From Verrucomicrobiota bacterium (GTDB lineage: Bacteria > Verrucomicrobiota > Verrucomicrobiia > Opitutales > Seribacteraceae): a DNA stretch of 64,000 bases. The translations under genes were made by a program, and so were the position numbers. This document shows positions 1 to 64,000 of the stretch, in pieces. The DNA is taken from positions 1-64,000 of the forward strand of contig JAQBYT010000019.1 in NCBI GenBank assembly GCA_027622665.1. The letters are read 5' to 3'. The notes below the pieces were generated by a model. That model was not told where the DNA came from and did no database searches. It saw only the letters and a program-made list of their open reading frames with translations. Numbering within the stretch: the stretch's first letter is position 1; each line of letters opens with the position of its first letter.

Positions 1-1
1 C

Positions 2-3000
2 GCGGACGTTTCGGGAACTGCCGCAACACCCTCGACCTTTACCTACGCCCCGAACGCGGACTTCAATGGAAGCGACAGCTTTGTTGTTCAGGTTACGGAC
101 GGTGCATCCCTTACGGATACGATCACAGTGAACGTAACTGTAAGCGGAGTAAGCGACGCTCCCGTAATCACCCAGGGAGCAGGGCCCTTGGTCGTGACAA
201 TGTCCGAGGACGGTTCACCTACGGCTTGGTCGGTTCCCACGCTTGGCGCGACAGATGCGGAAACCGCTGACAGTGCATTGGTTTGGAGCGTTTCATCTGC
301 GGCAACCAGCGGCACTGCAACCGTATCCGGAACTGCCGCCGCACCCACGACTTTCACCTATGCCCCGAACGCCGACTTCAATGGTAGTGATAGCTTCGTG
401 GTTCAGGTTACGGACGGTGCATCCCTTACTGACACGATCACGGTTAGCGTAACGGTAAGCGGAGTTAACGATGTTCCTGTTTTTATTAGTACTGCGATTG
501 ACTCGGCATTTGCTGATTCGGTTTACACTTACAATATCCGAGCAAATGATACTGATGGTAATGCCACTCTTATCATCTCTGCATCGGGTAATCCAGGTTG
601 GGCCAATTTTACTTATTCCGGTTCCGGCATTGCCACATTGACCGGAACTCCCTCTGATTCTGATGTTGGTTCCTCCAATATTTCACTACGAGCTACCGAT
701 TCGAATAGTGCTGCCGATCAGAACTTCACACTAGTGGTGGCACCATCGAACTATTTTCCCGTCATCAAAGTCGACAACATCTACCAAAACTCGACTACCG
801 TGACGATGTGGGAAGACAACGCCAGTTCGTTCTCTTTGACTGACTTAACTGCGAGCGACTCAGACGATTCCAATGCCACTCTGGTTTGGTCTGTAGACAC
901 GAACGCCTCCAATGGGACGGCAATCGTGGCAGGAGTTGGAACAACGCCGAGCACTGTCACTTTTACGCCTGACCCTGATTTCAACGGTACCGATTTCTTC
1001 GTCCTAAAGGTGACGGATACCCGAGGTGGTTTTGATACTCTCACCGTGGATCTCAACGTGACAGGCGTGGGAGACTCCCCTGTGATCACGCAGGGAGCGG
1101 GTCCTTTGAGCGTGACGATGTCCGAGGACGGATCTCCCACCGCGTGGGTGGCACCCACGTTAGGGGCGACAGATGTGGACACGGTCGACAGTACCTTGGT
1201 TTGGAGCGTCTCATCGGCGGCATCTAACGGAACTGCGACCGTGACTGGTACCGCCGCGGCGCCCTCGACCTTCACTTACGATCCGAACGCCGACTTCAAT
1301 GGGAGCGATAGTTTTGTGGTGCAGGTCTCCGACGGGGCCCTTACGGATACGATCACGGTGAACGTAACGGTTACCGCGGTGAATGACGCTCCTGTGATCA
1401 CGCAGGGAGCCGGTCCCTTGTCTGTGACTATGTCGGAAGACGGTTCTCCCACCGCGTGGGTGGCACCCACGTTAGGGGCGACAGATGTGGAAACCGCAGA
1501 CAGCGCCTTGATCTGGAGCGTATCTTCTGCAGCGACCAATGGCACGGCGACAGTTACGGGAACTGCAGCTGCTCCCACGACTTTTACATATGCTCCCAAC
1601 CTGGATTTCAACGGAAGCGACAGTTTCGTGGTGCAAGTTTCAGATGGCGACTTGAACGACACGATCACGGTGAACGTGACTGTCAGCGGAGTGAGCGACG
1701 CCCCCGTGATCACTCAGGGAGCGGGTCCTTTGAGCGTGACGATGTCCGAGGACGGTTCACCGACCGGTTGGTCCGCCCCCACGATTGGGGCGACAGACGC
1801 CGAAACAGCGGACAGTTCCTTGGAATGGAGCGTGTCATCCCCTGCATCTAACGGAACTGCGACCGTGACTGGTACCGCCGCGGCGCCCTCGACCTTCACT
1901 TACGCTCCGAACGCCGACTTCAATGGGAGCGATAGTTTTGAAGTGCAGGTGAGCGATGGCAACGAGACTGTCACGATAACGGTGAACGTTACTGTGACCG
2001 GTGTGGATGATCCACCGGTTTTCACAAGTACCGAAGTGACTTCCACTTGGGTGGGTGAGAGCTATGTCTACAATGTGCGTGCCAGTGATCCGGATGGAAA
2101 TGCAACGCTTACGCTTACCGCCCAGGACAAGCCTGCTTGGTTGGCCACCTTTACTGACCAAGATTCGGGGATGGCGTTGCTGTCCGGTACGCCGGAGGTA
2201 GAAGACATTGGGGAGCATAACGTATCTTTGCGGGCTACGGATACCAATGGCACTTATGCCGACCAGAACTTCACCCTTGTGGTCACGCCTGCCAATTATC
2301 CACCGGTAATCGAGGTCAATGGCACCGAAGTGAGCTCAATGCTCGTAAGCATGCAGGAAGATAATGCTAGCACCTTCTCGTTGACGGACTTAAATGCAAG
2401 CGACCAAGACGATTCCAACGCGACCCTCGTTTGGTCGGTACAAACGATTGCCTTCAATGGAACGGCAACTGTGGATGGAACGGGGCCCAATCCGACTTCC
2501 ATTACCTATGTTCCCGAAGGCAACTTCAGTGGTTCCGATGTCTTCGTCATCAAGGTGACGGACGCCAAGGGCGGAATAGATACGATAGAGGTCAACGTGA
2601 CGGTGAATGGGGTGAACGACTTACCCGTTCTTTCCGTGTCGGAAGACATCAACGTCACTATGGACGAGGGAGGTTATCCCATAGCATGGGTTTCCCCGGA
2701 GTTGAACGCGACCGACGTCGACGTCGGCGACGTCCTGACTTGGTCGGCGTTTTACGTGATACCTGCCGATGGCAACGGCACGCTTACCGTTTCGGGAACG
2801 GGTTCAAGCCCTTCGGTTTTTTCCTATTCCCCGAATTTGGACTTCAATGGAACCGACGTATTCTACGTTAGGGTTTCGGATGGCATCGAGAACATTGACA
2901 CAAAAGTAACGGTTACCGTCATTGGGAATGAAGAGGGGAGCACGGTTTATTCGCTGACGGCGCCGGTGACCTATACGATAGACAGGACCTCTCTTGATTT

Positions 3001-6000
3001 TCTGGTGACGGGAGGGGTGCACCTCGCGTCTCCTAGTCCGCGTTTAGCCCTATTTACGGACAACGTTTACGTTTTCGAGAACAATTCCACGAGCGGCGGT
3101 CCCCTTTACTTGGGAACCTCCCCGGGGACGCCTTACATCGGTGGAGAAGTTTGGGGTAATGGCGCTAGAGGGGAAGATGAATATCTCGTATTCCGACCTA
3201 CCTCGGTTTCGCCACCCCTCCTTTATTATTACGACGGAGATGATCCCAATAACATCTTCGCTCCAATCGAAGTGAGGCAATATCAAACGAGTGACGTCTT
3301 CGCAGAGGATCCTCTTCCCGACAATGCTTTTGGCGGAGCCGTTTCCGTATTGGGTGACCGTGCCATACTCGGAGCCACGGGGGTAAGTGACAATACGGGC
3401 GCGGTCTATCTCTATGATCGCGACTCCAATGGAACTTTGGTTCAATCCTCCAAGGTTACTCCGGTCGACCTCAATTCAAATAGCTTGTTTGGCGGTAGCG
3501 TAGCTCTTGGAGATGACTTTTTAGTTGCAGGAGCTCCGAACGACTTGGGCGCGGCAGGCAGTGCCTATGTTTATAATCTGGAAGCGAATGGTTCGTGGAT
3601 GCAGAGTCAGAAACTTCTTTTAACTACACCCGTCACTTTGCTTGATGCATTCGGTCAAGCGGTCGCCGTTTCAGGAGACGCCTTAGTCGTGACAGCTACG
3701 CAACCTGGCCAACTGGGCAACGAAGGCAATGGTTCCGCCTATGTTTTTCGTCTCACGAATGGAAACTGGATCTCTGATGGTAACCTAACCGCTTCCGATG
3801 GGAATTCGAGCGACCAGTTCGGGTATTCCGTGGACCTGGATGTAAACCTTACCGTTGTGGGGGCTAACAAAGCGGATGCAACCGGCTCCGATAGTGGCAC
3901 TGCTTATGTCTTTCATTATGAAGCAAACGGATCTTGGTCTCAGGAGCAGAAGTTGTCGCCATTGGTTCATACCACAGGAGATGAGTTCGGAACTTCCGTA
4001 TCTATTTTGGGTTCGGTCGCTCTCGTCGGTGCAATCAATGCCGACGGCAATGGAACCGATTCGGGAGCCGCCTATGTATTTCGGCGAGATTTCAGTGGGG
4101 GTTGGACTCAGGAAGCACTACTAGCTCCGCCTGTTGAGGGGATCGTAGGTTTTGGTTCTTCCGTCGCATTGTCCGGGAATTACGCCCTCGTCGATTCTCG
4201 TGACAAGAATGTGACGAGCGAACCCGCTTCCGCTTACCTGTATCGGAATGAAGTGAACTCGACCACTTGGACATTCGTCTCGACGCTGGGACGCGCCCAG
4301 GGGGTTGCGCTAGCAACTCAAGGTACGACCGTCGCTATGAGCGGGGATATGATCCTCGCCGGTAGCCCGGGCGACGATCGCAACGGTTCGGATGCGGGTT
4401 CGGCGACGTTTTTCACGAATCCGGGATGGGGTGATTTTACTTATCCGATGCTGGCGCCTATCATCACCCAAGGAACGAATCTCTCCGTTTCCATGAACGA
4501 GGATGGTGCATGGCCTGTTCCCGAATTGAATGCTTCCGACCCCTTTGGTGACACGCTTGTTTGGAGTGTGGATGCGAATGCTACCCACGGTCTTGCCACA
4601 GTTTCGGGCACGGGAGATTCACCATCGACCTTTAGTTACGTCCCGGAGGGGAATTATAGTGGAACCGACACTTTTGTGGTGCAGGTTTCGGACGGAGTTT
4701 TGAGCGATTTAATCACTGTGGACGTGAACGTGACAGCCCAGCCGGATTTCCCCGTGTTTGTGTCAATCGCGGTGGAGGATGTAGTCGAGAAAAGTCCTTA
4801 TTCCTACAATGTGGTTACCTTGGATCAAGATCCCGGGGCCACGCTTTCCATTACTGCAGTGGGGTCGCTGCCCGCTTGGATGACTGGAATCACTGACCAA
4901 GGTGATGGAACAGCCACACTGTCCGGTCTTCCGACCGTTGGTGATGGAAATGATACCTATCCAGTGACACTTAGGGTGACAGACGATACCAATCGCTCAA
5001 CCGATCAGAATCTAGACATTCGGGTGGCCTTTATCAACTATGCTCCGATCATCACTGTCGGCGGCAACGAGGGAAGCGAGATAACTGCAACAGTAGATGA
5101 GGACGATGGGAGTTCGTTTGTTCTATCATTAAACGTATCCGCCACAGACGGCACTCCTCCTTCAGTCAACTTGAGCTGGAGCGTAGATGCGAACGAAACC
5201 AATGGGACGGCGTTAGTCACCGGCAATGGTTCCATACCCACGGTTACTTATACTCCGTTTCCTGATTTCAACGGACCGGACAGTTTTTCCATGGTGGTTT
5301 CCGATGGAGAATTCAACGATACGATTACCGTGAACGTGACCGTGCAGGCGATTAACGATCCCCCGATCTTCACGAGTTCCCCTTCTGTTACCAACGTTAA
5401 CGAATCCACGACCTACACTTATTCCGTACAAGTGTCGGATGTCGACGGCGATGACATTACCATTGCCGCGACGGGCTTGCCTAGTTGGTTGGCCTTTAAT
5501 GATTTTGGTGATGGAACGGCAACCCTTTCCGGTACGCCCGAGTGGTATAATTACGCCTCATTCGCGGTATTCTTGATTGCAACCGATTCCAGTGGTAGTA
5601 TCGCCGTTCAGGATTTCGTCGTTTCCGTCATTCCCGACAACTATCCACCGGTCATTACGCAAGGGGCCGAACTGAGTGCAGTCATTATGGACGAGGACGG
5701 TTCTCCCGCCCCTTGGGTTGTGCCTACGATTACAGCGACTGATAGCGATACGAATGTCTCGAAGCTGGTTTGGACTATAAAGCAACAAGCCATTCACGGG
5801 ACTGCCGTCGTAGGGGGTACGGGTGGGTCGCCTTCTACCTTTACCTATGCTCCCGATGGCAATTTTAGTGGACAGGACAGTTTCGTCGTCAGTGTGCATG
5901 ACGTCGACGACTCAAACGCTTCCGACGAAATTATCGTGCCTGTGACCGTTAATCCGCGGGACGACCCACCTGTCTTTACGAGTACCGCTCCGGCTTTCGG

Positions 6001-9000
6001 GCTCAAAGATAGCCTCTATACTTATACCGTTCAGGCAAGTGATCCCGATGGATTGTCAGGTCTGCAAGTTACGGGTTCTTTTCCTAGTTGGCTTTTCTTG
6101 GCGGACTACGGAGAGGGCAACGCCACTTTGTCGGGCACTCATTTTAGCGCGGATGATAATGTAACTGTTACCCTCCAAGTGACAGATCCCACAGGTTTGA
6201 TCGATACCCAGACTTTTAGCATCAACGTGATTGGGGAGAATTCACCGCCCGTGGTGACTCAAGGTTCCGCTGTGGATGTCTTGATGGACGAGGATGGCAG
6301 TCCCACTGCATGGCAACCACCAGTCCTCACTGCGACTGATGCCGATGGACATCCCCTTCACTGGAGTCTCTCTGAAGCCCCGAGCCACGGGAGCGCTACG
6401 GTTTCCGGTACCGGATCAAGTCCGCCGACCTTCAACTACGTTCCTGATGGTAATTACTCCGGCACGGATAGTTTCGTCGTTCAGGTAACGGATTCAATCG
6501 CGACCGTGAAAGTAACGGTTCAAGTAACGATCGAACCGCAACCCGATGCCCCCGTCTTCGTCTCTACGCCTGACTTATCGGTAGTGGATGGCGAAATCTA
6601 TACTTACGAACTCAACGCGACCGATGCCGATGGTGATGTCAACTTTACCTTTATTCCCTCAAGTTTGCCTGCCTGGTTGAGCTTGGTCGAAGAGAACGGG
6701 AAGAGCATCTTGACTGGTGTTCCATCCGTCGGTGACGAAGGATTCAATTCGGTACAGGTTGCGGTCAAGGATGACTCTAATCTTAGCACGGTACAGGCTT
6801 TCGAGGTCGAGGTGGATGTGTTGAATTATCCGCCCTCGATTACCGTGAATGGCCAAGATCAGAACTCTATTACGGTTACCATTGATGAGGACGCAAACGA
6901 GTCGATTTGGAGTTTGCTGGCACCCGAATTGAATGCCACGGATCAAGAAACCAATGCCCTTGCTTGGAGTATTAGTTCCTTTTCCATCCATGGGACCGTA
7001 ACCATCACCGGAACTGGAAATGCTCCCGGTAGTCTGGTTTACATACCCGAAGCAAACTTCTTTGGGAGTGATCAATTTATCGTTCGTGTCACTGACCTTG
7101 GAGCCAACGAAAAACCCGCAAAGTTTGATGAGATCACAATAAACGTTACCGTTCAGCCTCTGGCGGACGATCCTTCCTTCTTCAGCACGGCAATCACGGA
7201 AATTACTGACGAAGAGGATTACGTTTACAACATTTCCACCACGGATCCCGACGGGAATGACACGCTTACTTTATCCTACAACGGAACACTACCCGGTTGG
7301 TTGACCGATTTTCGCGATGAGGGCAATGGCACGGCGGTCTTGCGTGGTCGAGCGGCAGTGGGGGATGAGGAGGCATCCTCCGGCAATCCATACTCGATAT
7401 CGCTCGCGGTGACCGATGATAGTAATGTGTCCGTTGATCAAAACTTTACTATCAACGTCACGATTCAGAACTATCCGCCAGTTATTGCAAACGCTCCCTT
7501 TTCCGTAACGATGAGCGAGGACGGCAACTCGACTGCTTGGGAATTCCCTCTAGTGACAGCAATGGACCCCGATCCTGAGGTTTTGGGGGCGATTGAGCTT
7601 ACTTGGTCACTCGTGGCTCAATCTGCCCACGGTATTGCCGAAGTCAGTGGGACGGGAACGACTCTTGGCGATGGAAACGATACTTTCACTTACGTACCTG
7701 ACGAAAACTATTTCGGCACGGACAGTTTTATCGTTCGTGTTTCGGATGGACATCGATTTGCAGATACGAATGTTTCCGTTACGGTATCTCCTCGACCCGA
7801 TCCACCTGCTTTTGTCTCCGTACCAGTTGCTTATGCTCGTGCCGGCCAAGAATATCGGTACGATGTCTCTGTTGTGGATCCTGACGGCGGCAATCTTTCT
7901 TTGCGAGTCTTTGGTAAGCCGGACTGGATGCATCTTGTGGAGACGAACTCTTCCGACGGTCATGCTTCCATCTTCGGAACACCATTGGAAAATATAGTCG
8001 GCAGGTTCTACCCCATTAGTCTTGTTGCCATTGATCCCACGGGTCGTCTTGCTTTTCAATCCTTCACGCTTGAAGTTGGTCCAGGGAACGTTCCCCCTGT
8101 TATTGCCCAAGGCGAGCAACTTTCCGGCAGCATTTATGAGGACAATGCCAGTTCGTGGTCTCCCCCCGATTTGAATGCGAGCAATTCCGATGGCGATACG
8201 CTGGTGTGGAACCTTGTACAAGGACCCAGTCACGGAACCGCCACTGTCGAAGGTAATGGATCGAAACCCACCACCTTCGATTACATTGCCGATGCAAACT
8301 ATTCGGGTCCCGACAGTTTCGTGATCCGAGTCTGGGATGGATACGCTGAATTTAATGCGACGGTTACCGTTACCGTATATCCCGTTAATGACCCACCCGA
8401 ATTGTATGGAACTCCTGTTCTTTCGGCTGTGGAAGGTAAGCTTTATTCGTTCGATCTCAATGCAACTGATATCGATGGAGACGCATTGACTTTCACCTTC
8501 ACGGGGTCGCCTTCTTGGCTAGCTTTCCAATACTTGGGCGGTGGACTCGTTCGAGTTTCGGGAATTCCGCCCATCGGAAGTCGTGGCGAGAGTAACATGA
8601 CCTTTACTGCCACGGACGAAGGGAATGCCACTGCCGAAATATCTTTCGATCTTGCGGTGTCGGATGGTTTGCCCCCCGTGATCACTCTCTTGGGTGACTC
8701 TCTTCTCCAGTTGCCGGTAGGGGAGGATTTCATTGAACCCGGTTACGTCGGTTCTGACGATTCGGATGGGGATATTACAGATTCGGTGGTGATCTCAAGT
8801 ACCGTCAATCCCGATATTCCGGGAACATATGCGATTACTTATTCTTTGTCGGACATGGCGGGCAACGATGCCGCTCCACTCACTAGGGTTGTATATGTTT
8901 CCGATCCTTCGGTATATCCGGTAGCACTCTGGGCGAAGAGCGTATCCGTCAATGCTGAAATACACAACATTGCACTGGGTTCTGACGACTCGGTGTTTTC

Positions 9001-12000
9001 CGTCGGTTCTTTCTCCGATTCGCTTCAATTGGGGCAAGCGACAATTCATTCGCAAGGGCTCTCCGATATTTTCCTTAGCCGTCGATCATCCGATGGTTCA
9101 CCCCTTTGGATCATTGGTTTCGGAGGGATTGATTCCGACAATGGAACCGACGTCGTGATCGGTCTCGATGATACTGCCTATGTTACGGGGTCGTTTCGAG
9201 GAGTGATCTCTTTTGGTGAACATTCTTTGATATCCGAGGGAGGCAGTGATGCTTTCCTTTTAAAGGTGGATTTTCAAGGTTCGGTTATCTGGGCGAAGAG
9301 TCTTGGAGGCCCCGGCGATGATAACGGTCTTTCACTTTCGGTATCTTCAGACGGTTCTGTCCTTTGGACTGGTTTTCATTCTTCCAACTCGACGGCCGAT
9401 TCCACGGCATTGAAGGATTTTGGCGGTTTGGATACCTTTCTGGCCAAGGTGGGTGTTGACGGCTCTTATACTTGGGTTCGATCCGTGGGTGGACCAGGGG
9501 ATGATTCCGGCGAAGGCGTGGTGGTTGATCCTGCCGGAGGTTCTTACGTGGTAGGCAATGTCTCCAACCAGTCCCCCAGTGACGTTTTTCTCCTTCGCTA
9601 TAATGCAGACGGTTATCTGGTATGGGCCAGAAAAGTGGGGGGAGCATCCTCCGATACGGCAACGTCTATAGTGGCTGATTCTTCCGGTGTGTACATTGCG
9701 GGTAGCTTCGAAGGAATGGCGACTTTCGAAGATGCCTCCATCACTTCCGCAGGTCTTTCGGATGCCTATCTTGCCAAATATTCGCCTAGCGGCTCTTTGG
9801 TCTGGGTTGAACGTTTTGGTGGGACTGGAGCAGACGACAGCGACCAAATTGACCTAGATCCTTTCGGCAATCCCTGTTTACTAGGTTCATTCGAGGGTTC
9901 AATGTCTTTTGGCGATCAAGTTCTTGTTTCGGAAGGTAGTCGTGACCTTTTCCTTGCCAAGACTGCCGCCACTTCCGGAAAACTGATATGGTCTCGCAGT
10001 ATAGGGGGGGGAACTCTCGATTCGGCTCACGGATTATCCAGTGGCAGCGACGGTTCCCTCTACTTGGCTTCCCACTATCTTGGGAGTTCTCTGACGATAG
10101 ATACCCATGTGCTGTCGACAACCGGATCCCACGGTTTTTCAGTTCTAAAATTGGGTGCTCCTCATGGATTGCCAAATTCGTCTTTACCGGAAATCGGTAC
10201 CCTAGTTACGGGGCAATCATTTGGCTTCGACATGAATGCTACAAGTAATTCCGGGATTCTACCTCGTTTTCAGTTTATTTCCGGTCCGAGTTGGATGAAT
10301 TTGCAAGACCGTGGAAATGGTTCAGCACTTCTTGCAGGGATTCCTCCTGCAGGATCGTCGGGAAGTTATAACGCGAAAATACGCACTACGGATATGCAGG
10401 GTGGTACGGTCGACAAATCTCTTGAGTTTGATGTGTTTAAGAGTTTGTCGGAACCGAATGGTTTTGGAGATGAACCTGAAACCTTATGGATGCAACCGGG
10501 ACAAGGCGGAGAGTTCGCCAATGGCGTGGCGGCATCCGGGGATGGCGGTTTCTTCGTTGTTGGAGCATTCACTGGTTCCACTCAAATAGGAGGAGCAATT
10601 CTTACCGCGGAGGGACGGACGGATTCCTTCGTTGCCAAGTTTGATTCTGCCGGGAAACTGGAATGGGCCGATCGCTTTGGAGGTCTTGATCAAGACTACG
10701 CTTACGCCGTGGACGTTGACCTAAATGGTGTTGCCTACGTTGCGGGATATTTTATGGGAACCGCTACTTTTGGATCTCATGTCCTTACCAGTAGCGGTGG
10801 ATACGACATATATTTGTTGCGAATCGAACCCGACGGTCAAGTCACTTGGGCCTTGAGCTTTGGTGGAAGTTCCGAGGATTACGGCAAGGCTGTTCACGCT
10901 GCCCCGAACGGCTCGGTTTATCTCGCCGGCCATTTTTCCGATTTTGCGACATTCGGAAATTCTTTTTTGAATTCGAATGGCGGCGAGGATGGTTTCGTGG
11001 CCAAGATCAATGGATCGAACGGGACTCTCGAATGGGTCAAAAACATGGGAGGACAAAATAGTGACAGAGCTCTTGATTTATCCGAAGACGGAAAAAACGG
11101 TGTTGCCGTCGCCGGACGCTTTGAAAGCGTGGCCACTTTTGGCGGGCACTCGGTTACCAGTTTAGGTTTCGGTGATGCCTTTCTCGCCCATTATGATGCT
11201 TCGGGTTCATGCCTTTTCGCCGTTCGAGCAGGAGGGGTTGGTGAAGATGAAGGTCGAGCCGTTGTTCGCTCTTCGACAGGATCGTATCTCTTTGGCGGCA
11301 ATTTCCGAAACTCTTCTACCTTTGGAGGTCATGCAATAGTTTCTCGTGGCGGTAGTGATGCCTTTCTTGCATGGATTACTCCTGATGGGTCCTTTACTTC
11401 GGTAACCTCTCTGGGCGGTGTCTGGTCGGATGAAGTTACTGACCTAGCCCTTGACGTTTCCGGTAAACCAATAGTCGCCGGTTCCTTTCGTGGGTCCGTG
11501 GTCTTTGGGTCGAATACCTTTTCTTCTCGTGGAGATAGCGATGTATTCATTGCCAAACTGAGTGATACCAATAGTTCTGTTATGTGGGTCAAAACAGGAG
11601 GTGGCGTGGGTGCGGATGCTGCTCGAGCCGTTGCCGTCGATAGCTTGTTCGATAGGATTTGTCTGGCCGGATACGTCTCGCCGGACGCCACTTTTGACAA
11701 CCGTGCTGCAAGTCCTGATACTACCAGACGTTCCCTCCTTATTGCGGACCTTGGGTATCCATCTGTTGACGACACTAGATTTCGTTCCTATCCCCTTAGG
11801 TTCGCCACCGGGGGCGCTTTGTATCGCTATGATTTTGAAAGTGGTCCTTGGGGGACTGGCGTACCTGCTGTCTCTGCCATTCAATTGCCACCATGGTTAT
11901 CTCTACAAGACCACGGGGAAGGCAATGGCAGTATTTCGGGTGTCGTTCCTTCCGACGCTAATGGTACTTACTCCATTACACTCGTTGCATCCGATGAATC

Positions 12001-12661
12001 CGCCCGAACGGTCTCACAAACCTTTTCACTTGTAGTGGGCACAAGTAATGGAAGTCCCGTTATAATCGCCTCGCCTTCCACTAGAGCGGTACCTCTTGAA
12101 GAATATAGTTTTGACCTAAATGTTTTTGATCCCGAGGGCGACGTTGTTCTTATTTACGCCACCAATCTTCCCGGCTGGCTTAAATTAGAGCGTCACGGCA
12201 ATGGCACCGCAACTGTAAGCGGCGTCCCCACGAATGCAACAGGTGTCGTTGAACCAATTGAAATTATCGTTACTGACGGTAAGCACGAAACTCGTCTTTC
12301 CTTTTCCATTGAAATAGCCTCATCCTGGTGGGGGATATCTGAAAGTCTGGGTGCAGGTCAGTGGCGTAGAAACTGGTTCGGCACTTTCAGCCTTTCGGTG
12401 TCGTCTTGGGTTTATCACGAACATTTGGGCTGGGTTTTTGCCCAGGGCACCCAACCTGATTCGGTCTGGTTCTGGATTGAAGGACGGGGATGGTTCTGGA
12501 CGAGCGCCCAGCATTGGAACTCCGATACAGGTGATGGTCACGTCTATAGATCCGACGAAGCAGCGTGGTTATATCTTCGCTCTTACGATTCTCCTAGGAA
12601 CGCTAAACTCTATGGATACTCTACCGAAGAGTGGATGCCTCTTCTACTTGAGGAGAACTAA
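2..12661 (+). CDS. Giant repetitive surface protein/adhesin, 5'-truncated (>4200 aa): tandem cadherin-like/Big_9 and putative-Ig repeats, FG-GAP propeller, DUF5011-like Ig domain, two SBBP-like propellers, Trp-rich C-terminal domain
   Basis: Frame is open from nt 2 (ADVSGTAATPSTFTYAPNADFNGSDSF...), so GTG 128 is internal. Repeated 'PVIT...EDG...TFTYxPxxxFNGxDSFxVxVSDG' and 'PVF.S...Y.Y...D.DG...LPxWL...LSGTP' units; FG-GAP-like 'FGxSVxxxGxxxxVGA...GxAYV' at ~3300-4430; 'PVITLLG...EPGY..D..DGDIT' at ~8670; 'GxxDxFxxKxxxxGxxxW' repeats at ~8925-11755. Confidence 0.9.
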   Translation, partial: ADVSGTAATPSTFTYAPNADFNGSDSFVVQVTDGASLTDTITVNVTVSGVSDAPVITQGAGPLVVTMSEDGSPTAWSVPTLGATDAETADSALVWSVSSAATSGTATVSGTAAAPTTFTYAPNADFNGSDSFVVQVTDGASLTDTITVSVTVSGVNDVPVFISTAIDSAFADSVYTYNIRANDTDGNATLIISASGNPGWANFTYSGSGIATLTGTPSDSDVGSSNISLRATDSNSAADQNFTLVVAPSNYFPVIKVDNIYQNSTTVTMWEDNASSFSLTDLTASDSDDSNATLVWSVDTNASNGTAIVAGVGTTPSTVTFTPDPDFNGTDFFVLKVTDTRGGFDTLTVDLNVTGVGDSPVITQGAGPLSVTMSEDGSPTAWVAPTLGATDVDTVDSTLVWSVSSAASNGTATVTGTAAAPSTFTYDPNADFNGSDSFVVQVSDGALTDTITVNVTVTAVNDAPVITQGAGPLSVTMSEDGSPTAWVAPTLGATDVETADSALIWSVSSAATNGTATVTGTAAAPTTFTYAPNLDFNGSDSFVVQVSDGDLNDTITVNVTVSGVSDAPVITQGAGPLSVTMSEDGSPTGWSAPTIGATDAETADSSLEWSVSSPASNGTATVTGTAAAPSTFTYAPNADFNGSDSFEVQVSDGNETVTITVNVTVTGVDDPPVFTSTEVTSTWVGESYVYNVRASDPDGNATLTLTAQDKPAWLATFTDQDSGMALLSGTPEVEDIGEHNVSLRATDTNGTYADQNFTLVVTPANYPPVIEVNGTEVSSMLVSMQEDNASTFSLTDLNASDQDDSNATLVWSVQTIAFNGTATVDGTGPNPTSITYVPEGNFSGSDVFVIKVTDAKGGIDTIEVNVTVNGVNDLPVLSVSEDINVTMDEGGYPIAWVSPELNATDVDVGDVLTWSAFYVIPADGNGTLTVSGTGSSPSVFSYSPNLDFNGTDVFYVRVSDGIENIDTKVTVTVIGNEEGSTVYSLTAPVTYTIDRTSLDFLVTGGVHLASPSPRLALFTDNVYVFENNSTSGGPLYLGTSPGTPYIGGEVWGNGARGEDEYLVFRPTSVSPPLLYYYDGDDPNNIFAPIEVRQYQTSDVFAEDPLPDNAFGGAVSVLGDRAILGATGVSDNTGAVYLYDRDSNGTLVQSSKVTPVDLNSNSLFGGSVALGDDFLVAGAPNDLGAAGSAYVYNLEANGSWMQSQKLLLTTPVTLLDAFGQAVAVSGDALVVTATQPGQLGNEGNGSAYVFRLTNGNWISDGNLTASDGNSSDQFGYSVDLDVNLTVVGANKADATGSDSGTAYVFHYEANGSWSQEQKLSPLVHTTGDEFGTSVSILGSVALVGAINADGNGTDSGAAYVFRRDFSGGWTQEALLAPPVEGIVGFGSSVALSGNYALVDSRDKNVTSEPASAYLYRNEVNSTTWTFVSTLGRAQGVALATQGTTVAMSGDMILAGSPGDDRNGSDAGSATFFTNPGWGDFTYPMLAPIITQGTNLSVSMNEDGAWPVPELNASDPFGDTLVWSVDANATHGLATVSGTGDSPSTFSYVPEGNYSGTDTFVVQVSDGVLSDLITVDVNVTAQPDFPVFVSIAVEDVVEKSPYSYNVVTLDQDPGATLSITAVGSLPAWMTGITDQGDGTATLSGLPTVGDGNDTYPVTLRVTDDTNRSTDQNLDIRVAFINYAPIITVGGNEGSEITATVDEDDGSSFVLSLNVSATDGTPPSVNLSWSVDANETNGTALVTGNGSIPTVTYTPFPDFNGPDSFSMVVSDGEFNDTITVNVTVQAINDPPIFTSSPSVTNVNESTTYTYSVQVSDVDGDDITIAATGLPSWLAFNDFGDGTATLSGTPEWYNYASFAVFLIATDSSGSIAVQDFVVSVIPDNYPPVITQGAELSAVIMDEDGSPAPWVVPTITATDSDTNVSKLVWTIKQQAIHGTAVVGGTGGSPSTFTYAPDGNFSGQDSFVVSVHDVDDSNASDEIIVPVTVNPRDDPPVFTSTAPAFGLKDSLYTYTVQASDPDGLSGLQVTGSFPSWLFLADYGEGNATLSGTHFSADDNVTVTLQVTDPTGLIDTQTFSINVIGENSPPVVTQGSAVDVLMDEDGSPTAWQPPVLTATDADGHPLHWSLSEAPSHGSATVSGTGSSPPTFNYVPDGNYSGTDSFVVQVTDSIATVKVTVQVTIEPQPDAPVFVSTPDLSVVDGEIYTYELNATDADGDVNFTFIPSSLPAWLSLVEENGKSILTGVPSVGDEGFNSVQVAVKDDSNLSTVQAFEVEVDVLNYPPSITVNGQDQNSITVTIDEDANESIWSLLAPELNATDQETNALAWSISSFSIHGTVTITGTGNAPGSLVYIPEANFFGSDQFIVRVTDLGANEKPAKFDEITINVTVQPLADDPSFFSTAITEITDEEDYVYNISTTDPDGNDTLTLSYNGTLPGWLTDFRDEGNGTAVLRGRAAVGDEEASSGNPYSISLAVTDDSNVSVDQNFTINVTIQNYPPVIANAPFSVTMSEDGNSTAWEFPLVTAMDPDPEVLGAIELTWSLVAQSAHGIAEVSGTGTTLGDGNDTFTYVPDENYFGTDSFIVRVSDGHRFADTNVSVTVSPRPDPPAFVSVPVAYARAGQEYRYDVSVVDPDGGNLSLRVFGKPDWMHLVETNSSDGHASIFGTPLENIVGRFYPISLVAIDPTGRLAFQSFTLEVGPGNVPPVIAQGEQLSGSIYEDNASSWSPPDLNASNSDGDTLVWNLVQGPSHGTATVEGNGSKPTTFDYIADANYSGPDSFVIRVWDGYAEFNATVTVTVYPVNDPPELYGTPVLSAVEGKLYSFDLNATDIDGDALTFTFTGSPSWLAFQYLGGGLVRVSGIPPIGSRGESNMTFTATDEGNATAEISFDLAVSDGLPPVITLLGDSLLQLPVGEDFIEPGYVGSDDSDGDITDSVVISSTVNPDIPGTYAITYSLSDMAGNDAAPLTRVVYVSDPSVYPVALWAKSVSVNAEIHNIALGSDDSVFSVGSFSDSLQLGQATIHSQGLSDIFLSRRSSDGSPLWIIGFGGIDSDNGTDVVIGLDDTAYVTGSFRGVISFGEHSLISEGGSDAFLLKVDFQGSVIWAKSLGGPGDDNGLSLSVSSDGSVLWTGFHSSNSTADSTALKDFGGLDTFLAKVGVDGSYTWVRSVGGPGDDSGEGVVVDPAGGSYVVGNVSNQSPSDVFLLRYNADGYLVWARKVGGASSDTATSIVADSSGVYIAGSFEGMATFEDASITSAGLSDAYLAKYSPSGSLVWVERFGGTGADDSDQIDLDPFGNPCLLGSFEGSMSFGDQVLVSEGSRDLFLAKTAATSGKLIWSRSIGGGTLDSAHGLSSGSDGSLYLASHYLGSSLTIDTHVLSTTGSHGFSVLKLGAPHGLPNSSLPEIGTLVTGQSFGFDMNATSNSGILPRFQFISGPSWMNLQDRGNGSALLAGIPPAGSSGSYNAKIRTTDMQGGTVDKSLEFDVFKSLSEPNGFGDEPETLWMQPGQGGEFANGVAASGDGGFFVVGAFTGSTQIGGAILTAEGRTDSFVAKFDSAGKLEWADRFGGLDQDYAYAVDVDLNGVAYVAGYFMGTATFGSHVLTSSGGYDIYLLRIEPDGQVTWALSFGGSSEDYGKAVHAAPNGSVYLAGHFSDFATFGNSFLNSNGGEDGFVAKINGSNGTLEWVKNMGGQNSDRALDLSEDGKNGVAVAGRFESVATFGGHSVTSLGFGDAFLAHYDASGSCLFAVRAGGVGEDEGRAVVRSSTGSYLFGGNFRNSSTFGGHAIVSRGGSDAFLAWITPDGSFTSVTSLGGVWSDEVTDLALDVSGKPIVAGSFRGSVVFGSNTFSSRGDSDVFIAKLSDTNSSVMWVKTGGGVGADAARAVAVDSLFDRICLAGYVSPDATFDNRAASPDTTRRSLLIADLGYPSVDDTRFRSYPLRFATGGALYRYDFESGPWGTGVPAVSAIQLPPWLSLQDHGEGNGSISGVVPSDANGTYSITLVASDESARTVSQTFSLVVGTSNGSPVIIASPSTRAVPLEEYSFDLNVFDPEGDVVLIYATNLPGWLKLERHGNGTATVSGVPTNATGVVEPIEIIVTDGKHETRLSFSIEIASSWWGISESLGAGQWRRNWFGTFSLSVSSWVYHEHLGWVFAQGTQPDSVWFWIEGRGWFWTSAQHWNSDTGDGHVYRSDEAAWLYLRSYDSPRNAKLYGYSTEEWMPLLLEEN
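1082..2010 (+). repeat. Three tandem 312-bp (104-aa) coding repeats; further related copies at ~1-470
   Basis: 'gtgatcac(g/t)cagggagc(g/c)ggtcc' recurs at 1082, 1394 and 1706, with a related copy at 164. Confidence 0.9.
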
Positions 12662-12759
12662 CGGGGTCTCATGGAAACTGGACTTTCTTGTCGAGGAGTA
12701 ATTAAAACCAGTATCACGACCTCGCCCGCCATCGTCAAAATTGTTGCGTCAGTTTCTCC

Positions 12760-12861
12760 TCAATTGCTCAATACTTGTACGACAAGTACCAAAATGGTGG
12801 CGACTAGAAGTATGATTGATAGCGTGACGCGATCTTTGTGGGTAGTCCTAAAAGGAGCCAT
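12760..12861 (-). CDS. Possible 33-aa single-pass membrane protein (below the ORF-track cut-off)
   Basis: ATG lies 2 nt after the dxs stop; MAPFRTTHKDRVTLSIILLVATILVLVVQVLSN has a basic N-terminus and a hydrophobic helix. Confidence 0.3.
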   Translation of the reverse strand: MAPFRTTHKDRVTLSIILLVATILVLVVQVLSN

Positions 12862-12863
12862 TT

Positions 12864-14789
12864 TTAATCATACATGGCTAAGGCGGGTTCTGCTTTCCCG
12901 TCAATTTTGAACCGAGATAGAATTCTTCGATACACCTCTTCTTTCCCCAAACCGTTTGCTTTTCTTAGGTCGGAAACGGAGTCGGCATGATCTATGAATG
13001 CATCTGGCCATCCGATGCGAGTCACAGGTATGTGCAGATCCTTGGTCTCCAATAGTTCCAGTACCGCCGATCCGAATCCACCTGAAAGGACATGGTCTTC
13101 CAGGGTGACGAGGCATTCGGAAGTCTGGGCGTGTTTGATCAACAGCTTTTCGTCCAATGGTTTCGCGAATCGGGCATTCACTACGCAGGCTTCCAATCCT
13201 TCTTCATCCGAGAGGCGTGCGGCAATATCCAAAGCTTCCTTGACGAAAGGTCCGAGCGCCCAGATGGCAAAGTCTTTTCCTTCACGAAGCACTTCCGCTT
13301 TGCCCACGGGAATGGGGGCGGGGATTTCTTTTAACGAGACACCTTCACCGGCGCCTCTCGGGTAACGTACAAAGGAAGGTCCGTCCAGAGCAAGGCCCGT
13401 AGCTATCATGTCTTGCAACTCGTCTTCATCCTTTGGCTGCATGACAACTGCGTTAGGTACGCAGCGAAGGTAGGCGATGTCGAAAAGACCATGGTGAGTT
13501 GGCCCATCATTGGGAGACAGCCCGGCTCTATCCATACAGAAGAGGACGGGGAGTTTTTGGAGACAGACGTCGTGAATAATTGGATCGTATGCGCGTTGGA
13601 GGAAAGTCGAATAGATGGCACAGACCGGTCTCATCCCTTTGGTCGCCATTCCCGCGGCGAAAAGTACGGCGTGGTTTTCCGCAATGCCAACATCGAAAAA
13701 GCGATCGGGAATGGCTTGTTGCAAGGCGTTCAGCCCCGTCCCACTAGGCATTGCGGCCGTTATGCCCACGATTCGTTTGTCTTCCGTTGCGAGGCGCGCG
13801 AGGCATTGGCCAAAGACATCTTGATATTTCGGAGGAGATCCCGGGGCTGTTGGCTTGGATAGACCGTTAATGGGATCGAATGGACCAGATCCATGCCACT
13901 TTTCAGGCTCTTCCAATGCTACGGGAAAGCCTTTCCCTTTCTGGGTGAGAAGGTGTAGCACCACGGGTTCATCCGATTCCTTGGCAAATTCGAAAAAGTG
14001 AACGAGGCTTTTGACGTCGTGTCCATCGATCGGGCCGATGTAACGAATGCCGAGCTTTTCAAAGATGCTGGAAGGGGCTAGAAGCTCTTTGGTGTCGCGT
14101 TTTGCTTTGGATGCCAGACGGATCAGGGAACGACCGCCGGGGAACTGATTGAGGAACGATTCCGCGTCCTTGTGCAGGCGGGTATAAACTGGATTGGTAA
14201 TCAGCTCGTTGAAATAGCGAGCCATAGCCCCTACGTTTTTTGCGATAGACCATTCGTTGTCGTTCAGGACGAGAATGAACCGTTTGGTGGACTCGGCAAT
14301 GTTGTTGAGAGCTTCCAAGGTTATGCCGCAAGTGAAAGCCGCATCCCCTGCGATGGCCACGACATGTTCGTCATCGCCATTCAGGTCTCGAGCCACGGCC
14401 ATGCCCAGTGCGGCCGAGAGACAGGTGCCCGCATGTCCTGCACCGTAAGAATCGTGCTCACTTTCTTCGCGAGTGAGGAAACCACTGAGACCGTCTGTTT
14501 TTCGGATTTTGTCAAATCTCTCGTCGTTGCGTCCAGTTAACAGTTTGTGGACGTAACCTTGGTGGGCAACATCCCAGACAAAACTGTCTTTGGGGGAATC
14601 GAAGGCGAGGTGCAGGGCAATAGTCAATTCCACTACGCCCAGATTCGGGCCTACGTGTCCTCCATTTGTGGAGGTGGCGGAAATAATTCGAGCACGGATT
14701 TCCTCGGCTAATGTGTCAATTTCCTCATCGGAAAGATTCCGGAGATCTTTCGGATCGGTAATAGTTGAAAGTACAGAGGAATTACTCAT
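12864..14789 (-). CDS. dxs: 1-deoxy-D-xylulose-5-phosphate synthase
   Basis: GGHVGPNLGVVELT, WDVAHQGYVHK, GDAAFTCG...LNDN (TPP-binding), DVGIAENHA, YSTFLQRAYD, DGPTHHG. Start moved to ATG 14789 (MSNSSVL), which overlaps the xseB stop. Confidence 0.97.
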   Translation of the reverse strand: MSNSSVLSTITDPKDLRNLSDEEIDTLAEEIRARIISATSTNGGHVGPNLGVVELTIALHLAFDSPKDSFVWDVAHQGYVHKLLTGRNDERFDKIRKTDGLSGFLTREESEHDSYGAGHAGTCLSAALGMAVARDLNGDDEHVVAIAGDAAFTCGITLEALNNIAESTKRFILVLNDNEWSIAKNVGAMARYFNELITNPVYTRLHKDAESFLNQFPGGRSLIRLASKAKRDTKELLAPSSIFEKLGIRYIGPIDGHDVKSLVHFFEFAKESDEPVVLHLLTQKGKGFPVALEEPEKWHGSGPFDPINGLSKPTAPGSPPKYQDVFGQCLARLATEDKRIVGITAAMPSGTGLNALQQAIPDRFFDVGIAENHAVLFAAGMATKGMRPVCAIYSTFLQRAYDPIIHDVCLQKLPVLFCMDRAGLSPNDGPTHHGLFDIAYLRCVPNAVVMQPKDEDELQDMIATGLALDGPSFVRYPRGAGEGVSLKEIPAPIPVGKAEVLREGKDFAIWALGPFVKEALDIAARLSDEEGLEACVVNARFAKPLDEKLLIKHAQTSECLVTLEDHVLSGGFGSAVLELLETKDLHIPVTRIGWPDAFIDHADSVSDLRKANGLGKEEVYRRILSRFKIDGKAEPALAMYD

Positions 14790-15042
14790 TCGTGTCTTGC
14801 CCCATTGGTTCGGCAACCATTTGACCGTCTTTTTCTCGGACTTCTTTAATTTTAAGCTCGGCCAGTTCAAGACGTTTACGACAATTCTTGAGCAACTTGG
14901 CACCCTCTTCATAACGGTCGACGAGTTCAGCTAGTGGGGCACTGCCACTTTCCATCGATTCGACCAATTCATCCAGTCGTTTCATGGCTTCTTCGAAACC
15001 AAGTTCATCTTCTGCCAGTTCCTTTGTTCCAGTGTCATTCAT
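14782..15042 (-). CDS. xseB: Exodeoxyribonuclease VII small subunit
   Basis: FEEAMKRLDELVESMESG..PLAELVDRYEEGAKLLKNCRKRLELAE; classic xseB-dxs adjacency. Confidence 0.95.
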   Translation of the reverse strand: MNDTGTKELAEDELGFEEAMKRLDELVESMESGSAPLAELVDRYEEGAKLLKNCRKRLELAELKIKEVREKDGQMVAEPMGQDTNE

Positions 15043-15170
15043 GTAGCTAAATAATTTCTTACCTTTCGTAGGGAACCATATTCTGATCGCCTATGTAGTT
15101 TCGGGCAATGCTTTTCGCCTCCTGTTTTCCATCGACTAAATGCCGGTCGGAGGTTAGTTTCAATCAGCTT

Positions 15171-16427
15171 ATGATTAGCGCCTTATCAGTTATTCTTTTG
15201 TTTCTAGGTCTTCGGACGATAGCGGAGACGTTTCTAAATCTGCTCAATGCCAATCACGTGTCCAAGCTTCGAGGTTCCCTGCCCGAATGCCTGGAGGGAA
15301 TAAGTGACCAGAAGACTTGGCACCGCACAACCGAGTACTCGCTCACCAAAAGTCGCTTGGGATTATGGGAAGAATGGTATGGTGCCCTCGTGTTCGCTTT
15401 GGTCGTGGCTTTCTTTCTGCCGTGGGCCTACGATGTTTTTGGTGGAGCAGGAGCTGTCGGCCCTTGGCGAGAGGCTTTGGCCGTGTCGGTCATCCTTGTA
15501 TTACTTCAAGTTCCTGAACTGCCTTTCGAATGGTATAGTCAGTTTCGTGTGGAGGAACGCTTCGGATTCAACAAGTCCACGATTGGGCTGTGGGTGAAGG
15601 ATAAGCTGAAAGGAGTCTTGCTGGGGTTCGGGCTCATATACTTGTTGGTGGGAATACTGCTCTTGATTCATCGAGAGTTGAGCCAAGTCTTTGAGCATTC
15701 TTGGTGGCTTTGGGGATTTGGTGCGTTTTTTGGATTCCAACTTCTTCTTTTCGCTCTTTGGCCTATGTTTATTCTTCCGCTTTTTAATAAACTGGAACCT
15801 TTGGAAGACGGGGATTTAAAGGATCGCCTGATAGCTTTGGCGGATAAGGCTGGTTTTCGGGCTAAGACGATAGAGGTGATGGACGGGAGCAAGCGTTCCG
15901 GCCATTCTAATGCCTTTTTTACCGGTTTCGGTAGGTTTCGTCGCATCGTTTTGTATGATACCTTGATTGAGCAAATGAATACCGAGGAACTGGAAGCCGT
16001 TCTTGCTCACGAAATCGGGCATTACAAATGTGGTCATGTTCCCAAGCGACTCGCCGTGTCCGCTCTGTTTGGCCTTGCCGGTTTTTGGTTTGTCGCATTT
16101 CTGACCGAAGCACCTTGGCTTTTCGAGGATTTAGGCTTCAATGCGAACACGCTGGGCCGACTCGGACCTGTATTTCTCGTGCTTTCGGTTGCTTCGGGCG
16201 TTTTTACCTTTTGGTTCGCTCCCTTGAGCAACTTTCTCTCCCGCAAGCACGAATATGAAGCTGATGCCTTTGCGCGTTCCGCGATTGGCGGACCGGATTA
16301 CCTTGTCAGCGCCCTTCGCAAGCTACATGTGGAAAATCTTTCCAACCCGATGCCGCATCCTCTGTTTGCCGCTATTTATCACTCTCATCCCACATTGCCG
16401 GAACGCGAAGGTGCTCTTCGCTCGTAG
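15171..16427 (+). CDS. M48 family (Ste24-like) membrane zinc metalloprotease
   Basis: EERFGFNK, DGSKRSGHSNAFFTG, HEIGH (HEXXH), EYEAD, HSHP; several TM helices; start at ATG 15171. Confidence 0.93.
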   Translation: MISALSVILLFLGLRTIAETFLNLLNANHVSKLRGSLPECLEGISDQKTWHRTTEYSLTKSRLGLWEEWYGALVFALVVAFFLPWAYDVFGGAGAVGPWREALAVSVILVLLQVPELPFEWYSQFRVEERFGFNKSTIGLWVKDKLKGVLLGFGLIYLLVGILLLIHRELSQVFEHSWWLWGFGAFFGFQLLLFALWPMFILPLFNKLEPLEDGDLKDRLIALADKAGFRAKTIEVMDGSKRSGHSNAFFTGFGRFRRIVLYDTLIEQMNTEELEAVLAHEIGHYKCGHVPKRLAVSALFGLAGFWFVAFLTEAPWLFEDLGFNANTLGRLGPVFLVLSVASGVFTFWFAPLSNFLSRKHEYEADAFARSAIGGPDYLVSALRKLHVENLSNPMPHPLFAAIYHSHPTLPEREGALRS

Positions 16428-16494
16428 AGATAACCTTGGTTGACGACATATTTCCCATTGTGCCGGGAGGTTTTACTATTTAATTTACCGACAT

Positions 16495-17496
16495 ATGAAG
16501 CTTCTGGGATTTCCGGTTTTACTGACCTTGGCATTTTGCCCACTTCCTGCTTTTTCAGAAAAAGCGGTGGATGCTTCGTTAATGGTATTGGGCGAGGATC
16601 GACTTTGGTATTTCGATCTCCGGCGCAAACCCTTCACCGGAAAAGCTGAATCATTCCACGAAAACGAAAAGAAAAAGTTTACTGCAAATTACGTGGCCGG
16701 TGTTTTCGATGGCGAAGTGTTGGGTTGGTTTGCCGATGAGAAGCCCGCCAGCAAACAAACATTCGCCAAAGGTAAACCGATTGGTCTGTCCCAATTATGG
16801 TATTCGAATGGGGAGTTGCGAAAAAAAGCGACCTTCAAGGACGGTTCATTAGTGGGAGATGCCTCGGAGTGGTATGAAAACGGAAAGCTAAAGGAACAAG
16901 TCACTTTTATCGAAGGAAAGAGAACCGGCGATTACAAGGCATGGTTCGAAGATGGGGTAATACGATCGGAGTGCGGATTCAGGCAGGATCGCAAGCATGG
17001 TCCCGAAGTGGAGCGTTCAGTTGACGGATCAACTTTGCGTAAGGCGACCTACGAAGACGGGCGCCTTCAAGGTGAATTGAATGAATTTTATCCCGACGGA
17101 AAAAAACGCATATTGGAAAACTACAAGGATGGCGTTAAACATGGCCCCGTTCGCGAATGGTGGGCCCATGGGAAAATAAAACTAGAGGCGACGTATGTGG
17201 ACGGCAGGCATGAAGGCATTCATGTGGCGTGGCGAGAGGATGGTTCAAAACGAGCCGAGGGCATTTATGCGGATGGGAAACTAAATGGATTGCTTCGCGA
17301 GTGGAATTCGGACGGGAAGCTCATCTACAAGGCTAGCTTTATGGATCATAAACTTCACGGAGAATATTTTCGCTGGAACGAAAAAGGTGATCTTGTCGTC
17401 CGAAAAGTTTTTGAAAAAGGGAGAGAAATGGCTCGAGAGTTTGGGCCTGGGGCGACCGAAGACCTGAAAAAGGGAGAAAGCGCTCCCAAGGATTGA
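16495..17496 (+). CDS. Exported MORN-variant repeat protein (YwqK-like repeats)
   Basis: N-terminal signal peptide; repeated 'G..xG...xWY.NG.....xxY/F' units. Confidence 0.8.
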   Translation: MKLLGFPVLLTLAFCPLPAFSEKAVDASLMVLGEDRLWYFDLRRKPFTGKAESFHENEKKKFTANYVAGVFDGEVLGWFADEKPASKQTFAKGKPIGLSQLWYSNGELRKKATFKDGSLVGDASEWYENGKLKEQVTFIEGKRTGDYKAWFEDGVIRSECGFRQDRKHGPEVERSVDGSTLRKATYEDGRLQGELNEFYPDGKKRILENYKDGVKHGPVREWWAHGKIKLEATYVDGRHEGIHVAWREDGSKRAEGIYADGKLNGLLREWNSDGKLIYKASFMDHKLHGEYFRWNEKGDLVVRKVFEKGREMAREFGPGATEDLKKGESAPKD

Positions 17497-17498
17497 AT

Positions 17499-17960
17499 TT
17501 ACTTCGAATGTATTTCTCGGTTCTTTGCTCTAACCAGCTTTGAATGTGCCAACAATCCTATTGAGACCCCCAATATATTCATAATCAGATCTCCCGCCGA
17601 GGGAAAGCGTTTTGGCACGAAGTATTGCCCCATTTCATTTAGGACGGCATAGGTGAATGAAATCCAAGCGGCCGCGACTGCCCACTGCCTCCCCGTCTTC
17701 GGTCCCCCAAAGTACCAAGACCATAGCCACGCGAATACGGCAAAGAGGGGAAGGTGGCTCAAGTCTTGTGCCCAGTAGGGATAGCCGAAGAGATCTTCGG
17801 CAAACCTTGCCAAGAACTCCGGTCCATCCGCTTCGCGAATGAAGTCGGGTTTGGGGATTCCCGTAAGGAGTTGAAGGAAAAGCAAGTATCCTATGGGCAG
17901 TGCTATCCATATGCGCTTTAGGGGTTTCCTTGACCAGAACTCTAGAGAATTTCGTACCAT
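17499..17960 (-). CDS. VanZ-like membrane protein
   Basis: DLSHLPLFAVF...YAVLNEMGQYFVPKRFPSAGDLIMNILG matches the VanZ-family pattern. Confidence 0.8.
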   Translation of the reverse strand: MVRNSLEFWSRKPLKRIWIALPIGYLLFLQLLTGIPKPDFIREADGPEFLARFAEDLFGYPYWAQDLSHLPLFAVFAWLWSWYFGGPKTGRQWAVAAAWISFTYAVLNEMGQYFVPKRFPSAGDLIMNILGVSIGLLAHSKLVRAKNREIHSK

Positions 17961-18068
17961 CGGATTGCCATTTCGCTTAAACTTTGTTCCAAGGCAATCA
18001 GATATCGAGTCTTGGGCTTGATTCCTTGGGCAGTCATCCTTAGTGAAAGACCTTATATAGTAAACATT

Positions 18069-18656
18069 ATGCCAATCTACGAATTCTATTCTCCCGATTC
18101 GCGAAAAATCTATTCATTTCTCGCTCGTTCCCTATCTTGCGCTGAAGAGGTGCCTCTTTGCCCTGACGGAAAAAAATACCTTATGCGCAAAGTGATTTCA
18201 GGTTTTTCCATTACCGGGAAACGGGAGGAAACCGAGGAACTGCCTCAGATTCCGAATGATCCGGACGATCCCTTTGCCGGGATGGACGAATCCAAAGCGC
18301 AAGCGGCTATGCAAGAATTGGAAGGGGCTATCGAGGGTATGGATGAAGATAATCCCGATCCTCGCCAAATGGGGCAACTCATGCGCCGCATGTGCGATTT
18401 GACTGGCGAGAATATGGACGACCCGATGGAGGAAGTGGTTCGCAAGTTGGAGGAAGGCATGGATCCCGACGAATTGGAGGATCGGATGGGTGATGCCTTC
18501 GGTGACGATGCCGCAGAAGGTGGGATGCCGGGAGCTAGTCCGGATGCAGGAGAGGGTGATGAATCCGGAGCAAAGTCTAAACTTCGAAGGCTTATGCGTC
18601 GCCCGCTAGTTCGTGATCCTGAACTTTATGAGTTTTCCGACTACTTGGCTAAATGA
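18069..18656 (+). CDS. FmdB-like zinc-ribbon-type protein with acidic C-terminal region
   Basis: Starts MPIYEF (ATG 18069); CPDG; Met/Asp/Glu-rich 'DPRQMGQLMRRM...EEGMDPDELE'. Confidence 0.75.
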   Translation: MPIYEFYSPDSRKIYSFLARSLSCAEEVPLCPDGKKYLMRKVISGFSITGKREETEELPQIPNDPDDPFAGMDESKAQAAMQELEGAIEGMDEDNPDPRQMGQLMRRMCDLTGENMDDPMEEVVRKLEEGMDPDELEDRMGDAFGDDAAEGGMPGASPDAGEGDESGAKSKLRRLMRRPLVRDPELYEFSDYLAK

Positions 18657-19108
18657 GATATCGGGGGATTGTTTATTTTGTTTTTTCGATAGTTTTGCTT
18701 TTTGGTTCAAGCTGTGGATCCGATACCGAAACACAACCTGAACCAAAATCCGAATGGAAGGGAAATACTTCAGCGTTTACTGAGGATTTTGAGTTTCGTG
18801 GGGCAGCAGCTGATTCGCTTTTGTATGAAAAGAGCCAAGAAATTCCCTTTTCCGGAAGCTTGGAAAGAAAACAGGCTAACGGTGACCGATCCAAGGAACA
18901 CTATTCGAAGGGCGTTAAACACGGATTGCAAGTTAATCATTCATTAAGTGGAGCACGCTCCGAAGCCACTTTTGTGGATGGGGTGCTTCATGGCGATGTG
19001 GTGACTTATGACCGCCAAGGTCGCGAAAGGACTCGCATGCACTATGTTCGTGGAACTTTAGCGAGATTGCTGCCTCCCTTCGAAACCAACGGCAACAATA
19101 CCGAATGA
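18653..19108 (+). CDS. Putative lipoprotein with MORN-like repeats
   Basis: Basic + hydrophobic N-terminus ending GSSC; 'PFSG...GVKHG...DGVLHG' repeats; start overlaps upstream stop. Confidence 0.65.
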   Translation: MRYRGIVYFVFSIVLLFGSSCGSDTETQPEPKSEWKGNTSAFTEDFEFRGAAADSLLYEKSQEIPFSGSLERKQANGDRSKEHYSKGVKHGLQVNHSLSGARSEATFVDGVLHGDVVTYDRQGRERTRMHYVRGTLARLLPPFETNGNNTE

Positions 19109-19118
19109 GAAGCGAAAG

Positions 19119-20705
19119 CTATCCTTTACGTTTTCTTGGTCTGACGAATTCTCTGGTGGCTCTTCTCGCCGCCCTTTTCCTGCTGCTTTCGGAGGCGTTT
19201 TCATCCTCTATCAGCGGAAGAAAAATATAGAATGTGGTGCCTGAGCCGATTATGCTTTGGAAACCGATCAACCCCTTGTGGTCTTCGACGAAGAGTTTCG
19301 CATTGTATAAGCCAAAACCCGAACCCGAATCGGATTCCTTTGTGGTGAAAAAGGGATCCATAATCTTGTCGAACAGTTCTTCCGGTATGCCTCCACCGTC
19401 ATCTTTCAACGCGATTTCGGCTCCGAGAGCAGGGGCTTTGCTAGATCCTCCATAAGCGCCGTCCATTATCTTTTCACCTCGCTTCACTCGGCGAAGTGAT
19501 ATCTTGAGACGCCCCGTCCTGCCGATGGCATCACGGGCATTGATGGCGAGGTTTAGAATGACTTGCCGAAAACCGGTTTCTTCTAGATAAGCTGGGAGAG
19601 TTTCCGAACCGAAATCCGTAACGACGCGAGCGCTTCTTGGAATAATGATGCCCACCAGATCCATCTGGTCTTTGAGGAGTAAGCGCAGGTCGTGTACGGC
19701 TCTTGGGGTAGAGGTCTCGCGATGCAGGTCGATGATTCGGCGAACCAGTTTTTGAGCTTGCATCGCGCTTTTTTTGATTTGGCCCATGCCGTTGGCCATC
19801 GGATCGTCTTTTTCAAGCATTCCATGGTACAGTTCGCTGATCGAAAATATGCCTGCCATGAGGTTGCTGAAGTCGTGGACCAAACCATTTGTTAAGGTCG
19901 CCAAGCCTTCTCGCCATACGGAGTGCGAAAGTCGGTGTTCGGCAATGGATTGTCTGGTGACATCCAAAAATACCCCATCGTAGCTCAACAGTTTACCGTT
20001 TGAAGTTATACTTGGAGTCCTGATGTCCATGAGGTAGATCGTCTGACCGAGGGGAGGGATCTTGACCCGATAGATAAAGCTAAAAGTTCCCTGTCGCTCA
20101 CTGTGTTCATTCAGTCGTTTAAGGTAATATTCCCTATCTTGTTCGAAAATGAAATTGAGGAATAATCCGCCGTTGCGAAGAAATCCTTCGTGGTCATTTG
20201 GAAAGAGATTCTGAATCCCTTTGCTCAGATAGCTAAACGAGAGATCGGGACGTTGAGTGAAGAAAATGCCCGGAAAATTCACCAAGTAGTCCGCCAGGCG
20301 GGCTTCCGCCTTTTGCAGACGAAGGAATATTGCCGAGAAGGTTCGAGGGTCGTTGGGTATATCCCCCACAAAGGCTTTCTTGAGGGATTCGTGGGGTGAC
20401 AGAGATGGACTCATGACCACAGACGAAAAATCATCATAAGGCACGCAATTGACTTGGATTCCCGAGGCGGTGGCAATCCCTTCGGCAAACAGCGGCAAGA
20501 AACATGTGAATTCTCGAATATGAAAACGGGAGGGGAGTACCTCTTCCCATCCTGGTTCTCTCTCCAGTAGCAGTGAGCGAAGATTTAAGCCGTTGCCTTC
20601 GCCTTCGCGTAAACCTAACCAATCCCCAAGGGCATCCTGATGCCTGATGATTTTTCCCGCCTTGTCGATGGCGATCTGGGTGTTCTCAAAGGGTGGTGGT
20701 TTCAA
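19119..20705 (-). CDS. Soluble PAS-domain sensor histidine kinase without receiver domain
   Basis: H-box GLVHDFSNLM, N-box FRQVILNLAINARDA, DDGGGI, DPFFTTK, GSGFGL; PAS-like segment ending DGVFLDVT; no obvious TM helix; TTG start uncertain. Confidence 0.92.
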   Translation of the reverse strand: MKPPPFENTQIAIDKAGKIIRHQDALGDWLGLREGEGNGLNLRSLLLEREPGWEEVLPSRFHIREFTCFLPLFAEGIATASGIQVNCVPYDDFSSVVMSPSLSPHESLKKAFVGDIPNDPRTFSAIFLRLQKAEARLADYLVNFPGIFFTQRPDLSFSYLSKGIQNLFPNDHEGFLRNGGLFLNFIFEQDREYYLKRLNEHSERQGTFSFIYRVKIPPLGQTIYLMDIRTPSITSNGKLLSYDGVFLDVTRQSIAEHRLSHSVWREGLATLTNGLVHDFSNLMAGIFSISELYHGMLEKDDPMANGMGQIKKSAMQAQKLVRRIIDLHRETSTPRAVHDLRLLLKDQMDLVGIIIPRSARVVTDFGSETLPAYLEETGFRQVILNLAINARDAIGRTGRLKISLRRVKRGEKIMDGAYGGSSKAPALGAEIALKDDGGGIPEELFDKIMDPFFTTKESDSGSGFGLYNAKLFVEDHKGLIGFQSIIGSGTTFYIFLPLIEDENASESSRKRAARRATREFVRPRKRKG

Positions 20706-20900
20706 GCTGTTTACCTAGTATGATGATTTTCATATCATACACTCTTCATGGGGTTGGTAGGCAAGGAAAAGACTCGCCGTTCCTCCTTTTGGGGGTAGGG
20801 CGGAAAAATGCGCCTTTAAAGTGTTCCTTCTGCCTTCCCTCGGATGAGCGAAATTTTACTAACCCTTTTATGTCAATGGATTACCAATGTGGTGAATATG

Positions 20901-20917
20901 TTGGCGCGAGGATTGCA
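20901..20917 (+). promoter_or_regulatory. sigma54 (-24/-12) promoter for the flgB operon
   Basis: TTGGCGCGAGGATTGCA: GG-N10-GC with TGGC and TTGC context, just upstream of flgB. Confidence 0.8.
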
Positions 20918-20931
20918 ACGTGTGCGTCGAC

Positions 20932-21321
20932 ATGGCAGAACTCCTCGACAATCTTTACAACCAAGAAAATTATCTCATCTCGAAGAAACTTCTCGATGCC
21001 ACCCATCTTCGGCACGAGGCACTTTCGAATAATTTAGCAAACGTAGAGACCCCCGGCTTCAAGCGCAGAGATTTGCCCAAGACTTTTGCCGTTGAACTTC
21101 GTCGTGCAGTGGAACGGAAGGATTTTCGTCGAGTCAAGGCCTTGTTGCCACGGAGTCTTGAGGACAGGCAAGCTAAGCCCGTTCGTATGGATGGAAACAC
21201 CGTTCAATTGGACGAGGAATTGCTTGCAATGAACCGAAACGCTCTGAACTACGAGTACCTGAGTCATGCCGTCGGCGGTTCGATAAAGACACTGAACTTA
21301 GCCATTAGAGGACGAGTGTAA
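20932..21321 (+). CDS. flgB: Flagellar basal-body rod protein FlgB
   Basis: LRHEALSNNLANVETPGFK; DGNTVQLDEE; start at ATG 20932. Confidence 0.93.
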   Translation: MAELLDNLYNQENYLISKKLLDATHLRHEALSNNLANVETPGFKRRDLPKTFAVELRRAVERKDFRRVKALLPRSLEDRQAKPVRMDGNTVQLDEELLAMNRNALNYEYLSHAVGGSIKTLNLAIRGRV

Positions 21322-21373
21322 TGTTTCTCCTGTTTTTTCACCCTACCTTTTAAATTAACAAGAAATTCAGATT

Positions 21374-21814
21374 ATGGGCATGAATCTTATACCAGGAATT
21401 GAGTCAACGGGAAGTGCTCTTTCCGCGGAAAAAATCCGCTTGGAAATTATCGCTCAGAATGTTGCGAATGCCAATACCACGCAGGATGCCAGTGGTCACG
21501 TTTATCGTCGCAAGGAAGTGGCTTTTGAGGAATACGTGAAATCTCCTGACCGCCGTATCCCCGGGTATGTGGACGAAAATCTCTATCGTGGGGTAAAGGT
21601 TACTGATGTATACGATGACATGACTCCCGGGCGTATGATTTATAATCCGGGTCATCCTCATGCCAATGACGATGGAATGGTTCAGATGCCAAATGTCGAT
21701 ATTTCTCGTGAAATGGTCGACCTAATAAGTGCATCCCGCGCGTACGAAGCTAATCTTACGGTGGTAAAGACATCTCGTCGCATGGCTCAGCAAGCGATCG
21801 CAATCGGAAAGTAG
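21374..21814 (+). CDS. flgC: Flagellar basal-body rod protein FlgC
   Basis: IAQNVANANTT...YRRK...YNPGHPHA..GMVQMPNVD...SRAYEAN. Confidence 0.96.
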   Translation: MGMNLIPGIESTGSALSAEKIRLEIIAQNVANANTTQDASGHVYRRKEVAFEEYVKSPDRRIPGYVDENLYRGVKVTDVYDDMTPGRMIYNPGHPHANDDGMVQMPNVDISREMVDLISASRAYEANLTVVKTSRRMAQQAIAIGK

Positions 21815-21843
21815 AACTCAAGGCACAACTTTAATTCTTAGCT

Positions 21844-22260
21844 ATGAACGAAATTGCATCACTTCCAAGCATGTCGGAACTGCTTTCGCAGAATCCTAAT
21901 CTGAAACCTAACGCTTCCGTCGACCGCTTTATGCAGTCTAGTGAAATGGGAGCCAACCTCGGTTCCGAGTTCTTGCAAAATACCGGTGTGGCGACTGGTG
22001 TTGACGCCATCGACATCGATCCGGTCAATCGGGTAACTGCACCTGGTTTTGCCGAGATGTTCGAGAAGTTCATCCAAGGTGTCGATCGAAAGAAGAAGGT
22101 CGCCGCCAGTGAGGTACAGGATCTGATCTTGGGCAAGTCCGACAATGTCCATGAAGCCATGGTCAAAGTGCAGGAAGCGGGAGTTGCCTTTAATTTAATG
22201 ATCCAAGTCCGTAACAAACTTGTGGAATCCTACAAGGAACTAATGCGCATGCAGGTCTAG
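21844..22260 (+). CDS. fliE: Flagellar hook-basal body complex protein FliE
   Basis: GKSDNVHEAMV...QVRNKLVESYKELMRMQV. Confidence 0.95.
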   Translation: MNEIASLPSMSELLSQNPNLKPNASVDRFMQSSEMGANLGSEFLQNTGVATGVDAIDIDPVNRVTAPGFAEMFEKFIQGVDRKKKVAASEVQDLILGKSDNVHEAMVKVQEAGVAFNLMIQVRNKLVESYKELMRMQV

Positions 22261-22324
22261 CCCTATTGGACGCTCTTTAATTTGTCTTAAACTTTAAGCA
22301 TAACTGTACTTTATTAAAAATAAT

Positions 22325-23890
22325 ATGAAAGAACGCTTTGATAAACTTTTAGAAATTTGGACCAGAGTTAGCATAGGCCAGAAAATTTCTCTGGTCGTTG
22401 CCGTCTTGGGGATTATTGGCCTGAGTGTCGGCATAATGAACTGGACGGCTGGCGGAACGAGCATGCGTCCCCTTGTGAGTGGTTCCGATTCCAAGGACTT
22501 GGGTGAGGTTGTGGAATTGTTGAAGAGCAATCAAATCGAGTACGAGATAAGTGAATCGGGGGACTCGATTCTGGTTCCTGAAGATAAGATTGCTGGAATG
22601 CGCATGGAGATGGCGATGAAAGGCTTACCCAAAAGCGGTGATGTCGGGTACGAGATTTTCGACGAGGGTAATTTCGGCATCAGTGACTTTGTTCAGCGAA
22701 CCAATTATACACGCGCCATACAAGGTGAACTGGCCCGGACTATTTCGGCAATGGATGCTGTTCGTTCGGCCAAGGTGTTTGTTGTCCAACCCGAAAACAA
22801 TCTACTTTTGAGTGAGGATCCCAACGATAGACCCAGTGCCACCGTATATATTGATACCGGAGGGAACACGTTGGACAAATCGCAGGTGAATGCGATCCAG
22901 TTTTTAGTGGCCCGTGCTTCCAAGGGAGTGAACAAGAGTTTCGTTACCGTGGTGGACAATCAGGGCAATACACTTTCCGATGAAGACGACGGTGGTGGTG
23001 TTGCCGGTGTTGCCGGTCAAATGATGAAAGCCTATGAGGCGCAAGAGCGTCGTTTGGAGAGGAAAATCGAGACGATGTTGAGCAAGATCGTTGAAGGAGG
23101 GGTAGTTGCCCGAGTCTCCGTGAATCTTCACACCGAGTCATTGACTACACTAAACGAGGAGTTCGATCCTGATGGGCAGGTGCCGCGCACGCAAACTACC
23201 GATAAGGACGACGCAACCACTGTCGAGACCCAGCCCCAGAATACGGCCACCGGCATGGGGGCAAACGTTCCGAACGTAAGTCAAGATGCCACACAGCAGG
23301 ATCCGATCATGGCGGAGAGCAAGGAGAAGCGCGAATCGGCGACGACTGATTTCGAAATCAGTCGGACTGTCAAGGAAAGCGTTCAGGAACCCGGCTCGAT
23401 TGTTGGCCGTAGTGCGGCTGTGCTTATCGCAAGAGGAGAGCAACCGCGCTCTGATAATGAAATGACTCAAATAAAAGAGTCAGTAGTCAACGCAATAGGA
23501 GTTCGATTTGACGAAAAAATCGGTATCACGGATATCCCGACTTATGTAACGGTTCACGAAGTTGATTTCGTTTCTACCACCGGGGGACTTGCGGGAGAAA
23601 CCCTCAATGAATTTCAAAACTTTATCGATACTTGGGGACCCTATCTCAAAAATATTCTTGGAGTGGTCCTCGCCATTGCCATTTTGATTGTTTTCGTCAG
23701 GATGGTTAAGAAGTTTAAGCCGAGTGATGCAGAGGTGCAAGTGCTCGACGAAGTCGATGCCGATGCACTTGCAGGCGCCCGCTCTCTAGGTGGTGGATTA
23801 ACTCCCGAATTGCTTAACGATTTGATACAGGAAAAGCCGGATAACGTCGGCACCGCCTTGAAACGATACTTGGAAACAGGTGTCAGTTAA
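22325..23890 (+). CDS. fliF: Flagellar M-ring protein FliF
   Basis: Two TM segments; GYEIFD..FGISDF..NY.RAIQGELARTI; PSATV. Confidence 0.95.
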   Translation: MKERFDKLLEIWTRVSIGQKISLVVAVLGIIGLSVGIMNWTAGGTSMRPLVSGSDSKDLGEVVELLKSNQIEYEISESGDSILVPEDKIAGMRMEMAMKGLPKSGDVGYEIFDEGNFGISDFVQRTNYTRAIQGELARTISAMDAVRSAKVFVVQPENNLLLSEDPNDRPSATVYIDTGGNTLDKSQVNAIQFLVARASKGVNKSFVTVVDNQGNTLSDEDDGGGVAGVAGQMMKAYEAQERRLERKIETMLSKIVEGGVVARVSVNLHTESLTTLNEEFDPDGQVPRTQTTDKDDATTVETQPQNTATGMGANVPNVSQDATQQDPIMAESKEKRESATTDFEISRTVKESVQEPGSIVGRSAAVLIARGEQPRSDNEMTQIKESVVNAIGVRFDEKIGITDIPTYVTVHEVDFVSTTGGLAGETLNEFQNFIDTWGPYLKNILGVVLAIAILIVFVRMVKKFKPSDAEVQVLDEVDADALAGARSLGGGLTPELLNDLIQEKPDNVGTALKRYLETGVS

Positions 23891-23933
23891 TCGCTAAATG
23901 TTCTAATCGGAGTAGCTAAAGGAGACAGGTTTA

Positions 23934-24980
23934 ATGGACGCAGAAGTCGAAGAGGAAGAAAGTATTCAGGATCGCTACCGGCGGATGTCGCGAGTACAGA
24001 AGTTGGCTTTGCTCATGATCGCGTTGGGTCCACAAGCCTCGGCTACCCTATTAAAGCGCTTTGAGTCCAAGGATTCCGAGAACATCTGCAAGGAAATCGG
24101 TAATTTCCCTATAGTTGATCAAGAATTGCAGGATTGTGTGCTGGACGAATTTTCGGAAATCATCGAATCGAGTGTAAGCTCTAATCTTGGTGGAATGGCT
24201 TTCGCTCAGAAGACTTTGGAGTTAGCCCACGGAGATTACCGTGCAAACAATATGATGAACCGTATTGCGCCTGTTCGGGAATCACTCGATTTCATGGATG
24301 ACGTAAACGAGATGGAGTCGGGCCAAATCTACAATGTTCTTCGTTTCGAACAACATCAGACCATTGCTTTCGTTTTGGCTAACGTTGATTCCGATAAAAG
24401 TTCCGAAGTCTTACTTATGATGGCTCCCCATATTCAGGAGCAGGTCATTGAACGTATAGGTTCGATGGAGACCACTCCCGCGGAGCAAGTTCAACTCGTT
24501 GCAGATACTCTTGGCCAGCGTATGAGTAAGAAAGAACAGTCGCCACGCGTCAAGACTGGCGGAGTGAAGGCTGCGGCCGATCTTTTGAATTGGTTTGGTA
24601 AAGATGAGGGTAAGGAGCTTCTGAAAAACCTCGAAAAGAGAAACCCGAAACTTGGTTCATCTATTCGGCAGCGGATGTTCCGTTTTGAGGATCTTGTGCG
24701 TCTCAGTCCCGGCGATATTGGCAAAGTCGTTAAGGAAGTCGATCAGGACGATCTTATTGTTGCTCTCAAGAACGCTCCTCACGAACTAAAGAAGCTTATC
24801 TACACGACTATGTCGAAAAGGGCAGTTGAGGCGTTGGAGGAGCAACTCGAATTCCTTGGACCGAAACGTCTTTCCGAAGTCGAGGCAGCACAGGACCGAG
24901 TCATACAGGTCGTTCGCGAACTTGAGGAGGATGAGGAAATCATTCTGGATACCGGTGGAGGCGACGTTGTCGTACAGTAA
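23934..24980 (+). CDS. fliG: Flagellar motor switch protein FliG
   Basis: QKLALLMIALG, EQHQTIA, GGVKAAA, MFRFEDL, MSKRA...VEAAQ. Confidence 0.96.
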   Translation: MDAEVEEEESIQDRYRRMSRVQKLALLMIALGPQASATLLKRFESKDSENICKEIGNFPIVDQELQDCVLDEFSEIIESSVSSNLGGMAFAQKTLELAHGDYRANNMMNRIAPVRESLDFMDDVNEMESGQIYNVLRFEQHQTIAFVLANVDSDKSSEVLLMMAPHIQEQVIERIGSMETTPAEQVQLVADTLGQRMSKKEQSPRVKTGGVKAAADLLNWFGKDEGKELLKNLEKRNPKLGSSIRQRMFRFEDLVRLSPGDIGKVVKEVDQDDLIVALKNAPHELKKLIYTTMSKRAVEALEEQLEFLGPKRLSEVEAAQDRVIQVVRELEEDEEIILDTGGGDVVVQ

Positions 24981-25641
24981 GGTCATTTCTTTTGCCGAAC
25001 CCCCTAAGGCGTTTACCGTCGGTTTTGTTGGCGACCCTCCTGTTCCTGCCGGAGACGCAGTTGCCAATTCTCGGATTGCCCTAGAGCAAGGAAAGTCCGA
25101 GACCACCGCATTCTATCAAGAGGAAATTCGGAAACTTCGCTCCGAGTATGGTCAGAGGCAGAAGGACTTGCTCTCAGCCACTCAAGCTAAAGTGAATGGC
25201 GTGTTGGAGGAACTTGATCGCCGTTTGCCGGATTTAGTGATCGGTATTGCCGAACGGGTTCTAGGGCAGACGCCATTGGACCGCGAAACCGTGGAAGCCA
25301 TCATCAAAAATTTGGTGGCAGAGTTTTCCCATGATGATGAGAAGCTCGAAGTTTATCTTTGTGCCGATGACCTGAATCTACTCAAGGCTTTTGCCCGTGA
25401 TGATGAACCTGCTTCAACCGAAGGGGAGGGCGAAGAAAGCGGTTTTGCCGGAGCTATCGCAGGTATTTTCGAGGGACTGGACGGCGATGATGCCTTGCTC
25501 GAAGGCTATCCAAATGTTAGCTTTCATGAAGACCCCACTCTTTCTCGTGGCGATTGCCAAATAAAAAGTCGTTTTGGCCTTCTCGATGGACGCATCGCCA
25601 CCAAGCTTCGCAAATTCGAGACTGAACTCAAGGGAGAATGA
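24967..25641 (+). CDS. fliH: Flagellar assembly protein FliH
   Basis: Lies between fliG and fliI; C-terminal DPTLSRGDCQIKSRFGLLDG; TTG 24967 is preceded by GGAGG. Confidence 0.88.
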   Translation: MSYSKVISFAEPPKAFTVGFVGDPPVPAGDAVANSRIALEQGKSETTAFYQEEIRKLRSEYGQRQKDLLSATQAKVNGVLEELDRRLPDLVIGIAERVLGQTPLDRETVEAIIKNLVAEFSHDDEKLEVYLCADDLNLLKAFARDDEPASTEGEGEESGFAGAIAGIFEGLDGDDALLEGYPNVSFHEDPTLSRGDCQIKSRFGLLDGRIATKLRKFETELKGE

Positions 25642-26960
25642 TTGCTTCCATTGGAGAGCGTCTCGATTTGATGGAGTCCGGTATTCGCGGGGCTCGCCCA
25701 GCGGACAAAGTGGGATCCGTCCGGCGCGTCACTGGCCTAATCATTGAGTCTGAGGGACCCGAGGTAAGCATTGGTCAAACCTGTACTATTACCTCAACAC
25801 GCAACGATGAGCGTACGGAGGCTGAGGTTGTTGGTTTTCGGGACAATATGGTCCTTCTCATGGCTTTGGAAAGTGTTCACCGCATTCATCCTGGTTGTCA
25901 GGTGACGGCAAAACCGAACAGCAACGAGGTGCCTTGCGGATCTGCTTTGTTAGGGCGAGTAATCGACGGCATGGGGCGTCCGCTTGACGGTAAAGGACCT
26001 TTGCGAGCCGCATCTCGTGAAGGATTCTTCGCCGAACCGCCGAATCCTCTTTCTCGTGCTTTGATTCGGCAACCTTTTGCTACAGGCATCAAGGCGATAG
26101 ATTCTTTTGTCCCCCTCGGTCGCGGGCAAAGGATCGGTATTTTCGCTGGTTCTGGTGTAGGTAAATCAATCTTGCTTGGCATGGTCGCTCGCGGGTCGGA
26201 GGCGGATATAAATATAATTTCTCTGGTCGGAGAACGTGGCCGTGAACTTAGAGAATTCGTAGAGAACGATTTGGGACCCGAGGGCTTAGCTAAATCGGTT
26301 ATCGTGATATCCACCTCGGATCAACCCGCCCCCATGCGTATCAGAGCCTCCATTCTTGCGACTGCCATAGCGGAAGGTTTTAGGGACGAGGGTTCGAATG
26401 TTCTTTTATTGATGGATTCCGTGACTCGTTTTGCCATGGCCCAGCGAGAAATTGGTTTGTCGGTAGGCGAACCTCCCGCTTCTCGTGGATATGTCCCTTC
26501 TGTCTTTTCCATTTTGCCGAGGCTCTTGGAACGAACGGGAATGAGTGACGCAGGTGCCATTACCGCAATCTATACCGTTTTGGTGGAGGGCGATGATATG
26601 AATGAGCCCGTTGCTGACGCAGTTCGTGGCTTTTTGGACGGTCACATTGTGCTTAGTCGCAAGCTCGCTAACGCCAATCATTTTCCTGCCGTAGACGTGT
26701 TGCGGAGTGTTAGTCGCTTGGATAGAGCAGTTTGCACAGAGGAAGAAATGTCCCTTATCTCCGAGGCTCGCGACTTACTCGCTCTTTATCGCCACAATGA
26801 AGACCTCATCAACGTCGGGGCTTACGTAAAAAAATCAAATCCCCGCATCGATCTTGCCATCGAGAAATATCCCGGAGTGGAAAACTTTCTCAAGCAACGC
26901 TACGATGATCTCCACACCCGAGAGGACGCCTTCCGCAAGCTTTCGGCAATATTCTCGTGA
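25638..26960 (+). CDS. fliI: Flagellum-specific ATPase FliI
   Basis: GIFAGSGVGKS, GERGRE, DSVTRFAMAQREIG, DGHIVLSR. Confidence 0.97.
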   Translation: MIASIGERLDLMESGIRGARPADKVGSVRRVTGLIIESEGPEVSIGQTCTITSTRNDERTEAEVVGFRDNMVLLMALESVHRIHPGCQVTAKPNSNEVPCGSALLGRVIDGMGRPLDGKGPLRAASREGFFAEPPNPLSRALIRQPFATGIKAIDSFVPLGRGQRIGIFAGSGVGKSILLGMVARGSEADINIISLVGERGRELREFVENDLGPEGLAKSVIVISTSDQPAPMRIRASILATAIAEGFRDEGSNVLLLMDSVTRFAMAQREIGLSVGEPPASRGYVPSVFSILPRLLERTGMSDAGAITAIYTVLVEGDDMNEPVADAVRGFLDGHIVLSRKLANANHFPAVDVLRSVSRLDRAVCTEEEMSLISEARDLLALYRHNEDLINVGAYVKKSNPRIDLAIEKYPGVENFLKQRYDDLHTREDAFRKLSAIFS

Positions 26961-27406
26961 GAGCTTTCCATTTTCGTTTGCAAACCTTACTCAACCTTCG
27001 CGAGATGGCTCGTGAGGAAGCATTGTCCGCTTATGCTAATGCAATTCGCCAGCGCGAGTTGAATGAAGAAAAACTTGCCGATTGCATCAGTCGCTTGGAT
27101 GAGTTGCGCGAGGCAGTAGCTGCCTGTAGGGCAAAGAGTTTCACAGGTGCAGAGCAAGCCAACTTTCAGCAGGCTGTAAATCTTGCGAAAGAGCGCTTGC
27201 TACGACAAAGAAACAAGGCGAACCGTGTCAAGCGAGTAGAGGAAAAGGCCCGCACCTCCTATGTTAAGGCGGATGGATACGAGAAAAGTCTATCAAACCT
27301 TAAAGCACGTAGGCAAGAAGACCATTTTCATTTGGAATTAAAAAAAGAGGAACGCGAACTTGAAGACGTGATTGGAGCCAGATACGCTCTCAAACCTACA
27401 ACCTGA
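26957..27406 (+). CDS. fliJ: Flagellar export protein FliJ
   Basis: MRAFHFRLQTLLNLRE...EERELED; coiled coil; follows fliI. Confidence 0.9.
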   Translation: MRAFHFRLQTLLNLREMAREEALSAYANAIRQRELNEEKLADCISRLDELREAVAACRAKSFTGAEQANFQQAVNLAKERLLRQRNKANRVKRVEEKARTSYVKADGYEKSLSNLKARRQEDHFHLELKKEERELEDVIGARYALKPTT

Positions 27407-27414
27407 AACCACCT

Positions 27415-28065
27415 ATGAATGTACCTCCAGCTATAATTATCGTCGTAGCCGTCCTTTTGTCATTTGTTGGCTCCGGCACCCTTGTTTTGATGAACAAGGA
27501 TGCGCTCTTCAAGGAAAAGCCAGAAATCAAGGCCGAATTCACCAGTGTGGAGTTCGATGCGGATGACACCAGTTATTCTCCACAGGAAACTCACTCTATG
27601 AATCAACTCTCCAAAGAGCTGAATGCCCTTAGGGAGGAACTGCTTGAACGCCAGCGAGACCAAGATGCTCGCGAATCAGCCATCGCTCTTGATTTTCAAG
27701 AACTGGGAAAGCAGAAAAAGGAACTTGAAGATTTGAGAACGAACTTGAAGAGCGAGATGACGAGTTTTCGGGATCAGCAAAATACTGAGTTAGATGGGGA
27801 AGGCTTGAAAATCGCCAAGGACGCGGCGAAGCGTTGGATTGTAATGGGGCCTGAAGTGGCGACCAAGGAATTGCAACAATGGGCTTTGAACGAAAAGTTC
27901 GAGGAGGCATTGACGATCTTTGAATTGATGAAAGCCCAAGAAAAAGCTCCAATGATTGCTTTCATGCATAATAGCGACGATGATGATCTTATACAGTTGG
28001 CCAATGCATTGACCATGCGGGATCGTACTCTTGCCCCCGCGGGTTTGGGACTCGGTGCAAATTGA
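27415..28065 (+). CDS. Membrane-anchored coiled-coil flagellar protein (MotE/FlbB/YlxF-like)
   Basis: N-terminal TM, long coiled coil, 'MGPEVA...FELMKAQEKAPMI' resembling the MgtE-N-like tail; position between fliJ and fliK. Confidence 0.6.
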   Translation: MNVPPAIIIVVAVLLSFVGSGTLVLMNKDALFKEKPEIKAEFTSVEFDADDTSYSPQETHSMNQLSKELNALREELLERQRDQDARESAIALDFQELGKQKKELEDLRTNLKSEMTSFRDQQNTELDGEGLKIAKDAAKRWIVMGPEVATKELQQWALNEKFEEALTIFELMKAQEKAPMIAFMHNSDDDDLIQLANALTMRDRTLAPAGLGLGAN

Positions 28066-29104
28066 TAGGGTTCCTGTTGTGCAAGTTTCTGCTTCAAACA
28101 TTGCCGCGAACTCGGCTTCTTCTGCACCGGCATTGCCACCTGCTTCGCAAAGCTCCACAGTGGGATCTTTTGGAAGTTTTTGGTTGCCCGGAGATGCAGC
28201 AGCAATGAGTGGTCGGGGGCCGACTTCTAGTCGTCAAAGGCCAGCTGGAGGGGATCAGCAAGGGAAGAGTGGCGGGGGCACCGAGCCAGCAGTCACCAAC
28301 CTTAAGCAAACTTTGCATAGTGCTCGTGGAACAACGAACCAGGCGGCAGCTACATCTAGCGACAAAGCTTTAAATTCGCCCAAGCAAAAGTCGGGTAGCA
28401 TTCACCACGGAGACTCAAAACTTTTACCTAAACTTCCGAAGCCTACGCTTCACCCAGCTAGACTGCAGACACAGATCAATCGTGGACTCGTTACGGTTCG
28501 TCCGGCAGACAGTTTGTCCTCGACCACTCTCGTCAAGGCACGGATCCAGATGCAAGAACCTAGTGCGTTTGAAAAAGGAGATAGGCCTGTTCACCCTGAT
28601 CACCAAGGGGATACGAATGATGGGAAGCGGCATGGCGCGAAACATGCTCAACAAAAGTCAGTGCCCGATTCAATTTCCAACAAATCAACAAACAAAGTGA
28701 TCGATCGATTTGAGTTTCAAGGGATCGCCGATGAAAAGGCGAACAGTGGGGTCTCCTCTCTGCTTGGACAAACTCAATCAGGTAAACTCTTCGTACCCGA
28801 GAATTTGCGTCCTGTGTTGCCCGTTCTTGCGGCGCGAGTTGCAGTCTTGTCACGGGATGGGCGACGAGTTGCCCGTTTTGCTTTGGATTTGCCCGGAGGC
28901 AGTAAACTTGGCGTAAAGATTGAGCTTACCGGGAAGAAGGTTTGTGTCGCTTTCATTACATCGGATCAAGAATTACGGAAATCCCTTCGCTCGGGCTCGG
29001 GACCTATCGCAGATTCCTTGGCTTCCTTTGGCTTTAGTTGCGAGGGTTGCCTAGTGGCATCCAGTTATCACGAGCTTGGAGATTTTGTTTCCAAAGCGGC
29101 TTAA
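28055..29104 (+). CDS. fliK: Flagellar hook-length control protein FliK-like (start uncertain)
   Basis: Low-complexity S/P/Q/G-rich N-terminus; C-terminal 'ARFALDLPGGSKLGVKIELTGKKVCVAFIT...LRKSL' resembles the FliK C-terminal domain; upstream of flgD. Confidence 0.7.
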   Translation: MQIDRVPVVQVSASNIAANSASSAPALPPASQSSTVGSFGSFWLPGDAAAMSGRGPTSSRQRPAGGDQQGKSGGGTEPAVTNLKQTLHSARGTTNQAAATSSDKALNSPKQKSGSIHHGDSKLLPKLPKPTLHPARLQTQINRGLVTVRPADSLSSTTLVKARIQMQEPSAFEKGDRPVHPDHQGDTNDGKRHGAKHAQQKSVPDSISNKSTNKVIDRFEFQGIADEKANSGVSSLLGQTQSGKLFVPENLRPVLPVLAARVAVLSRDGRRVARFALDLPGGSKLGVKIELTGKKVCVAFITSDQELRKSLRSGSGPIADSLASFGFSCEGCLVASSYHELGDFVSKAA

Positions 29105-29146
29105 TTTGAATTTCAACCTAATTTTAATAATTTAACGATTTTGCAA

Positions 29147-29599
29147 ATGATTGAATCAGCATTAACAAAACCAATAAGTGACGCAAACCCTCGGGCAGAC
29201 GCATTTTCCTCAAATTCATCAAGCAGCAGTAGCAATACAATGGGCATGGAGGATTTCCTACAGTTGCTCACTACCCAAATTGCCAACCAAGATCCGCTCG
29301 AACCGATGAAGGATACAGAGTTTATCTCGCAGATGGCGAATGTGGCATCGCTGGAGAATCAGCAAAAGTTTACACAAAGTTTTACTGAATTTGCCGAGTC
29401 CCAAAATCAAGTCGCCACACAAGCTTATCTTGGTCGTAAGGTAACGATTGAAACTAATAGCGGTGAGCGGAAATCTTCCGTTGCTGAGGCGGTGGAGCGT
29501 TCCGCCGATGGGCAGATTACGGTGACTGTCGATGGCAAGGCGTATCCCATTGCGAATATTGTCAGGGTTGAGCTGGTCGACGAATCTGTATCTAAATAA
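29147..29599 (+). CDS. flgD: Flagellar hook capping protein FlgD
   Basis: DFLQLLTTQIANQDPLEPMKDTEFISQMA. Confidence 0.95.
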   Translation: MIESALTKPISDANPRADAFSSNSSSSSSNTMGMEDFLQLLTTQIANQDPLEPMKDTEFISQMANVASLENQQKFTQSFTEFAESQNQVATQAYLGRKVTIETNSGERKSSVAEAVERSADGQITVTVDGKAYPIANIVRVELVDESVSK

Positions 29600-29632
29600 A
29601 TCCCTCCACATCACTCGAATCCACATGAGATT

Positions 29633-30484
29633 ATGATAGCTTCCTTGTACAATGGAGTGACTGCTTTAAAGAGTATTACTCAAGGGCTTCAAACGCTGGG
29701 AAACAATATTGCGAATGTTAATTCTCTCGGTTACAAGGCTTCCCGAGTGAATTATTCCGACAATTTTTATCTTCACATTCAAGATGCCGAGTCTAATGGT
29801 GGTGGTGAACCTCGCAATCAACTGCAGCAGTTCGGTACCGGCGTTCACGTCGGGTCAATAAGCTCAAATTTCAATCAAGGTACTGTAGATGTTACGGGAC
29901 TTGATCTTGACTTGGCCATCGAAGGAGGTGCACTCCCTAATGCTGGTGGCTTTTTCGAGGTTACCGATTCAGCTACGGGGGAACTATTTTACACTCGAGC
30001 CGGATCATATGAAACAAACATGGCTGGAGTTGTAGTGACCCGAGACCGATTTCGCTATCAACTTCAAGGTCAAGACGGTGCATTGCTCCTTGGGGCACAA
30101 GATGGCGAGACTTTACTTGCTCGCCGAGTGGAGGAAGATGGAAAAGTCAACCTGCTCGTGAATAAAGATGGCCAAGACACTCTGCGTGCCGCTGGTCAAG
30201 TTAAGCTCGTAAACTTTTCAGCACCGCAATACCTACGCCGAGTCGGAAATGGTTATTTTTCCAACGGTTTGGCAGGCCAGAACATCGCAGGAAAGTCGGA
30301 TAACCCTTTGCCCACGATCGGATCGAACGGCAAAATTCGACAATATGCCCTTGAACTTTCGAATGTGGATCTCACTAATGAGTTTGCATCCATGATCACC
30401 CATCAACGCTCTTTTCAAGCGGGTTCCCGAGTTGTCACTACATCCGACATGATTCTTTCGGAAGCCATTAACTTGAAACGATAA
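29633..30484 (+). CDS. flgE: Flagellar hook protein FlgE (short, 283 aa)
   Basis: GNNIANVNSLGYK; YTRAG; ELSNVDLTNEF..MITHQRSFQAGSRVVTTSD...NLKR; directly after flgD, while flgF and flgG are separate genes. Confidence 0.88.
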   Translation: MIASLYNGVTALKSITQGLQTLGNNIANVNSLGYKASRVNYSDNFYLHIQDAESNGGGEPRNQLQQFGTGVHVGSISSNFNQGTVDVTGLDLDLAIEGGALPNAGGFFEVTDSATGELFYTRAGSYETNMAGVVVTRDRFRYQLQGQDGALLLGAQDGETLLARRVEEDGKVNLLVNKDGQDTLRAAGQVKLVNFSAPQYLRRVGNGYFSNGLAGQNIAGKSDNPLPTIGSNGKIRQYALELSNVDLTNEFASMITHQRSFQAGSRVVTTSDMILSEAINLKR

Positions 30485-30509
30485 CCGAATATCAAACCAA
30501 GGTCTCGTT

Positions 30510-31046
30510 ATGTGTGCACAAATCGACGAACTCCCTGACAGTCAAGACACACCTGCCGAAAGCGGAGGAGGAGGCAATTTGCTACCCGTGATAATTGGGG
30601 TAATACTTGCTGTGTTATTATCTGTTGGAGGTACTTATTTCATTATAAACTCACTCAAGCCTGAAAAAACTGAGAAACCCATAATCACTGAAGGTGGGCA
30701 ACCATTGGATATCGAACCATCGGGAGATGAGAAGTTCTATGAACTGAAGGATTTGATAACTAATCTCGGCGGACCGGTGAAGGCTAGGTACATCGACATT
30801 CAGCTTAAAATGGAAGGGGTGGCGGGAGACTTCGAGAAAATTCTCGAACAAAACGAACACCGTATTAGGGACAAGTCTCTCACTATACTTGGAAACTACA
30901 CTTACGAAGATTGTCAACTTGATGGATTTCAGGAGCGGGTTCGAGTTGATCTTAAAAAAGGTTTTTCCAGTGTTCTGCGAAAATATCGTGATGGTGAGAG
31001 CGATCTGATTCGGCAGATTTACTTTACCCAATTTGTGATTCAATAA
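30510..31046 (+). CDS. fliL: Flagellar basal body-associated protein FliL
   Basis: Single TM; ITNL...RY...IRD...IYFTQFVIQ. Confidence 0.93.
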   Translation: MCAQIDELPDSQDTPAESGGGGNLLPVIIGVILAVLLSVGGTYFIINSLKPEKTEKPIITEGGQPLDIEPSGDEKFYELKDLITNLGGPVKARYIDIQLKMEGVAGDFEKILEQNEHRIRDKSLTILGNYTYEDCQLDGFQERVRVDLKKGFSSVLRKYRDGESDLIRQIYFTQFVIQ

Positions 31047-31102
31047 ATTACTAGGTCTTGCTCTTCTAGCTTTAACCAAAGCATTTTACACTATTTAGAC
31101 CG

Positions 31103-32119
31103 ATGTCCAACGATCCATCACTCGAAGATGAAAGCTTCGACATCAGCGAAATCGAGGGCACTAGCGAAGGGCAACCCATCTTTCGTTTTGACGGCGAGCG
31201 TTTTGCCGATGACGCCGAAGTCAAGGTGAAGAAATACGATTTCACCAATCCCATCGTACTTACCGAATCTGATTTAACCAAACTCAAGACCAAGAGTGAA
31301 CAATTTGTTTATTACTTGGCAGGGCATCTATCGATGTTCCTTCGCACGGAGTTCAACCTCACTCTCGACGACGTATCGGAGGATTTGTACAGTAATTTCA
31401 CTCAGTCGGTGAAAGTGCCTTCATGCGTAACTCTCTTTAAAATTCAAGAATTAAACGGGGTTTGCCTGCTTGATGTGAACTCACACCTTGCCTTTACAGT
31501 AGTAGATCGAGTTCTGGGAGGGCGTGGTTCTACCACCCCCGAGGAGCGTGGACTCACTGATATCGAAAAAGCCTTAGTGGAAGATTTCAACGTCATTATT
31601 CTGGAAGAGTGGTGTAAGCAGTGGCAGGATCTCCTGACCCTTCATCCATCCATCATCGGCAATGAGACTAGCGGTCGGTTTCTCCAAACGTCTCCATCCG
31701 ATGCAATGATGTTAATTTTGAATATGGAAGCTTCATTCGGTGATGTGACGGGACCAATTAGGATCGCCATTCCATATTATACTCTTGAACCTCTGATGAA
31801 CCGAATGCTTGCCCCGGATAAAAACTTGGAGCAAGGTTTGGCCAAACCCGCCGCTCGCTGGCAAGATGTCTACGATGACATACTTGTCCCATTGTCGGCC
31901 GAGTGGGATGCTTTCGAGTTATCCGTTCGGGATCTCATGGCACTGCGAGTGGACGATGTTGTGGAGATGCCTACTCGGCTGATCAGCGAAACTAAAATTA
32001 GAATTGAGGATCGAACGTGTTTTGTCGGAGAAATCGGACTGGAGGGAGAACAAGTTGCTTTTAAAGTGAACGTAAGTTGCATTGAGGCAAACAACCTATT
32101 GGGAAAAAGTCATGGATAG
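31103..32119 (+). CDS. fliM: Flagellar motor switch protein FliM
   Basis: YDFTNP, VVDRVLGG.G, RGLTDIE, IAIPYYTLEP; C-terminal SpoA-like domain. Confidence 0.93.
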   Translation: MSNDPSLEDESFDISEIEGTSEGQPIFRFDGERFADDAEVKVKKYDFTNPIVLTESDLTKLKTKSEQFVYYLAGHLSMFLRTEFNLTLDDVSEDLYSNFTQSVKVPSCVTLFKIQELNGVCLLDVNSHLAFTVVDRVLGGRGSTTPEERGLTDIEKALVEDFNVIILEEWCKQWQDLLTLHPSIIGNETSGRFLQTSPSDAMMLILNMEASFGDVTGPIRIAIPYYTLEPLMNRMLAPDKNLEQGLAKPAARWQDVYDDILVPLSAEWDAFELSVRDLMALRVDDVVEMPTRLISETKIRIEDRTCFVGEIGLEGEQVAFKVNVSCIEANNLLGKSHG

Positions 32120-32360
32120 CAGGAAAATGGATGTCGTGATGGACGTTAAAGTGAAGGCGACTGTACAATTGGGAACTGCAGAGCTCCCCATGAGAGAAGT
32201 CGTTGAATTAAGCCCTGGAGCTCAGATTCAATTGAAGCAGAATGCGAAGGATCCTGTCAGTCTTCTGGTTAATGGTAAATTGATCGCTTACGGCGAAGTC
32301 GTGGTCGTGAACGATCGTTTCGGCTTGAAGATAACGGAGATTGTGGATTCCGCCCCGTGA
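32112..32360 (+). CDS. fliN: Flagellar motor switch protein FliN
   Basis: DVKVKATVQLG...VNGKLIAYGEVVVVNDRFGLKITEI; start at ATG 32112. Confidence 0.94.
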   Translation: MDSRKMDVVMDVKVKATVQLGTAELPMREVVELSPGAQIQLKQNAKDPVSLLVNGKLIAYGEVVVVNDRFGLKITEIVDSAP

Positions 32361-32812
32361 ATGTGGCGCCCTTTGCGATGCTTGCTTTTGTTGCAGCGTC
32401 GCTGCCTTTGGCAACCAGTGCATGGGCCTTGGATCTTTTGGCACTTTCCGATACACCGAAAATACCAACAGGGGCTGAAGATTTATTGTGGGGAGGGGCC
32501 AAGGCCATTGCTCTTTTGGCCTTTCTTGGGTCGGGTGCCCTATTGCTTAACCATTTCTACAAGCGAAAGCGTCTTGGAGTGAGAGTCAATGCGGCAGGGA
32601 AAATCCATCTCGCCGATACATGTGCTTTGGGTAATAGGCAGTTTCTCGTTGTGGCTGAATTTGAAAAAGAACGCCATTTACTAGGCGTGAGCCAGAATGC
32701 CATTAATCATCTTTCACAATTGAAGGATGCTAATGCAGCTGACAATGACTTCGAGAAGGTACTTGGTAGTTCTGTGGAAAGTGGCGATCACGCCGGAGAG
32801 GAAATCCATTGA
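32357..32812 (+). CDS. fliO: Flagellar biosynthetic protein FliO
   Basis: TM followed by 'LGNRQFLVVAE....HLLGVS..I..L'; between fliN and fliP. Confidence 0.85.
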   Translation: MNVAPFAMLAFVAASLPLATSAWALDLLALSDTPKIPTGAEDLLWGGAKAIALLAFLGSGALLLNHFYKRKRLGVRVNAAGKIHLADTCALGNRQFLVVAEFEKERHLLGVSQNAINHLSQLKDANAADNDFEKVLGSSVESGDHAGEEIH

Positions 32813-33594
32813 GATTTCTTGGGAGGAGTAGGTGGCTCAAGTTGTGTTTGCCGGTATTAGCGGTTGCGTTTCTTTTACTGTGTTCGGGAGATGGCTTTGG
32901 CCAGACCACCGGAACGGGTGCTCCCGGTCTCAGGATAGATGTTTCGGGTTCAAACGACGAAGGGGATTTCGGCGTCGCCATCCAACTCGTCGTCGCCATG
33001 ACGATTCTTTCTCTCGGACCATCCGTCATCATGATGATGACTTGTTTTACCCGGATTGTAATCGTTCTCGGTTTTGTTCGTAACGCAATTGGCGTTAATG
33101 CCGCTCCTTCCAGTCAGATTATTATTGGCTTGGCGCTCTTTCTCACCTTTTTCATTATGGGTCCTGTCTGGGATCGAATCTATGACGATGCCGCGACACC
33201 TTACATGGCGGGTGAAATGAAGTCCGGCGACGCACTTTTGGTCGCCACTGCTCACATGAAGGACTTTATGATGACTCAGACTCGGCAGTCGGACGCTCAA
33301 TTCTTTTTGGAGATTTCTCGTCAAGGAGCTATGACTCGAGAAGAAATTCCTCTTAGCGTGGTCGTGCCATCTTTTGTCCTTAGTGAGCTTAGAACCGCTT
33401 TTCAGATGGGTTTTCTTATATTCATCCCCTTCATCATCGTCGATTTCATTGTGGCATCGTCGCTGATGTCCATGGGAATGATGATGATGCCCCCCGTCGT
33501 GATCTCCATGCCATTTAAATTGCTTTTGTTTGTCTTGGTGGATGGTTGGTATCTGGTGATTCAATCGCTCGTTAATAGTTTCAACGTGGGCTGA
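32809..33594 (+). CDS. fliP: Flagellar export gate protein FliP
   Basis: MTCFTRIVIVL, PSFVLSEL.TAFQMG, MGMMMMPP..ISMPFKLLLFVLVDGW. Confidence 0.97.
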   Translation: MRFLGRSRWLKLCLPVLAVAFLLLCSGDGFGQTTGTGAPGLRIDVSGSNDEGDFGVAIQLVVAMTILSLGPSVIMMMTCFTRIVIVLGFVRNAIGVNAAPSSQIIIGLALFLTFFIMGPVWDRIYDDAATPYMAGEMKSGDALLVATAHMKDFMMTQTRQSDAQFFLEISRQGAMTREEIPLSVVVPSFVLSELRTAFQMGFLIFIPFIIVDFIVASSLMSMGMMMMPPVVISMPFKLLLFVLVDGWYLVIQSLVNSFNVG

Positions 33595-33624
33595 GATAAC
33601 CCGACGTAAAAGGAGAACAACGTC

Positions 33625-33894
33625 ATGACGATGGAAATGGCCGTCGATATTATGAGAAACCTCTTGCAGACGGGGTTGCTTTTGGCCGTGCCTATCTTGG
33701 GTACTGCAACTGTTGTAGGATTGGCTGTAAGTCTTATTCAGTCAATCACGAGTATTCAGGAGCAAACCCTTACCTTCGTACCCAAACTGATTTGTGTGTC
33801 ACTGGCGATTATTGTTTCGGCCAATTTCATTTTACGGACATTGATGGAGTTTTGCGTATCAATGTTTAACCTCATGCCCATGATGGCTCAATGA
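33625..33894 (+). CDS. fliQ: Flagellar export gate protein FliQ
   Basis: QSITSIQEQTLTFVPK. Confidence 0.96.
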   Translation: MTMEMAVDIMRNLLQTGLLLAVPILGTATVVGLAVSLIQSITSIQEQTLTFVPKLICVSLAIIVSANFILRTLMEFCVSMFNLMPMMAQ

Positions 33895-34652
33895 CGATCG
33901 AGGCCTCGGATATTATCGTATGGGTACTCGTTTTTTTACGAACGGGTGCGTTTTTTATGGGCATCCCATTGTTCGCAGGGAAGATGATTCCCGTCCGTCT
34001 TCGCCTTTGTTTTGGTTTGCTTTTGGCTATTTTGGTGAATCCCTTGGTTCCGGCGAACGTCGATCTGGCCCATCATTTCGTCGGAGCTATTCTTTTGGCC
34101 ATGAATGAAGTGTGTATTGGACTTTTGCTAGCTATGTCCGTGAGAATGGTCTTCTTTGCCGTTGAGCTGACTGGGCATCTCATCTCATATGAGATCGGGT
34201 TAATGGCGAGTAACAGCGTGAATCCTTTATTAGGTTCGAGTGATTCTACCATCACTACTTTGCTCTATTACTTCACTCTGGTTATTTTCTTTGCGGCTGG
34301 GATTCATTACGATGTCCTGCTGGCCTTTACTCTTAGTTTCGAGGTGCTTCCGATTGGCTCCTTCTTTCAGAAAGCAAATCCAACTTTTGGCTTCGTTCGA
34401 GAAACGGCAACCGTATGGGTTTTAGGTACCCTTATGGCCGCTCCATTTATTGCAATGAACTTTCTAATTAACATTTCATTTGCCGTGCTGGGCAAGGCTG
34501 TCCCAAAAATGAATGTCTTTATTACGAGTTTTTCCGTTCGAATCACTTGTGGTCTGACATTGCTGATTTCCTCTCTTCTGCTCATTACATCCTATGTGTT
34601 GGATCACAGTCGAAGATCCGCTCACGTGATGCTCGACTTGATTCAACCCTGA
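33891..34652 (+). CDS. fliR: Flagellar export gate protein FliR
   Basis: Multi-TM; EVCIG; KAVPKMNVF; between fliQ and flhB. Confidence 0.94.
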   Translation: MTIEASDIIVWVLVFLRTGAFFMGIPLFAGKMIPVRLRLCFGLLLAILVNPLVPANVDLAHHFVGAILLAMNEVCIGLLLAMSVRMVFFAVELTGHLISYEIGLMASNSVNPLLGSSDSTITTLLYYFTLVIFFAAGIHYDVLLAFTLSFEVLPIGSFFQKANPTFGFVRETATVWVLGTLMAAPFIAMNFLINISFAVLGKAVPKMNVFITSFSVRITCGLTLLISSLLLITSYVLDHSRRSAHVMLDLIQP

Positions 34653-34678
34653 TCTTGTGTTGATTAAATCGTAGTTTC

Positions 34679-35788
34679 ATGTCCGACGTCGACAAAAGTT
34701 CTAAGACTGAACCACCAACGGAGAAAAAATTGTCCGAGTCTAGGTCTAAAGGACAATTTGCCAAGGCTCCAGAGATCGGGATGACATTCACGCTTCTTGC
34801 GGGTTTTTTGGTCATTCTGAGTCTCGGTGCCCAAAAAGCCTTGGATCTTGCCGTGTTCACACGGGCCATCTTCGAAAACCTCCATAAGATATTTCTTACG
34901 CAAGAGGGTGCAGTGAGTACTTTGATTGGTGCCTATCAATCGCTTTTGCTTATAGTTTATCCGATGTTGCTTGCTTGTTTCTTTGCTGCTCTTTTGGCAG
35001 AAGGATTGCAGACTGGTTTTCGCCTTACCCCAAAGGCAATGGAGCCCAAATTCAGCAGAATGAATCCAATAAGTGGAGCGAAAAAGATTTTTGGTCTAAA
35101 AGCCCTAAAGACCGCCGCCATCGATTTACTCAAATTTATGGCAATCGGGACTGTCGTGTGGCTGACTATGCTTATCTTCATCGACGATCCTATTTTTTAT
35201 ACCCCGATACCCATTCAGTATATACCTGAATTCATTCATAAAATGTTCGTGACTATGCTTGCCTTGCTTATCTTAACGGTAGCGGTTATCGCTATCATCA
35301 ACTTCCTCATTAAGAAAAAAGAGAATAACGAGGAGATGATGATGACAAAGCAGGAAGTGAAAGAAGAACGGAAAAGCAAAGAGGTTTCACCTGAAGTGAA
35401 GTCTGCTCAGCGAAAGAAAGCCATGGAGATGCTTAGCGGTCAAAATCTCGAAGCGGTGGGGACTGCCGATGTCGTGGTGACCAATCCGACGCACTATGCT
35501 GTAGCCCTTCGTTACCAAAGAGGCATGGATCTTGCTCCTGTAGTTGTTGCGAAAGGAGAAAACCTCTTGGCTAGAAGAATAAAATTAATTGCAGCGGAGT
35601 TTGAAGTACCCGTGGTGGAAAACAAACCACTGGCTCGTGCACTGTATGCTCTCGGAAAGGCTGGAGAGCCCATTCCGCGTGAATTTTACAGCTTGGTTGC
35701 GGGTATTCTTGCACATGTTTACAAGATGCACTCCTATTATTTTCATCGTTTGAAGGCACGCCGGCTCATGGCTGGCTCATCTGCCTAA
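34679..35788 (+). CDS. flhB: Flagellar biosynthesis protein FlhB
   Basis: KTEPPTEKKL; intact NPTH autocleavage motif; ENKPLARAL. Confidence 0.96.
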   Translation: MSDVDKSSKTEPPTEKKLSESRSKGQFAKAPEIGMTFTLLAGFLVILSLGAQKALDLAVFTRAIFENLHKIFLTQEGAVSTLIGAYQSLLLIVYPMLLACFFAALLAEGLQTGFRLTPKAMEPKFSRMNPISGAKKIFGLKALKTAAIDLLKFMAIGTVVWLTMLIFIDDPIFYTPIPIQYIPEFIHKMFVTMLALLILTVAVIAIINFLIKKKENNEEMMMTKQEVKEERKSKEVSPEVKSAQRKKAMEMLSGQNLEAVGTADVVVTNPTHYAVALRYQRGMDLAPVVVAKGENLLARRIKLIAAEFEVPVVENKPLARALYALGKAGEPIPREFYSLVAGILAHVYKMHSYYFHRLKARRLMAGSSA

Positions 35789-35794
35789 CTTTTT

Positions 35795-38023
35795 ATGGCT
35801 GCTTTCGTTCAACGTCTTCGCGAGAAATTTAGCGATTTGGGGGGCTACGCCGATCTCGCATTCGTTTTCGGTTTGTTTGGGGCGGTGTTTTTGCTCGTTA
35901 TTCCCGTCCACAAGGATCTACTCAGTCTTCTACTGGTTGGCAGTATCGGCATATCCTTGCTCATTCTCCTTACGGTCATCTATGTTAAGGATCCTCCCGA
36001 ATTCTCCGTTTTCCCGACACTTCTTCTGGCTGTAACTCTTTATCGGTTAGGGCTTAACGTGGCCTCGACGCGTTTGATACTTCTTGAGGCTGATGCGGGT
36101 TCCGTGATTCAATCATTCGGGACCTTTGTTGTGGGAGGGAATTATGTGGTCGGCGCAGTTATCTTTTTGATTCTCGTCATCATAAATTTTGTCGTAATTA
36201 CTAAAGGTTCGGGACGTATCGCTGAAGTTACAGCTCGCTTTACCTTGGACGCTATGCCTGGAAAGCAAATGTCCATTGATGCCGAACTGAATGCTGGAAT
36301 CATTACCGAGTCCGATGCCTTGAGACAGCGTGAAAAGATTCAGAAAGATGCCGACTTTTATGGTTCGATGGATGGCGCCAGCAAGTTTGTTCGCGGAGAT
36401 GCGATAGCTGGAATTTTCATTACTGTCGTGAATATTATTGGGGGTGTCTTGATTGGGTTTTTTCAGCGAGATATGCCCATTGCGGATGCTCTTCAAACCT
36501 ACACTATTCTTTCAATCGGAGACGGTTTGGTTTCACAGATTCCGGCAATAATTGTTTCGATTGCCGCCGGTATTCTTGTAACTCGTTCGTCGGAAGAGAC
36601 AAACCTTGGGGAATTCGTGGGTCGCCAACTTACCATCCATCCCCGAGCGGTAGGCATTTCGGGCGTAATGCTTATGGCATTCGCCTTTTTTCTGTCAGAC
36701 ACTTTCTGGCCCTTCTTTATCTTGGCTTCGATTTGCTTTGTCGTCGCTTATTCTTTAAAGAAAAAAGCTCTTGAGGTCGGTTCGGAGTTTGAAGAGCTTT
36801 CTGCCGGTTCGGACGCTGCTGCCTCATCCCAGGCGGGACAAGCCCGTCTGCCTGGGGGAGAAGCTGCGCCACATGCCGAATCAGGCCCGGCCAAGTCTCC
36901 GATGGAATCGGCAATTGAACAAGAGGTTTTCGGTCTCGAAATGGGGTATGGACTGCTAGTGTTGGCCGACAAGAAAAAGGGAGGAGACCTTTTGGAGCGG
37001 ATTACGGGGGCTCGTACCAACTTTGCCAAGGAGATGGGCATGCTGTTGCCAACGATTGGAGTCCGCGATAATATTGAGCTTGAACCGAACGAGTATAGAT
37101 TGCTCTTGCGAGGCAAGGAAATTGCCCGATCTTCAGTATTGCCCGAAAGAGTTCTGGCGATGAACATGGGAGGAGGAGAGACTGGCAAGCTCGACGGAAT
37201 TCCTACCGTGGAACCCGTTTTCGGCATAGAGGCCTTGTGGATTCCTGAGGACGAACGTCGCAACGCCGAAATAGAGGGATGCACAGTGGTCGATCCTTCA
37301 TCTGTTCTTGTTACGCATCTTTCCGATATTCTTAAGAAGAATGCATACCTTATCCTCGAACGAGAGGGTACCCAGCAGTTAATCGATCTGGTCAAAGAAC
37401 GGAATCCGACTCTTGTCAGTGAATTGCTTCCGGATCTCGTTACTATAGGGATTATCCAACGAACATTGCAAAATCTCTTGCGCGAAAGAGTTCCAATTAA
37501 GAATCTAACGCTAATCTTAGAGACGATTGCCGATATGGCGAGCATCACCAAGAATCCTGACGACCTATCCGAGCAGACTCGCAAAAGGCTTGGCATGTAC
37601 TTCGTAAAGGATTACGAAATAGAGCCTGGTAAGCTTCTTGCCATGACGTTCGAGCCCCGATTGGAGCAAATTCTGATTTCTCGCGTTAAAAGAAGCCAGT
37701 TTGATATCGGACTCTCGATGGATCCCCCCCTGACCGAGGGAATTGTGGGTGAAATGGAGCCAAAGATTAAAGAGATGATGGAACAAGGTCTTACGCCCGT
37801 AATTGTGACGACTTCGGAACTAAGGCTGGCGTTCCGTCGCTTTATGGAACCCTCCTATCCTCAGCTTGCGGTGATCGCCTACCAGGAACTACCTGCCGAA
37901 ACGATTATCGAGCCTTTTGGCGCCATCGCTCTACCGGAGCAGTCTTTGCCTGAAGAGATTACCCAAGCCATGGAAGAAAATAGACAATTTCAGCCCGAAG
38001 GGGAATCTGCGTTAGCTGCCTAA
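35795..38023 (+). CDS. flhA: Flagellar biosynthesis protein FlhA
   Basis: RIAEVTARFTLDAMPGKQMSIDAEL; FYGSMDGASKFVRGDA. Confidence 0.97.
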   Translation: MAAFVQRLREKFSDLGGYADLAFVFGLFGAVFLLVIPVHKDLLSLLLVGSIGISLLILLTVIYVKDPPEFSVFPTLLLAVTLYRLGLNVASTRLILLEADAGSVIQSFGTFVVGGNYVVGAVIFLILVIINFVVITKGSGRIAEVTARFTLDAMPGKQMSIDAELNAGIITESDALRQREKIQKDADFYGSMDGASKFVRGDAIAGIFITVVNIIGGVLIGFFQRDMPIADALQTYTILSIGDGLVSQIPAIIVSIAAGILVTRSSEETNLGEFVGRQLTIHPRAVGISGVMLMAFAFFLSDTFWPFFILASICFVVAYSLKKKALEVGSEFEELSAGSDAAASSQAGQARLPGGEAAPHAESGPAKSPMESAIEQEVFGLEMGYGLLVLADKKKGGDLLERITGARTNFAKEMGMLLPTIGVRDNIELEPNEYRLLLRGKEIARSSVLPERVLAMNMGGGETGKLDGIPTVEPVFGIEALWIPEDERRNAEIEGCTVVDPSSVLVTHLSDILKKNAYLILEREGTQQLIDLVKERNPTLVSELLPDLVTIGIIQRTLQNLLRERVPIKNLTLILETIADMASITKNPDDLSEQTRKRLGMYFVKDYEIEPGKLLAMTFEPRLEQILISRVKRSQFDIGLSMDPPLTEGIVGEMEPKIKEMMEQGLTPVIVTTSELRLAFRRFMEPSYPQLAVIAYQELPAETIIEPFGAIALPEQSLPEEITQAMEENRQFQPEGESALAA

Positions 38024-38044
38024 CGACTTTATTGTGGAAATTTT

Positions 38045-39181
38045 GTGAGTACTGTTGTTGAAGAAAAAACCGAGCGCAAGACGGGGAAGAAATACCGTAT
38101 TATTGTTCGCTCGGCGGACGAAGCCGTCCGAGTCATTCAGCGCAAGCTTGGTCCTGAAGCACGTGTAATCTCTGTGCGACAAGTAGGTGGTCAAGGCTTG
38201 GCCAAATTTATTTCCTCTCCGAAATTAGAAGTCATAGCTGAAATTCCTCCCGAGGGGGGAGCACTCGGGAATGAGGTACTGGATTCCTCCGAAAGTCTTT
38301 CTGCGAACGAGGTCGACTTGATCCCTGAATCACAGGTTGCGGATATTGCTGCCCCCAACCCGGGTATGCCCGAGGGACCACCTTCTTTATCTGAAGAGGA
38401 TTTGAACGATTCCGACGTCATGCGTTTGCTCGGGCGAGCTGGCTTCGACCCTGCTTTGCTTTCCGATCTCCGTGCTTGGGCTCGATGGGATGAGATGAAG
38501 GACATGCCGTTAGCGGATGCTCTGAAGGAAATTACAGTTGGGCTCAGCGACCGCTATCGAGCTTTGGATAACCAAGGGACTTCTAATCGAATCGCATTGA
38601 TTGGTCCTCCGGGCGTCGGGAAGACCACAACCCTTTGCAAATTCATCGCCCACGAAGTTTTCATCAACAAGCATGTTCCCCATGTTCTCAAGGTTGAGAA
38701 TGGTGTGCCTAACCCGGATGACGCCCTGCGGATTTTTTGTGAAGTCGTTGGGGTGACACTTTATCGCGAACCCACTAATATCCCTCAGGTCAGCGATGAA
38801 AGTCCGCTTTATCTGGATTTCCCAGGCATATCTCTAAGCCATCGGGAGGACTGGACTCAGACGCGTGAAACCCTCGACTTGCTTGATGTCGAAACCCGGG
38901 TCATCGTAGTCAACGCGGCTTATGATCGAGCAGTGATTGATCAAGTTATTCGGCTTTCTTCCCTTCTCGGAGCTACCCACTTGGCACTCACTCACTTCGA
39001 TGAACTGTCTAATTCGACCAAGCTCTGGCCTGTCGTTTTACGTAGTGGTTTAACGCCGCTCTGTGTGTGTCACGGACAAAATGTGACGGGAGACTTCTCC
39101 ACAAACGTTCTCAATCAACTTATCGCCCGCACTTTTCCCGAGCAACTCTATCCTCGAGGAATAAGTCGTCGTTCCGCATAA
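38045..39181 (+). CDS. flhF: FlhF-like SRP-family GTPase (degenerate motifs)
   Basis: N-terminal 'EAVRVIQRKLGPEARVISVR'; P-loop GPPGVGKTTT; C-terminal GQNVTGD; follows flhA. Confidence 0.85.
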   Translation: MSTVVEEKTERKTGKKYRIIVRSADEAVRVIQRKLGPEARVISVRQVGGQGLAKFISSPKLEVIAEIPPEGGALGNEVLDSSESLSANEVDLIPESQVADIAAPNPGMPEGPPSLSEEDLNDSDVMRLLGRAGFDPALLSDLRAWARWDEMKDMPLADALKEITVGLSDRYRALDNQGTSNRIALIGPPGVGKTTTLCKFIAHEVFINKHVPHVLKVENGVPNPDDALRIFCEVVGVTLYREPTNIPQVSDESPLYLDFPGISLSHREDWTQTRETLDLLDVETRVIVVNAAYDRAVIDQVIRLSSLLGATHLALTHFDELSNSTKLWPVVLRSGLTPLCVCHGQNVTGDFSTNVLNQLIARTFPEQLYPRGISRRSA

Positions 39182-39184
39182 CAA

Positions 39185-39544
39185 ATGAACAACGACGCTC
39201 GCTTCTTTTTTTGCCTCTGCGGATTTGCCGGGTTCGTATTATTCTTTTCGTTGGGATGGATCCTGACAGGTAATGCATTCGATGCTCTTTTGAGGGGAAG
39301 TATCGGGTGTCTTATACTCGGTGTTGGAGGACGTCTCCTTCTCGGTACTTTGCTGCGTTCCTTACTCGAAAGCACTTCTTCCGTTGGAGAGGGTGAGGCG
39401 AATTCTTCTGGTCATGTAGCCCATGGACTGTCGGAGATCGCCAAAAGTAATTCCACCCCTGAGGAACTCGCCGTGCAAGCGTCCGCGCAAGCCACATCTG
39501 AAGCTGCCGCTGGCGTTGAGCCTGGCGTGAATACTTCCGTCTAG
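39185..39544 (+). CDS. Small two-TM hypothetical protein upstream of fliA
   Basis: Two hydrophobic segments, then an Ala/Ser/Glu-rich tail; tightly packed in the operon. Confidence 0.7.
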   Translation: MNNDARFFFCLCGFAGFVLFFSLGWILTGNAFDALLRGSIGCLILGVGGRLLLGTLLRSLLESTSSVGEGEANSSGHVAHGLSEIAKSNSTPEELAVQASAQATSEAAAGVEPGVNTSV

Positions 39545-39557
39545 CTCTGATTTTTCC

Positions 39558-40397
39558 ATGAGTCTCCCAGCAACAGTTGCCCAAAGCTCCACCGGAGGAA
39601 TCAATATATCGTCCGAGGATCGCCTTCGTGAAGCTGCTCGCCTGTACAAGCGAACCATGAGTGACGAAAAGGAGCGAGAGAAACTCATTGAGAACTATCT
39701 ACCCTTGGTGAAATCAATCGTCTCACGCATGCGGCATCACTTTCCGGATACCGTTGAATCGGAAGACTTGTATGGTATTGGAGCCAAGGCATTAGTTCTA
39801 GCAGTCAACCAGTTCAACCCATCTAAGGGGCGATCGTTTGGCAGTTACGCGGGCTTGCGCATCAAAGGATCTCTTCTAGACGAACTGCGCCGTATAGATT
39901 GCCTTCCTCGAGCCAACCGGGCCAAGGCTCGATCTCTTCAGGCTACCATAGCGGAACTTGAGTCCAAATACAAAAGACCCGTCAGCGAGGATGAAGTTCG
40001 CCAAGAGCTAAACATCGATGTGAACGAATACCGTAAACTACTTAAGGAGACTCAGCCAGTCACTTTCGTCCCTCTGGATGCTCCAATTGATTCGAATGCC
40101 GGCGATGGTGGAACTCCAGGCACTCTATCTGATTTTCTCTCCGACCCTACGGAGACAGATGCACTCGAACAAACGGAAAGTCGCGAGCGTGTTTCCCTGT
40201 TGAGGGAACGTATCAGGGTACTGCCTGATCAACAGAAGAAGATTCTTGCCCTATACTATTACGAAGAGATGAAGTTGGCTGAAATTGCACAAATCTTTGG
40301 CTTGACCGAAGGGCGAATCAGCCAGATTCTGTCTCACACAATTATTAGTCTTCGAAGTCATTTCCGAACCCTTTCTCAAATCAACATAAAGATTTAA
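39558..40397 (+). CDS. fliA: FliA/WhiG family RNA polymerase sigma factor (sigma28)
   Basis: YLPLVKSI, YAGLRIKGSLLDELR, LYYYEEMKLAEIA..FGLTEGRISQI. Confidence 0.94.
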   Translation: MSLPATVAQSSTGGINISSEDRLREAARLYKRTMSDEKEREKLIENYLPLVKSIVSRMRHHFPDTVESEDLYGIGAKALVLAVNQFNPSKGRSFGSYAGLRIKGSLLDELRRIDCLPRANRAKARSLQATIAELESKYKRPVSEDEVRQELNIDVNEYRKLLKETQPVTFVPLDAPIDSNAGDGGTPGTLSDFLSDPTETDALEQTESRERVSLLRERIRVLPDQQKKILALYYYEEMKLAEIAQIFGLTEGRISQILSHTIISLRSHFRTLSQINIKI

Positions 40398-40399
40398 CA

Positions 40400-41260
40400 A
40401 TGCTTCTTGCAGTTGGCATTATAATCGTATTCGCGTCATGTCTCGGCGGCTTTGTGTTGGCGGGGGGTGCCCCTATGATGCTTGTTCACCCCGGCGAGAT
40501 AATTATTATCTGCGGTATAGGCTTAGGCATTGTCGTTGTTTCTAGTCCCAAATCCGTACTTGTCGGTCTATCCGTCGACATAAAAAAAGCCTTCAAGGGA
40601 GGCGTCTCCAACAAGGGCAAGTTTATTGATTTGCTGGTCTTGCTTTACGAACTCTTTATGCTTGGGCGACGCAAGGGGACTCCTGCTCTTGACGAGCATG
40701 TAAGTGATGCTCAAAATAGCTCCATTTTCACTAAATACCCATCCTTTCTCAATGATGCTCGCTTGGTCGAGTTTCTCTGCAATTCATTGCGCCCAATAGT
40801 GGACGGACGGTGCAAACCTGCTGAGATCGGGGGCATCCTTAAATCGGAGCTTCACAGTCGCGAAGATGAGGCGAATCGTTCCGTCAAGGCGATCGAGATG
40901 CTTGCCGATGCACTTCCGGGGGTCGGCATCGTGGCAGCGGTTCTCGGAATTATTAATACCATGTCCAATTTGGAGGATCCCCAAGCCGTAGGAGGCAAAG
41001 TAGCTGCCGCGCTTAGTGGAACTTTCTTGGGTATTTTCCTAGCTTATGGCATTGGGATACCGTTGGCCAAACTTGTACAACTAAATCAACAAGAAGAATT
41101 CTTGTACTTTCGTATTGTGGAGCGTTCCGTTACTGGATTTGCTACTGGACTGTCTCCCATTATGGCGGTTGAAATTGGGCGTCGTTCGCTTGGTTCCGCA
41201 ATTCAACCTTCAGCCGACGAACTCGAGGAGATGTGCAAGGACGCCTCCAAGGGCGCTTAA
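40400..41260 (+). CDS. motA: Flagellar stator protein MotA
   Basis: ADALPGVGIVAAVLG, AALSGTFLGIFLAYG, PIMAVEIGRR. Confidence 0.95.
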   Translation: MLLAVGIIIVFASCLGGFVLAGGAPMMLVHPGEIIIICGIGLGIVVVSSPKSVLVGLSVDIKKAFKGGVSNKGKFIDLLVLLYELFMLGRRKGTPALDEHVSDAQNSSIFTKYPSFLNDARLVEFLCNSLRPIVDGRCKPAEIGGILKSELHSREDEANRSVKAIEMLADALPGVGIVAAVLGIINTMSNLEDPQAVGGKVAAALSGTFLGIFLAYGIGIPLAKLVQLNQQEEFLYFRIVERSVTGFATGLSPIMAVEIGRRSLGSAIQPSADELEEMCKDASKGA

Positions 41261-41288
41261 TTACCGCTTTTGGGGCACAGTTAAGTAA

Positions 41289-42182
41289 ATGAAACAATTT
41301 ACTATCTTTCGTCAATGTCGATCCGGAAGTCATGGAGGGGCGTGGAAGGTAGCCTATGCTGACTTCGTCACGGGGATGATGTCTCTATTTCTTGTCCTTT
41401 GGATTCTTTCGCAGGACGAGGAAGTCATTATTGCGACCACTCGCTTCTTTAGAGATCCTTATATGGCCGGCGTACCCAAATCAACTCCTGTCGAACAGAA
41501 AGATGCTAGACCCGGTAGTATGGTGGATCAAATTGTAGGTCGTTCGGACACCACCATGCGCAATACGGATGAAACCTCGAATATCGACGTAGATATTCTT
41601 CATCGGATTGCAAAGGACTGGTATGCTACGCTAAGGCAGCACGAACTCGATGATGAAACTATTCAAATCGAAGTCGCGAATGAACGCATACACGTGACTA
41701 TTTTTCATGGTGACGATAAACCTCTCTTCGAACAGTCTTCCCCCAAGTTAACCGCATTCGGTCGCAAGGTGGTTAACCAAATGGCTTGGTTACTGGATAG
41801 GCATTTGCTTATTTCTCGGGTCGATTCCCATACCAATCATCTTCCCGACGGAAGGGCAGGCCAACTTGCCAATCTAATACGAAATCCTTCCGCCTCTCCC
41901 GTAAACCAATACAGTAAACTGTCTGATTTTGATCAGGCTAAACTGGCAGAGTGGAAAATGTCTCTGGATCAAGCTTACGAGGTTTTGGATCATTTGACTT
42001 ACTCCACAGCACCGATAGGGGGAAATAGCGACCTTTTGGCCAAGATGGAGGGATTGAAGGGGCACGGTTCCACTTTGCCCAACAAACGCTTCCCGAACCG
42101 TCCCGATAAGAACAGGCGAGTGGAATTGAGCCTTGTTGTCGACAAGAGCAAGGAAAGCCTTGCTCACTACCCGGAACTCTAG
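41289..42182 (+). CDS. motB: Flagellar stator protein MotB (divergent OmpA-like domain)
   Basis: HGGAWKVAYADFVTGMMSLFLVLW with the conserved Asp; NRRVE near the C-terminus. Confidence 0.93.
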   Translation: MKQFTIFRQCRSGSHGGAWKVAYADFVTGMMSLFLVLWILSQDEEVIIATTRFFRDPYMAGVPKSTPVEQKDARPGSMVDQIVGRSDTTMRNTDETSNIDVDILHRIAKDWYATLRQHELDDETIQIEVANERIHVTIFHGDDKPLFEQSSPKLTAFGRKVVNQMAWLLDRHLLISRVDSHTNHLPDGRAGQLANLIRNPSASPVNQYSKLSDFDQAKLAEWKMSLDQAYEVLDHLTYSTAPIGGNSDLLAKMEGLKGHGSTLPNKRFPNRPDKNRRVELSLVVDKSKESLAHYPEL

Positions 42183-42199
42183 TTGGAACAAAACTTGCT
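42183..42199 (+). promoter_or_regulatory. sigma54 (-24/-12) promoter for the 94-aa gene
   Basis: TTGGAACAAAACTTGCT: GG(42185-6)-N10-GC(42197-8), in the motB intergenic gap. Confidence 0.7.
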
Positions 42200-42211
42200 T
42201 TTCGACTGATT

Positions 42212-42496
42212 GTGGAGAATTATCTTACAGGTAGAACGGATTCTGGGCATCCTGCACTAAAGGATGAGGGAAATAGTTCCTTTCGTTCTTATCTGGAGCA
42301 AGAACCTATGTCTCCCGGCGGTTCACCCGGTGAGCAACTATCTGTTGAATCTCCCGCTGTTTCGGGAGAGACTGCACTTCTTTACGAAGAGGACGGTGGA
42401 CCAAAGGTGGAAGTGATTTCAATTGACGGACGCCCGGTTCAGATAGTGGTTCATCTCGAGAGTGGTCGTATACTCGAATTGAACTGCGAATATTGA
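42212..42496 (+). CDS. Hypothetical 94-aa protein in the flagellar cluster
   Basis: Co-oriented ORF filling the motB-flgF gap; has its own sigma54-type promoter; beta-rich C-terminus PKVEVISIDGRPVQIVVH...ILELNCEY. Confidence 0.7.
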   Translation: MENYLTGRTDSGHPALKDEGNSSFRSYLEQEPMSPGGSPGEQLSVESPAVSGETALLYEEDGGPKVEVISIDGRPVQIVVHLESGRILELNCEY

Positions 42497-42608
42497 TTCT
42501 TTTGCCTTTCTCGGCGGCCGATTGGGTATGCCGGAAGGGAAGAATCTACCATCTTTCGCAAAAAATGCGCTTGGTTCTGTAACTTTTAGTTTCCATTGTG
42601 CGTTAAGC

Positions 42609-42624
42609 CGGCGCGAAGTTTGCT
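42609..42624 (+). promoter_or_regulatory. sigma54 (-24/-12) promoter for the flgF operon
   Basis: CGGCGCGAAGTTTGCT: GG-N10-GC; shares GGCGCGA with the flgB promoter. Confidence 0.78.
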
Positions 42625-42636
42625 CAACGTGAGGGC

Positions 42637-43398
42637 GTGAATCTTGCACTTTATGAAAATGCCTCGGCCCTTAGGGGGTTGGAACAGTACCAAAACGTAA
42701 TAGCCAACAATATTGCCGCTAGTCATGTTGCTGGTTTCAAGAAGGTGGCGGTCAGTTTCGAGGCCGTTGACGGCGGTGAAATTGCCCGGAGTACACACGA
42801 TCGCCTGAGGAACGAAATGCCTGGATCCTTTCCGGTAATGAAGAATCAGGTGGATTTTCAGGAAGGCGAACTTCGCCAATCCAACAATCCCATGGATATG
42901 GCGGTTCGCGGAGAAGGCTTTTTCGGATTGATCAACGCGAATGGCGATGTTGCCTACACTCGAGATGGGCAATTTTATTTGAATGCCGAGGGCATCATGG
43001 TCAACAGCATGGGGCACGAGTTCGCCGGCAATGGCGGCAACAACATTCAAACCGTTCCAGGCGGTGGAGATCCCACAATCGATAAAGAAGGCCAAGTCTT
43101 TCAAAATAACCAACTTCTCGGTCAAGTTGGTGTTTTCGTCTTTGACGACCCGCTGATGCAACTCCGCAAAGTCGGTGGAGGTTTTGTCGCAAAGAATCCT
43201 GAAGTGGAACCCGAGGCTGCCGATCCCGCCGATTTTGTGATTATGCAAGGCTATGTGGAAAACAGCAATGTTTCAGCTATTCAGGAAATGATTGGGCTTA
43301 TTGAAGTGTCACGGGCCCATGAAGCAAATCAGAAGATGATTCAGCACTTCGACCAGAATATGGGCAAGGCCATCGGCACTCTGGGCGCCACTTCGTAA
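42637..43398 (+). CDS. flgF: Flagellar basal-body rod protein FlgF
   Basis: ANNIA, NPMDMAVRGEGFF, YTRDG, ENSNVSAIQEMI..IEVSRAHEANQK; upstream of flgG. Confidence 0.9.
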   Translation: MNLALYENASALRGLEQYQNVIANNIAASHVAGFKKVAVSFEAVDGGEIARSTHDRLRNEMPGSFPVMKNQVDFQEGELRQSNNPMDMAVRGEGFFGLINANGDVAYTRDGQFYLNAEGIMVNSMGHEFAGNGGNNIQTVPGGGDPTIDKEGQVFQNNQLLGQVGVFVFDDPLMQLRKVGGGFVAKNPEVEPEAADPADFVIMQGYVENSNVSAIQEMIGLIEVSRAHEANQKMIQHFDQNMGKAIGTLGATS

Positions 43399-43456
43399 CT
43401 TGTTATTTTTCTTAACTTTTTAACCGCATCGCGAATCCGAACAACACGAAGATACC

Positions 43457-44239
43457 ATGAATCTTTCCCTTTATTCCGGCTCTACGGGCATGCAAGCCCA
43501 ACAACTTAACCTGAATGTCATCTCGAACAACATAGCCAATGTGAACACCACGGGCTACAAGAAGAACAAAATTGAGTTTCAGGATTTATTGTATCAGAAC
43601 CCTCGACAAGCAGGTGGTCAAACAGGTGCGGGTAACGTTATTCCTACCGGGGTCGAAATGGGTAATGGTACCAAGGTAGTTGCCACTCCGAAAGTATTCA
43701 CTCAAGGAATACTTACGCAAACCAGCGAGAAGTTGGACGTAGCCATTGATGGGACAGGGTTCTTTCAAGTTGAAAGACCCGATGGCACGGAGTCTTATAC
43801 TAGAGATGGAGCTTTCAAAGTCGGTCCCGATGGTCAATTGACCACTGCCGACGCTCTCCCGCTTGCCGCTGGAATTCAAATCGATCCCGAGGTCATCAAT
43901 GTTTTTGTGTCACCTACCGGAGAAGTTTCTGTGCAGACTGCGGACGGTGAACAAATTATCGGTCAACTTGAGCTTGTTCGTTTCCCTAACGCCTCGGGAC
44001 TCAAGGCGATGGGCGGTAATCTATTTATAGAGACCGAGGCGAGTGGTCCTCCTGAAATAGGTGCGCCTGGCGAGAACGGTTTTGGCGTCCTGCAACAAGG
44101 TTATCTTGAGATGTCTAATGTCAATGTGGTCGAGGAAATGGTAAATATGATCATTGCCCAGCGTGCCTACGAGATCAATTCCAAGTCCATTCAGACTTCC
44201 GACGAGATGCTTGGCCGAGTTAACCAACTGAAGCGCTAA
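43457..44239 (+). CDS. flgG: Flagellar distal rod protein FlgG
   Basis: ISNNIANVNTTGYKK..IEFQDLLYQ; SNVNVVEEMVNMIIAQRAYEINSK. Confidence 0.97.
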   Translation: MNLSLYSGSTGMQAQQLNLNVISNNIANVNTTGYKKNKIEFQDLLYQNPRQAGGQTGAGNVIPTGVEMGNGTKVVATPKVFTQGILTQTSEKLDVAIDGTGFFQVERPDGTESYTRDGAFKVGPDGQLTTADALPLAAGIQIDPEVINVFVSPTGEVSVQTADGEQIIGQLELVRFPNASGLKAMGGNLFIETEASGPPEIGAPGENGFGVLQQGYLEMSNVNVVEEMVNMIIAQRAYEINSKSIQTSDEMLGRVNQLKR

Positions 44240-45070
44240 ATGCGATTAGTAAGTATACTGTTCGCGAGTTTTTCTCTTTCTGCACTATTGCAGGCAGATG
44301 TTACTCGTCTGCTCCCACCTCTTGACTTGGGTGCCTTGCAACCTGTTCGAACGGCAGTGACTCGATCAGGATTTATTTCTTCCGGTCCGTCCATTCCCAG
44401 TTCCTATACCGCATCGATTTCCAAGGTGAAGGGTTCGGTTATTCTAGATGCGGAGTTGTTAGAGAAGAAAATTGCCTCGGTGCTTTCGCATCGCTACCAA
44501 GCGTCCGGACATGTTCTTGCTCGACTTTCTCGCGAGTGGAAACCGTTAAATGTTCCGGTAGATTGGGAATTCAAATTGCAGCAATCCATTCCCGATGAAC
44601 TATCGGCCAACGCTTTCATGCGTTTTTCAATTTCGTCCGATGGTCTTAAACTGGGTGAGTGGGGTTATCCCGTTAAATGTTCTCAGATGGTGGATGTAGC
44701 AGTTGCGAAAGTACCTCTGAATCGAGGGAGTCGGATAACTCCTGATCTTCTTTCTTCCAGTGCTATTGATGCTCTAGGGGCGGGAGCGAACTGCATTTTG
44801 TCCGACGCTCGCTTAAATGGTTATCAAGTGACGACTAGCCTCAAACCCGGGACTGTGCTGAAATGGAGTCATCTTTCGAAGGTGACACTCGTCCGTAAAG
44901 GGCAAGTCGTGAATGTTTTTGCCTCAGGAAAAGGCATCTTCGTTGAAATGAAGGGCCAAGCGATGGAAGACGGTGTCGAGGGTTCTTTTGTTCGTATTAG
45001 GAATATTTCTTCCAACCGTGAATTCCAAGCCAAAGTGCTAAATGAAAATAGTGTCAAAGTTTACTTCTAG
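44240..45070 (+). CDS. flgA: Flagellar P-ring formation chaperone FlgA
   Basis: Signal peptide; LVRKGQVV...GQAMEDG..G..VRIRNISS; between flgG and flgH. Confidence 0.88.
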   Translation: MRLVSILFASFSLSALLQADVTRLLPPLDLGALQPVRTAVTRSGFISSGPSIPSSYTASISKVKGSVILDAELLEKKIASVLSHRYQASGHVLARLSREWKPLNVPVDWEFKLQQSIPDELSANAFMRFSISSDGLKLGEWGYPVKCSQMVDVAVAKVPLNRGSRITPDLLSSSAIDALGAGANCILSDARLNGYQVTTSLKPGTVLKWSHLSKVTLVRKGQVVNVFASGKGIFVEMKGQAMEDGVEGSFVRIRNISSNREFQAKVLNENSVKVYF

Positions 45071-45704
45071 TCTTTTCGCTATTCTTTTTGGGGTCTTCTT
45101 CCTGTTGCCTCTAGTCGATTTATGCGCTGCTTCGCTCTGGCTGAAGAGTACCAATTCTGGCAAAGGATTGTATGTGGACAAGCGCGCACTTGCGGTAGGC
45201 GATCTACTTACTATAGACGTAAGTGAGAGTGCATCCCTTGCTGCTTCTCAAAACACGACTCGAAACCGACAAGCTCAGGTAGAAAACGCAGTAAAACAGT
45301 TCCTTTTCGCTCAAAGCAAAATGGGCACGCACAATGGTGGTTTGCCCGGCACCGAGATCGAAACTAAAAACAGTTCCAAAGGTGGGGGTTCAATTGCGAA
45401 CACGCAGAACCTGCAGGGAAAGGTCAGTGTCGTGGTGATCGACATGTTACCCAACGGGGTTCTGGTAGTGGAAGGGGCTAGGATGGTCACTTTCTCCGGC
45501 GAGAGTTACTATGCCGTGTTGAAGGGATTGGTCCGGAAGGAGGACATCGGATTCGGCTTTCGAGAAGGATTACGCTACCGAAATGTGGTTTCTTCCCAGT
45601 ATGTTGCGGATGCCCAAATCGAATTTGTGGCCAAGGGTAGTTTAAATGATGCCCAGAAGGAATCTTGGTACCAGCGTCTTTCAGGTATTCTCAATCCCTT
45701 CTGA
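45042..45704 (+). CDS. flgH: Flagellar L-ring protein FlgH
   Basis: SLW...DKRALAVGDLLTI; LPNG.LVVEG; GLVR.EDI; VADAQI; C-terminal NPF. Confidence 0.92.
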   Translation: MKIVSKFTSSLFAILFGVFFLLPLVDLCAASLWLKSTNSGKGLYVDKRALAVGDLLTIDVSESASLAASQNTTRNRQAQVENAVKQFLFAQSKMGTHNGGLPGTEIETKNSSKGGGSIANTQNLQGKVSVVVIDMLPNGVLVVEGARMVTFSGESYYAVLKGLVRKEDIGFGFREGLRYRNVVSSQYVADAQIEFVAKGSLNDAQKESWYQRLSGILNPF

Positions 45705-45715
45705 GCTGATATAGC

Positions 45716-46828
45716 ATGAGCCGTTTCAATTTTACTTTTTTCACGATTCTTGCTCTCACTTGTGCGGGTGTGTGCCTTTACGGTGCCCGGATTCAAGATT
45801 TGACTCAGGTCAAGGGTGCTCGGTCCAACCAGCTTTTCGGTTACGGAGTGGTAACGGGGTTGGCGGGGCAGGGTGACTCCCGGATCGAGTACACTGAGTT
45901 GGGTATCTTAAACGCTCTTGAACGATTGGGTATTCGAGCCGACAAGGCAGACAAGTCCCGTAACATTGCCGCAGTTATGGTGACTGCCGACATCGGTCCC
46001 TTTGCCAAGGAAGGTTCAACAATTGATGTAACCGTGGCTTCGATTGGTAATGCCGACTCCTTACAGGGGGGCATTCTTTTGCAGACCCCTCTATTCGGAG
46101 CAGATGGAGAAGTTTATGCGGTTGCCCAAGGAGCGGTTTCGATCGGTGGTGTTTCCGCAGGAGGGGCAGGAGGGGCAAGTGTGCAAGTTAACCATCCTAC
46201 TGTGGGACTGGTGACTAGTGGAGCTCTTGTCGAGCAAGAGATCGAAAGTAATATAATCGGGAATGGAAACTCAATAGAAATGATTTTGCGTTATCCCGAC
46301 GCCATGACCGCCGTGAAAATCGCGGGAGCCGTAAATAAATATTACCCCGGTACTGCCCTTGCCGTTGACGCGGGTTCCGTGAACATAAAGATTCCGGCAA
46401 CGTTTCGCGGCCAAACGACCAATTTTATCGCTGCTATCGGCGAAATTGAGGCACGTCCGAACATTGCGGCCAGGGTGATCATTAACGAACGCACGGGTAC
46501 CATTGTGGCAACCGAGAGTGTTCGGGTATCCCCCGTAGCCGTAAGCAACAGCAACGTAACGATTTTCATCAATCCGACTACGGGCGTTAGCCAACCTTTG
46601 CCTTTTAGCTCTGGAGCGACCCAAGTCCTACAGGGAGCCGATGCCGACTTGGTTGAGGAAATCGGGCGATTTGAGACTTTGACCGAGTTGGACCCTCAAG
46701 GCGCCACCACGGTCAACAACCTTGCCACCGCACTTAACCAGTTAGGTCTTACTACTCGAGAAATGACTTCCATACTTCAATCCATCAAGGCGGCCGGCGC
46801 TCTGCAGGCCGAGTTGATTATCAACTGA
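45716..46828 (+). CDS. flgI: Flagellar P-ring protein FlgI
   Basis: NQLFGYGVVTGLAG.GD; SLQGGILLQTPL; INERTGTIV; AGALQAELII. Confidence 0.96.
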   Translation: MSRFNFTFFTILALTCAGVCLYGARIQDLTQVKGARSNQLFGYGVVTGLAGQGDSRIEYTELGILNALERLGIRADKADKSRNIAAVMVTADIGPFAKEGSTIDVTVASIGNADSLQGGILLQTPLFGADGEVYAVAQGAVSIGGVSAGGAGGASVQVNHPTVGLVTSGALVEQEIESNIIGNGNSIEMILRYPDAMTAVKIAGAVNKYYPGTALAVDAGSVNIKIPATFRGQTTNFIAAIGEIEARPNIAARVIINERTGTIVATESVRVSPVAVSNSNVTIFINPTTGVSQPLPFSSGATQVLQGADADLVEEIGRFETLTELDPQGATTVNNLATALNQLGLTTREMTSILQSIKAAGALQAELIIN

Positions 46829-46839
46829 TTTCAGTTAGG

Positions 46840-47256
46840 ATGAACGCAACTCCAGAATTATCTTCCAGCCAGTATGTGGGGATGGATACCTCCATGCTCA
46901 TGGAGATGGCACATTCCCGACATGCGAGTGAGGAGCAAAAGGCTGCGGCTGTTTCCGGTCAATTTGAATCTCTTTTGGTCAAGCAGTACCTCAAGCAGGC
47001 TCTAAAGCCCATGTTCAAGGGGATTTTCAACGAGAATGGCGGAGCCTCCGGAATGTACAGGCACATGTTTACTGATGCCATGGCTGAAAGCATAGCTCAG
47101 GGAGGGGGCTTCGGGATCTCTTCGATGCTCCAGATGCACTTGAACAAAAAAGTCGATGCCGAAGGCGCCGAATTAATGAAAAATGTAAACGAGTCTGAAA
47201 TCGAGAATGAGTCAACCGATTCGTCCTCATCCTTTACCGAAAAAACTGATGGTTAA
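46840..47256 (+). CDS. flgJ: FlgJ-like rod-binding protein (no muramidase domain)
   Basis: QFESLLVKQYLK...MYRHMF...GGGFGISSML; 138 aa; after flgI. Confidence 0.85.
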   Translation: MNATPELSSSQYVGMDTSMLMEMAHSRHASEEQKAAAVSGQFESLLVKQYLKQALKPMFKGIFNENGGASGMYRHMFTDAMAESIAQGGGFGISSMLQMHLNKKVDAEGAELMKNVNESEIENESTDSSSSFTEKTDG

Positions 47257-47779
47257 TCTTACGCAAACGGGCTCTCCCGGGGTCGATTTTTCTTGGGAAG
47301 ACCTGTTGAACCTTCTTCGCGATGAGTTGGGGGAATATGGCGGTCTCATGGGTTTGCTCAGCTCTCAGCAGGCTAGCATCCTTAATCGTGAACCCGAGAA
47401 TTTGCTCGAGATCAACAAGTCTGTTCGCTCTCAAATGGAAGCGAGCAATACCTTGCAGCAACGCCGTCAAGGGTATGTTCGCTCCCTGGCAACTGGCTAT
47501 GGCAAGCCGGAAGACTCCAGTTTATCCCAGTTGCTGCCCTGTTTCCCCGTAGTAACTCAACCGATGTTTGAAAGCATTGTGGAGGAAATCAACAACTTGA
47601 TATCTAGGATTCGTCGAAAATTAGATCAAAATCGACGTCTTATTTCTCGCCTCGGCGAGGTGACGGATCAGATACTTGCCGTAGCCGACCCTCGATCGCA
47701 CTCGAAAACTTATGACAAACGAGGCGATCTTGCTCCTTTCTCAACTGCCTACCGATCCACTCTCGAGGAGTCCGCTTGA
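47249..47779 (+). CDS. flgN: Flagellar export chaperone FlgN
   Basis: Helical 'LL.LL.DE...Y..L..L...QQ' pattern, N..LI, TYD..G; directly upstream of flgK; start at ATG 47249. Confidence 0.82.
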   Translation: MVNLTQTGSPGVDFSWEDLLNLLRDELGEYGGLMGLLSSQQASILNREPENLLEINKSVRSQMEASNTLQQRRQGYVRSLATGYGKPEDSSLSQLLPCFPVVTQPMFESIVEEINNLISRIRRKLDQNRRLISRLGEVTDQILAVADPRSHSKTYDKRGDLAPFSTAYRSTLEESA

Positions 47780-47808
47780 TCCTGCAAACCATAAACTTTA
47801 TTTGATCC

Positions 47809-50800
47809 GTGGCGCTTTTAGGATCAATCGTTAAAACCACCCAGGCTCTTCAGTACCATGCGAAGAGCACTGAGATTGCGGGCAAAAACCTTAGTCATGT
47901 TAATGACGAAAGTTATGCTAGACAACGAGTCGTTGCTCGTGATGGGTCAATGTATAAAGAGGTCGGTTCCCTTGGTACTAGCGCTCTTCAAATGGGCGGG
48001 CTTGATCATGCTCGAAGTGAACTTTTGGATAGGCGAGTGGTGTCGGAAGTTGGCGAAACCTCCTCCTTGGATGCTCGTAAGGAAATTTTAGATTTGCTCC
48101 AATCAGCTCTTGGCGAACGAGTCACTCGCCAAGGAGTGAACGTTGGTTTGGATGACCAATCGGAGAGTGATCTTGCCCCGGGAAGTTTAACTCGTGCCCT
48201 AAATGATTTTTTTAACGCGTTTCAGGAGCTCTCAGCTTCTCCAGATGAACCGACCATTAAACAGGAACTCTATCATAAGGTTCAGACATTGGGTAAGCGT
48301 TTCAATGAATCCGGCGAAAAGTTTGAGTCGATCGAAGCCGACTTGACTGCGACTGTAAAGCAATCAGTAGTGCAGATTAATACTATTTTGGAGAAGTTGC
48401 ATGAGGTAAACCAACAGGTACGCCGATTCGAACTTCAAGACAAAGGGAAAGCGGCCACTTACCGCGATCGTCGCCAGCAATTGCTGGAGGATTTGTCCAA
48501 GCTCATGGATTTTAAAGTGGAGGACGATGTTGATCCGACTTCGGGTCAAGCATCCGGTCTTCTGAATCTGTTCTCCACTACAACCAAGGGAGAGAAGGTG
48601 AAGCTTCTTGATCCTAATGGTTCTAAGATTTTGAGTACCAACTGGGGGCAGGAATTTGCCGTTTCCGCACCTGCTGATTCGAGTGGTACTGTGGCTCAAG
48701 TTCGCGCTAAGATCGGTGTGGATGGTAAGCTGGGTCGGGTTGAAATCCTCGATGGTGGTTCCAAGTATTCCGATGCCGATGGTCCAATTCTAGTGGCTTT
48801 GGCTCCTCCTGCTAGAACTGAGCCAGCGGAACCTGATCAAGCGCAGAACAATGCCGGGGCGGGATTGGCCGAAGCCGGAACCGTTGTCGAGGCTGCCCTT
48901 CAGGCGGGGCAACCTGTTGATCAAGGACCTGATCTAGGAGCCCAGACGGGGACTGCTGCTGTTCCTGGGGGAATTGGGGGTGGTGGCGTTGCTGGGGTAC
49001 AGGAAACCGCAACTGCTCCTACGGGTCCTGTTGCCGCTCCTTTTTCTTTGGAGCAGGGAGAAGTTTTCAATTACCAAGGAAGTTACTATCAATCACTCGT
49101 CTCGACGGCTAAGGGTGACAATCTTTCAGACGAGACCAAATTTCTCAGGATTGACACCATCCCGAATGGACAAGTCCGTGAATACTCATGGAATTTATCA
49201 GACTTGGAAAGCTTTTCTAAAGGCGAACAGTTTTATCAGAACGGGAAACTATACCAAACCACTGGCGAAATATCTCCTGTAGTTGGCGAGGTCGGTGTAT
49301 CGAATGAATCAGGTGTTCTTGTGAGTTCCCAAGGTTATGCAAAGGGCGATGTTTTCCAATATGGAGGTACTTACTATCAAGCTCTAGAGTCATTTGAAGC
49401 AGGACAAAGTTTGCCGGAGGCAGAAACCATGGGGAATCAGAGCAATGGATTTGTTTCTCTCGGAACACAACTTCCCTATGCCTCAATGGATCCCTCTCAA
49501 CTCTTAACTATTAATTCTTTTACAGACCAAGCGATTGTTAAGGGCCGGTATCTTGAAAGTAATAACAAGTATTTTGTTGCTTTGGAGGATTTTTCTACCG
49601 GAGGTTCTCAACAGAATGTGTTCAGCCCAACTTCTGACGCTCGTGTTGAAGAGGTGATGACTTTTGTTAAAACCGTAAAGACGACCGAAGATGTAATCAC
49701 ATCTCAGCGGTTGAAGCAGGGGGATGTCATTTACGACAGTCCATCGAATTCCCATTTTCTCGTGAAGACCAGTTTGCTTATCGAAACACCTGCTCAAGCG
49801 CAAACTTTCGATCCTACCTCCACTCAATGGTCCAAGTATGTGCAGAAGATTGCTCCGCAAGTAGCCGGTGGAAACAATTTAGAAATTCTTAGTCGTAAGA
49901 ATAAAACTGCTTTCGATCCTAAGTCAGACAAGGCTGTGGAATTGAATTTGGGATTGGCCGAGGCTATCGTTCAGAAGGGCGAAATCGTTGGTTTCAATAT
50001 CATTAACCAAGGCGGTGGATACCCTCCTAGTGACGCCCTTTTTGCGGATGGCGTAGAGCTTGCTCTTAAATCAGGATCCGTCCATGGTTACCAGCATATT
50101 AGAATGGATGAGATGGAGACCTTCCGTCAGCAACTGAACCGTTTGTCGACTGATTTCGTTACCCAAATAAATCAAATTTATAATCCCGATGACGAGCCAG
50201 GTGGATATATCTTTGGATTCGATGCTTTTCTAGGTCGACCTTCTCAAGGGACCAACAAGGTGATGGAGGAAGAGTATGGACTAATGGGAACTGAAGGAGA
50301 AGGTGAATTCATCCTCTACCGTGACGAGGTCGAGATGACCGTTCCATACCCGGAGAAAGACACATTCATGGTGACTTATGCTGCACCGGTGTTTCCTGAA
50401 GAACTGGAAGGAACAGTACCTTTTATTCGTGGCGATGCCGCCACCGAACTTCTAGTGCTCGAGAATCCTGACTTCGTTAAGATTTACGCATCTGCTCAGC
50501 GAATGAAGCATGTTACGATGGAAACCGATCTTGGGTATATTGGTCGAGATGGTACTCCCGGTACTGAAGATGACGGTAGAATGATGATGCTCGGATACGA
50601 AAAAATTCCCTTTCGTTTGGAGGCAGGGGATAAGTCTTTTGTATTTGGAGATAATTTCTCTTTTGATGCGGTTCCTGCGAATGCTTGGAATGTAGCGAAA
50701 AGCATGCGAGTGGATGAAGACTTTTCTTTTGATACGATTAAAGTTTCGGTTGATACCAGTAGTGGCGCCAACGACATAGCTTTGGCTATAGCTGAGAAGG

Positions 50801-51060
50801 GTAATGGAGAGTTCACTGAAAGAGTATCTACCTTAAACACTTCCATAGGAAATTCTTTGGCTGACGTGAGTGACAACCTTGAGCATCAGAAAGCTGTGGA
50901 AAGGCTTCTTCTGGACGAGCGCCAAGCCGTCAGTTCCGTTTCAATGGATGAGGAGGTCGCTGACTTGATGCGTTTTCAGCGATCTTTTCAAGCGTCTTCT
51001 CGCGTGCTCAAGACTTTGGATAGCATGCTCGAACTGATAGTTATGGGACTTCTCCGTTAG
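47809..51060 (+). CDS. flgK: Hook-associated protein FlgK, enlarged (1083 aa) by inserted modules
   Basis: N-terminal KNLSHVN..SYARQRV, LNDFFNAFQELSASP, RDRRQQLLEDLS; C-terminal SSVSMDEEVADLMRFQRSFQASSRV. Confidence 0.93.
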   Translation: MALLGSIVKTTQALQYHAKSTEIAGKNLSHVNDESYARQRVVARDGSMYKEVGSLGTSALQMGGLDHARSELLDRRVVSEVGETSSLDARKEILDLLQSALGERVTRQGVNVGLDDQSESDLAPGSLTRALNDFFNAFQELSASPDEPTIKQELYHKVQTLGKRFNESGEKFESIEADLTATVKQSVVQINTILEKLHEVNQQVRRFELQDKGKAATYRDRRQQLLEDLSKLMDFKVEDDVDPTSGQASGLLNLFSTTTKGEKVKLLDPNGSKILSTNWGQEFAVSAPADSSGTVAQVRAKIGVDGKLGRVEILDGGSKYSDADGPILVALAPPARTEPAEPDQAQNNAGAGLAEAGTVVEAALQAGQPVDQGPDLGAQTGTAAVPGGIGGGGVAGVQETATAPTGPVAAPFSLEQGEVFNYQGSYYQSLVSTAKGDNLSDETKFLRIDTIPNGQVREYSWNLSDLESFSKGEQFYQNGKLYQTTGEISPVVGEVGVSNESGVLVSSQGYAKGDVFQYGGTYYQALESFEAGQSLPEAETMGNQSNGFVSLGTQLPYASMDPSQLLTINSFTDQAIVKGRYLESNNKYFVALEDFSTGGSQQNVFSPTSDARVEEVMTFVKTVKTTEDVITSQRLKQGDVIYDSPSNSHFLVKTSLLIETPAQAQTFDPTSTQWSKYVQKIAPQVAGGNNLEILSRKNKTAFDPKSDKAVELNLGLAEAIVQKGEIVGFNIINQGGGYPPSDALFADGVELALKSGSVHGYQHIRMDEMETFRQQLNRLSTDFVTQINQIYNPDDEPGGYIFGFDAFLGRPSQGTNKVMEEEYGLMGTEGEGEFILYRDEVEMTVPYPEKDTFMVTYAAPVFPEELEGTVPFIRGDAATELLVLENPDFVKIYASAQRMKHVTMETDLGYIGRDGTPGTEDDGRMMMLGYEKIPFRLEAGDKSFVFGDNFSFDAVPANAWNVAKSMRVDEDFSFDTIKVSVDTSSGANDIALAIAEKGNGEFTERVSTLNTSIGNSLADVSDNLEHQKAVERLLLDERQAVSSVSMDEEVADLMRFQRSFQASSRVLKTLDSMLELIVMGLLR

Positions 51061-51081
51061 CGACATTTTTCTTTCACTTCA

Positions 51082-54000
51082 ATGAGAATTTCCAACCTCA
51101 GTACTACCCAAAACATAACCCGAACGATTCGGGAGATGGATCAAGAGCGTCTCAGGCTCGAAGCACAGGTTTCCAGTGGTCAAAAAATAACCCTGCCCGA
51201 AGACGACGGGATGCGCATGGGAAGGTTGATTGAACTGGATACTGAAAAAAGTGTTCTTACTCAGTATCAACGGAATGCCTCATATGCCACGGAGTATCTC
51301 AATTCCGGTCATTTGAACTTGGATAAATTGAGGGAAATTGCGGTCAGAGGTCAGGAGATTGCCAGAGTATCAGGTTCCGGGCTTAGCGGCCCTGCTATGG
51401 AGACCTATGGTTTTGAGGTGGATCAACTTATCGAAGAAGCCCTCAATCGGATTAATGCCACTCATCGGAAACAATCTCTTTTTGCAGGGGTGGATGCCAA
51501 GCCGAATTTCGCTGCATCCGAGGTGAAAGTGGGCGAACGTTTTCAGAAAACGATATCCTTCAATGATAACTATGTCGGCAAAAGTAATCCCGATGGTAAA
51601 TTTGAGTTAAAGCAGGGTGACCAGCTTTTGGTAAATGCTAACGGGCATGAATACGTTCTGACTGCTTCAGTCTCTGGCTTGGCTACTGATGTGGCATCCG
51701 CAGCCTTAGCTTCAATCATCAACCAAGATGAAGGCATTTTGAATGCCGTTCCCAAGGTAACCACTTCCGACTATGATGTATTTGTTAGGGGAAGCAAGAC
51801 ACCAGGTCAGAGAAATCCAAACATAAAAGTATTGGCTGAAACTTCGGATCAAGGTGATTTGCTTTTGGTTGCAGGTGTCGGGCAAGACTTTCAAGTTTCA
51901 GGGCAATTTGTTACTGATTTCGATCCCAATTTTTACTTTCCGGAGGCAATCAAGGCTAAATTGGATGCTGCCGCGATAGATCAATTCGGCGGCAAAATAT
52001 ACGATGAGCTGACCCCGGGTGACAAAGAATCAATTTCCGATGAGGTGTATGCAGGAACTTGGGATCGAGATCTTTTGCTTGGTGCTGCCAAGGTTGCTGG
52101 AGCAAGTACTGCCGTTATGGCGACTCCCACCGACTGGAAGAGATTGTCGAATTACGATGATGGAGAGCTTGTCTATAAAGATGGTAGTGTTTGGCGTTCT
52201 CGAATCGACGATAATTGGAATCACAAACCCGGAGAGACTGACTCGAAAATCTGGGAGAAAGTTCCTGACGGTTACTCCGTCGATAGAGAAGATTGGAAAC
52301 TTAGTGTTACTGGATCCGAGCGGCGAGAGTACTGGCTTGCCCCAGACGGCAAAATGTTCGACTTGGAATCCGAGGCGAAAAACTACACCCAACAAATCAT
52401 ACTGGATCAAGGGTACGCCACTTCTCCGGAACAGTTGGAGACCGAGACTCAAAGGCTCGTCAAGCGCATGACCTATGCCATACCTCAGTTTGAAGCCAAA
52501 GGCTCTGAAAGTGGGAACGGTCTCGTTTCTTTTGACTCACGCACTCAAGCATTTTATCTTTCTTCGCCGCAAGAGGATGGGGAGGTAATTTCAGGGGTCT
52601 ATTTCAAGGGCAATATCACTCGTGATGTCGCCTCTGTGGGAGCACAGGCAGGAAAGGCTAATGCATCTCATGAAAAAGGTGCCGTAATCTCTCGTCAAGG
52701 TCGCTATTATCTTGCTTTGGAGAATGTGGCTAAGGGGCAAGATGTCAGTGCTTGGGAGCATTTGACCGCTGATTTCCCCCCGAATTCCACTTTTACCTTT
52801 GACTCCTCACAAACTCTTTCACTTTTGAAGGGGAGTCATGTGCTGGAACCTAATAGCGGTCAGTATTTTGTGGCGACTGTTGATACTACTATTCCTGCAG
52901 GTACACCCGAAGCTGATCTCCCTCAGATTGCAGGTTTAGTTCCAGTGAGTCAGAGCAGTGACGGAGAGGTTTTACTGCTGGGGGAAAACTTGCCGAATGA
53001 AGGTAAGGAAAAGACTTTTGTTTCCGGTCGGCCTCTTTCGCTGAAAACTGGTGAGTTTCTGCATGACCCTGCTGATAATTTATATTATGTCGCGAATGCC
53101 GATTTCACCTTGGATGCCAGTCAGTCTGCATCATTTTTCCCCGAAGAATCTGCTTCACTTCATCCTGTGCCTGCTCGGATAATCCAGCAAGGAACGGATT
53201 GGGCTCCGTCCAAAACTTATGACAACGGGCAAATCGTTCATTACAACGGACGGTATTATCAAGCCAACCAAAGCAACTGGGATAATCTTTCTCGTGACCC
53301 GAATACCTTTTCGGATTTCGTTGTTTTACCTTCGGACGAGTTTATTTATGACAAAGTAAGTGGCGAAAAGATTTCGAACTCTGCTTGGCGAGTCATTGAC
53401 AAACCTCTTGGGCACGTGATGAAGTTTTCTGTAGAAAACGATCAATTGCCTACGATAACTTTTCCATCTGCGGGCACTAGCGGCACAACGGCAAAAGCCA
53501 GTGCCGTTATTGACGCCGATGGCTTTATCGCGGGATTGAGAGTAGTTGAGCCAGGTCGTTACTTTTCTGGAGCTTCAGCTGGTGGCACAGCACTTCCTCC
53601 TAGTTTCGACAACGCGAAAGTCTTGCTTCCCAATGGTCAGGAAATGGATGTAAAAGTTCTTTGGGAGCAAGATACCACATCGCCAGGGACTTGGACTGTT
53701 GCAGGTTTCGATTTTAATTCACAACCTATGCCATCAGGCATTCCCGCTGGTCCGCAAAAAGGTGATTACTATTCTTTTGCCACAGGCTCAACTTCATTTG
53801 TCGAACACCGCGATGAAAATGGTTCCATTGTGGATGTTTCTTACAACGGTTCTACAACAAATTCTGAGTTTTACATTGGTCATGAGAGCAAGATTTCTTC
53901 ACTCCTAGAAGCCAAAGAGGGAGGGACGGAGGAATTGGGAGAAGTGGTATCTGCTCTTGTTGATTTGAGAGAAGCACTTCGTAGTGCTAAGCCTTCAGGT

Positions 54001-54279
54001 TATGCAGCAGAGGTTGAAATTGCGAATCAAAAGCTCATCTCCTTGGAGGAACAGGTTGTGGACAAGATGGGCGAACTTGCGGCCAAGATGGTGCGTATGG
54101 AAACGGTCAAGTCTCACGACGAAGAGTACTATGTGGAGCTCAACGCACGTGTGTCTAGGGATCTGGACGTTGATGTGTCGGAAGCCATTATGAGGTTGAT
54201 GCAGGCTTCCACTTCATATCAAGCAGCACTTCAGGTCGGAGCCCAAATAATGAACACTTCCTTACTGAATTACCTTTAA
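51082..54279 (+). CDS. flgL: Hook-associated protein FlgL, enlarged (1065 aa) by inserted modules
   Basis: MRISN...VSSGQKITLPEDD; SLFAG; C-terminal DVDVSEAI..L.....SYQAALQ......SLLNYL. Confidence 0.92.
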   Translation: MRISNLSTTQNITRTIREMDQERLRLEAQVSSGQKITLPEDDGMRMGRLIELDTEKSVLTQYQRNASYATEYLNSGHLNLDKLREIAVRGQEIARVSGSGLSGPAMETYGFEVDQLIEEALNRINATHRKQSLFAGVDAKPNFAASEVKVGERFQKTISFNDNYVGKSNPDGKFELKQGDQLLVNANGHEYVLTASVSGLATDVASAALASIINQDEGILNAVPKVTTSDYDVFVRGSKTPGQRNPNIKVLAETSDQGDLLLVAGVGQDFQVSGQFVTDFDPNFYFPEAIKAKLDAAAIDQFGGKIYDELTPGDKESISDEVYAGTWDRDLLLGAAKVAGASTAVMATPTDWKRLSNYDDGELVYKDGSVWRSRIDDNWNHKPGETDSKIWEKVPDGYSVDREDWKLSVTGSERREYWLAPDGKMFDLESEAKNYTQQIILDQGYATSPEQLETETQRLVKRMTYAIPQFEAKGSESGNGLVSFDSRTQAFYLSSPQEDGEVISGVYFKGNITRDVASVGAQAGKANASHEKGAVISRQGRYYLALENVAKGQDVSAWEHLTADFPPNSTFTFDSSQTLSLLKGSHVLEPNSGQYFVATVDTTIPAGTPEADLPQIAGLVPVSQSSDGEVLLLGENLPNEGKEKTFVSGRPLSLKTGEFLHDPADNLYYVANADFTLDASQSASFFPEESASLHPVPARIIQQGTDWAPSKTYDNGQIVHYNGRYYQANQSNWDNLSRDPNTFSDFVVLPSDEFIYDKVSGEKISNSAWRVIDKPLGHVMKFSVENDQLPTITFPSAGTSGTTAKASAVIDADGFIAGLRVVEPGRYFSGASAGGTALPPSFDNAKVLLPNGQEMDVKVLWEQDTTSPGTWTVAGFDFNSQPMPSGIPAGPQKGDYYSFATGSTSFVEHRDENGSIVDVSYNGSTTNSEFYIGHESKISSLLEAKEGGTEELGEVVSALVDLREALRSAKPSGYAAEVEIANQKLISLEEQVVDKMGELAAKMVRMETVKSHDEEYYVELNARVSRDLDVDVSEAIMRLMQASTSYQAALQVGAQIMNTSLLNYL

Positions 54280-54332
54280 GAGTTCTTTCCCTACGCCTAT
54301 TTAATACCCCAAGTTATTAACCCGCCTCGCCT

Positions 54333-54788
54333 GTGAAACTAAACCTTCAAGATGAATCGCCCAATAGTTTGGATTCGATTCCCGTAACCCGTAACGAGGT
54401 CTCTTTGCCTCAGGGTTTGTTTGGCTTCCCCGACATCCGCTCCATGGAGCTTGTTTTTGACAAGGACGAGCTTCCCTTCATGTGGTTGCGCGAACAAGTT
54501 CAGGACGGTTTGGCTTTCGTTGTCCTCGAACCCGGCGGGATCGTCCAGAATTATTCCGTAGAAATATCCGACGCCGATATTCAAATTCTCGGTATCTCAG
54601 GCGCCGAGGACACTATGATCCTTAATATCGTTACGATTTCTTCCGAACATCCGGGAAAGATATCCTTGAATTTAGTGGGTCCGATTATCCTCAACCGCAA
54701 TACCCTCGAGGCAAAGCAATGCATCATTAATAACCACGAGGAATTCTCGGCTCGCCACATGATCGATGTGGGCGATACCGAGGTATAG
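54333..54788 (+). CDS. fliW: Flagellar assembly factor FliW
   Basis: PQGLFGF, PFMWL, LAFVVLEP, NL.GPIILN. Confidence 0.93.
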   Translation: MKLNLQDESPNSLDSIPVTRNEVSLPQGLFGFPDIRSMELVFDKDELPFMWLREQVQDGLAFVVLEPGGIVQNYSVEISDADIQILGISGAEDTMILNIVTISSEHPGKISLNLVGPIILNRNTLEAKQCIINNHEEFSARHMIDVGDTEV

Positions 54789-54817
54789 CCTTCGTTTTTG
54801 GTAGCGGAGTTGACGAA

Positions 54818-55135
54818 ATGCTTATTCTTTCGCGAAAAATCGATCAATCCATCCTCATTGGCGAAAATGTCGAGATATCCGTCACCAAGATCGAGGGTGA
54901 TTCCGTTAAAATTGGAATCACCGCACCTCGTTCAATAGCTATTCTCCGAAAAGAGATTCTGGAGGAAATGCAATCATCGAACAAAGCTGCCGCGGCAGCG
55001 GCGACGCCTGCCAAGGGTGCCTTGGTCGCGAACTCGGCTAAGCAACTCATGGCACAGTTGAAAGCTAAAAAAGCAGAACAAGCTGGGCGTCAAAACAATC
55101 CTCCCCCTCAACCCGTCTCGACTGCAGGAAATTAA
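54818..55135 (+). CDS. csrA: Carbon storage regulator CsrA with C-terminal extension
   Basis: MLILSRK..QSILIG...VKIGITAPRSIAILRKEI...NKAA; adjacent to fliW. Confidence 0.95.
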   Translation: MLILSRKIDQSILIGENVEISVTKIEGDSVKIGITAPRSIAILRKEILEEMQSSNKAAAAAATPAKGALVANSAKQLMAQLKAKKAEQAGRQNNPPPQPVSTAGN

Positions 55136-55217
55136 TCTCCTGTTTAGCGAACTCGCCTTGCCGAAGTCGTTTTCCACTCTCAGGATTATTTTTTAATTCT
55201 CGACAGTTTTCGTTTGT

Positions 55218-55239
55218 AAAAGAGGAGCACTCCTCTTTT
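55218..55239. terminator. Perfect inverted repeat; candidate intrinsic terminator of the flagellar cluster, or an operator
   Basis: AAAAGAGGAG-CA-CTCCTCTTTT between csrA and the TPR gene. Confidence 0.5.
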
Positions 55240-55294
55240 CAAGTTAGCAGTAACTTCACGCTTTCGTGAATATTTCTTACTTTAACCTGAACCC

Positions 55295-58200
55295 ATGGAA
55301 CGCTCGGTGATTAACTTTCGTCTTTATTTTATTGTATTTGGGATTCTCCCTTTAAGTTCTTTTGTTTTTCTTGCATTTTCGCTTTTGGGTCAAGACAAGG
55401 CAAAGAAGGACCCTGCCCTTGACCTTTACTACAGCGCCAACGCTCTTTACAATCGTGGACTGTACGAATTGGCGGTGGATGAGTTCCGGTCCTTTCTTGG
55501 TAAGCATGCCAAGCATCCCAAGGCTCCCTTTGCCAATTTGGGATTGGGGTTGTGCCTCTTCCAGGCCGGCAAACCAGCGGAGGCGGAACCCGTATTTGCC
55601 CTAATTGCAAATAATAGTCAAATTCTTGCCCTTGCTCCCGTTCACAATTTGCGAGGTAATTGCCTGCTGACTCTCGGCAAGCATGTCGATGCGGAGAAGG
55701 CCTTTTCGGCTACTATCACTGCGGACAAGAATCCTGCCCACTTGGCCGATGCCTATGCAGGTTATGCCGAGGCTCTCTACAGTCAGGGTAAGTGGGCGGA
55801 AGTCGTCAAGGCGACTGATGAGGCTTATCGCAGGGCCCCTAAATCCCCAGTTGCTCACCGTTGTTCTCTGCAGGGAGCTTTGGCCCGTTTTGAATTGAAG
55901 GATTTTCCCGGGGCCAAGACTATTCTTGATCGGCTGTCGAAGGATAAGGATACCCCTGCTGATTTCGCTCAAGATGTGTCCTTCCTGCTTGCCGAATGCT
56001 TTCGGCAGGAGAAGGACTACAAGAATGCCGTCAAATACTATGATCAAGCTCGCAAGCAAGACGGAGCTCGTTCTCTTGAAGCCAATTACAGGCTCGGTTA
56101 CGTATACTTTCTCGATGGAAATTACGATCAGTCCATCCGTGAATTAGGCGATTTCGTTAAGACAAACAAGGGTTCCGAGCTTGTTACTCGTGCAAATCTT
56201 TACCTTGGGCGAGCGTATCTTGAGAAAAAAGACCTTAACAATGCTGTCAATGCTCTAGGGGGACTTGTCGGAGATTCCGAAACCGGTGCCGAGGCAGGAC
56301 TTTGGTTGGGTAGGGCACACTTGCGGAACAAGGATTTCGTGAAAGCCGAGCAATCCTTAAAGCCCATAGTTGATCGTTTTGGGGCAGGCGATCTTGGTGA
56401 TGACCTTCGCTACGATTACGCCACTGCCCTTATGCAAGGAGACAAGTTTGCCGAGGCTGCTCCTATCTTCGCCAAGGTGGACAAAAAGGGTCCGCTTGCC
56501 GCCAATTCTCTTTGGATGGAGGCATATTCTCTTCATCAAACCAAGAGCTACGCCATCAGTCTGACGCGTTGCGAAGTGTTCCTCTCCAGTCACAAAGAGG
56601 ATGGGAATGCCCCTGAAGTTCTTTTCATCCGGGCTGAAAACCTCTTCCTTTTAGAACGGTTCGGCGAGGCGGTCGTATCGTATGAAAGCCTGCTCAAAGT
56701 TAAGGGAATACTTCCCGAACGACAAGACGTGGTCGGATTTCGCATAGGCCAAATCCGTTACCAGGAAAAGAAGTGGCCCGAGTCTCTGTCGATGTTGGAA
56801 CCCTTGCTCAACAAGAATCCAAAAGGTCTTGCATTCACTCAGCTCCGCTATGTCGCGGGTGACTGTTACTTCAATCAAGGGGATTGGAAGAAAGCTATTA
56901 CTCAGTTTCAGAATTTCGCCCAGTCCCAATCGAAGGATCCCAATGTTGGTCTTGCTCTTTTCAAGCTAGGAAAATCGCGGGAGAATGATGGTGATGCTAA
57001 TGGAGCGATACAGACATTGCGCGAGATGCTTGCCGGTCACGGTAAGGGAGAGCATGCCGCCCATGCTTCGGTTGAACTTGGGCGGCTTCTTTACGAAGCC
57101 AAGCAATTTGCCGAGGCAAAGAAGATTCTCTTGCCGGCGGAGAAATCCAAGTTCGCCCCGCATGCCATTTACTTCCTTGGTTACATTGCTTTATCCGAGG
57201 ACAACCGAGCGGATGCGCTTGCCCGCTTTCAATCCCTATCTACCCAGCACTCCGAGCACGAATTGGCTTCGGACGCCACGCTTCAATACGGCAAACTACT
57301 TGCCCTCGAAGAGGAGTTCGCCAAGGCCAAACCCGTGCTTGACGGGTTCCTCAAAAAATTCCCGAACCATGCCAAAGCAGGGCAGGCTCACTTTTACTTG
57401 GGAGTCTCCTTGGCTCGTGAAAAGGGTTTTGCTGACGCGTTGAAGCGTTTCCAAACCGTTCTTTCCGGTGACAAGGCATCACCCTTGCGCGAACGTGCTT
57501 ATTATGAGTCCGCGTGGTGTGAGAAAGGTCTTGAGATGCCTCAAAATGCACGCAAGCTTTACCAGTCACTTGTCTCTGAGTTTCCTAAGGGCGATCTCAT
57601 TCTCGATGTTTCCTTCGAGTTAGCCGAACTGGAATTCGAGGCAAAGGAGTATGCCGCCTCCGTCGCTCGCCTTCAGAAAATTTTGCCGCAAGCTACTCGT
57701 CCCGACCTAAAGGAACGAGTGTTCTATCGAGTGGGTTGGAATCGTTTCAATTTGGGTGAAGATCAAGCCGCCGCCAAAGCCTTCGAGGATATGATCGCTC
57801 TCAACCCAAAGTCCGAGAAACTTGTTATGGCCTCCTATCAGGCAGGCGAAGCTCGTTTACGCATGAAGGATTACGAACCTGCTAGACAGCATTTTCTCCG
57901 AGTGGTCAAAGCCGGCAAGACCGAAGAGGGGCTACATGAACAGGCTCTCCTCCGCCAAGGTGAAACCGAGGGCTTTACCAATCGTTGGCCAGACTCTCAA
58001 CGATGCTACGAGGAGTTTCTTCGTGCCTACGGCGCCAGTGAATTTCTTCAGAGAGCCCGTTTGGGAATTGGATGGGCATTGGAAAACCAAAACCGTTATC
58101 CCGAAGCGATTAAGCGATACCAAGAAGTTCTGACTACCGGTGATCGAGACGAAACATCGGCAAGGGCCCAATTCCAGATTGGTGAATGCCAATTGATATC

Positions 58201-58420
58201 CAAGGCATACGACGATGCCATCAAGGCGTTTGTTAAGGTAGAAGTCAATTACGCCTACCCGAAATGGGCTTCTCGAGCACTCCTTGAGATGGGGAAAGCT
58301 CTAGAAGCCAAAGGCGAACCTCAAAAAGCCAAGGCCAATTACGAACAAATCGTTAAGAAGTATCCCGAGACAACTGCTGCTTCCGCCGCCAAGAACTTGA
58401 TTGCCAAGATAGGTTCATGA
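55295..58420 (+). CDS. Exported long tetratricopeptide-repeat protein (CpoB/YbgF- or BamD-like TPR pairs)
   Basis: Signal-peptide-like N-terminus; many 'A.Y..G..Y...' TPR units with 'F/YP' turns across 1041 aa. Confidence 0.9.
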
Positions 58421-58462
58421 GCAATTCCTCTCCCCTTTGAAATAATCCGAAGAATACGCACC

Positions 58463-59299
58463 ATGAATAATTACCGCCTTTTCCTTTTCCTCTCCGCTTG
58501 CGCCTTGTCGTTTCTGGCAATGCCTCTTGGGGCCCAGCTTCTTGCTCAAGGCGAGGTCGCCGCCGAAGTTGCCAACGCAGGCGGTGCTCAGCCCGAATCT
58601 CAAACGCTTCTAGATCTGATCGAAAAAGGCGGTATGCTCATGATTCCCATCGGTCTTTGTTCGGTGGTAGCCGTTTACGTTGCCATCTGGCAGTTTCTGG
58701 CGCTTCGACGAGATCAATTGATGCCATCCGGTTTTGGTGCCAAGTTGCGAGAAAGTCTCGGAACAAAAGGTGAAGACTTGGTTAGTGGCTTGGCTTTTTG
58801 CGAGCAAGTCGGAGGTCCCGTCTCCCGAATATTTAAGGCTGGCATTCCTAAAATAGGAAAAGGGGATGAAGTCATCGAAAAAGCGATCGAAGATGCCGGT
58901 GCTCGCGAAGTCGGCAAAATGAAACGGCAGGTGCGTCCGCTTTCCGCCGTCGCGACCATATCTCCTCTTTTGGGCTTGCTCGGTACCGTCTATGGCATGA
59001 TCGGTGCGTTTCAGGCGGCAAGCGCCGCAGGAGCAGGCAAGGCAGATACCCTTGCCACCGGGATTTATGAAGCCCTTGTGACCACTGCCGCCGGCCTCAC
59101 TTTGGCTATTCCGGTTTTGATATGTCACCAAATCCTGATTGGGAAAATCGATTCTATGGTCGACGAGATCGATGACGTTGCCGTGGATTTCCTCGAACAC
59201 GTTGGAGGAAACGGCTCCGGTGACAAAAAGCCTTCAGCGAGGAAACTGAGAGCAAAGTCTAAGTCCGCATCAGCCAAGCCTGCCGTGGCGGCCGCTTAA
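58463..59299 (+). CDS. MotA/TolQ/ExbB proton channel family protein
   Basis: KGGMLMIPI; SPLLGLLGTVYGMI; GIYEALVTTAAGL. Confidence 0.94.
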   Translation: MNNYRLFLFLSACALSFLAMPLGAQLLAQGEVAAEVANAGGAQPESQTLLDLIEKGGMLMIPIGLCSVVAVYVAIWQFLALRRDQLMPSGFGAKLRESLGTKGEDLVSGLAFCEQVGGPVSRIFKAGIPKIGKGDEVIEKAIEDAGAREVGKMKRQVRPLSAVATISPLLGLLGTVYGMIGAFQAASAAGAGKADTLATGIYEALVTTAAGLTLAIPVLICHQILIGKIDSMVDEIDDVAVDFLEHVGGNGSGDKKPSARKLRAKSKSASAKPAVAAA

Positions 59300-59336
59300 A
59301 CTTCCTACTCTTTTCAATGCCCAACCCTAGAAAGCC

Positions 59337-59783
59337 ATGAGAATCGACCGAGATGAATCTTCGGATGATAACGTCATCAACATCTCTTCCCTGTTGGATG
59401 TTATGTTCATCCTGATCATATTTTTCCTAGCCACTGCCACCTTCACGGATGAGGAGACCGACCAGGCGGTAAACCTGCCCGACAGTTCGGTGGCGCCTTC
59501 CAGCCTGAGCGCCAAACCAAAGACGATTACCATCAATGTTCATGCCGATGGTTCCTACTTGGTTAACAACCCCGTGACGCAACGCCATGAAACCATGGAC
59601 TTGGTCGCGATGCGGGAAGAGCTTACTCGTGCCCTCGAATCGAACGCCGGACAGAAGGTACTTTTACGTGGTGATCGTAAAGCCTATCATGAAGCGGTAG
59701 CCATGGCCATGGCTTGCTGTAAGGAAGTGGGTTTTAACGACGCTAATATCGGTTACCAGTACAAGCTTTCCGCCGCTAATTGA
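59337..59783 (+). CDS. ExbD/TolR family biopolymer transport protein
   Basis: INISSLLDVMFILIIFF with the conserved Asp; VNLP; LRGD. Confidence 0.94.
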   Translation: MRIDRDESSDDNVINISSLLDVMFILIIFFLATATFTDEETDQAVNLPDSSVAPSSLSAKPKTITINVHADGSYLVNNPVTQRHETMDLVAMREELTRALESNAGQKVLLRGDRKAYHEAVAMAMACCKEVGFNDANIGYQYKLSAAN

Positions 59784-59793
59784 ATCTGAGTCC

Positions 59794-62700
59794 ATGAGCG
59801 AAGAACCGCAACAGTCCGAGCGGTCTCCCGATTGGAGGCAGCAAGCCTTGACCGCATGGCGATCTTTCGTCAGCGACAAGAAGCGCCTGTGGATTGTCGG
59901 GAGCATCGCAATCGCACTTATCGCTCTGCTAGTCAGGGGACTCGTTAAGCCAAACGTCTATGTTGATGGCGTGGCGGTGCGTCAGGATGCCGATTGGGCG
60001 CAATTGCGCGAGATAGTCTGGGAGACTCCCTCGCCGATTTCTCTCGATCTTAACAAGTCGGAGGATTTTTACGATCCTACGGTCACGGCGGACAATCTCT
60101 CTCTTGTCTTTGTGAAGGGGCGTCCGGGGGAAGGAGCCGACCTTTGGACCATGGACTGGAACGGTACGGTATGGGCGAATCCGCGGCCCGTCGATGAGCT
60201 GAACACCGCATCCTCTGAAATCGGTCCTGCTCTCACTCTCGATGGGACACTTCTTTACTTCGCTTCCGATCGCGAAGGAGGTCTTGGAGGTTTTGATATT
60301 TGGGTTGCTCCTCGGGGTATCGATGGAACTTGGGGCAATCCCGTAAACCTAGGCGAAAACATTAATTCCGCCTTTCACGAATATGATCCCGCCTTCCATG
60401 ATTTTTCGGGCCAACTTTATTATTCCTCCAACAGACCCAAGCGTGCCTTGACCGAAAAGGAGAAAGACGCATGGAGGGGTACCCTTCGCGAACTTCGCTT
60501 GGAGGAGGATTACGATCTCTTCGCCGCTCGCGTGTCTGCTACCGGGGAAGAGGTGCCAGTCACGCCTGCCTTTGATCCTTCCGAGCGAGTACATGCACTC
60601 AATACCACTTACAACGAAGGTCAAACCTCACTCGGTGCTCGTGGCGACTTCCTCTACTTCAGTTCCGACCGCAAGGGTGGGGAAGGGGGGTACGACATTT
60701 ACCGCAGTCGTTTATACGGAGGTGATATTCTTGCCCCGGAGAATCTTGGGGTTCCCGTAAATTCTTCTTTTGACGACATGGACCCCGCACTCACCATGGA
60801 GGGGCACCGACTACTTTTCAGTTCCGATCGACTCCCGGATATTACTCGCCCTTCGGGCGTACGTCATTTCGGTATTTTTCGCACGGTGGCTCGCGAAGTC
60901 GCTCCCATGCGATTGGACGAGGATTCCGCAGGCGGTTTTTGGCATTTTTGGGACAGCATGAAGTGGTGGTTGCTTCTCCTTCTCGCCAGTATCGCGGCTC
61001 TTTATTACCTCCTTCGCAAATGGGCCAAAGCAAAGGAGATGGGAGAGGTCGGTCTCCGGGCTCGTTGCATGATCGGTTCTGTAATAATTCATGTGGTACT
61101 TGCTCTTCTGTTCAGCCTCAAGGAGTTGGTTCAGGAAGTCATCGAGATGAAGGAGGCGACCATTATGGAGGCCAATCTCGACGTCGATGTCCTCGCCATG
61201 GAGAAGGAAGCTCTTGATATTCGAGAGGAGACGACCGAACTGCCCGAAGTCCAAGAATCGAAGGACGTCGAAATTGTTCGTCAATACGTCGAACCCGTCG
61301 AAGTTCCAACCGAAGCTGCCGAAGCTCCATCGACTCAACGGATCGAGGACTCCTTTGTCGTGGAAATCCAACCTGCCGTACGAATGGAGGTTCCTGCTCC
61401 TGCCGATCCGGTCGATCTTCCCGCCGAGACCCTCTCCAAGCCCGAGACGCAACCCCTCAAGGCTCTTGCCTTTGCACTTCCGACGTTACTACTTCTCGAA
61501 CAGTCCGAGCCGCTAGAGGCTCAGGCGGAGCCCCAGTTTGTCGAGGTCAGCGACGTAGTTCCGGCCACTCGGTCTAACACTCCCATCGAAGCAGTGGAAG
61601 ATGTTGCCGAGAAGGCTCCGAGTCTCAAGATTCAAGAACAGGTCGAGCTAACCGAAACCTCGGCCGTTCAACCTGTTGAAGCTCCCGAATCTCCATCACA
61701 ACCCACACCCGAGGAATTGTCCAAGGTCACCGACCTAGAATTGAAGCCTACCGATACTTCGGCCCGAGTCGAGATTACCCTCGAGAGTGATCGACAAATT
61801 GAAAAGGCTGAAAATATTCCTCAATTACAGGCCCCCACCTCGGACGAGTCCGTCGCCAAGGCCGCCGACCTCTCGCCCAATGCCGAGGCCAACGATTCGC
61901 CCGAGCGAGCCGAGGCGGAGATACGTGGGGGTGAGCTGGCCATGGCAGAGTCCGCTCTCAAGAGCGTGGAGGCCCCAACAAACGCCAGTGAGGAATCGGA
62001 TAAGCTGGAAAACCTTTCTCAACTTCCGTTGTCCGAGAACAACAGCACATCTCAGTCCTCCCTTACTCTCAAGCTCGAAGGGCGCACCCAAGTGGAAAAA
62101 GGCGATGATGCGCCCGACGTAGCGGCTCTCTCCGCCGACTCCGTCGTCGCCAAGGCCGCCGCCTTTTCTCCGAATACCGAATCCGATTCCGTCCCCGAAA
62201 AAGCCTCGACTGAGATCAGTGGAGGTGAGCTGGCTAAGGCTGAATCGATCCTGAATAGTGTCGTGACCCCCACGAACAGCCGCGAGGAATCAGATAAGTT
62301 GGAAAACCTTTCCAGCATTCCTCTGACCGAAAATAAAGCGACTTCACAATCATCCTTAACCGTCAGTCTGGAGGGGCGCCCTGAAGTGGAAAAGGGAGAA
62401 GATGCGCCCGATGTAGCGGCTCCCTCCACCGATTCTTCCATCGCCAAGGTGGCTTCCTTTTCTCCGAATACCGAATCCGATTCCGTCCCCGAGCAAGCCT
62501 CGGCTGAGATCAGTGAAGGTGAGCTGGCTAAGGCTGAATCGGTTCTGAATAGTGTCGTGGCCCCCACGAACAGCCGCGAGGAATCAGATAAGTTGGAAAA
62601 CCTTTCCAGCATTCCTCTGACCGAAAATAAAGCGACTTCACAATCATCCTTGACCGTCAGTCTGGAGGGGCGCCCTGAAGTGGAAAAGGGAGAAGATGCG

Positions 62701-64000
62701 CCTAATGTCGCGGCTCCCTCCACAGATTCTTCCATTGCCAAGGCGGCTTCCTTGACCAGCTCGCCAAATGCCTCCGACAGTCCCGAACCTACTGCAGTGG
62801 CAACCACCGTCATCCCCGACGGAATCATTAGCCAGGTTTCCGCCGCCAATCAAAAGGTGACCCTTGCTCCCTCGGAAACCCCTGTGTCGGACTCCCTCGC
62901 CGCTTTTCGCAACAAGCCATCGCCACTAGCCGGTGGTCCCAAGGTCAGCCAAATGGCAACTCAGGTCACTTTGGAGAACTCCCGAGATATTGCGGGCGGA
63001 CCCGCCGAGGCTCAAATTGCCGCTATCGCCGCCGATTCCGGAGTGGACAGGCTTGCTGCCTTGTCCGCCGTTACCTCCAAGCCCCTTGCCGCACCATCCG
63101 GACTTAGCATGCTTACGGGATTGAAACCCACCAACTCCGCCGTGCTCAAACTACCGAAATTTGGTTTGGCGGCTTCTCTGCCTACGGTCTCCGGTCCTAA
63201 ACTTTCCAATCCTATAAGCCTTCGACTGCCGCTTTCAGGGACTTCGCCCAATCTAGCTCTCGAGAGCAACCCATCTACCGATCAACCTTTCATCCTTCGC
63301 GATCCCAAACAGCGTGCTCGCGTTTTAGAGCGATTGGGCGGGACCAAGGAAAGCGAAGCAGCTGTCTCACGTGCCCTCGACTGGTTCAGTCGCCACCAGG
63401 AGAAGGACGGTAGCTGGTCGATAAACAAGCATGGAGGGCAAAAAAACCACGATGTCGCCTCCACCTCCTTTGCTCTACTTTGTTATTTTGGGTGGGGAGC
63501 AAAGCACAACAAGGATGGTCCTTATCGCGAGACTGTGGAGAAAGCTGTTCAATGGTTGGTGGCTCAAGTGAAGGAAGGTGACTTAACTAACGGCCAACAC
63601 AACGGAATGTACGATCAAGGCGTAGCCACTCTCGCCCTCGCCGAAGCTTACGGGCTCACCAAGGATCCGTCCCTTCGTGAACCCTTGCAGCAAGCGGTGG
63701 ATTTCGTTGTTGCCGCCCAGAACAAGACCCACGGAGCTTGGGACTACCGTCCGAACTCCAAACGTATGGATACTTCGGTCTCGGGTTGGCAACTGATGGC
63801 CCTTAAGAGTGCAGACTTGGCCGGGATAGAGATACCTGCTGATTCCCTCAGGCTTGCGGGCGTGTGGCTGGACCGAGTCTCATCCGGTAGCAAAAAAGGC
63901 ATTTATGGTTATGATCGAGCCGGGTTCAAGACTTCCGCCATGGTCGCTGAGGGAATGTTCTCCCAGCAAATCCTCGGAACAATGGATGCGAGTCACCCGC
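59794..64000 (+). CDS. Large 3'-truncated membrane protein: PD40 (TolB-like) propeller, TM helices including S-x3-H, Pro/Glu/Ser/Ala-rich repeat linker, prenyltransferase/squalene-oxidase-repeat domain
   Basis: Not in the ORF track because it has no stop in the window. Translated by hand from ATG 59794 (MSEEPQQS...): LYFASDREGGLGGFDIW, NLGENINS, SSDRKGGEGGYDIY; ALDWFSRHQEKDGSW, MYDQGVATLALAEAYG, AQNKTHGAWDY, DTSVSGWQLMALKSA. Confidence 0.88.
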   Translation, partial: MSEEPQQSERSPDWRQQALTAWRSFVSDKKRLWIVGSIAIALIALLVRGLVKPNVYVDGVAVRQDADWAQLREIVWETPSPISLDLNKSEDFYDPTVTADNLSLVFVKGRPGEGADLWTMDWNGTVWANPRPVDELNTASSEIGPALTLDGTLLYFASDREGGLGGFDIWVAPRGIDGTWGNPVNLGENINSAFHEYDPAFHDFSGQLYYSSNRPKRALTEKEKDAWRGTLRELRLEEDYDLFAARVSATGEEVPVTPAFDPSERVHALNTTYNEGQTSLGARGDFLYFSSDRKGGEGGYDIYRSRLYGGDILAPENLGVPVNSSFDDMDPALTMEGHRLLFSSDRLPDITRPSGVRHFGIFRTVAREVAPMRLDEDSAGGFWHFWDSMKWWLLLLLASIAALYYLLRKWAKAKEMGEVGLRARCMIGSVIIHVVLALLFSLKELVQEVIEMKEATIMEANLDVDVLAMEKEALDIREETTELPEVQESKDVEIVRQYVEPVEVPTEAAEAPSTQRIEDSFVVEIQPAVRMEVPAPADPVDLPAETLSKPETQPLKALAFALPTLLLLEQSEPLEAQAEPQFVEVSDVVPATRSNTPIEAVEDVAEKAPSLKIQEQVELTETSAVQPVEAPESPSQPTPEELSKVTDLELKPTDTSARVEITLESDRQIEKAENIPQLQAPTSDESVAKAADLSPNAEANDSPERAEAEIRGGELAMAESALKSVEAPTNASEESDKLENLSQLPLSENNSTSQSSLTLKLEGRTQVEKGDDAPDVAALSADSVVAKAAAFSPNTESDSVPEKASTEISGGELAKAESILNSVVTPTNSREESDKLENLSSIPLTENKATSQSSLTVSLEGRPEVEKGEDAPDVAAPSTDSSIAKVASFSPNTESDSVPEQASAEISEGELAKAESVLNSVVAPTNSREESDKLENLSSIPLTENKATSQSSLTVSLEGRPEVEKGEDAPNVAAPSTDSSIAKAASLTSSPNASDSPEPTAVATTVIPDGIISQVSAANQKVTLAPSETPVSDSLAAFRNKPSPLAGGPKVSQMATQVTLENSRDIAGGPAEAQIAAIAADSGVDRLAALSAVTSKPLAAPSGLSMLTGLKPTNSAVLKLPKFGLAASLPTVSGPKLSNPISLRLPLSGTSPNLALESNPSTDQPFILRDPKQRARVLERLGGTKESEAAVSRALDWFSRHQEKDGSWSINKHGGQKNHDVASTSFALLCYFGWGAKHNKDGPYRETVEKAVQWLVAQVKEGDLTNGQHNGMYDQGVATLALAEAYGLTKDPSLREPLQQAVDFVVAAQNKTHGAWDYRPNSKRMDTSVSGWQLMALKSADLAGIEIPADSLRLAGVWLDRVSSGSKKGIYGYDRAGFKTSAMVAEGMFSQQILGTMDASHP
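61780..62770 (+). repeat. ~3.3 tandem 294-bp (98-aa) coding repeats in the linker
   Basis: 'tctccgaataccgaatccgattccgtcccc' at 62167 and 62461, with a diverged copy at 61873; the last two units are nearly identical. Confidence 0.92.

Follow-up and report, generated by a model that had tools for sequence, protein, structure and literature searches.

The window analysed here is a 64,000-nucleotide stretch of contig JAQBYT010000019.1 of a marine Opitutales bacterium (Verrucomicrobiota). It begins inside a giant surface protein ORF of 4219 aa, which is 5'-open because the contig starts there. The initial annotation was right about this ORF but ended it at 12000; the true end is at 12661. The features discussed are listed below, the last of them lying outside the window.

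2..12661, + strand: giant surface protein ORF with 118 N-X-S/T sequons, 80 of them D/E-X-N-X-S/T
8..2920 (aa 3-973), + strand: eight Big_9-like Ig/cadherin-like modules and interleaved He_PIG-type modules (custom HMM, Pfam)
3284..4405, + strand: FG-GAP_2 β-propeller, 6 repeats
4451..8377 (aa 1484-2792), + strand: seven further Big_9-like modules and intervening Ig-like modules (custom HMM)
8681..8899 (aa 2894-2966), + strand: Bact_surface_Ig-like domain (Pfam)
9002..11251 (aa 3001-3750), + strand: sequon-poor stretch with SBBP-type propeller repeats (Pfam)
12284..12658, + strand: C-terminal Trp-rich domain, ~110-125 aa
47809..51060, + strand: FlgK, 1083 aa, exported through the flagellar apparatus, internal negative control
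51082..54279, + strand: FlgL/flagellin-like protein, 1065 aa, internal negative control
G000:C43:2660-5920, - strand: STT3/PglB homologue, 1086 aa, with STT3 match and WWDYG motif

The giant ORF matches the Pfam families Big_9, Cadherin_5, Cadherin_4, FG-GAP_2, He_PIG, Bact_surface_Ig-like and SBBP, and its Big_9-like modules were located with our own HMM built from the Big_9 hits. Position −2 is acidic in 80 of the 118 N-X(not P)-S/T sequons (D in 53, E in 27), and none of these 80 has proline at −1. The protein contains 12.1% D+E. In 2000 composition-preserving shuffles the sequons average 43.8 (sd 5.8, max 69) and the D/E-sequons 5.0 (sd 2.2, max 13), while Asn residues outside sequons have D/E at −2 in just 15 of 98 cases. 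The motif occurs as many different pentamers, in 15 Ig-like modules as well as in the propeller and linkers, and is not one amplified repeat. Of the 31 sequons in the eight N-terminal Big_9-like modules, 21 have D/E at −2, as do 20 of the 25 in the seven later modules. In the FG-GAP propeller (nt 3239-4450) all 11 sequons are acidic at −2; in the SBBP-rich stretch (aa 3001-3750) only one of 10 is. All of this bears out the initial annotation, which had estimated by manual count 75–80 acidic sequons among about 115, far above the D+E content, spread over unrelated domain types, nearly complete in the FG-GAP propeller and dropping sharply in the SBBP propellers. It had also seen no enrichment in FlgK and FlgL, and indeed D/E occupies −2 in 0 of 10 sequons of FlgK and 1 of 13 of the FlgL-like protein (1.0 expected). 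The near-absence of D/E-sequons in the SBBP region counts against the main reading. The C-terminal Trp-rich domain has no match in a Pfam/NCBIfam search. It is common to 34 ORFs of the genome, together carrying 446 D/E-sequons against 52 expected, and is a candidate surface-anchoring or sorting domain.

The proteome-wide signal follows localisation. For 3375 ORFs from a crude caller, sorted by a crude signal-peptide/TM heuristic with several obvious misclassifications (FliG, for example, is called secreted), the observed-to-expected ratio (O/E) of D/E-X-N-X-S/T is 1.13 in cytoplasmic (315/278), 2.79 in membrane (340/122) and 2.63 in secreted proteins (748/284). Restricting the count to proteins of ≤600 aa gives 0.99, 2.27 and 1.76, respectively. 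Eight of nine control patterns (the mirror motif, D/E at −3, Q or D in place of N, N/Q at −2, no S/T at +2, plain N-X-S/T and N-X-C) stay within 0.75-1.21 across all classes and size cuts; the ninth, D/E at −1, reaches 1.28-1.45 in membrane and 1.17-1.19 in cytoplasmic proteins. Exported proteins of ≤1000 aa contain 593 motifs against 281 expected (Poisson p 5e-59), and cytoplasmic proteins in the same residue scan show no enrichment (249 against 254). In the exported set, O/E at −2 is 2.76 for D and 1.50 for E, with all other residues at 0.82-1.23; at +2 it is 2.69 for T and 1.67 for S, and with Pro at −1 or +1 it falls to 0.80 and 1.00. Campylobacter PglB has the same preferences for D/E-X-N-X-S/T, with D over E, T over S and no Pro at −1/+1. 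The enrichment, 2.0-2.8-fold, is restricted to predicted exported proteins, the outcome anticipated for a comparison of secreted with cytoplasmic proteins.

A genome search for STT3, a test by which the reading could have failed, returns a single match (74.5 bits, cut-off 24.5), which also matches the Pfam STT3-PglB_core domain and carries WWDYG, in keeping with the WWDxG motif sought. Its closest solved relatives by sequence are the C. lari PglB entries 6gxc, 5ogl and 3rce, with E-values of 5e-43 for the single sequence and 1.5e-100 for the family profile. The EL1 Asp, YYDTD, GLRFT, WWDYG and I572 are conserved in the alignments, in which C. lari E319 and R331 correspond to E451 and R463, both invariant in the family. 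The equivalent of R331, the arginine that reads the acidic residue at −2, is conserved as judged from the alignment. The AlphaFold model (pLDDT 80.4, pTM 0.77) best matches PglB structures, with a target-normalised TM-score (TMt) of 0.69-0.70 against 0.42-0.55 for AglB/STT3 chains. Identity to C. lari PglB is 22-23% in the structural alignment, and the score with the NCBI PglB equivalog model is 196.6 bits, far under the cut-off of 1300; by sequence, the homologue belongs to a clade distant from C. lari PglB. It is ~370 aa longer (1086 vs 713-724 aa); a long insertion precedes the TIXE loop, and a β-rich C-terminal extension of ~200 aa gave no match in a family search.

Of 36 further genomes from the host family (5 genera), 31 yielded the homologue; it was found in 0 of 24 genomes from other families of the order and in 0 of 300 more sampled across the phylum. 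We call genomes carrying it PglB+ and same-order genomes in which it was not found PglB−; as relatives, the genomes compared are non-independent samples. Proteome samples from two other genera, covering three PglB+ genomes, show 118 motifs against 33.0 expected in exported proteins and 29 against 32.1 in cytoplasmic ones. The corresponding values for three PglB− genomes are 15 against 18.8 and 31 against 32.9. The motif enrichment is restricted to genomes with the pglB homologue.

The pentamers could instead be glycan-free structural motifs, such as Ca2+-binding loops, Asx turns, FG-GAP NG hairpins or the cadherin-like 'DFNGSD' strand. The positions of several sequons are in fact stereotyped, for example in the blade hairpins of the propeller ('E-x-N-G-S/T-W') and in the 'PNADFNGSDSF' that recurs in Ig-like modules, and Big_9 modules of PglB− genomes are themselves rich in plain N-X-S/T ('LANDSD', 'ANGSF'; 162 observed vs 107 expected). 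However, the homologous domains of PglB− genomes lack the acidic −2 residue. FG-GAP_2 domains contain 19 D/E-sequons in 1065 aa in the host genome and 36 in 1913 aa in other PglB+ genera, but 0 in 2986 aa (2.1 expected) in PglB− genomes of the order. D/E occupies −2 in 64 of 102 Big_9 sequons (63%) in the host and 91 of 162 (56%) in other PglB+ genera, against 10 of 162 (6%) in PglB− genomes; for whole ORFs holding Big_9 modules, O/E is 10.5, 8.4 and 0.78, respectively. The enrichment therefore survives a domain-matched null in both families; its disappearance there is what the initial annotation had named as fatal to its proposal. Ordinary exported proteins of ≤600 aa show it too, and cytoplasmic proteins do not; it is limited to D and E at −2 and is abolished by Pro at −1 or +1. 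The domain nulls and the residue scan already largely refute a purely structural origin, which we regard as very improbable.

Whether the enzyme is still in use bears on a second alternative, in which an ancestral active PglB shaped the proteome and the enzyme or its donor is now dead, or only free oligosaccharide is released. In neither the host nor the 8 PglB+ genomes inspected does pglB lie within a pgl-type gene cluster; it is preceded by two conserved genes without assigned function. The donor pathway is identified without confidence, and the expression evidence is weak. Against such a legacy, pglB is an open frame of 1089 aa without internal stops, and the aligned catalytic residues are invariant in all 25 family members compared. 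The ORF directly downstream, P0124, has D/E at −2 in 43 of 45 sequons, and its C-terminus consists of at least 32 tandem 8-residue units, 31 of them reading DPGDGNFT. At the DNA level these fall into 27 distinct units, whose pairwise codon differences are 1686 synonymous and 31 non-synonymous, a pattern indicating strong purifying selection on the array at the peptide level. Sequons are also retained between species of the genus: within aa 1001-1700 of the giant protein, orthologues of 83, 80, 84 and 55% identity keep the full motif at 14/17, 13/16, 12/14 and 9/16 sites, respectively. A defunct system is quite unlikely.

A third possibility is that another enzyme acts on these sites, either a cytoplasmic NGT/HMW1C-type glycosyltransferase or a non-glycan modification or protease, and that the PglB homologue is incidental. 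There is precedent in the giant adhesins of Haemophilus, such as HMW1, which are heavily N-glycosylated by the cytoplasmic NGT HMW1C (GT41). But NGT acts in the cytoplasm on plain N-X-S/T with no requirement at −2, while the signal here depends on D/E at −2 and is seen only in exported proteins. It also tracks the pglB homologue over the 6 sampled relatives and both domain nulls, and a GT41/NGT-type enzyme gives 0 matches at E≤0.001 in the genome (93.5% complete). We consider this explanation highly unlikely.

The host thus very probably runs a Campylobacter-type (PglB-type) N-glycosylation system, a reading based on sequence statistics and homology. The periplasmic system proposed initially is supported at this level by the enzyme homologue, the enrichment in exported proteins and the domain nulls. 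In the proposed mechanism, a glycan would be assembled on undecaprenyl pyrophosphate, and the single-subunit oligosaccharyltransferase in the inner membrane would transfer it pre-assembled to Asn of D/E-X-N-X-S/T on the periplasmic face, onto proteins passing through the periplasm. Transfer to these sites would make the giant Ig-like/cadherin-like/propeller protein, one of at least 34 surface proteins with the common Trp-rich C-terminal domain, rank among the most heavily targeted substrates, with ~80 candidate sites or about one per 53 residues. The dense glycan coat may protect or solubilise such surface proteins. The N-terminus of the giant protein is unassembled in the host and in the closest orthologue, so its Sec signal peptide is deduced from complete paralogues only; the protein is presumably Sec-exported. 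Repeat adhesins of other bacteria often take type I secretion, bypassing the periplasm. The donor may be supplied by a candidate cluster on contig C13, a different contig from that of pglB, but LPS or capsule synthesis could just as well be the role of this cluster. Elsewhere the genome encodes a PglK-like ABC transporter and a PglC-like phosphoglycosyltransferase of small size. The putative system falls in a phylum from which none is known to have been described.

Among known systems, Haemophilus HMW1/HMW1C resembles the predicted one in that a giant bacterial adhesin bears numerous Asn-linked sugars. HMW1C is a soluble enzyme that adds single hexoses, whereas the host has no GT41 match in its genome and its signal is confined to exported proteins. 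Archaeal AglB with S-layer and other surface proteins is a functional analogy, in which a single-subunit STT3-family enzyme coats large surface proteins densely with N-glycans. AglB uses plain N-X-S/T and dolichol-linked donors, and the host model fits it less well than PglB (TMt 0.42-0.45 vs 0.69-0.70). According to a 2015 paper (PMC4894442), PglB-type systems were known at the time from epsilonproteobacteria, a few deltaproteobacteria and aquificae. The paper also describes Desulfovibrio PglB homologues, which like that of the host lie outside Campylobacterota and diverge widely from the C. jejuni enzyme (15-20% identity). In some of them the preference at −2 is relaxed or non-acidic and R331 has no equivalent, whereas the host arginine is family-invariant and the signal across its proteome is specific to D/E at −2. 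The Pgl system of C. jejuni and C. lari (PDB 3RCE, 5OGL, 6GXC) is the best match in sequence and fold, with a single-subunit STT3-family enzyme, undecaprenyl-diphosphooligosaccharide--protein glycotransferase, whose catalytic Asp/Glu set, WWDYG and R331 all have equivalents in the host homologue. The acceptor motif inferred for the host is also the same (D>E at −2, T>S, no Pro at −1/+1). The host homologue differs in coming from another phylum at 22-23% identity, in its greater length and in its score under the NCBI equivalog cut-off. Its gene stands outside any pgl cluster, behind two conserved genes of unknown function, and the host proteome is strongly sequon-enriched, with tandem poly-sequon tracts.

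The giant protein is encoded by an open frame that runs from base 2 to base 12661 of the window on the forward strand (4219 residues). The initial annotation had ended the feature at 12000, and this is the sole correction to its observations. No stop codon is found up to the contig start, and therefore the N-terminus is missing. The genome comprises 4.5 Mb in 66 contigs and is 93.5% complete, and the window opens contig C3. Other content of the window includes dxs, an M48 protease and a large flagellar gene cluster with FlgK and a FlgL/flagellin-like protein. By its Pfam matches, the giant protein is a predicted bacterial surface protein of Ig-like, cadherin-like and propeller repeats.

Pfam families matched in the giant ORF (bit scores, where given, are over the cut-off)
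Big_9: 16 stretches, 524.9 bits
Cadherin_5: 13 stretches, 268.3 bits
Cadherin_4: 11 stretches, 262 bits
He_PIG: 9 stretches, 119.9 bits
FG-GAP_2 propeller: 6 stretches, 195.6 bits
Bact_surface_Ig-like: 1 domain
SBBP repeats

The protein has 118 N-X-S/T sequons (X is not Pro), and 80 of them carry an acidic residue at position −2 (53 Asp and 27 Glu); Asp and Glu together make up 12.1% of its residues. In 2000 shuffles of the sequence, 43.8 sequons (maximum 69) and 5.0 acidic sequons (maximum 13) were obtained, which bears out the acidic-sequon saturation first noticed by eye. Outside sequons, D/E is found at −2 of only 15 of 98 asparagines, and therefore the acidic residue is tied to the sequon and not to asparagine per se. 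The distribution along the protein is also as initially described. Dozens of distinct pentamers are spread over every type of domain, with the SBBP-rich stretch as the one exception. All 11 sequons of the FG-GAP propeller are acidic, and between residues 3001 and 3750, in the SBBP propellers, the fraction drops to 1/10. The flagellar-exported proteins show no enrichment (FlgK 0/10, FlgL-like protein 1/13). These two proteins (window 47809-54279, forward strand) are unusually long, with 1083 residues in FlgK and 1065 in the FlgL/flagellin-like protein, and match flagellar families at their termini only, implying large inserted central domains.

Conservation of the motif was followed in residues 1001-1700 of the giant protein. 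In a small sample of four orthologs, with overall identities of 83, 80, 84 and 55%, the full motif is kept at 14/17, 13/16, 12/14 and 9/16 alignable sites, respectively. For the most distant ortholog, about 3/16 would be expected if the three motif residues were retained independently.

The same motif was counted over the whole proteome. The 3375 ORFs came from a simple longest-ORF caller and were sorted by a signal-peptide/transmembrane heuristic; the two methods are rough, and some assignments are clearly in error. The enrichment predicted for secreted over cytoplasmic proteins is found, and it extends to membrane proteins. It persists among proteins of ≤600 residues, and therefore giant repeat proteins are not the sole carriers of the signal.

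D/E-X-N-X-S/T in the proteome, observed and expected from composition
Cytoplasmic: 315 observed, 278 expected, O/E 1.13 (0.99 at ≤600 residues)
Membrane: 340 observed, 122 expected, O/E 2.79 (2.27 at ≤600 residues)
Secreted: 748 observed, 284 expected, O/E 2.63 (1.76 at ≤600 residues)

Eight of nine control patterns (mirror motif, D/E at −3, N replaced by Q, N replaced by D, N/Q at −2, no S/T at +2, plain N-X-S/T and N-X-C) stay at O/E 0.75–1.21 in every class and size cut. The ninth, D/E at −1, reaches 1.28–1.45 in membrane and 1.17–1.19 in cytoplasmic proteins. Among exported proteins of ≤1000 residues, 593 acidic sequons are observed against 281 expected (Poisson p 5e-59), and the corresponding cytoplasmic count is 249 against 254. 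A scan of all twenty residues at −2 in these exported proteins gives 2.76 for Asp and 1.50 for Glu, with all others at 0.82–1.23. At +2, Thr (2.69) exceeds Ser (1.67), and Pro at −1 and +1 gives 0.80 and 1.00. Cytoplasmic D/E-sequon ratios in the scan all lie at 0.96–1.27. The PglB of Campylobacter jejuni prefers Asp over Glu and Thr over Ser, does not accept Pro, and has a DQNAT-like optimum. The profile of exported proteins in this genome matches these preferences. DQNAT is described as the canonical sequon in the available text of PMC4894442.

Two domain families that occur with and without the enzyme served as matched nulls. PglB+ and PglB− denote genomes in which a pglB homolog was or was not found. 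Big_9 modules were located in both sets with one HMM, using 28 seed hits from PglB+ and PglB− genomes.

Acidic sequons in matched domains
FG-GAP_2, own genome: 19 in 1065 residues, 1.1 expected
FG-GAP_2, five PglB+ genomes of other genera: 36 in 1913 residues, 2.3 expected
FG-GAP_2, five PglB− genomes of the order (those of the 24 searched that have the domain): 0 in 2986 residues, 2.1 expected
Big_9, own genome: 33 modules, 102 sequons, 64 acidic, 4.9 expected
Big_9, other PglB+ genera: 56 modules, 162 sequons, 91 acidic, 8.9 expected
Big_9, PglB−: 113 modules, 162 sequons, 10 acidic, 13.2 expected

The enrichment thus survives the domain-matched comparison proposed in the initial annotation. 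For whole ORFs with Big_9 modules, O/E of acidic sequons is 0.78 in PglB− genomes, 8.4 in other PglB+ genera and 10.5 in the own genome. The PglB− modules are also rich in plain N-X-S/T (for example 'LANDSD'), so it is the acidic −2 residue, not sequon richness, that sets the PglB+ lineage apart. A purely structural origin of the pentamers is contradicted by both domain nulls, together with the compartment and residue specificity. One PglB− FG-GAP_2 protein (genome G341, contig C30, 3027-4499, locus L070) has 16 plain N-X-S/T in 491 residues, with 8.6 expected and none acidic, which indicates that sequon-rich surface domains are possible without the acidic signature.

Distribution of the enzyme was searched in species-representative genomes: 36 other members of the family, 24 from other families of the order and a sample of 300 others across the phylum. 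A pglB homolog is found in 31 of the 36 (five genera), in 0 of the 24 and in 0 of the 300. Of the five family members that gave no match, at least three have the upstream gene on a short contig that breaks off at the expected position of pglB, so 31/36 is a lower bound. Samples of 120–160 kb from the start of a long contig were taken from three PglB+ genomes (two other genera) and three PglB− genomes of the same order; as relatives, these genomes are not independent samples.

Acidic sequons in proteome samples, observed and expected
PglB+, exported: 118 and 33.0 (in one genome, G329, much of the excess comes from a few large proteins)
PglB+, cytoplasmic: 29 and 32.1
PglB−, exported: 15 and 18.8
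PglB−, cytoplasmic: 31 and 32.9

The initial reading, a PglB-type system coating the giant protein, could not stand without an STT3/PglB homolog, and the genome has a single STT3-family gene, with a WWDYG motif. It is free of internal stops and encodes 1086 residues. The gene and its neighbors lie on contig C43 and, with two further poly-sequon ORFs, are as follows.

C43, 5979-9984 (locus L002), minus strand: P0122 and P0123, the two genes that precede pglB in this genome and in 8/8 other PglB+ genomes
C43, 2660-5920, minus strand: the pglB homolog
C43, 3-2435 (locus L002:3-2435), minus strand: P0124, directly downstream of pglB
C57, 21101-22582, minus strand: 5'-open ORF with eleven DGNFT-bearing units and one DGNIT unit at its start
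C42, 25801-30714, plus strand: secreted protein of 1638 residues; its C-terminal ~250 residues are 7-residue arrays x-x-D-x-N-x-T

The PglB homolog scores over the Pfam STT3 cut-off (PF02516; 74.5 and 71.9 bits, cut-off 24.5) and matches the STT3-PglB_core periplasmic domain (PF21436; 74.7 bits, cut-off 23). WWDYG lies at about residue 630. Among 25 family members Trp631 is invariant, and Trp630, Asp632 and Tyr633 are nearly so. A sequence search of solved structures gives three C. lari PglB entries as the best matches, with E 5e-43 for the single sequence and 1.5e-100 for the 25-member profile, and the alignments conserve the EL1 Asp, YYDTD, GLRFT, WWDYG and I572. We take the catalytic acidic set of C. 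lari PglB to be D56 (the EL1 Asp), D154 and D156 (the D-x-D of YYDTD) and E319 (the TIXE loop). The aligned residues Asp123, Asp225, Asp227 and Glu451 are invariant in the family members, and Glu451 falls on residue 319 of the C. lari chain. Arg463, also invariant in the family, aligns with residue 331, which in C. lari is the arginine reading the acidic −2 residue, according to the available text of PMC4894442 and PMC10859629. By alignment, the predicted enzyme has the complete catalytic and −2-reading residue set.

The AlphaFold model of the homolog (pLDDT 80.4, pTM 0.77) was compared with known structures by Foldseek. PglB entries 5ogl, 6gxc and 3rce match with E 2e-27 to 1e-25 and target-normalized TM-scores of 0.69–0.70; AglB and STT3 chains match with E 6e-10 or weaker and scores of 0.42–0.55. 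The modeled fold is nearer to PglB than to archaeal AglB or eukaryotic STT3. Identity to PglB in the structural alignment is only 22–23%. The only NCBIfam match, the PglB equivalog NF050801, scores 196.6 bits, far under its cut-off of 1300, and therefore we file the protein as a distant PglB-like clade and not as a Campylobacter ortholog. It exceeds C. lari PglB by about 370 residues: an insertion lies ahead of the TIXE loop, and the C-terminus has a confidently modeled, β-rich extension for which no family match was found. LysM was guessed for this extension since one relative carries PF01476, but residues 891-1086 show none at Pfam E≤1. A large protein collection holds 254 relatives of the enzyme at E≤1e-10, mostly of 1030–1180 residues, and the named ones are from Opitutae or Opitutales MAGs. 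Metatranscriptome contigs of 110–664 nt, from four seawater or marine runs of four studies, are 95–99+% identical to parts of pglB and cover 7–15 of 30 bins; these possibly come from DNA or related strains and were set aside as evidence for transcription.

The neighbors of pglB (two unknown proteins, a TonB-dependent receptor and a lactonase) do not form a pgl-type cluster. The three-gene unit with pglB recurs in all eight other PglB+ genomes examined; in G324 it is interrupted by stop codons. P0122 (764 residues) has one N-terminal transmembrane segment, a large periplasmic part and 4–5 C-terminal transmembrane helices, and P0123 (573 residues) has a coiled coil and a globular C-terminus with an Atlas hint of a trypsin-like fold, at a score of 0.88 only. 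Pfam and NCBIfam give nothing specific for either, and Atlas gives only hypothetical clusters of Verrucomicrobiota. We considered both as PglB-specific accessory subunits and rejected this, as P0122 homologs are also present, at 12/24, in families of the order without pglB, where they match just the C-terminal ~300 residues.

P0124 (811 residues) runs off the contig end. Its N-terminus is signal-like, and an E-x-N-G-S/T hairpin is present in six of its seven FG-GAP blades. It ends in at least 32 tandem 8-residue units, and 31 of 32 read DPGDGNFT. The 32 units are encoded by 27 distinct DNA sequences, and pairwise codon differences are 1686 synonymous against 31 non-synonymous. From these codon counts the array is evidently under purifying selection, with the peptide, a string of ideal acidic sequons, preserved. 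A decayed system with the sequons as relics is unlikely: pglB is intact and conserved, and selection appears to hold the array. The C57 ORF has the Trp-rich domain of the giant window protein at its C-terminus and appears to be the other end of the P0124 gene and array. In the C42 protein, 56 of 69 sequons carry D/E at −2, and its array units include VPDGNGT, FVDDNAT and LPDSNAT.

The N-terminus of the giant protein was sought elsewhere. Apart from internal repeats, the assembly has no second match to the first 600 nt of the contig, and the 83%-identical ortholog in G305 likewise runs off its contig. Complete paralogs with the same C-terminal domain have hydrophobic signal-like N-terminal segments, and by analogy the giant protein would cross the inner membrane by Sec. 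The shared Trp-rich domain, of about 110–125 residues, ends the giant ORF (window 12284-12658, forward strand) and has no Pfam or NCBIfam match. It is common to 34 ORFs of the genome, in most cases at the very end of a large exported protein, and together these ORFs have 446 acidic sequons against 52 expected. Possibly it is a surface-anchoring or sorting domain.

A source of the glycan donor may lie in one large cluster.

C13, 16000-55000 (loci L171-L173), minus strand: large glycan-biosynthesis cluster, candidate source of the N-glycan donor

It encodes two Bac_transf enzymes (442 and 227 residues, the small one a PglC-like phosphoglycosyltransferase), a LegC-family aminotransferase (530 bits, cut-off 420) and an ABC transporter best matched in NCBIfam by the PglK model (309.7 bits, cut-off 1000). 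It also includes a Polysacc_synt_2 4,6-dehydratase-type enzyme, a GNAT acetyltransferase, GT4 enzymes, a WecA-like GT4-family enzyme, several epimerases and four methyltransferases. This content is suggestive of a donor pathway, and is indistinguishable from an LPS or capsule cluster.

The acceptor motif is enriched with the known specificity of the enzyme, in exported proteins only and in the enzyme-bearing lineage only. From this motif-, compartment- and lineage-specific enrichment, we infer that the enzyme glycosylates Asn in D/E-X-N-X-S/T from a lipid-linked donor. Modification of the sites by a cytoplasmic NGT-type enzyme does not fit: it agrees poorly with the −2 requirement and the export restriction, and a search of the genome (93.5% complete) gives no GT41 match. 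With the PglB-type enzyme, an undecaprenyl-pyrophosphate-linked glycan would be transferred to about 80 sites in exposed loops and linkers of the giant protein, which would then reach the surface, perhaps via the Trp-rich C-terminal domain.

We lean modestly towards a joint reading, in which one marine Opitutales family acquired a PglB-type enzyme once and then remodeled its exported proteome. Dozens of giant surface proteins with a new Trp-rich C-terminal domain would have gained dense acidic sequons, and some would have evolved mucin-like poly-sequon tracts, (DPGDGNFT)n by pglB and 7-residue x-x-D-x-N-x-T elsewhere. Together they would build up a glycocalyx of N-glycoproteins, and the predicted density of N-glycosylation would be the highest for any bacterium. 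The enzyme responsible would be an enlarged PglB that carries an additional periplasmic domain. If true, a widespread marine lineage gains PglB-type N-glycosylation, and with it an unusually clear natural experiment on proteome adaptation after gain of an oligosaccharyltransferase, in which only exported proteins gained sequons and these follow the enzyme specificity exactly. The exported-versus-cytoplasmic enrichment could be used as a genome screen for active N-glycosylation, and glycoengineering may profit from the divergent and enlarged PglB of the family and from its naturally occurring poly-sequon tags. Giant adhesins with such heavy glycosylation could also matter for particle attachment, protease resistance and phage or grazer interactions at sea.

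PglB homologs are described, in the available text of PMC4894442, mostly from epsilonproteobacteria (Campylobacterota), with a few from deltaproteobacteria (Desulfobacterota) and aquificae. A literature search by title and abstract, covering journals outside subscription, found no article that links Verrucomicrobia or Opitutales with PglB, STT3, GT66 or oligosaccharyltransferase, and the available portions of PMC4973528 and PMC11573768 hold nothing on PglB-type glycosylation in Verrucomicrobiota. Compared with known PglB systems, the proposed Opitutales system has the same sequon and, as predicted, the same chemistry. What sets it apart is the phylum, the enlarged enzyme architecture, the gene context and a proteome with natural poly-sequon tracts that is visibly adapted to the enzyme.

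Follow-up and report, generated by a model that had tools for sequence, protein, structure and literature searches.

The hook-filament junction of an uncultured marine Opitutales bacterium is predicted to carry an unusual outer layer: FlgK and FlgL, two to three times as large as usual, are each enlarged by a lineage-specific, exposed insert with an array of five CBM5/12-fold modules at its centre. By sequence profile and predicted fold, the units of these inserts are true CBM5/12-family modules. We tentatively favor (probability roughly 0.45) a reading in which the resulting collar would serve as structural and mechanical outer-domain material, with the CBM5/12 fold as building block. The window analyzed is a 64,000-nucleotide stretch (JAQBYT010000019.1:1-64000) of a draft genome of 66 contigs (GCA_027622665.1).

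Junction genes and their products

The flgK and flgL genes of the window, which lie in a flgG-A-H-I-J-N-K-L-fliW-csrA operon (Table 1), are working junction genes and the sole ones detected in this genome. Both ORFs are intact (1083 and 1065 aa) and encode FlgK and FlgL domains, as the initial annotation had claimed; its size comparison also holds, with solved Salmonella FlgK of 550–553 aa and FlgL of 307–317 aa, and a Campylobacter junction chain of 750 aa. FlgK has Pfam matches to FlgK_D1 (102.7 bits; cut-off 28.6) and Flg_bbr_C (36 bits; cut-off 23). The NCBIfam model TIGR02492 scores 160.3 bits, below its cut-off of 170.75, with the insert dividing the match into two parts; we attribute this shortfall to the insert and not to doubtful identity. 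The core of the AF2 model of FlgK superposes on Salmonella FlgK (2d4y) over 331 residues (Z 27.6, rmsd 2.8 Å), and a search of the genome found one FlgK match, the window copy. FlgL matches Pfam Flagellin_N (31.7 bits) and, above cut-off, NCBIfam FlgL TIGR02550 (132.6 bits; cut-off 127.2), and its model core superposes on Legionella FlgL (5yti) over 211 residues (Z 21.4, rmsd 2.1 Å). The window copy is likewise the one FlgL-type match in the genome; the remaining Flagellin_N matches are flagellins, of which there are many paralogues. The two models are confident, with pLDDT values of 81.6 and 76.4.

Table 1. Features of the flgK–flgL region (window positions)
Feature	Position	Strand	Basis
flgG, flgA, flgH, flgI, rod-binding (FlgJ-like) gene, flgN, upstream of flgK	43457..47779	+	Pfam
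flgK, hook-filament junction protein 1 (HAP1)	47809..51060	+	intact ORF, GTG start, 1083 aa
FlgK second motif type, beta hairpin 'A.A.I..DG...I...G..Y', aa 293–320	48685..48768	+	regex; model strands E296-302, E308-315
FlgK Pro/Ala/Gly-rich disordered linker, aa 339–406, N-terminal to module array	48823..49026	+	pLDDT <50
FlgK array, five CBM5/12-fold modules	49021..49848	+	HMM domains 31.8–50.7 bits; block pLDDT 82–93
FlgK modules singly	49021-49176, 49186-49338, 49309-49461, 49507-49665, 49684-49848	+	HMM
FlgK second copy of hairpin motif, aa 717–742	49957..50034	+	regex; model strands E715-722, E725-733
flgL, hook-filament junction protein 3 (HAP3)	51082..54279	+	intact ORF, ATG start, 1065 aa
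FlgL module 1, aa 349–392, canonical: N-terminal W, 'NWNH.P', C-terminal W	52126..52257	+	HMM 25.7 bits
FlgL modules 2–4, divergent type, without conserved downstream aromatic	52642-52794, 52795-52959, 53014-53178	+	HMM 46.0, 33.8, 37.5 bits
FlgL module 5, aa 704–746, canonical type, Pfam CBM_5_12 match site	53191..53319	+	HMM and Pfam
FlgL hairpin, second motif type, aa 804–830	53491..53571	+	regex; model strands E805-810, E816-823
fliW and csrA, directly 3' of flgL	54333..55135	+	Pfam FliW 102.9 bits, CsrA 78.1 bits

Module arrays

The initial annotation had counted five units in each insert and proposed that both inserts use the same two module types. A profile HMM seeded on those ten units recovered five modules in FlgK (approximately aa 405–456, 460–510, 501–551, 567–619, and 626–680) and five in FlgL (approximately aa 349–392, 521–571, 572–626, 645–699, and 704–746), each with an independent E-value below 1e-3. 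A loose regex for the core motif gave four matches in FlgK and five in FlgL (shuffle mean 0.11, maximum 2), counts reached in none of 2000 shuffles for either protein. The two proteins have one module type in common: BLASTP aligned FlgK aa 505–619 with the FlgL of a relative (G013; 33% identity, E 5e-10), and the FlgK of the same relative with FlgL aa 592–705. The second motif type, a hairpin of the form 'A.A.I..DG....I....G.GY', was also borne out by regex, twice in FlgK and once in FlgL. Three orthologues have Biotin_lipoyl-like Pfam matches at approximately aa 347–376, a place that possibly corresponds to the first FlgK hairpin.

Searched against 19,760 genome ORFs, the module profile picks out, besides FlgK and FlgL, only the cap protein FliD and a 938-aa flagellin, both weakly. 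FliD is oversized here and in relatives, where it reaches approximately 2000 aa, and enlargement therefore spans the whole exposed axial set.

Kinship to CBM5/12 modules

The units had been described as CBM5/12-like, an assignment that profile and fold comparisons uphold. Among the orthologues, 11 of 16 FlgL and 4 of 15 FlgK proteins match Pfam CBM_5_12 (PF02839) above cut-off; the window FlgL scores 25.2 bits at aa 707–732 in a whole-protein scan versus 31.3 bits at 53200-53277 in a genome scan (cut-off 26.2), and the window FlgK reaches no more than 9.1 bits (E 1.8). A profile built from 117 modules matches the CBM12 pair of Vibrio cholerae chitin deacetylase (VcCDA, 4ny2; E 2.2e-9), and a profile of the canonical type matches the ChBD of Bacillus circulans ChiA1 (1ED7; E 9.7e-7). 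In the reciprocal test, 42 of the 44 top non-flagellar matches of the module profile were Pfam CBM_5_12 proteins. The Pfam/HMMER alignments are confined to the N-terminal half of the CBM profile (positions 1 to ~29 of 44), and those to 1ED7 and 4ny2 end before the position of the downstream tryptophan.

The 'ski-boot' beta fold (~45–50 residues) was matched residue by residue for one FlgK module only. In the model, FlgK aa 565–618 superposes on the VhCOD CBM, and equally on 3wx7 (in each case 48 residues, Z 6.3, rmsd 1.6 Å), and aa 558–619 on the CBM of chitinase 4tx8 (aa 2–54; 52 residues, Z 6.7, rmsd 2.3 Å). Foldseek gave a local match between the FlgL model and 4ny2 (probability 0.99, 133 columns), reported without residue ranges.

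The modules are thus like CBM5 and CBM12 domains (4ny2, 1ED7, and the Cellvibrio japonicus CBM5 described in PMC8449059) in the core 'W....Y..G..V.Y.G..Y.A' and in a small three-stranded fold, but unlike them in that the profile remains unaligned over its second half, the Y-W or W-W pair is missing, and the units are inserted in axial proteins, not attached to enzymes. This pair, consecutive and exposed, is what CBM5 uses to bind chitin (PMC8449059); inspection of sequences and conservation found none after the 'Y.A' core in the ten FlgK and FlgL modules. Eight of the ten lack any tryptophan C-terminal to the core, and at the profile position of the VcCDA tryptophan they carry a non-aromatic residue such as L or V; in FlgL modules 2–4, aromatic conservation is limited to the 'YY/YF' core. 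Downstream of the core, the canonical modules of FlgL, two in number, show 'NW.H.P' or 'NW.N', with an aromatic ('N[WFY].N') in ~70–90% of 27 sequences (~70% for module 1), and their N-terminal tryptophan is invariant in this set, as are W391 alongside W352 in module 1, and Y713 and Y725 alongside W707 in module 5. CBM12 has a single exposed downstream tryptophan (W687 in ChiA1); the aromatics of the canonical FlgL modules would fit a retained CBM12-type ligand surface.

Distribution, selection, and expression

Giant junction proteins with modules occur family-wide in uncultured marine Opitutales; flagellated genomes from the rest of the phylum showed none. For each of the two ORFs, at least 15 relatives with independently assembled genomes have an intact, colinear counterpart. 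Between genera, lengths vary widely (FlgK 1020–1709 aa, FlgL 930–1480 aa), as does module number; module positions are kept among orthologues across genera. A TAA lies within the flgK match of one relative (G024). The arrays are under purifying selection, though evolving faster than the cores (dN/dS 0.15–0.35 versus 0.03–0.22). The disordered FlgK linker has a mean identity of 0.31 over 38 sequences, dN/dS values of 0.74 and 0.21, and in-frame insertions at 48978 and 48983 in contigs from RNA libraries. Near-identical contigs that cover 24–29 of 30 bins occur in seawater RNA libraries (four libraries, four studies).

Comparison with known systems

The initial annotation knew of no flagellum with CBM-decorated junction proteins, and the literature that we searched contained no description of one. 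Oversized junction proteins as such are already known. The Fla1 FlgK1 of Rhodobacter sphaeroides (1363 aa) has a bulky HAP region that is needed for motor load, and deletions in its 860-residue central region give normal-looking flagella that are unable to propel the cell (PMC7277832). FlgK1 resembles the proteins studied here in being about three times the usual size, with conserved termini and a large non-conserved center, which in FlgK1 was built by internal duplication and is needed for swimming under load. However, the repeats of FlgK1 are flagellin-hook IN motifs (PF07196), whereas here they have the CBM5/12 fold, and Pfam found no PF07196 in the window FlgK or FlgL at E <= 0.01; in addition, both FlgK and FlgL are enlarged here, so that the likeness is one of size and plan only.

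Campylobacter jejuni combines an FlgL whose D2 domain is bulky with a FliD enlarged by an extra D4 domain (PMC12221982); this junction (9gsx) is similar in its long FlgL (the 750-aa chain), its 11 + 11 subunits, and its enlarged FliD, and the sections of that paper drawn on here make no mention of CBM modules. For the FlgL model, Foldseek places 9gsx among the best matches (E 8.8e-9), and structural alignment (VIA-align) with 9gsx_B covers 279 residues (Z 16.6); it seems likely that the aligned part is the core. In giant flagellins, exposed inserts thicken the filament, outer domains include co-opted cellular folds (e.g., protease, WD40), and domains are shuffled among flagellar genes (PMC6248924; PMC11532411). 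FlgL and FlgK are excluded or untreated in those papers, and the words 'carbohydrate' and 'chitin' are absent from their main texts.

The nearest non-flagellar relatives are poly-CBM_5_12 fiber and surface proteins, namely a phage tail fiber or spike protein (9rkv_M), gp124 of phage Milano (8fqc), and Anabaena All3316 (7b5h), with arrays of up to 25 units and without a glycoside hydrolase domain. The function of these arrays is, to our knowledge, largely uncharacterized.

Possible functions of the arrays

The solved Salmonella and Campylobacter junctions consist of 11 FlgK and 11 FlgL (PMC12221982). With the same number of copies here, the inserts would form a thick outer collar of approximately 110 modules. 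Under the structural reading that we favor, this collar would thicken the hook-filament transition and make it stiffer, in keeping with the enlarged cap and possibly with a giant flagellin, and the CBM5/12 fold would have been recruited as a compact, rigid structural unit and not for chitin binding; both the geometry of the collar and its mechanical role are our inference. The lack of the CBM5 aromatic pair and the non-aromatic residues in eight of ten modules argue for this reading, as do the FlgK1 precedent (PMC7277832) and the enlargement of FliD together with the rest of the exposed axial set. Furthermore, a scan of the 44 profile relatives revealed no glycoside hydrolase domain at E <= 1e-5, and several of them have collagen repeats, phage tail-fiber domains, or SLH domains, which are fiber and surface contexts. 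Against it, the canonical FlgL modules keep their tryptophan and downstream aromatic, and the 68-residue disordered FlgK linker resembles the tether of a binding module more than a rigid brace; the nearest relatives, as phage tail fibers and surface proteins, are binding devices themselves, and FliD is an adhesin in several bacteria.

In a somewhat less probable alternative, the modules of FlgK and FlgL, and probably of FliD and one flagellin, would bind a polysaccharide or particle multivalently, as an adhesive, lectin-like coat, and the flagellum would double as an attachment organelle of a particle-associated glycan degrader. This would accord with the CBM5/12 membership by profile and fold, the conserved aromatics of two FlgL modules, the flexible linker N-terminal to the FlgK array, and relatives that include phage tail fiber or spike proteins and an SLH surface protein, as well as with arrays that are under purifying selection and present in RNA libraries. 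The organism is a polysaccharide specialist (119 sulfatase matches), but it is not an obvious chitin feeder, with only one GH18 and one GH20; no GH19 was found, although a control search was equally empty, which makes this absence weak. The missing aromatic pair and downstream tryptophans count against binding, as does the fact that the CBM profile aligns over its first half alone, and a spinning joint with 22 subunits close to the cell would make a poor tether next to the filament. The tether at the flagellar base that the initial annotation envisaged is not the natural reading, since the units also occur, weakly, in FliD and the flagellin and are therefore not special to the junction. Extending the idea, all exposed flagellar parts (FlgK, FlgL, FliD, and at least one giant flagellin) might be coated family-wide with putatively glycan-binding CBM5/12 arrays, and the rotating flagellum might act as a multivalent particle-capture and attachment organelle of a sulfated-polysaccharide degrader; we regard this as rather unlikely. 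If true, the glycan might be an algal polymer or else chitin, in the form of fibers from diatoms or zooplankton.

It is improbable that the inserts serve for surface variation or shielding, as a bulky, fast-evolving layer that hides or varies the core with respect to flagellotropic phages or grazers, the CBM5/12 fold being incidental. Insert length and module number do differ between genera, the arrays do evolve faster than the cores, the linker is polymorphic in length in environmental contigs, and flagellin paralogues are many; however, dN/dS is well below 1, with no diversifying selection seen at this resolution, orthologous modules hold their position, and next to the filament the junction presents a very small target.

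An artefactual origin, whether as an assembly chimera, as a pseudogene, or through a motif pattern arising by chance in ordinary D2–D4 domains, for which the draft state of the genome and the TAA in G024 might speak, is rejected as having almost no likelihood, given the colinear intact ORFs of independently assembled relatives, the confident models, motif counts far above chance, purifying selection on the arrays, and near-identical contigs in the RNA libraries of four studies.

Flagellar Operon and Giant Junction Proteins

The flagellar operon in the window runs on the forward strand in the order flgG, flgA, flgH, flgI, a rod-binding gene, flgN, two long ORFs, fliW, and csrA. FliW and CsrA are the usual partner-switch pair for translation control of flagellin. 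The initial annotation had placed FlgK and FlgL proteins of ~1070–1080 aa with conserved termini at 47809..54279, and the two long ORFs bear this out in both length and Pfam terminal domains (see the table). The FlgL ORF exceeds the NCBIfam FlgL equivalog cut-off (132.6 bits vs 127.2), and the FlgK ORF falls narrowly under that for FlgK (160.3 vs 170.75), its match being split by the insert. AlphaFold2 models built from 27 (FlgL) and 38 (FlgK) aligned sequences are confident, reaching pLDDT 81.6 and pTM 0.73 for FlgL, and pLDDT 76.4 and pTM 0.69 for FlgK; the core of the FlgK model superposes on Salmonella FlgK 2d4y (Z 27.6, rmsd 2.8 A, 331 residues), and that of FlgL on Legionella FlgL 5yti (Z 21.4, rmsd 2.1 A, 211 residues). 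The whole genome (66 contigs, 93.5% complete) has one FlgK match and one FlgL match, which makes the giants its working junction proteins. No hook protein FlgE was identified in the genome by phmmer with FlgG, which found only rod-type ORFs.

Flagellar features in the window and elsewhere in the genome carrying it (G000; loci L053 and L054)
Feature	Location	Strand	Length	Remarks
flgG	window 43457-44239	+		First gene of the flagellar operon in the window (Pfam)
flgK	window 47809-51060	+	1083 aa	GTG start; FlgK_D1 and Flg_bbr_C (Pfam)
flgL	window 51082-54279	+	1065 aa	Flagellin_N
fliW and csrA	window 54333-55135	+		Directly 3' of flgL
TPR protein	window 55295-58420		1041 aa	Next after fliW and csrA
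Ordinary flagellin	L053 239-1279	-	346 aa	Near the 938-aa flagellin
Giant flagellin	L053 4073-6889	-	938 aa	Flagellin_N and Flagellin_C; weak module-like units
MptE-like (Maf-type) gene	L053 7798-9672	+	624 aa	Beside the 938-aa flagellin
fliD	C8 (L053) 9870-12773	+	at least 968 aa	FliD_N (Pfam); cut by contig end
Flagellin_N protein	C49 (L054) 2228-4741	+	837 aa	Flagellin_N start; central PQQ/beta-propeller repeats

CBM5/12-Type Modules in FlgK and FlgL

A module profile seeded on the ten units initially proposed recovered five modules in FlgK and five in FlgL, each with an independent E < 1e-3, in agreement with the count first given for each protein. A loose core motif matched four times in FlgK and five times in FlgL, against a shuffle mean of 0.11, and none of 2000 shuffles equalled the observed count. 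BLASTP also aligns the FlgK insert with that in a relative's FlgL (33% identity, E 5e-10), and the reverse search agrees; judged by these alignments, the module type is common to the two proteins, as had been claimed. The second, beta-type motif (hairpin) that had been described for both proteins has two copies in FlgK and one in FlgL. N-terminal of the FlgK array lies a Pro/Ala/Gly-rich stretch of 68 residues (aa 339-406) with pLDDT below 50.

The modules are CBM5/12 at the level of family and fold, according to four independent lines of evidence (Pfam, profile, reciprocal search, and modelled structure), which upholds the original description of them as CBM5/12-like. The Pfam CBM_5_12 match to FlgL aa 707-732 scores 25.2 bits when the protein is scanned and 31.3 bits when the genome is; in the latter scan no other match of the genome exceeds the 26.2 cut-off. 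The FlgK insert alone scored 9.1 bits (E 1.8), and a Pfam scan of both inserts alone gave nothing besides the one FlgL match. Among orthologues, 11/16 FlgL and 4/15 FlgK exceed the CBM_5_12 cut-off, and 16/16 and 5/15, respectively, have a match at E <= 0.05. A profile of 117 modules drawn from 33 FlgK and FlgL proteins, searched against PDB sequences, matched the CBM12 pair of the Vibrio cholerae chitin deacetylase (VcCDA; E 2.2e-9), V. parahaemolyticus COD (4.5e-7), a phage tail fibre (6.9e-6), chitinase 2RTS (1.8e-3), and the ChiA1 ChBD 1ED7 (0.013); a profile restricted to the two canonical FlgL module types (modules 1 and 5) matched 1ED7 at E 9.7e-7.

Against 1.84 billion representatives, the 117-module profile matched 1293 proteins at E <= 0.001. 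Among the 148 matches listed (two already known FlgL set aside), FlgK or FlgL termini are present in 17 and absent from 131; 44 of the latter were scanned, and 42 of these matched Pfam CBM_5_12 at E <= 1e-5 (strongest E 1e-121). None of the 44 had a glycoside hydrolase domain at E <= 1e-5; collagen, SLH, or phage tail-fibre domains were present in some. Solved structures matched by the module profile also include All3316 from the contractile injection system of an Anabaena (7b5h), phage tail fibre 9rkv_M, and the N-terminal region of tail spike gp124 (8fqc) from Milano, a phage of Agrobacterium that depends on the flagellum; all of these are CBM5/12-type units within non-enzymatic fibre proteins.

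Foldseek searches with both models returned Vibrio chitin deacetylases as the best matches after flagellar chains (probability 0.99 for FlgL and 0.97 for FlgK). The structural check that had been suggested for the inserts was run on full-length models; its residue-level superposition on solved CBMs covers one FlgK module only, with VIA-align placing aa 565-618 on the VhCOD and VpCOD CBMs (Z 6.3, rmsd 1.6 A, 48 residues) and aa 558-619 on the N-terminal CBM of chitinase 4tx8 (Z 6.7, rmsd 2.3 A, 52 residues). For the whole FlgL model, the best 50 VIA-align matches to solved structures were flagellar chains only, as the helical cores dominate.

Cap Protein and Flagellins

Across 19,760 genome ORFs the module profile matched four proteins: FlgK, FlgL, the cap protein FliD, and the 938-aa flagellin. 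FliD is full of hairpin units like the FlgK/FlgL module. The whole-protein scores of FliD (E 2e-8) and the flagellin (E 8e-5) add up from many units that are weak one by one (lowest i-E 0.17 and 0.013, respectively), and Pfam found no CBM_5_12 in either at E <= 0.05; putative module decoration of these two proteins is thus a lead rather than a result. The MptE-like (Maf-type) gene family is associated with flagellin glycosylation. In relatives, FliD matches lie in open frames of 1240-2087 aa, longer than the 612 and 817 aa of two other families; giant-flagellin orthologues have 704-973 aa, and flagellin-like open frames reach 1656-2307 aa. Enlargement thus concerns the whole exposed axial set.

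Flagellin_N loci number ~13 in the genome, and one of them (C58:16943-17332) contains an in-frame TGA; relatives have up to 20 Flagellin_N matches. The 837-aa protein of L054, which has no Flagellin_C match, adjoins a Laminin_G_3/Big-domain protein; propeller (WD40) outer domains exist in flagellins, according to the accessible text of PMC11532411.

Distribution Among Relatives

The survey of FlgK/FlgL length that had been proposed found giants throughout the family to which the window belongs, and none among the flagellated genomes sampled elsewhere in the phylum. Of 24 other genomes of the family, 20 have a FlgL match and 19 a FlgK match, with full-length proteins of 930-1480 aa (FlgL, n=16) and 1020-1709 aa (FlgK, n=15); in four flagellated genomes from other families of the order, FlgL has 298-315 aa and FlgK 470-502 aa. 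In an even phylum sample of 301 genomes, FlgL was found in 34, G000 included. Among the other 33, FlgL was contiguous and of ordinary length in 27, lay in open frames of 303-342 aa in five, and was ambiguous in one; none had a 2.2-kb gap between the N- and C-terminal FlgL matches, as in G000. The eight relatives examined, with labels such as ‘uncultured Opitutales’, ‘Opitutia’, or ‘Puniceicoccaceae bacterium’, are all MAGs or SAGs, with no cultured family member among them. In one relative (G024, locus L039; G024:C11:126634-131806) flgK is interrupted by a TAA near codon 77, a possible sequencing error or else a damaged gene.

Sugar-Binding Residues and Predicted Ecology

The modules only partly resemble sugar binders in their residues. 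In the accessible text of PMC8449059, chitin binding by CBM5 is attributed to a consecutive Y-W or W-W pair and a third aromatic, with a further tyrosine and tryptophan as core residues. No such consecutive pair occurs in any of the ten modules of FlgK and FlgL. In the canonical FlgL modules (aa 349-392 and 704-746), the N-terminal tryptophan is invariant, the core tyrosine is present, and a downstream ‘N[WFY].N/H’ aromatic is found in about 70-90% of 27 sequences. This aromatic may be the equivalent of the lone tryptophan through which CBM12 binds (W687 in ChiA1); the Pfam and HMMER alignments span only the first half of the CBM profile and end before this position. In the other eight modules only the core ‘YY’ is conserved, with L, V, or similar at the position aligned with the VcCDA tryptophan.

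Its gene content suggests an organism that breaks down sulfated algal glycans, not chitin. The 119 sulfatase (PF00884) matches at E <= 1e-10, several of them clustered on contigs C65, C49, and C47, are the predicted profile of a sulfated-polysaccharide specialist; chitin-type enzymes comprise one GH18 (312-aa frame) and one GH20. GH19 had no match in the genome, but control genomes had none either, which leaves this negative without weight.

Possible Roles of the Modules

Oversized junction proteins are already known. In the accessible text of PMC7277832, Rhodobacter sphaeroides FlgK1 (1363 aa) forms a bulky HAP region, and central deletions leave flagella that look normal with no swimming, read by the authors as load handling; that of PMC12221982 describes a bulky D2 domain in Campylobacter jejuni FlgL, and 11+11 subunits in the C. 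jejuni and Salmonella junctions. We slightly prefer the reading, at a probability of roughly 0.45, that the CBM5/12-fold units would build a structural collar at the junction, based on the likewise oversized FlgK1 as precedent, the fact that most modules have lost the canonical binding residues, and the kinship of the module with fibre-type proteins. Our second choice, plausible if somewhat doubtful, is that the modules would form a glycan-binding coat; the two canonical FlgL modules, the flexible FlgK linker, and the fact that the module's relatives are themselves binding devices speak for it, although most modules are without canonical binding residues. Shielding or surface variation is an unlikely, minor alternative, and an artefact is highly improbable.

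Flagella gain functions beyond swimming through the outer domains of their axial proteins, but junction proteins have hardly been surveyed. The accessible texts of the giant-flagellin and flagellin-outer-domain surveys (PMC6248924, PMC11532411) do not treat FlgK/FlgL, and ‘carbohydrate’ and ‘chitin’ appear in neither main text as available. No description of CBM-bearing junction proteins was found in the literature searched (most subscription journals lying outside its reach), in keeping with the initial statement that no such flagellum was known. Here, both junction proteins have acquired copies of a recognisable carbohydrate-binding fold, as have, weakly, the putatively decorated cap and flagellin; the case is clade-wide, and its sequence occurs in RNA libraries. 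Should the modules bind glycan, they would directly link motility to particle attachment at the molecular level in marine polysaccharide degraders that are abundant; otherwise they would be a clear case in which a CBM fold has been put to new use as structural material, and a caution against equating CBM5/12 matches with sugar binding.

Constraint and Occurrence in RNA Libraries

Compared with two congeners (FlgK on a codon alignment), dN/dS was 0.25 and 0.15 for the FlgL array and 0.35 and 0.17 for the FlgK array; core/terminal regions gave 0.03-0.08 (FlgL) and 0.07-0.22 (FlgK), and the FlgK linker 0.74 and 0.21. Near-identical sequence was found in 20 RNA-library runs from 14 studies, three runs having at least half of the sampled words. 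Contigs from four runs covered 24-29 of 30 bins at >= 95% identity; these contigs denote presence only, being neither proof of transcription nor an expression ranking, and uncovered bins are uninformative. In three runs a contig spans the flgK-flgL boundary. In two RNA libraries, contigs have in-frame insertions of 3 and 6 bases at window positions 48978-48983, within the disordered FlgK linker, whose length thus varies in natural populations.
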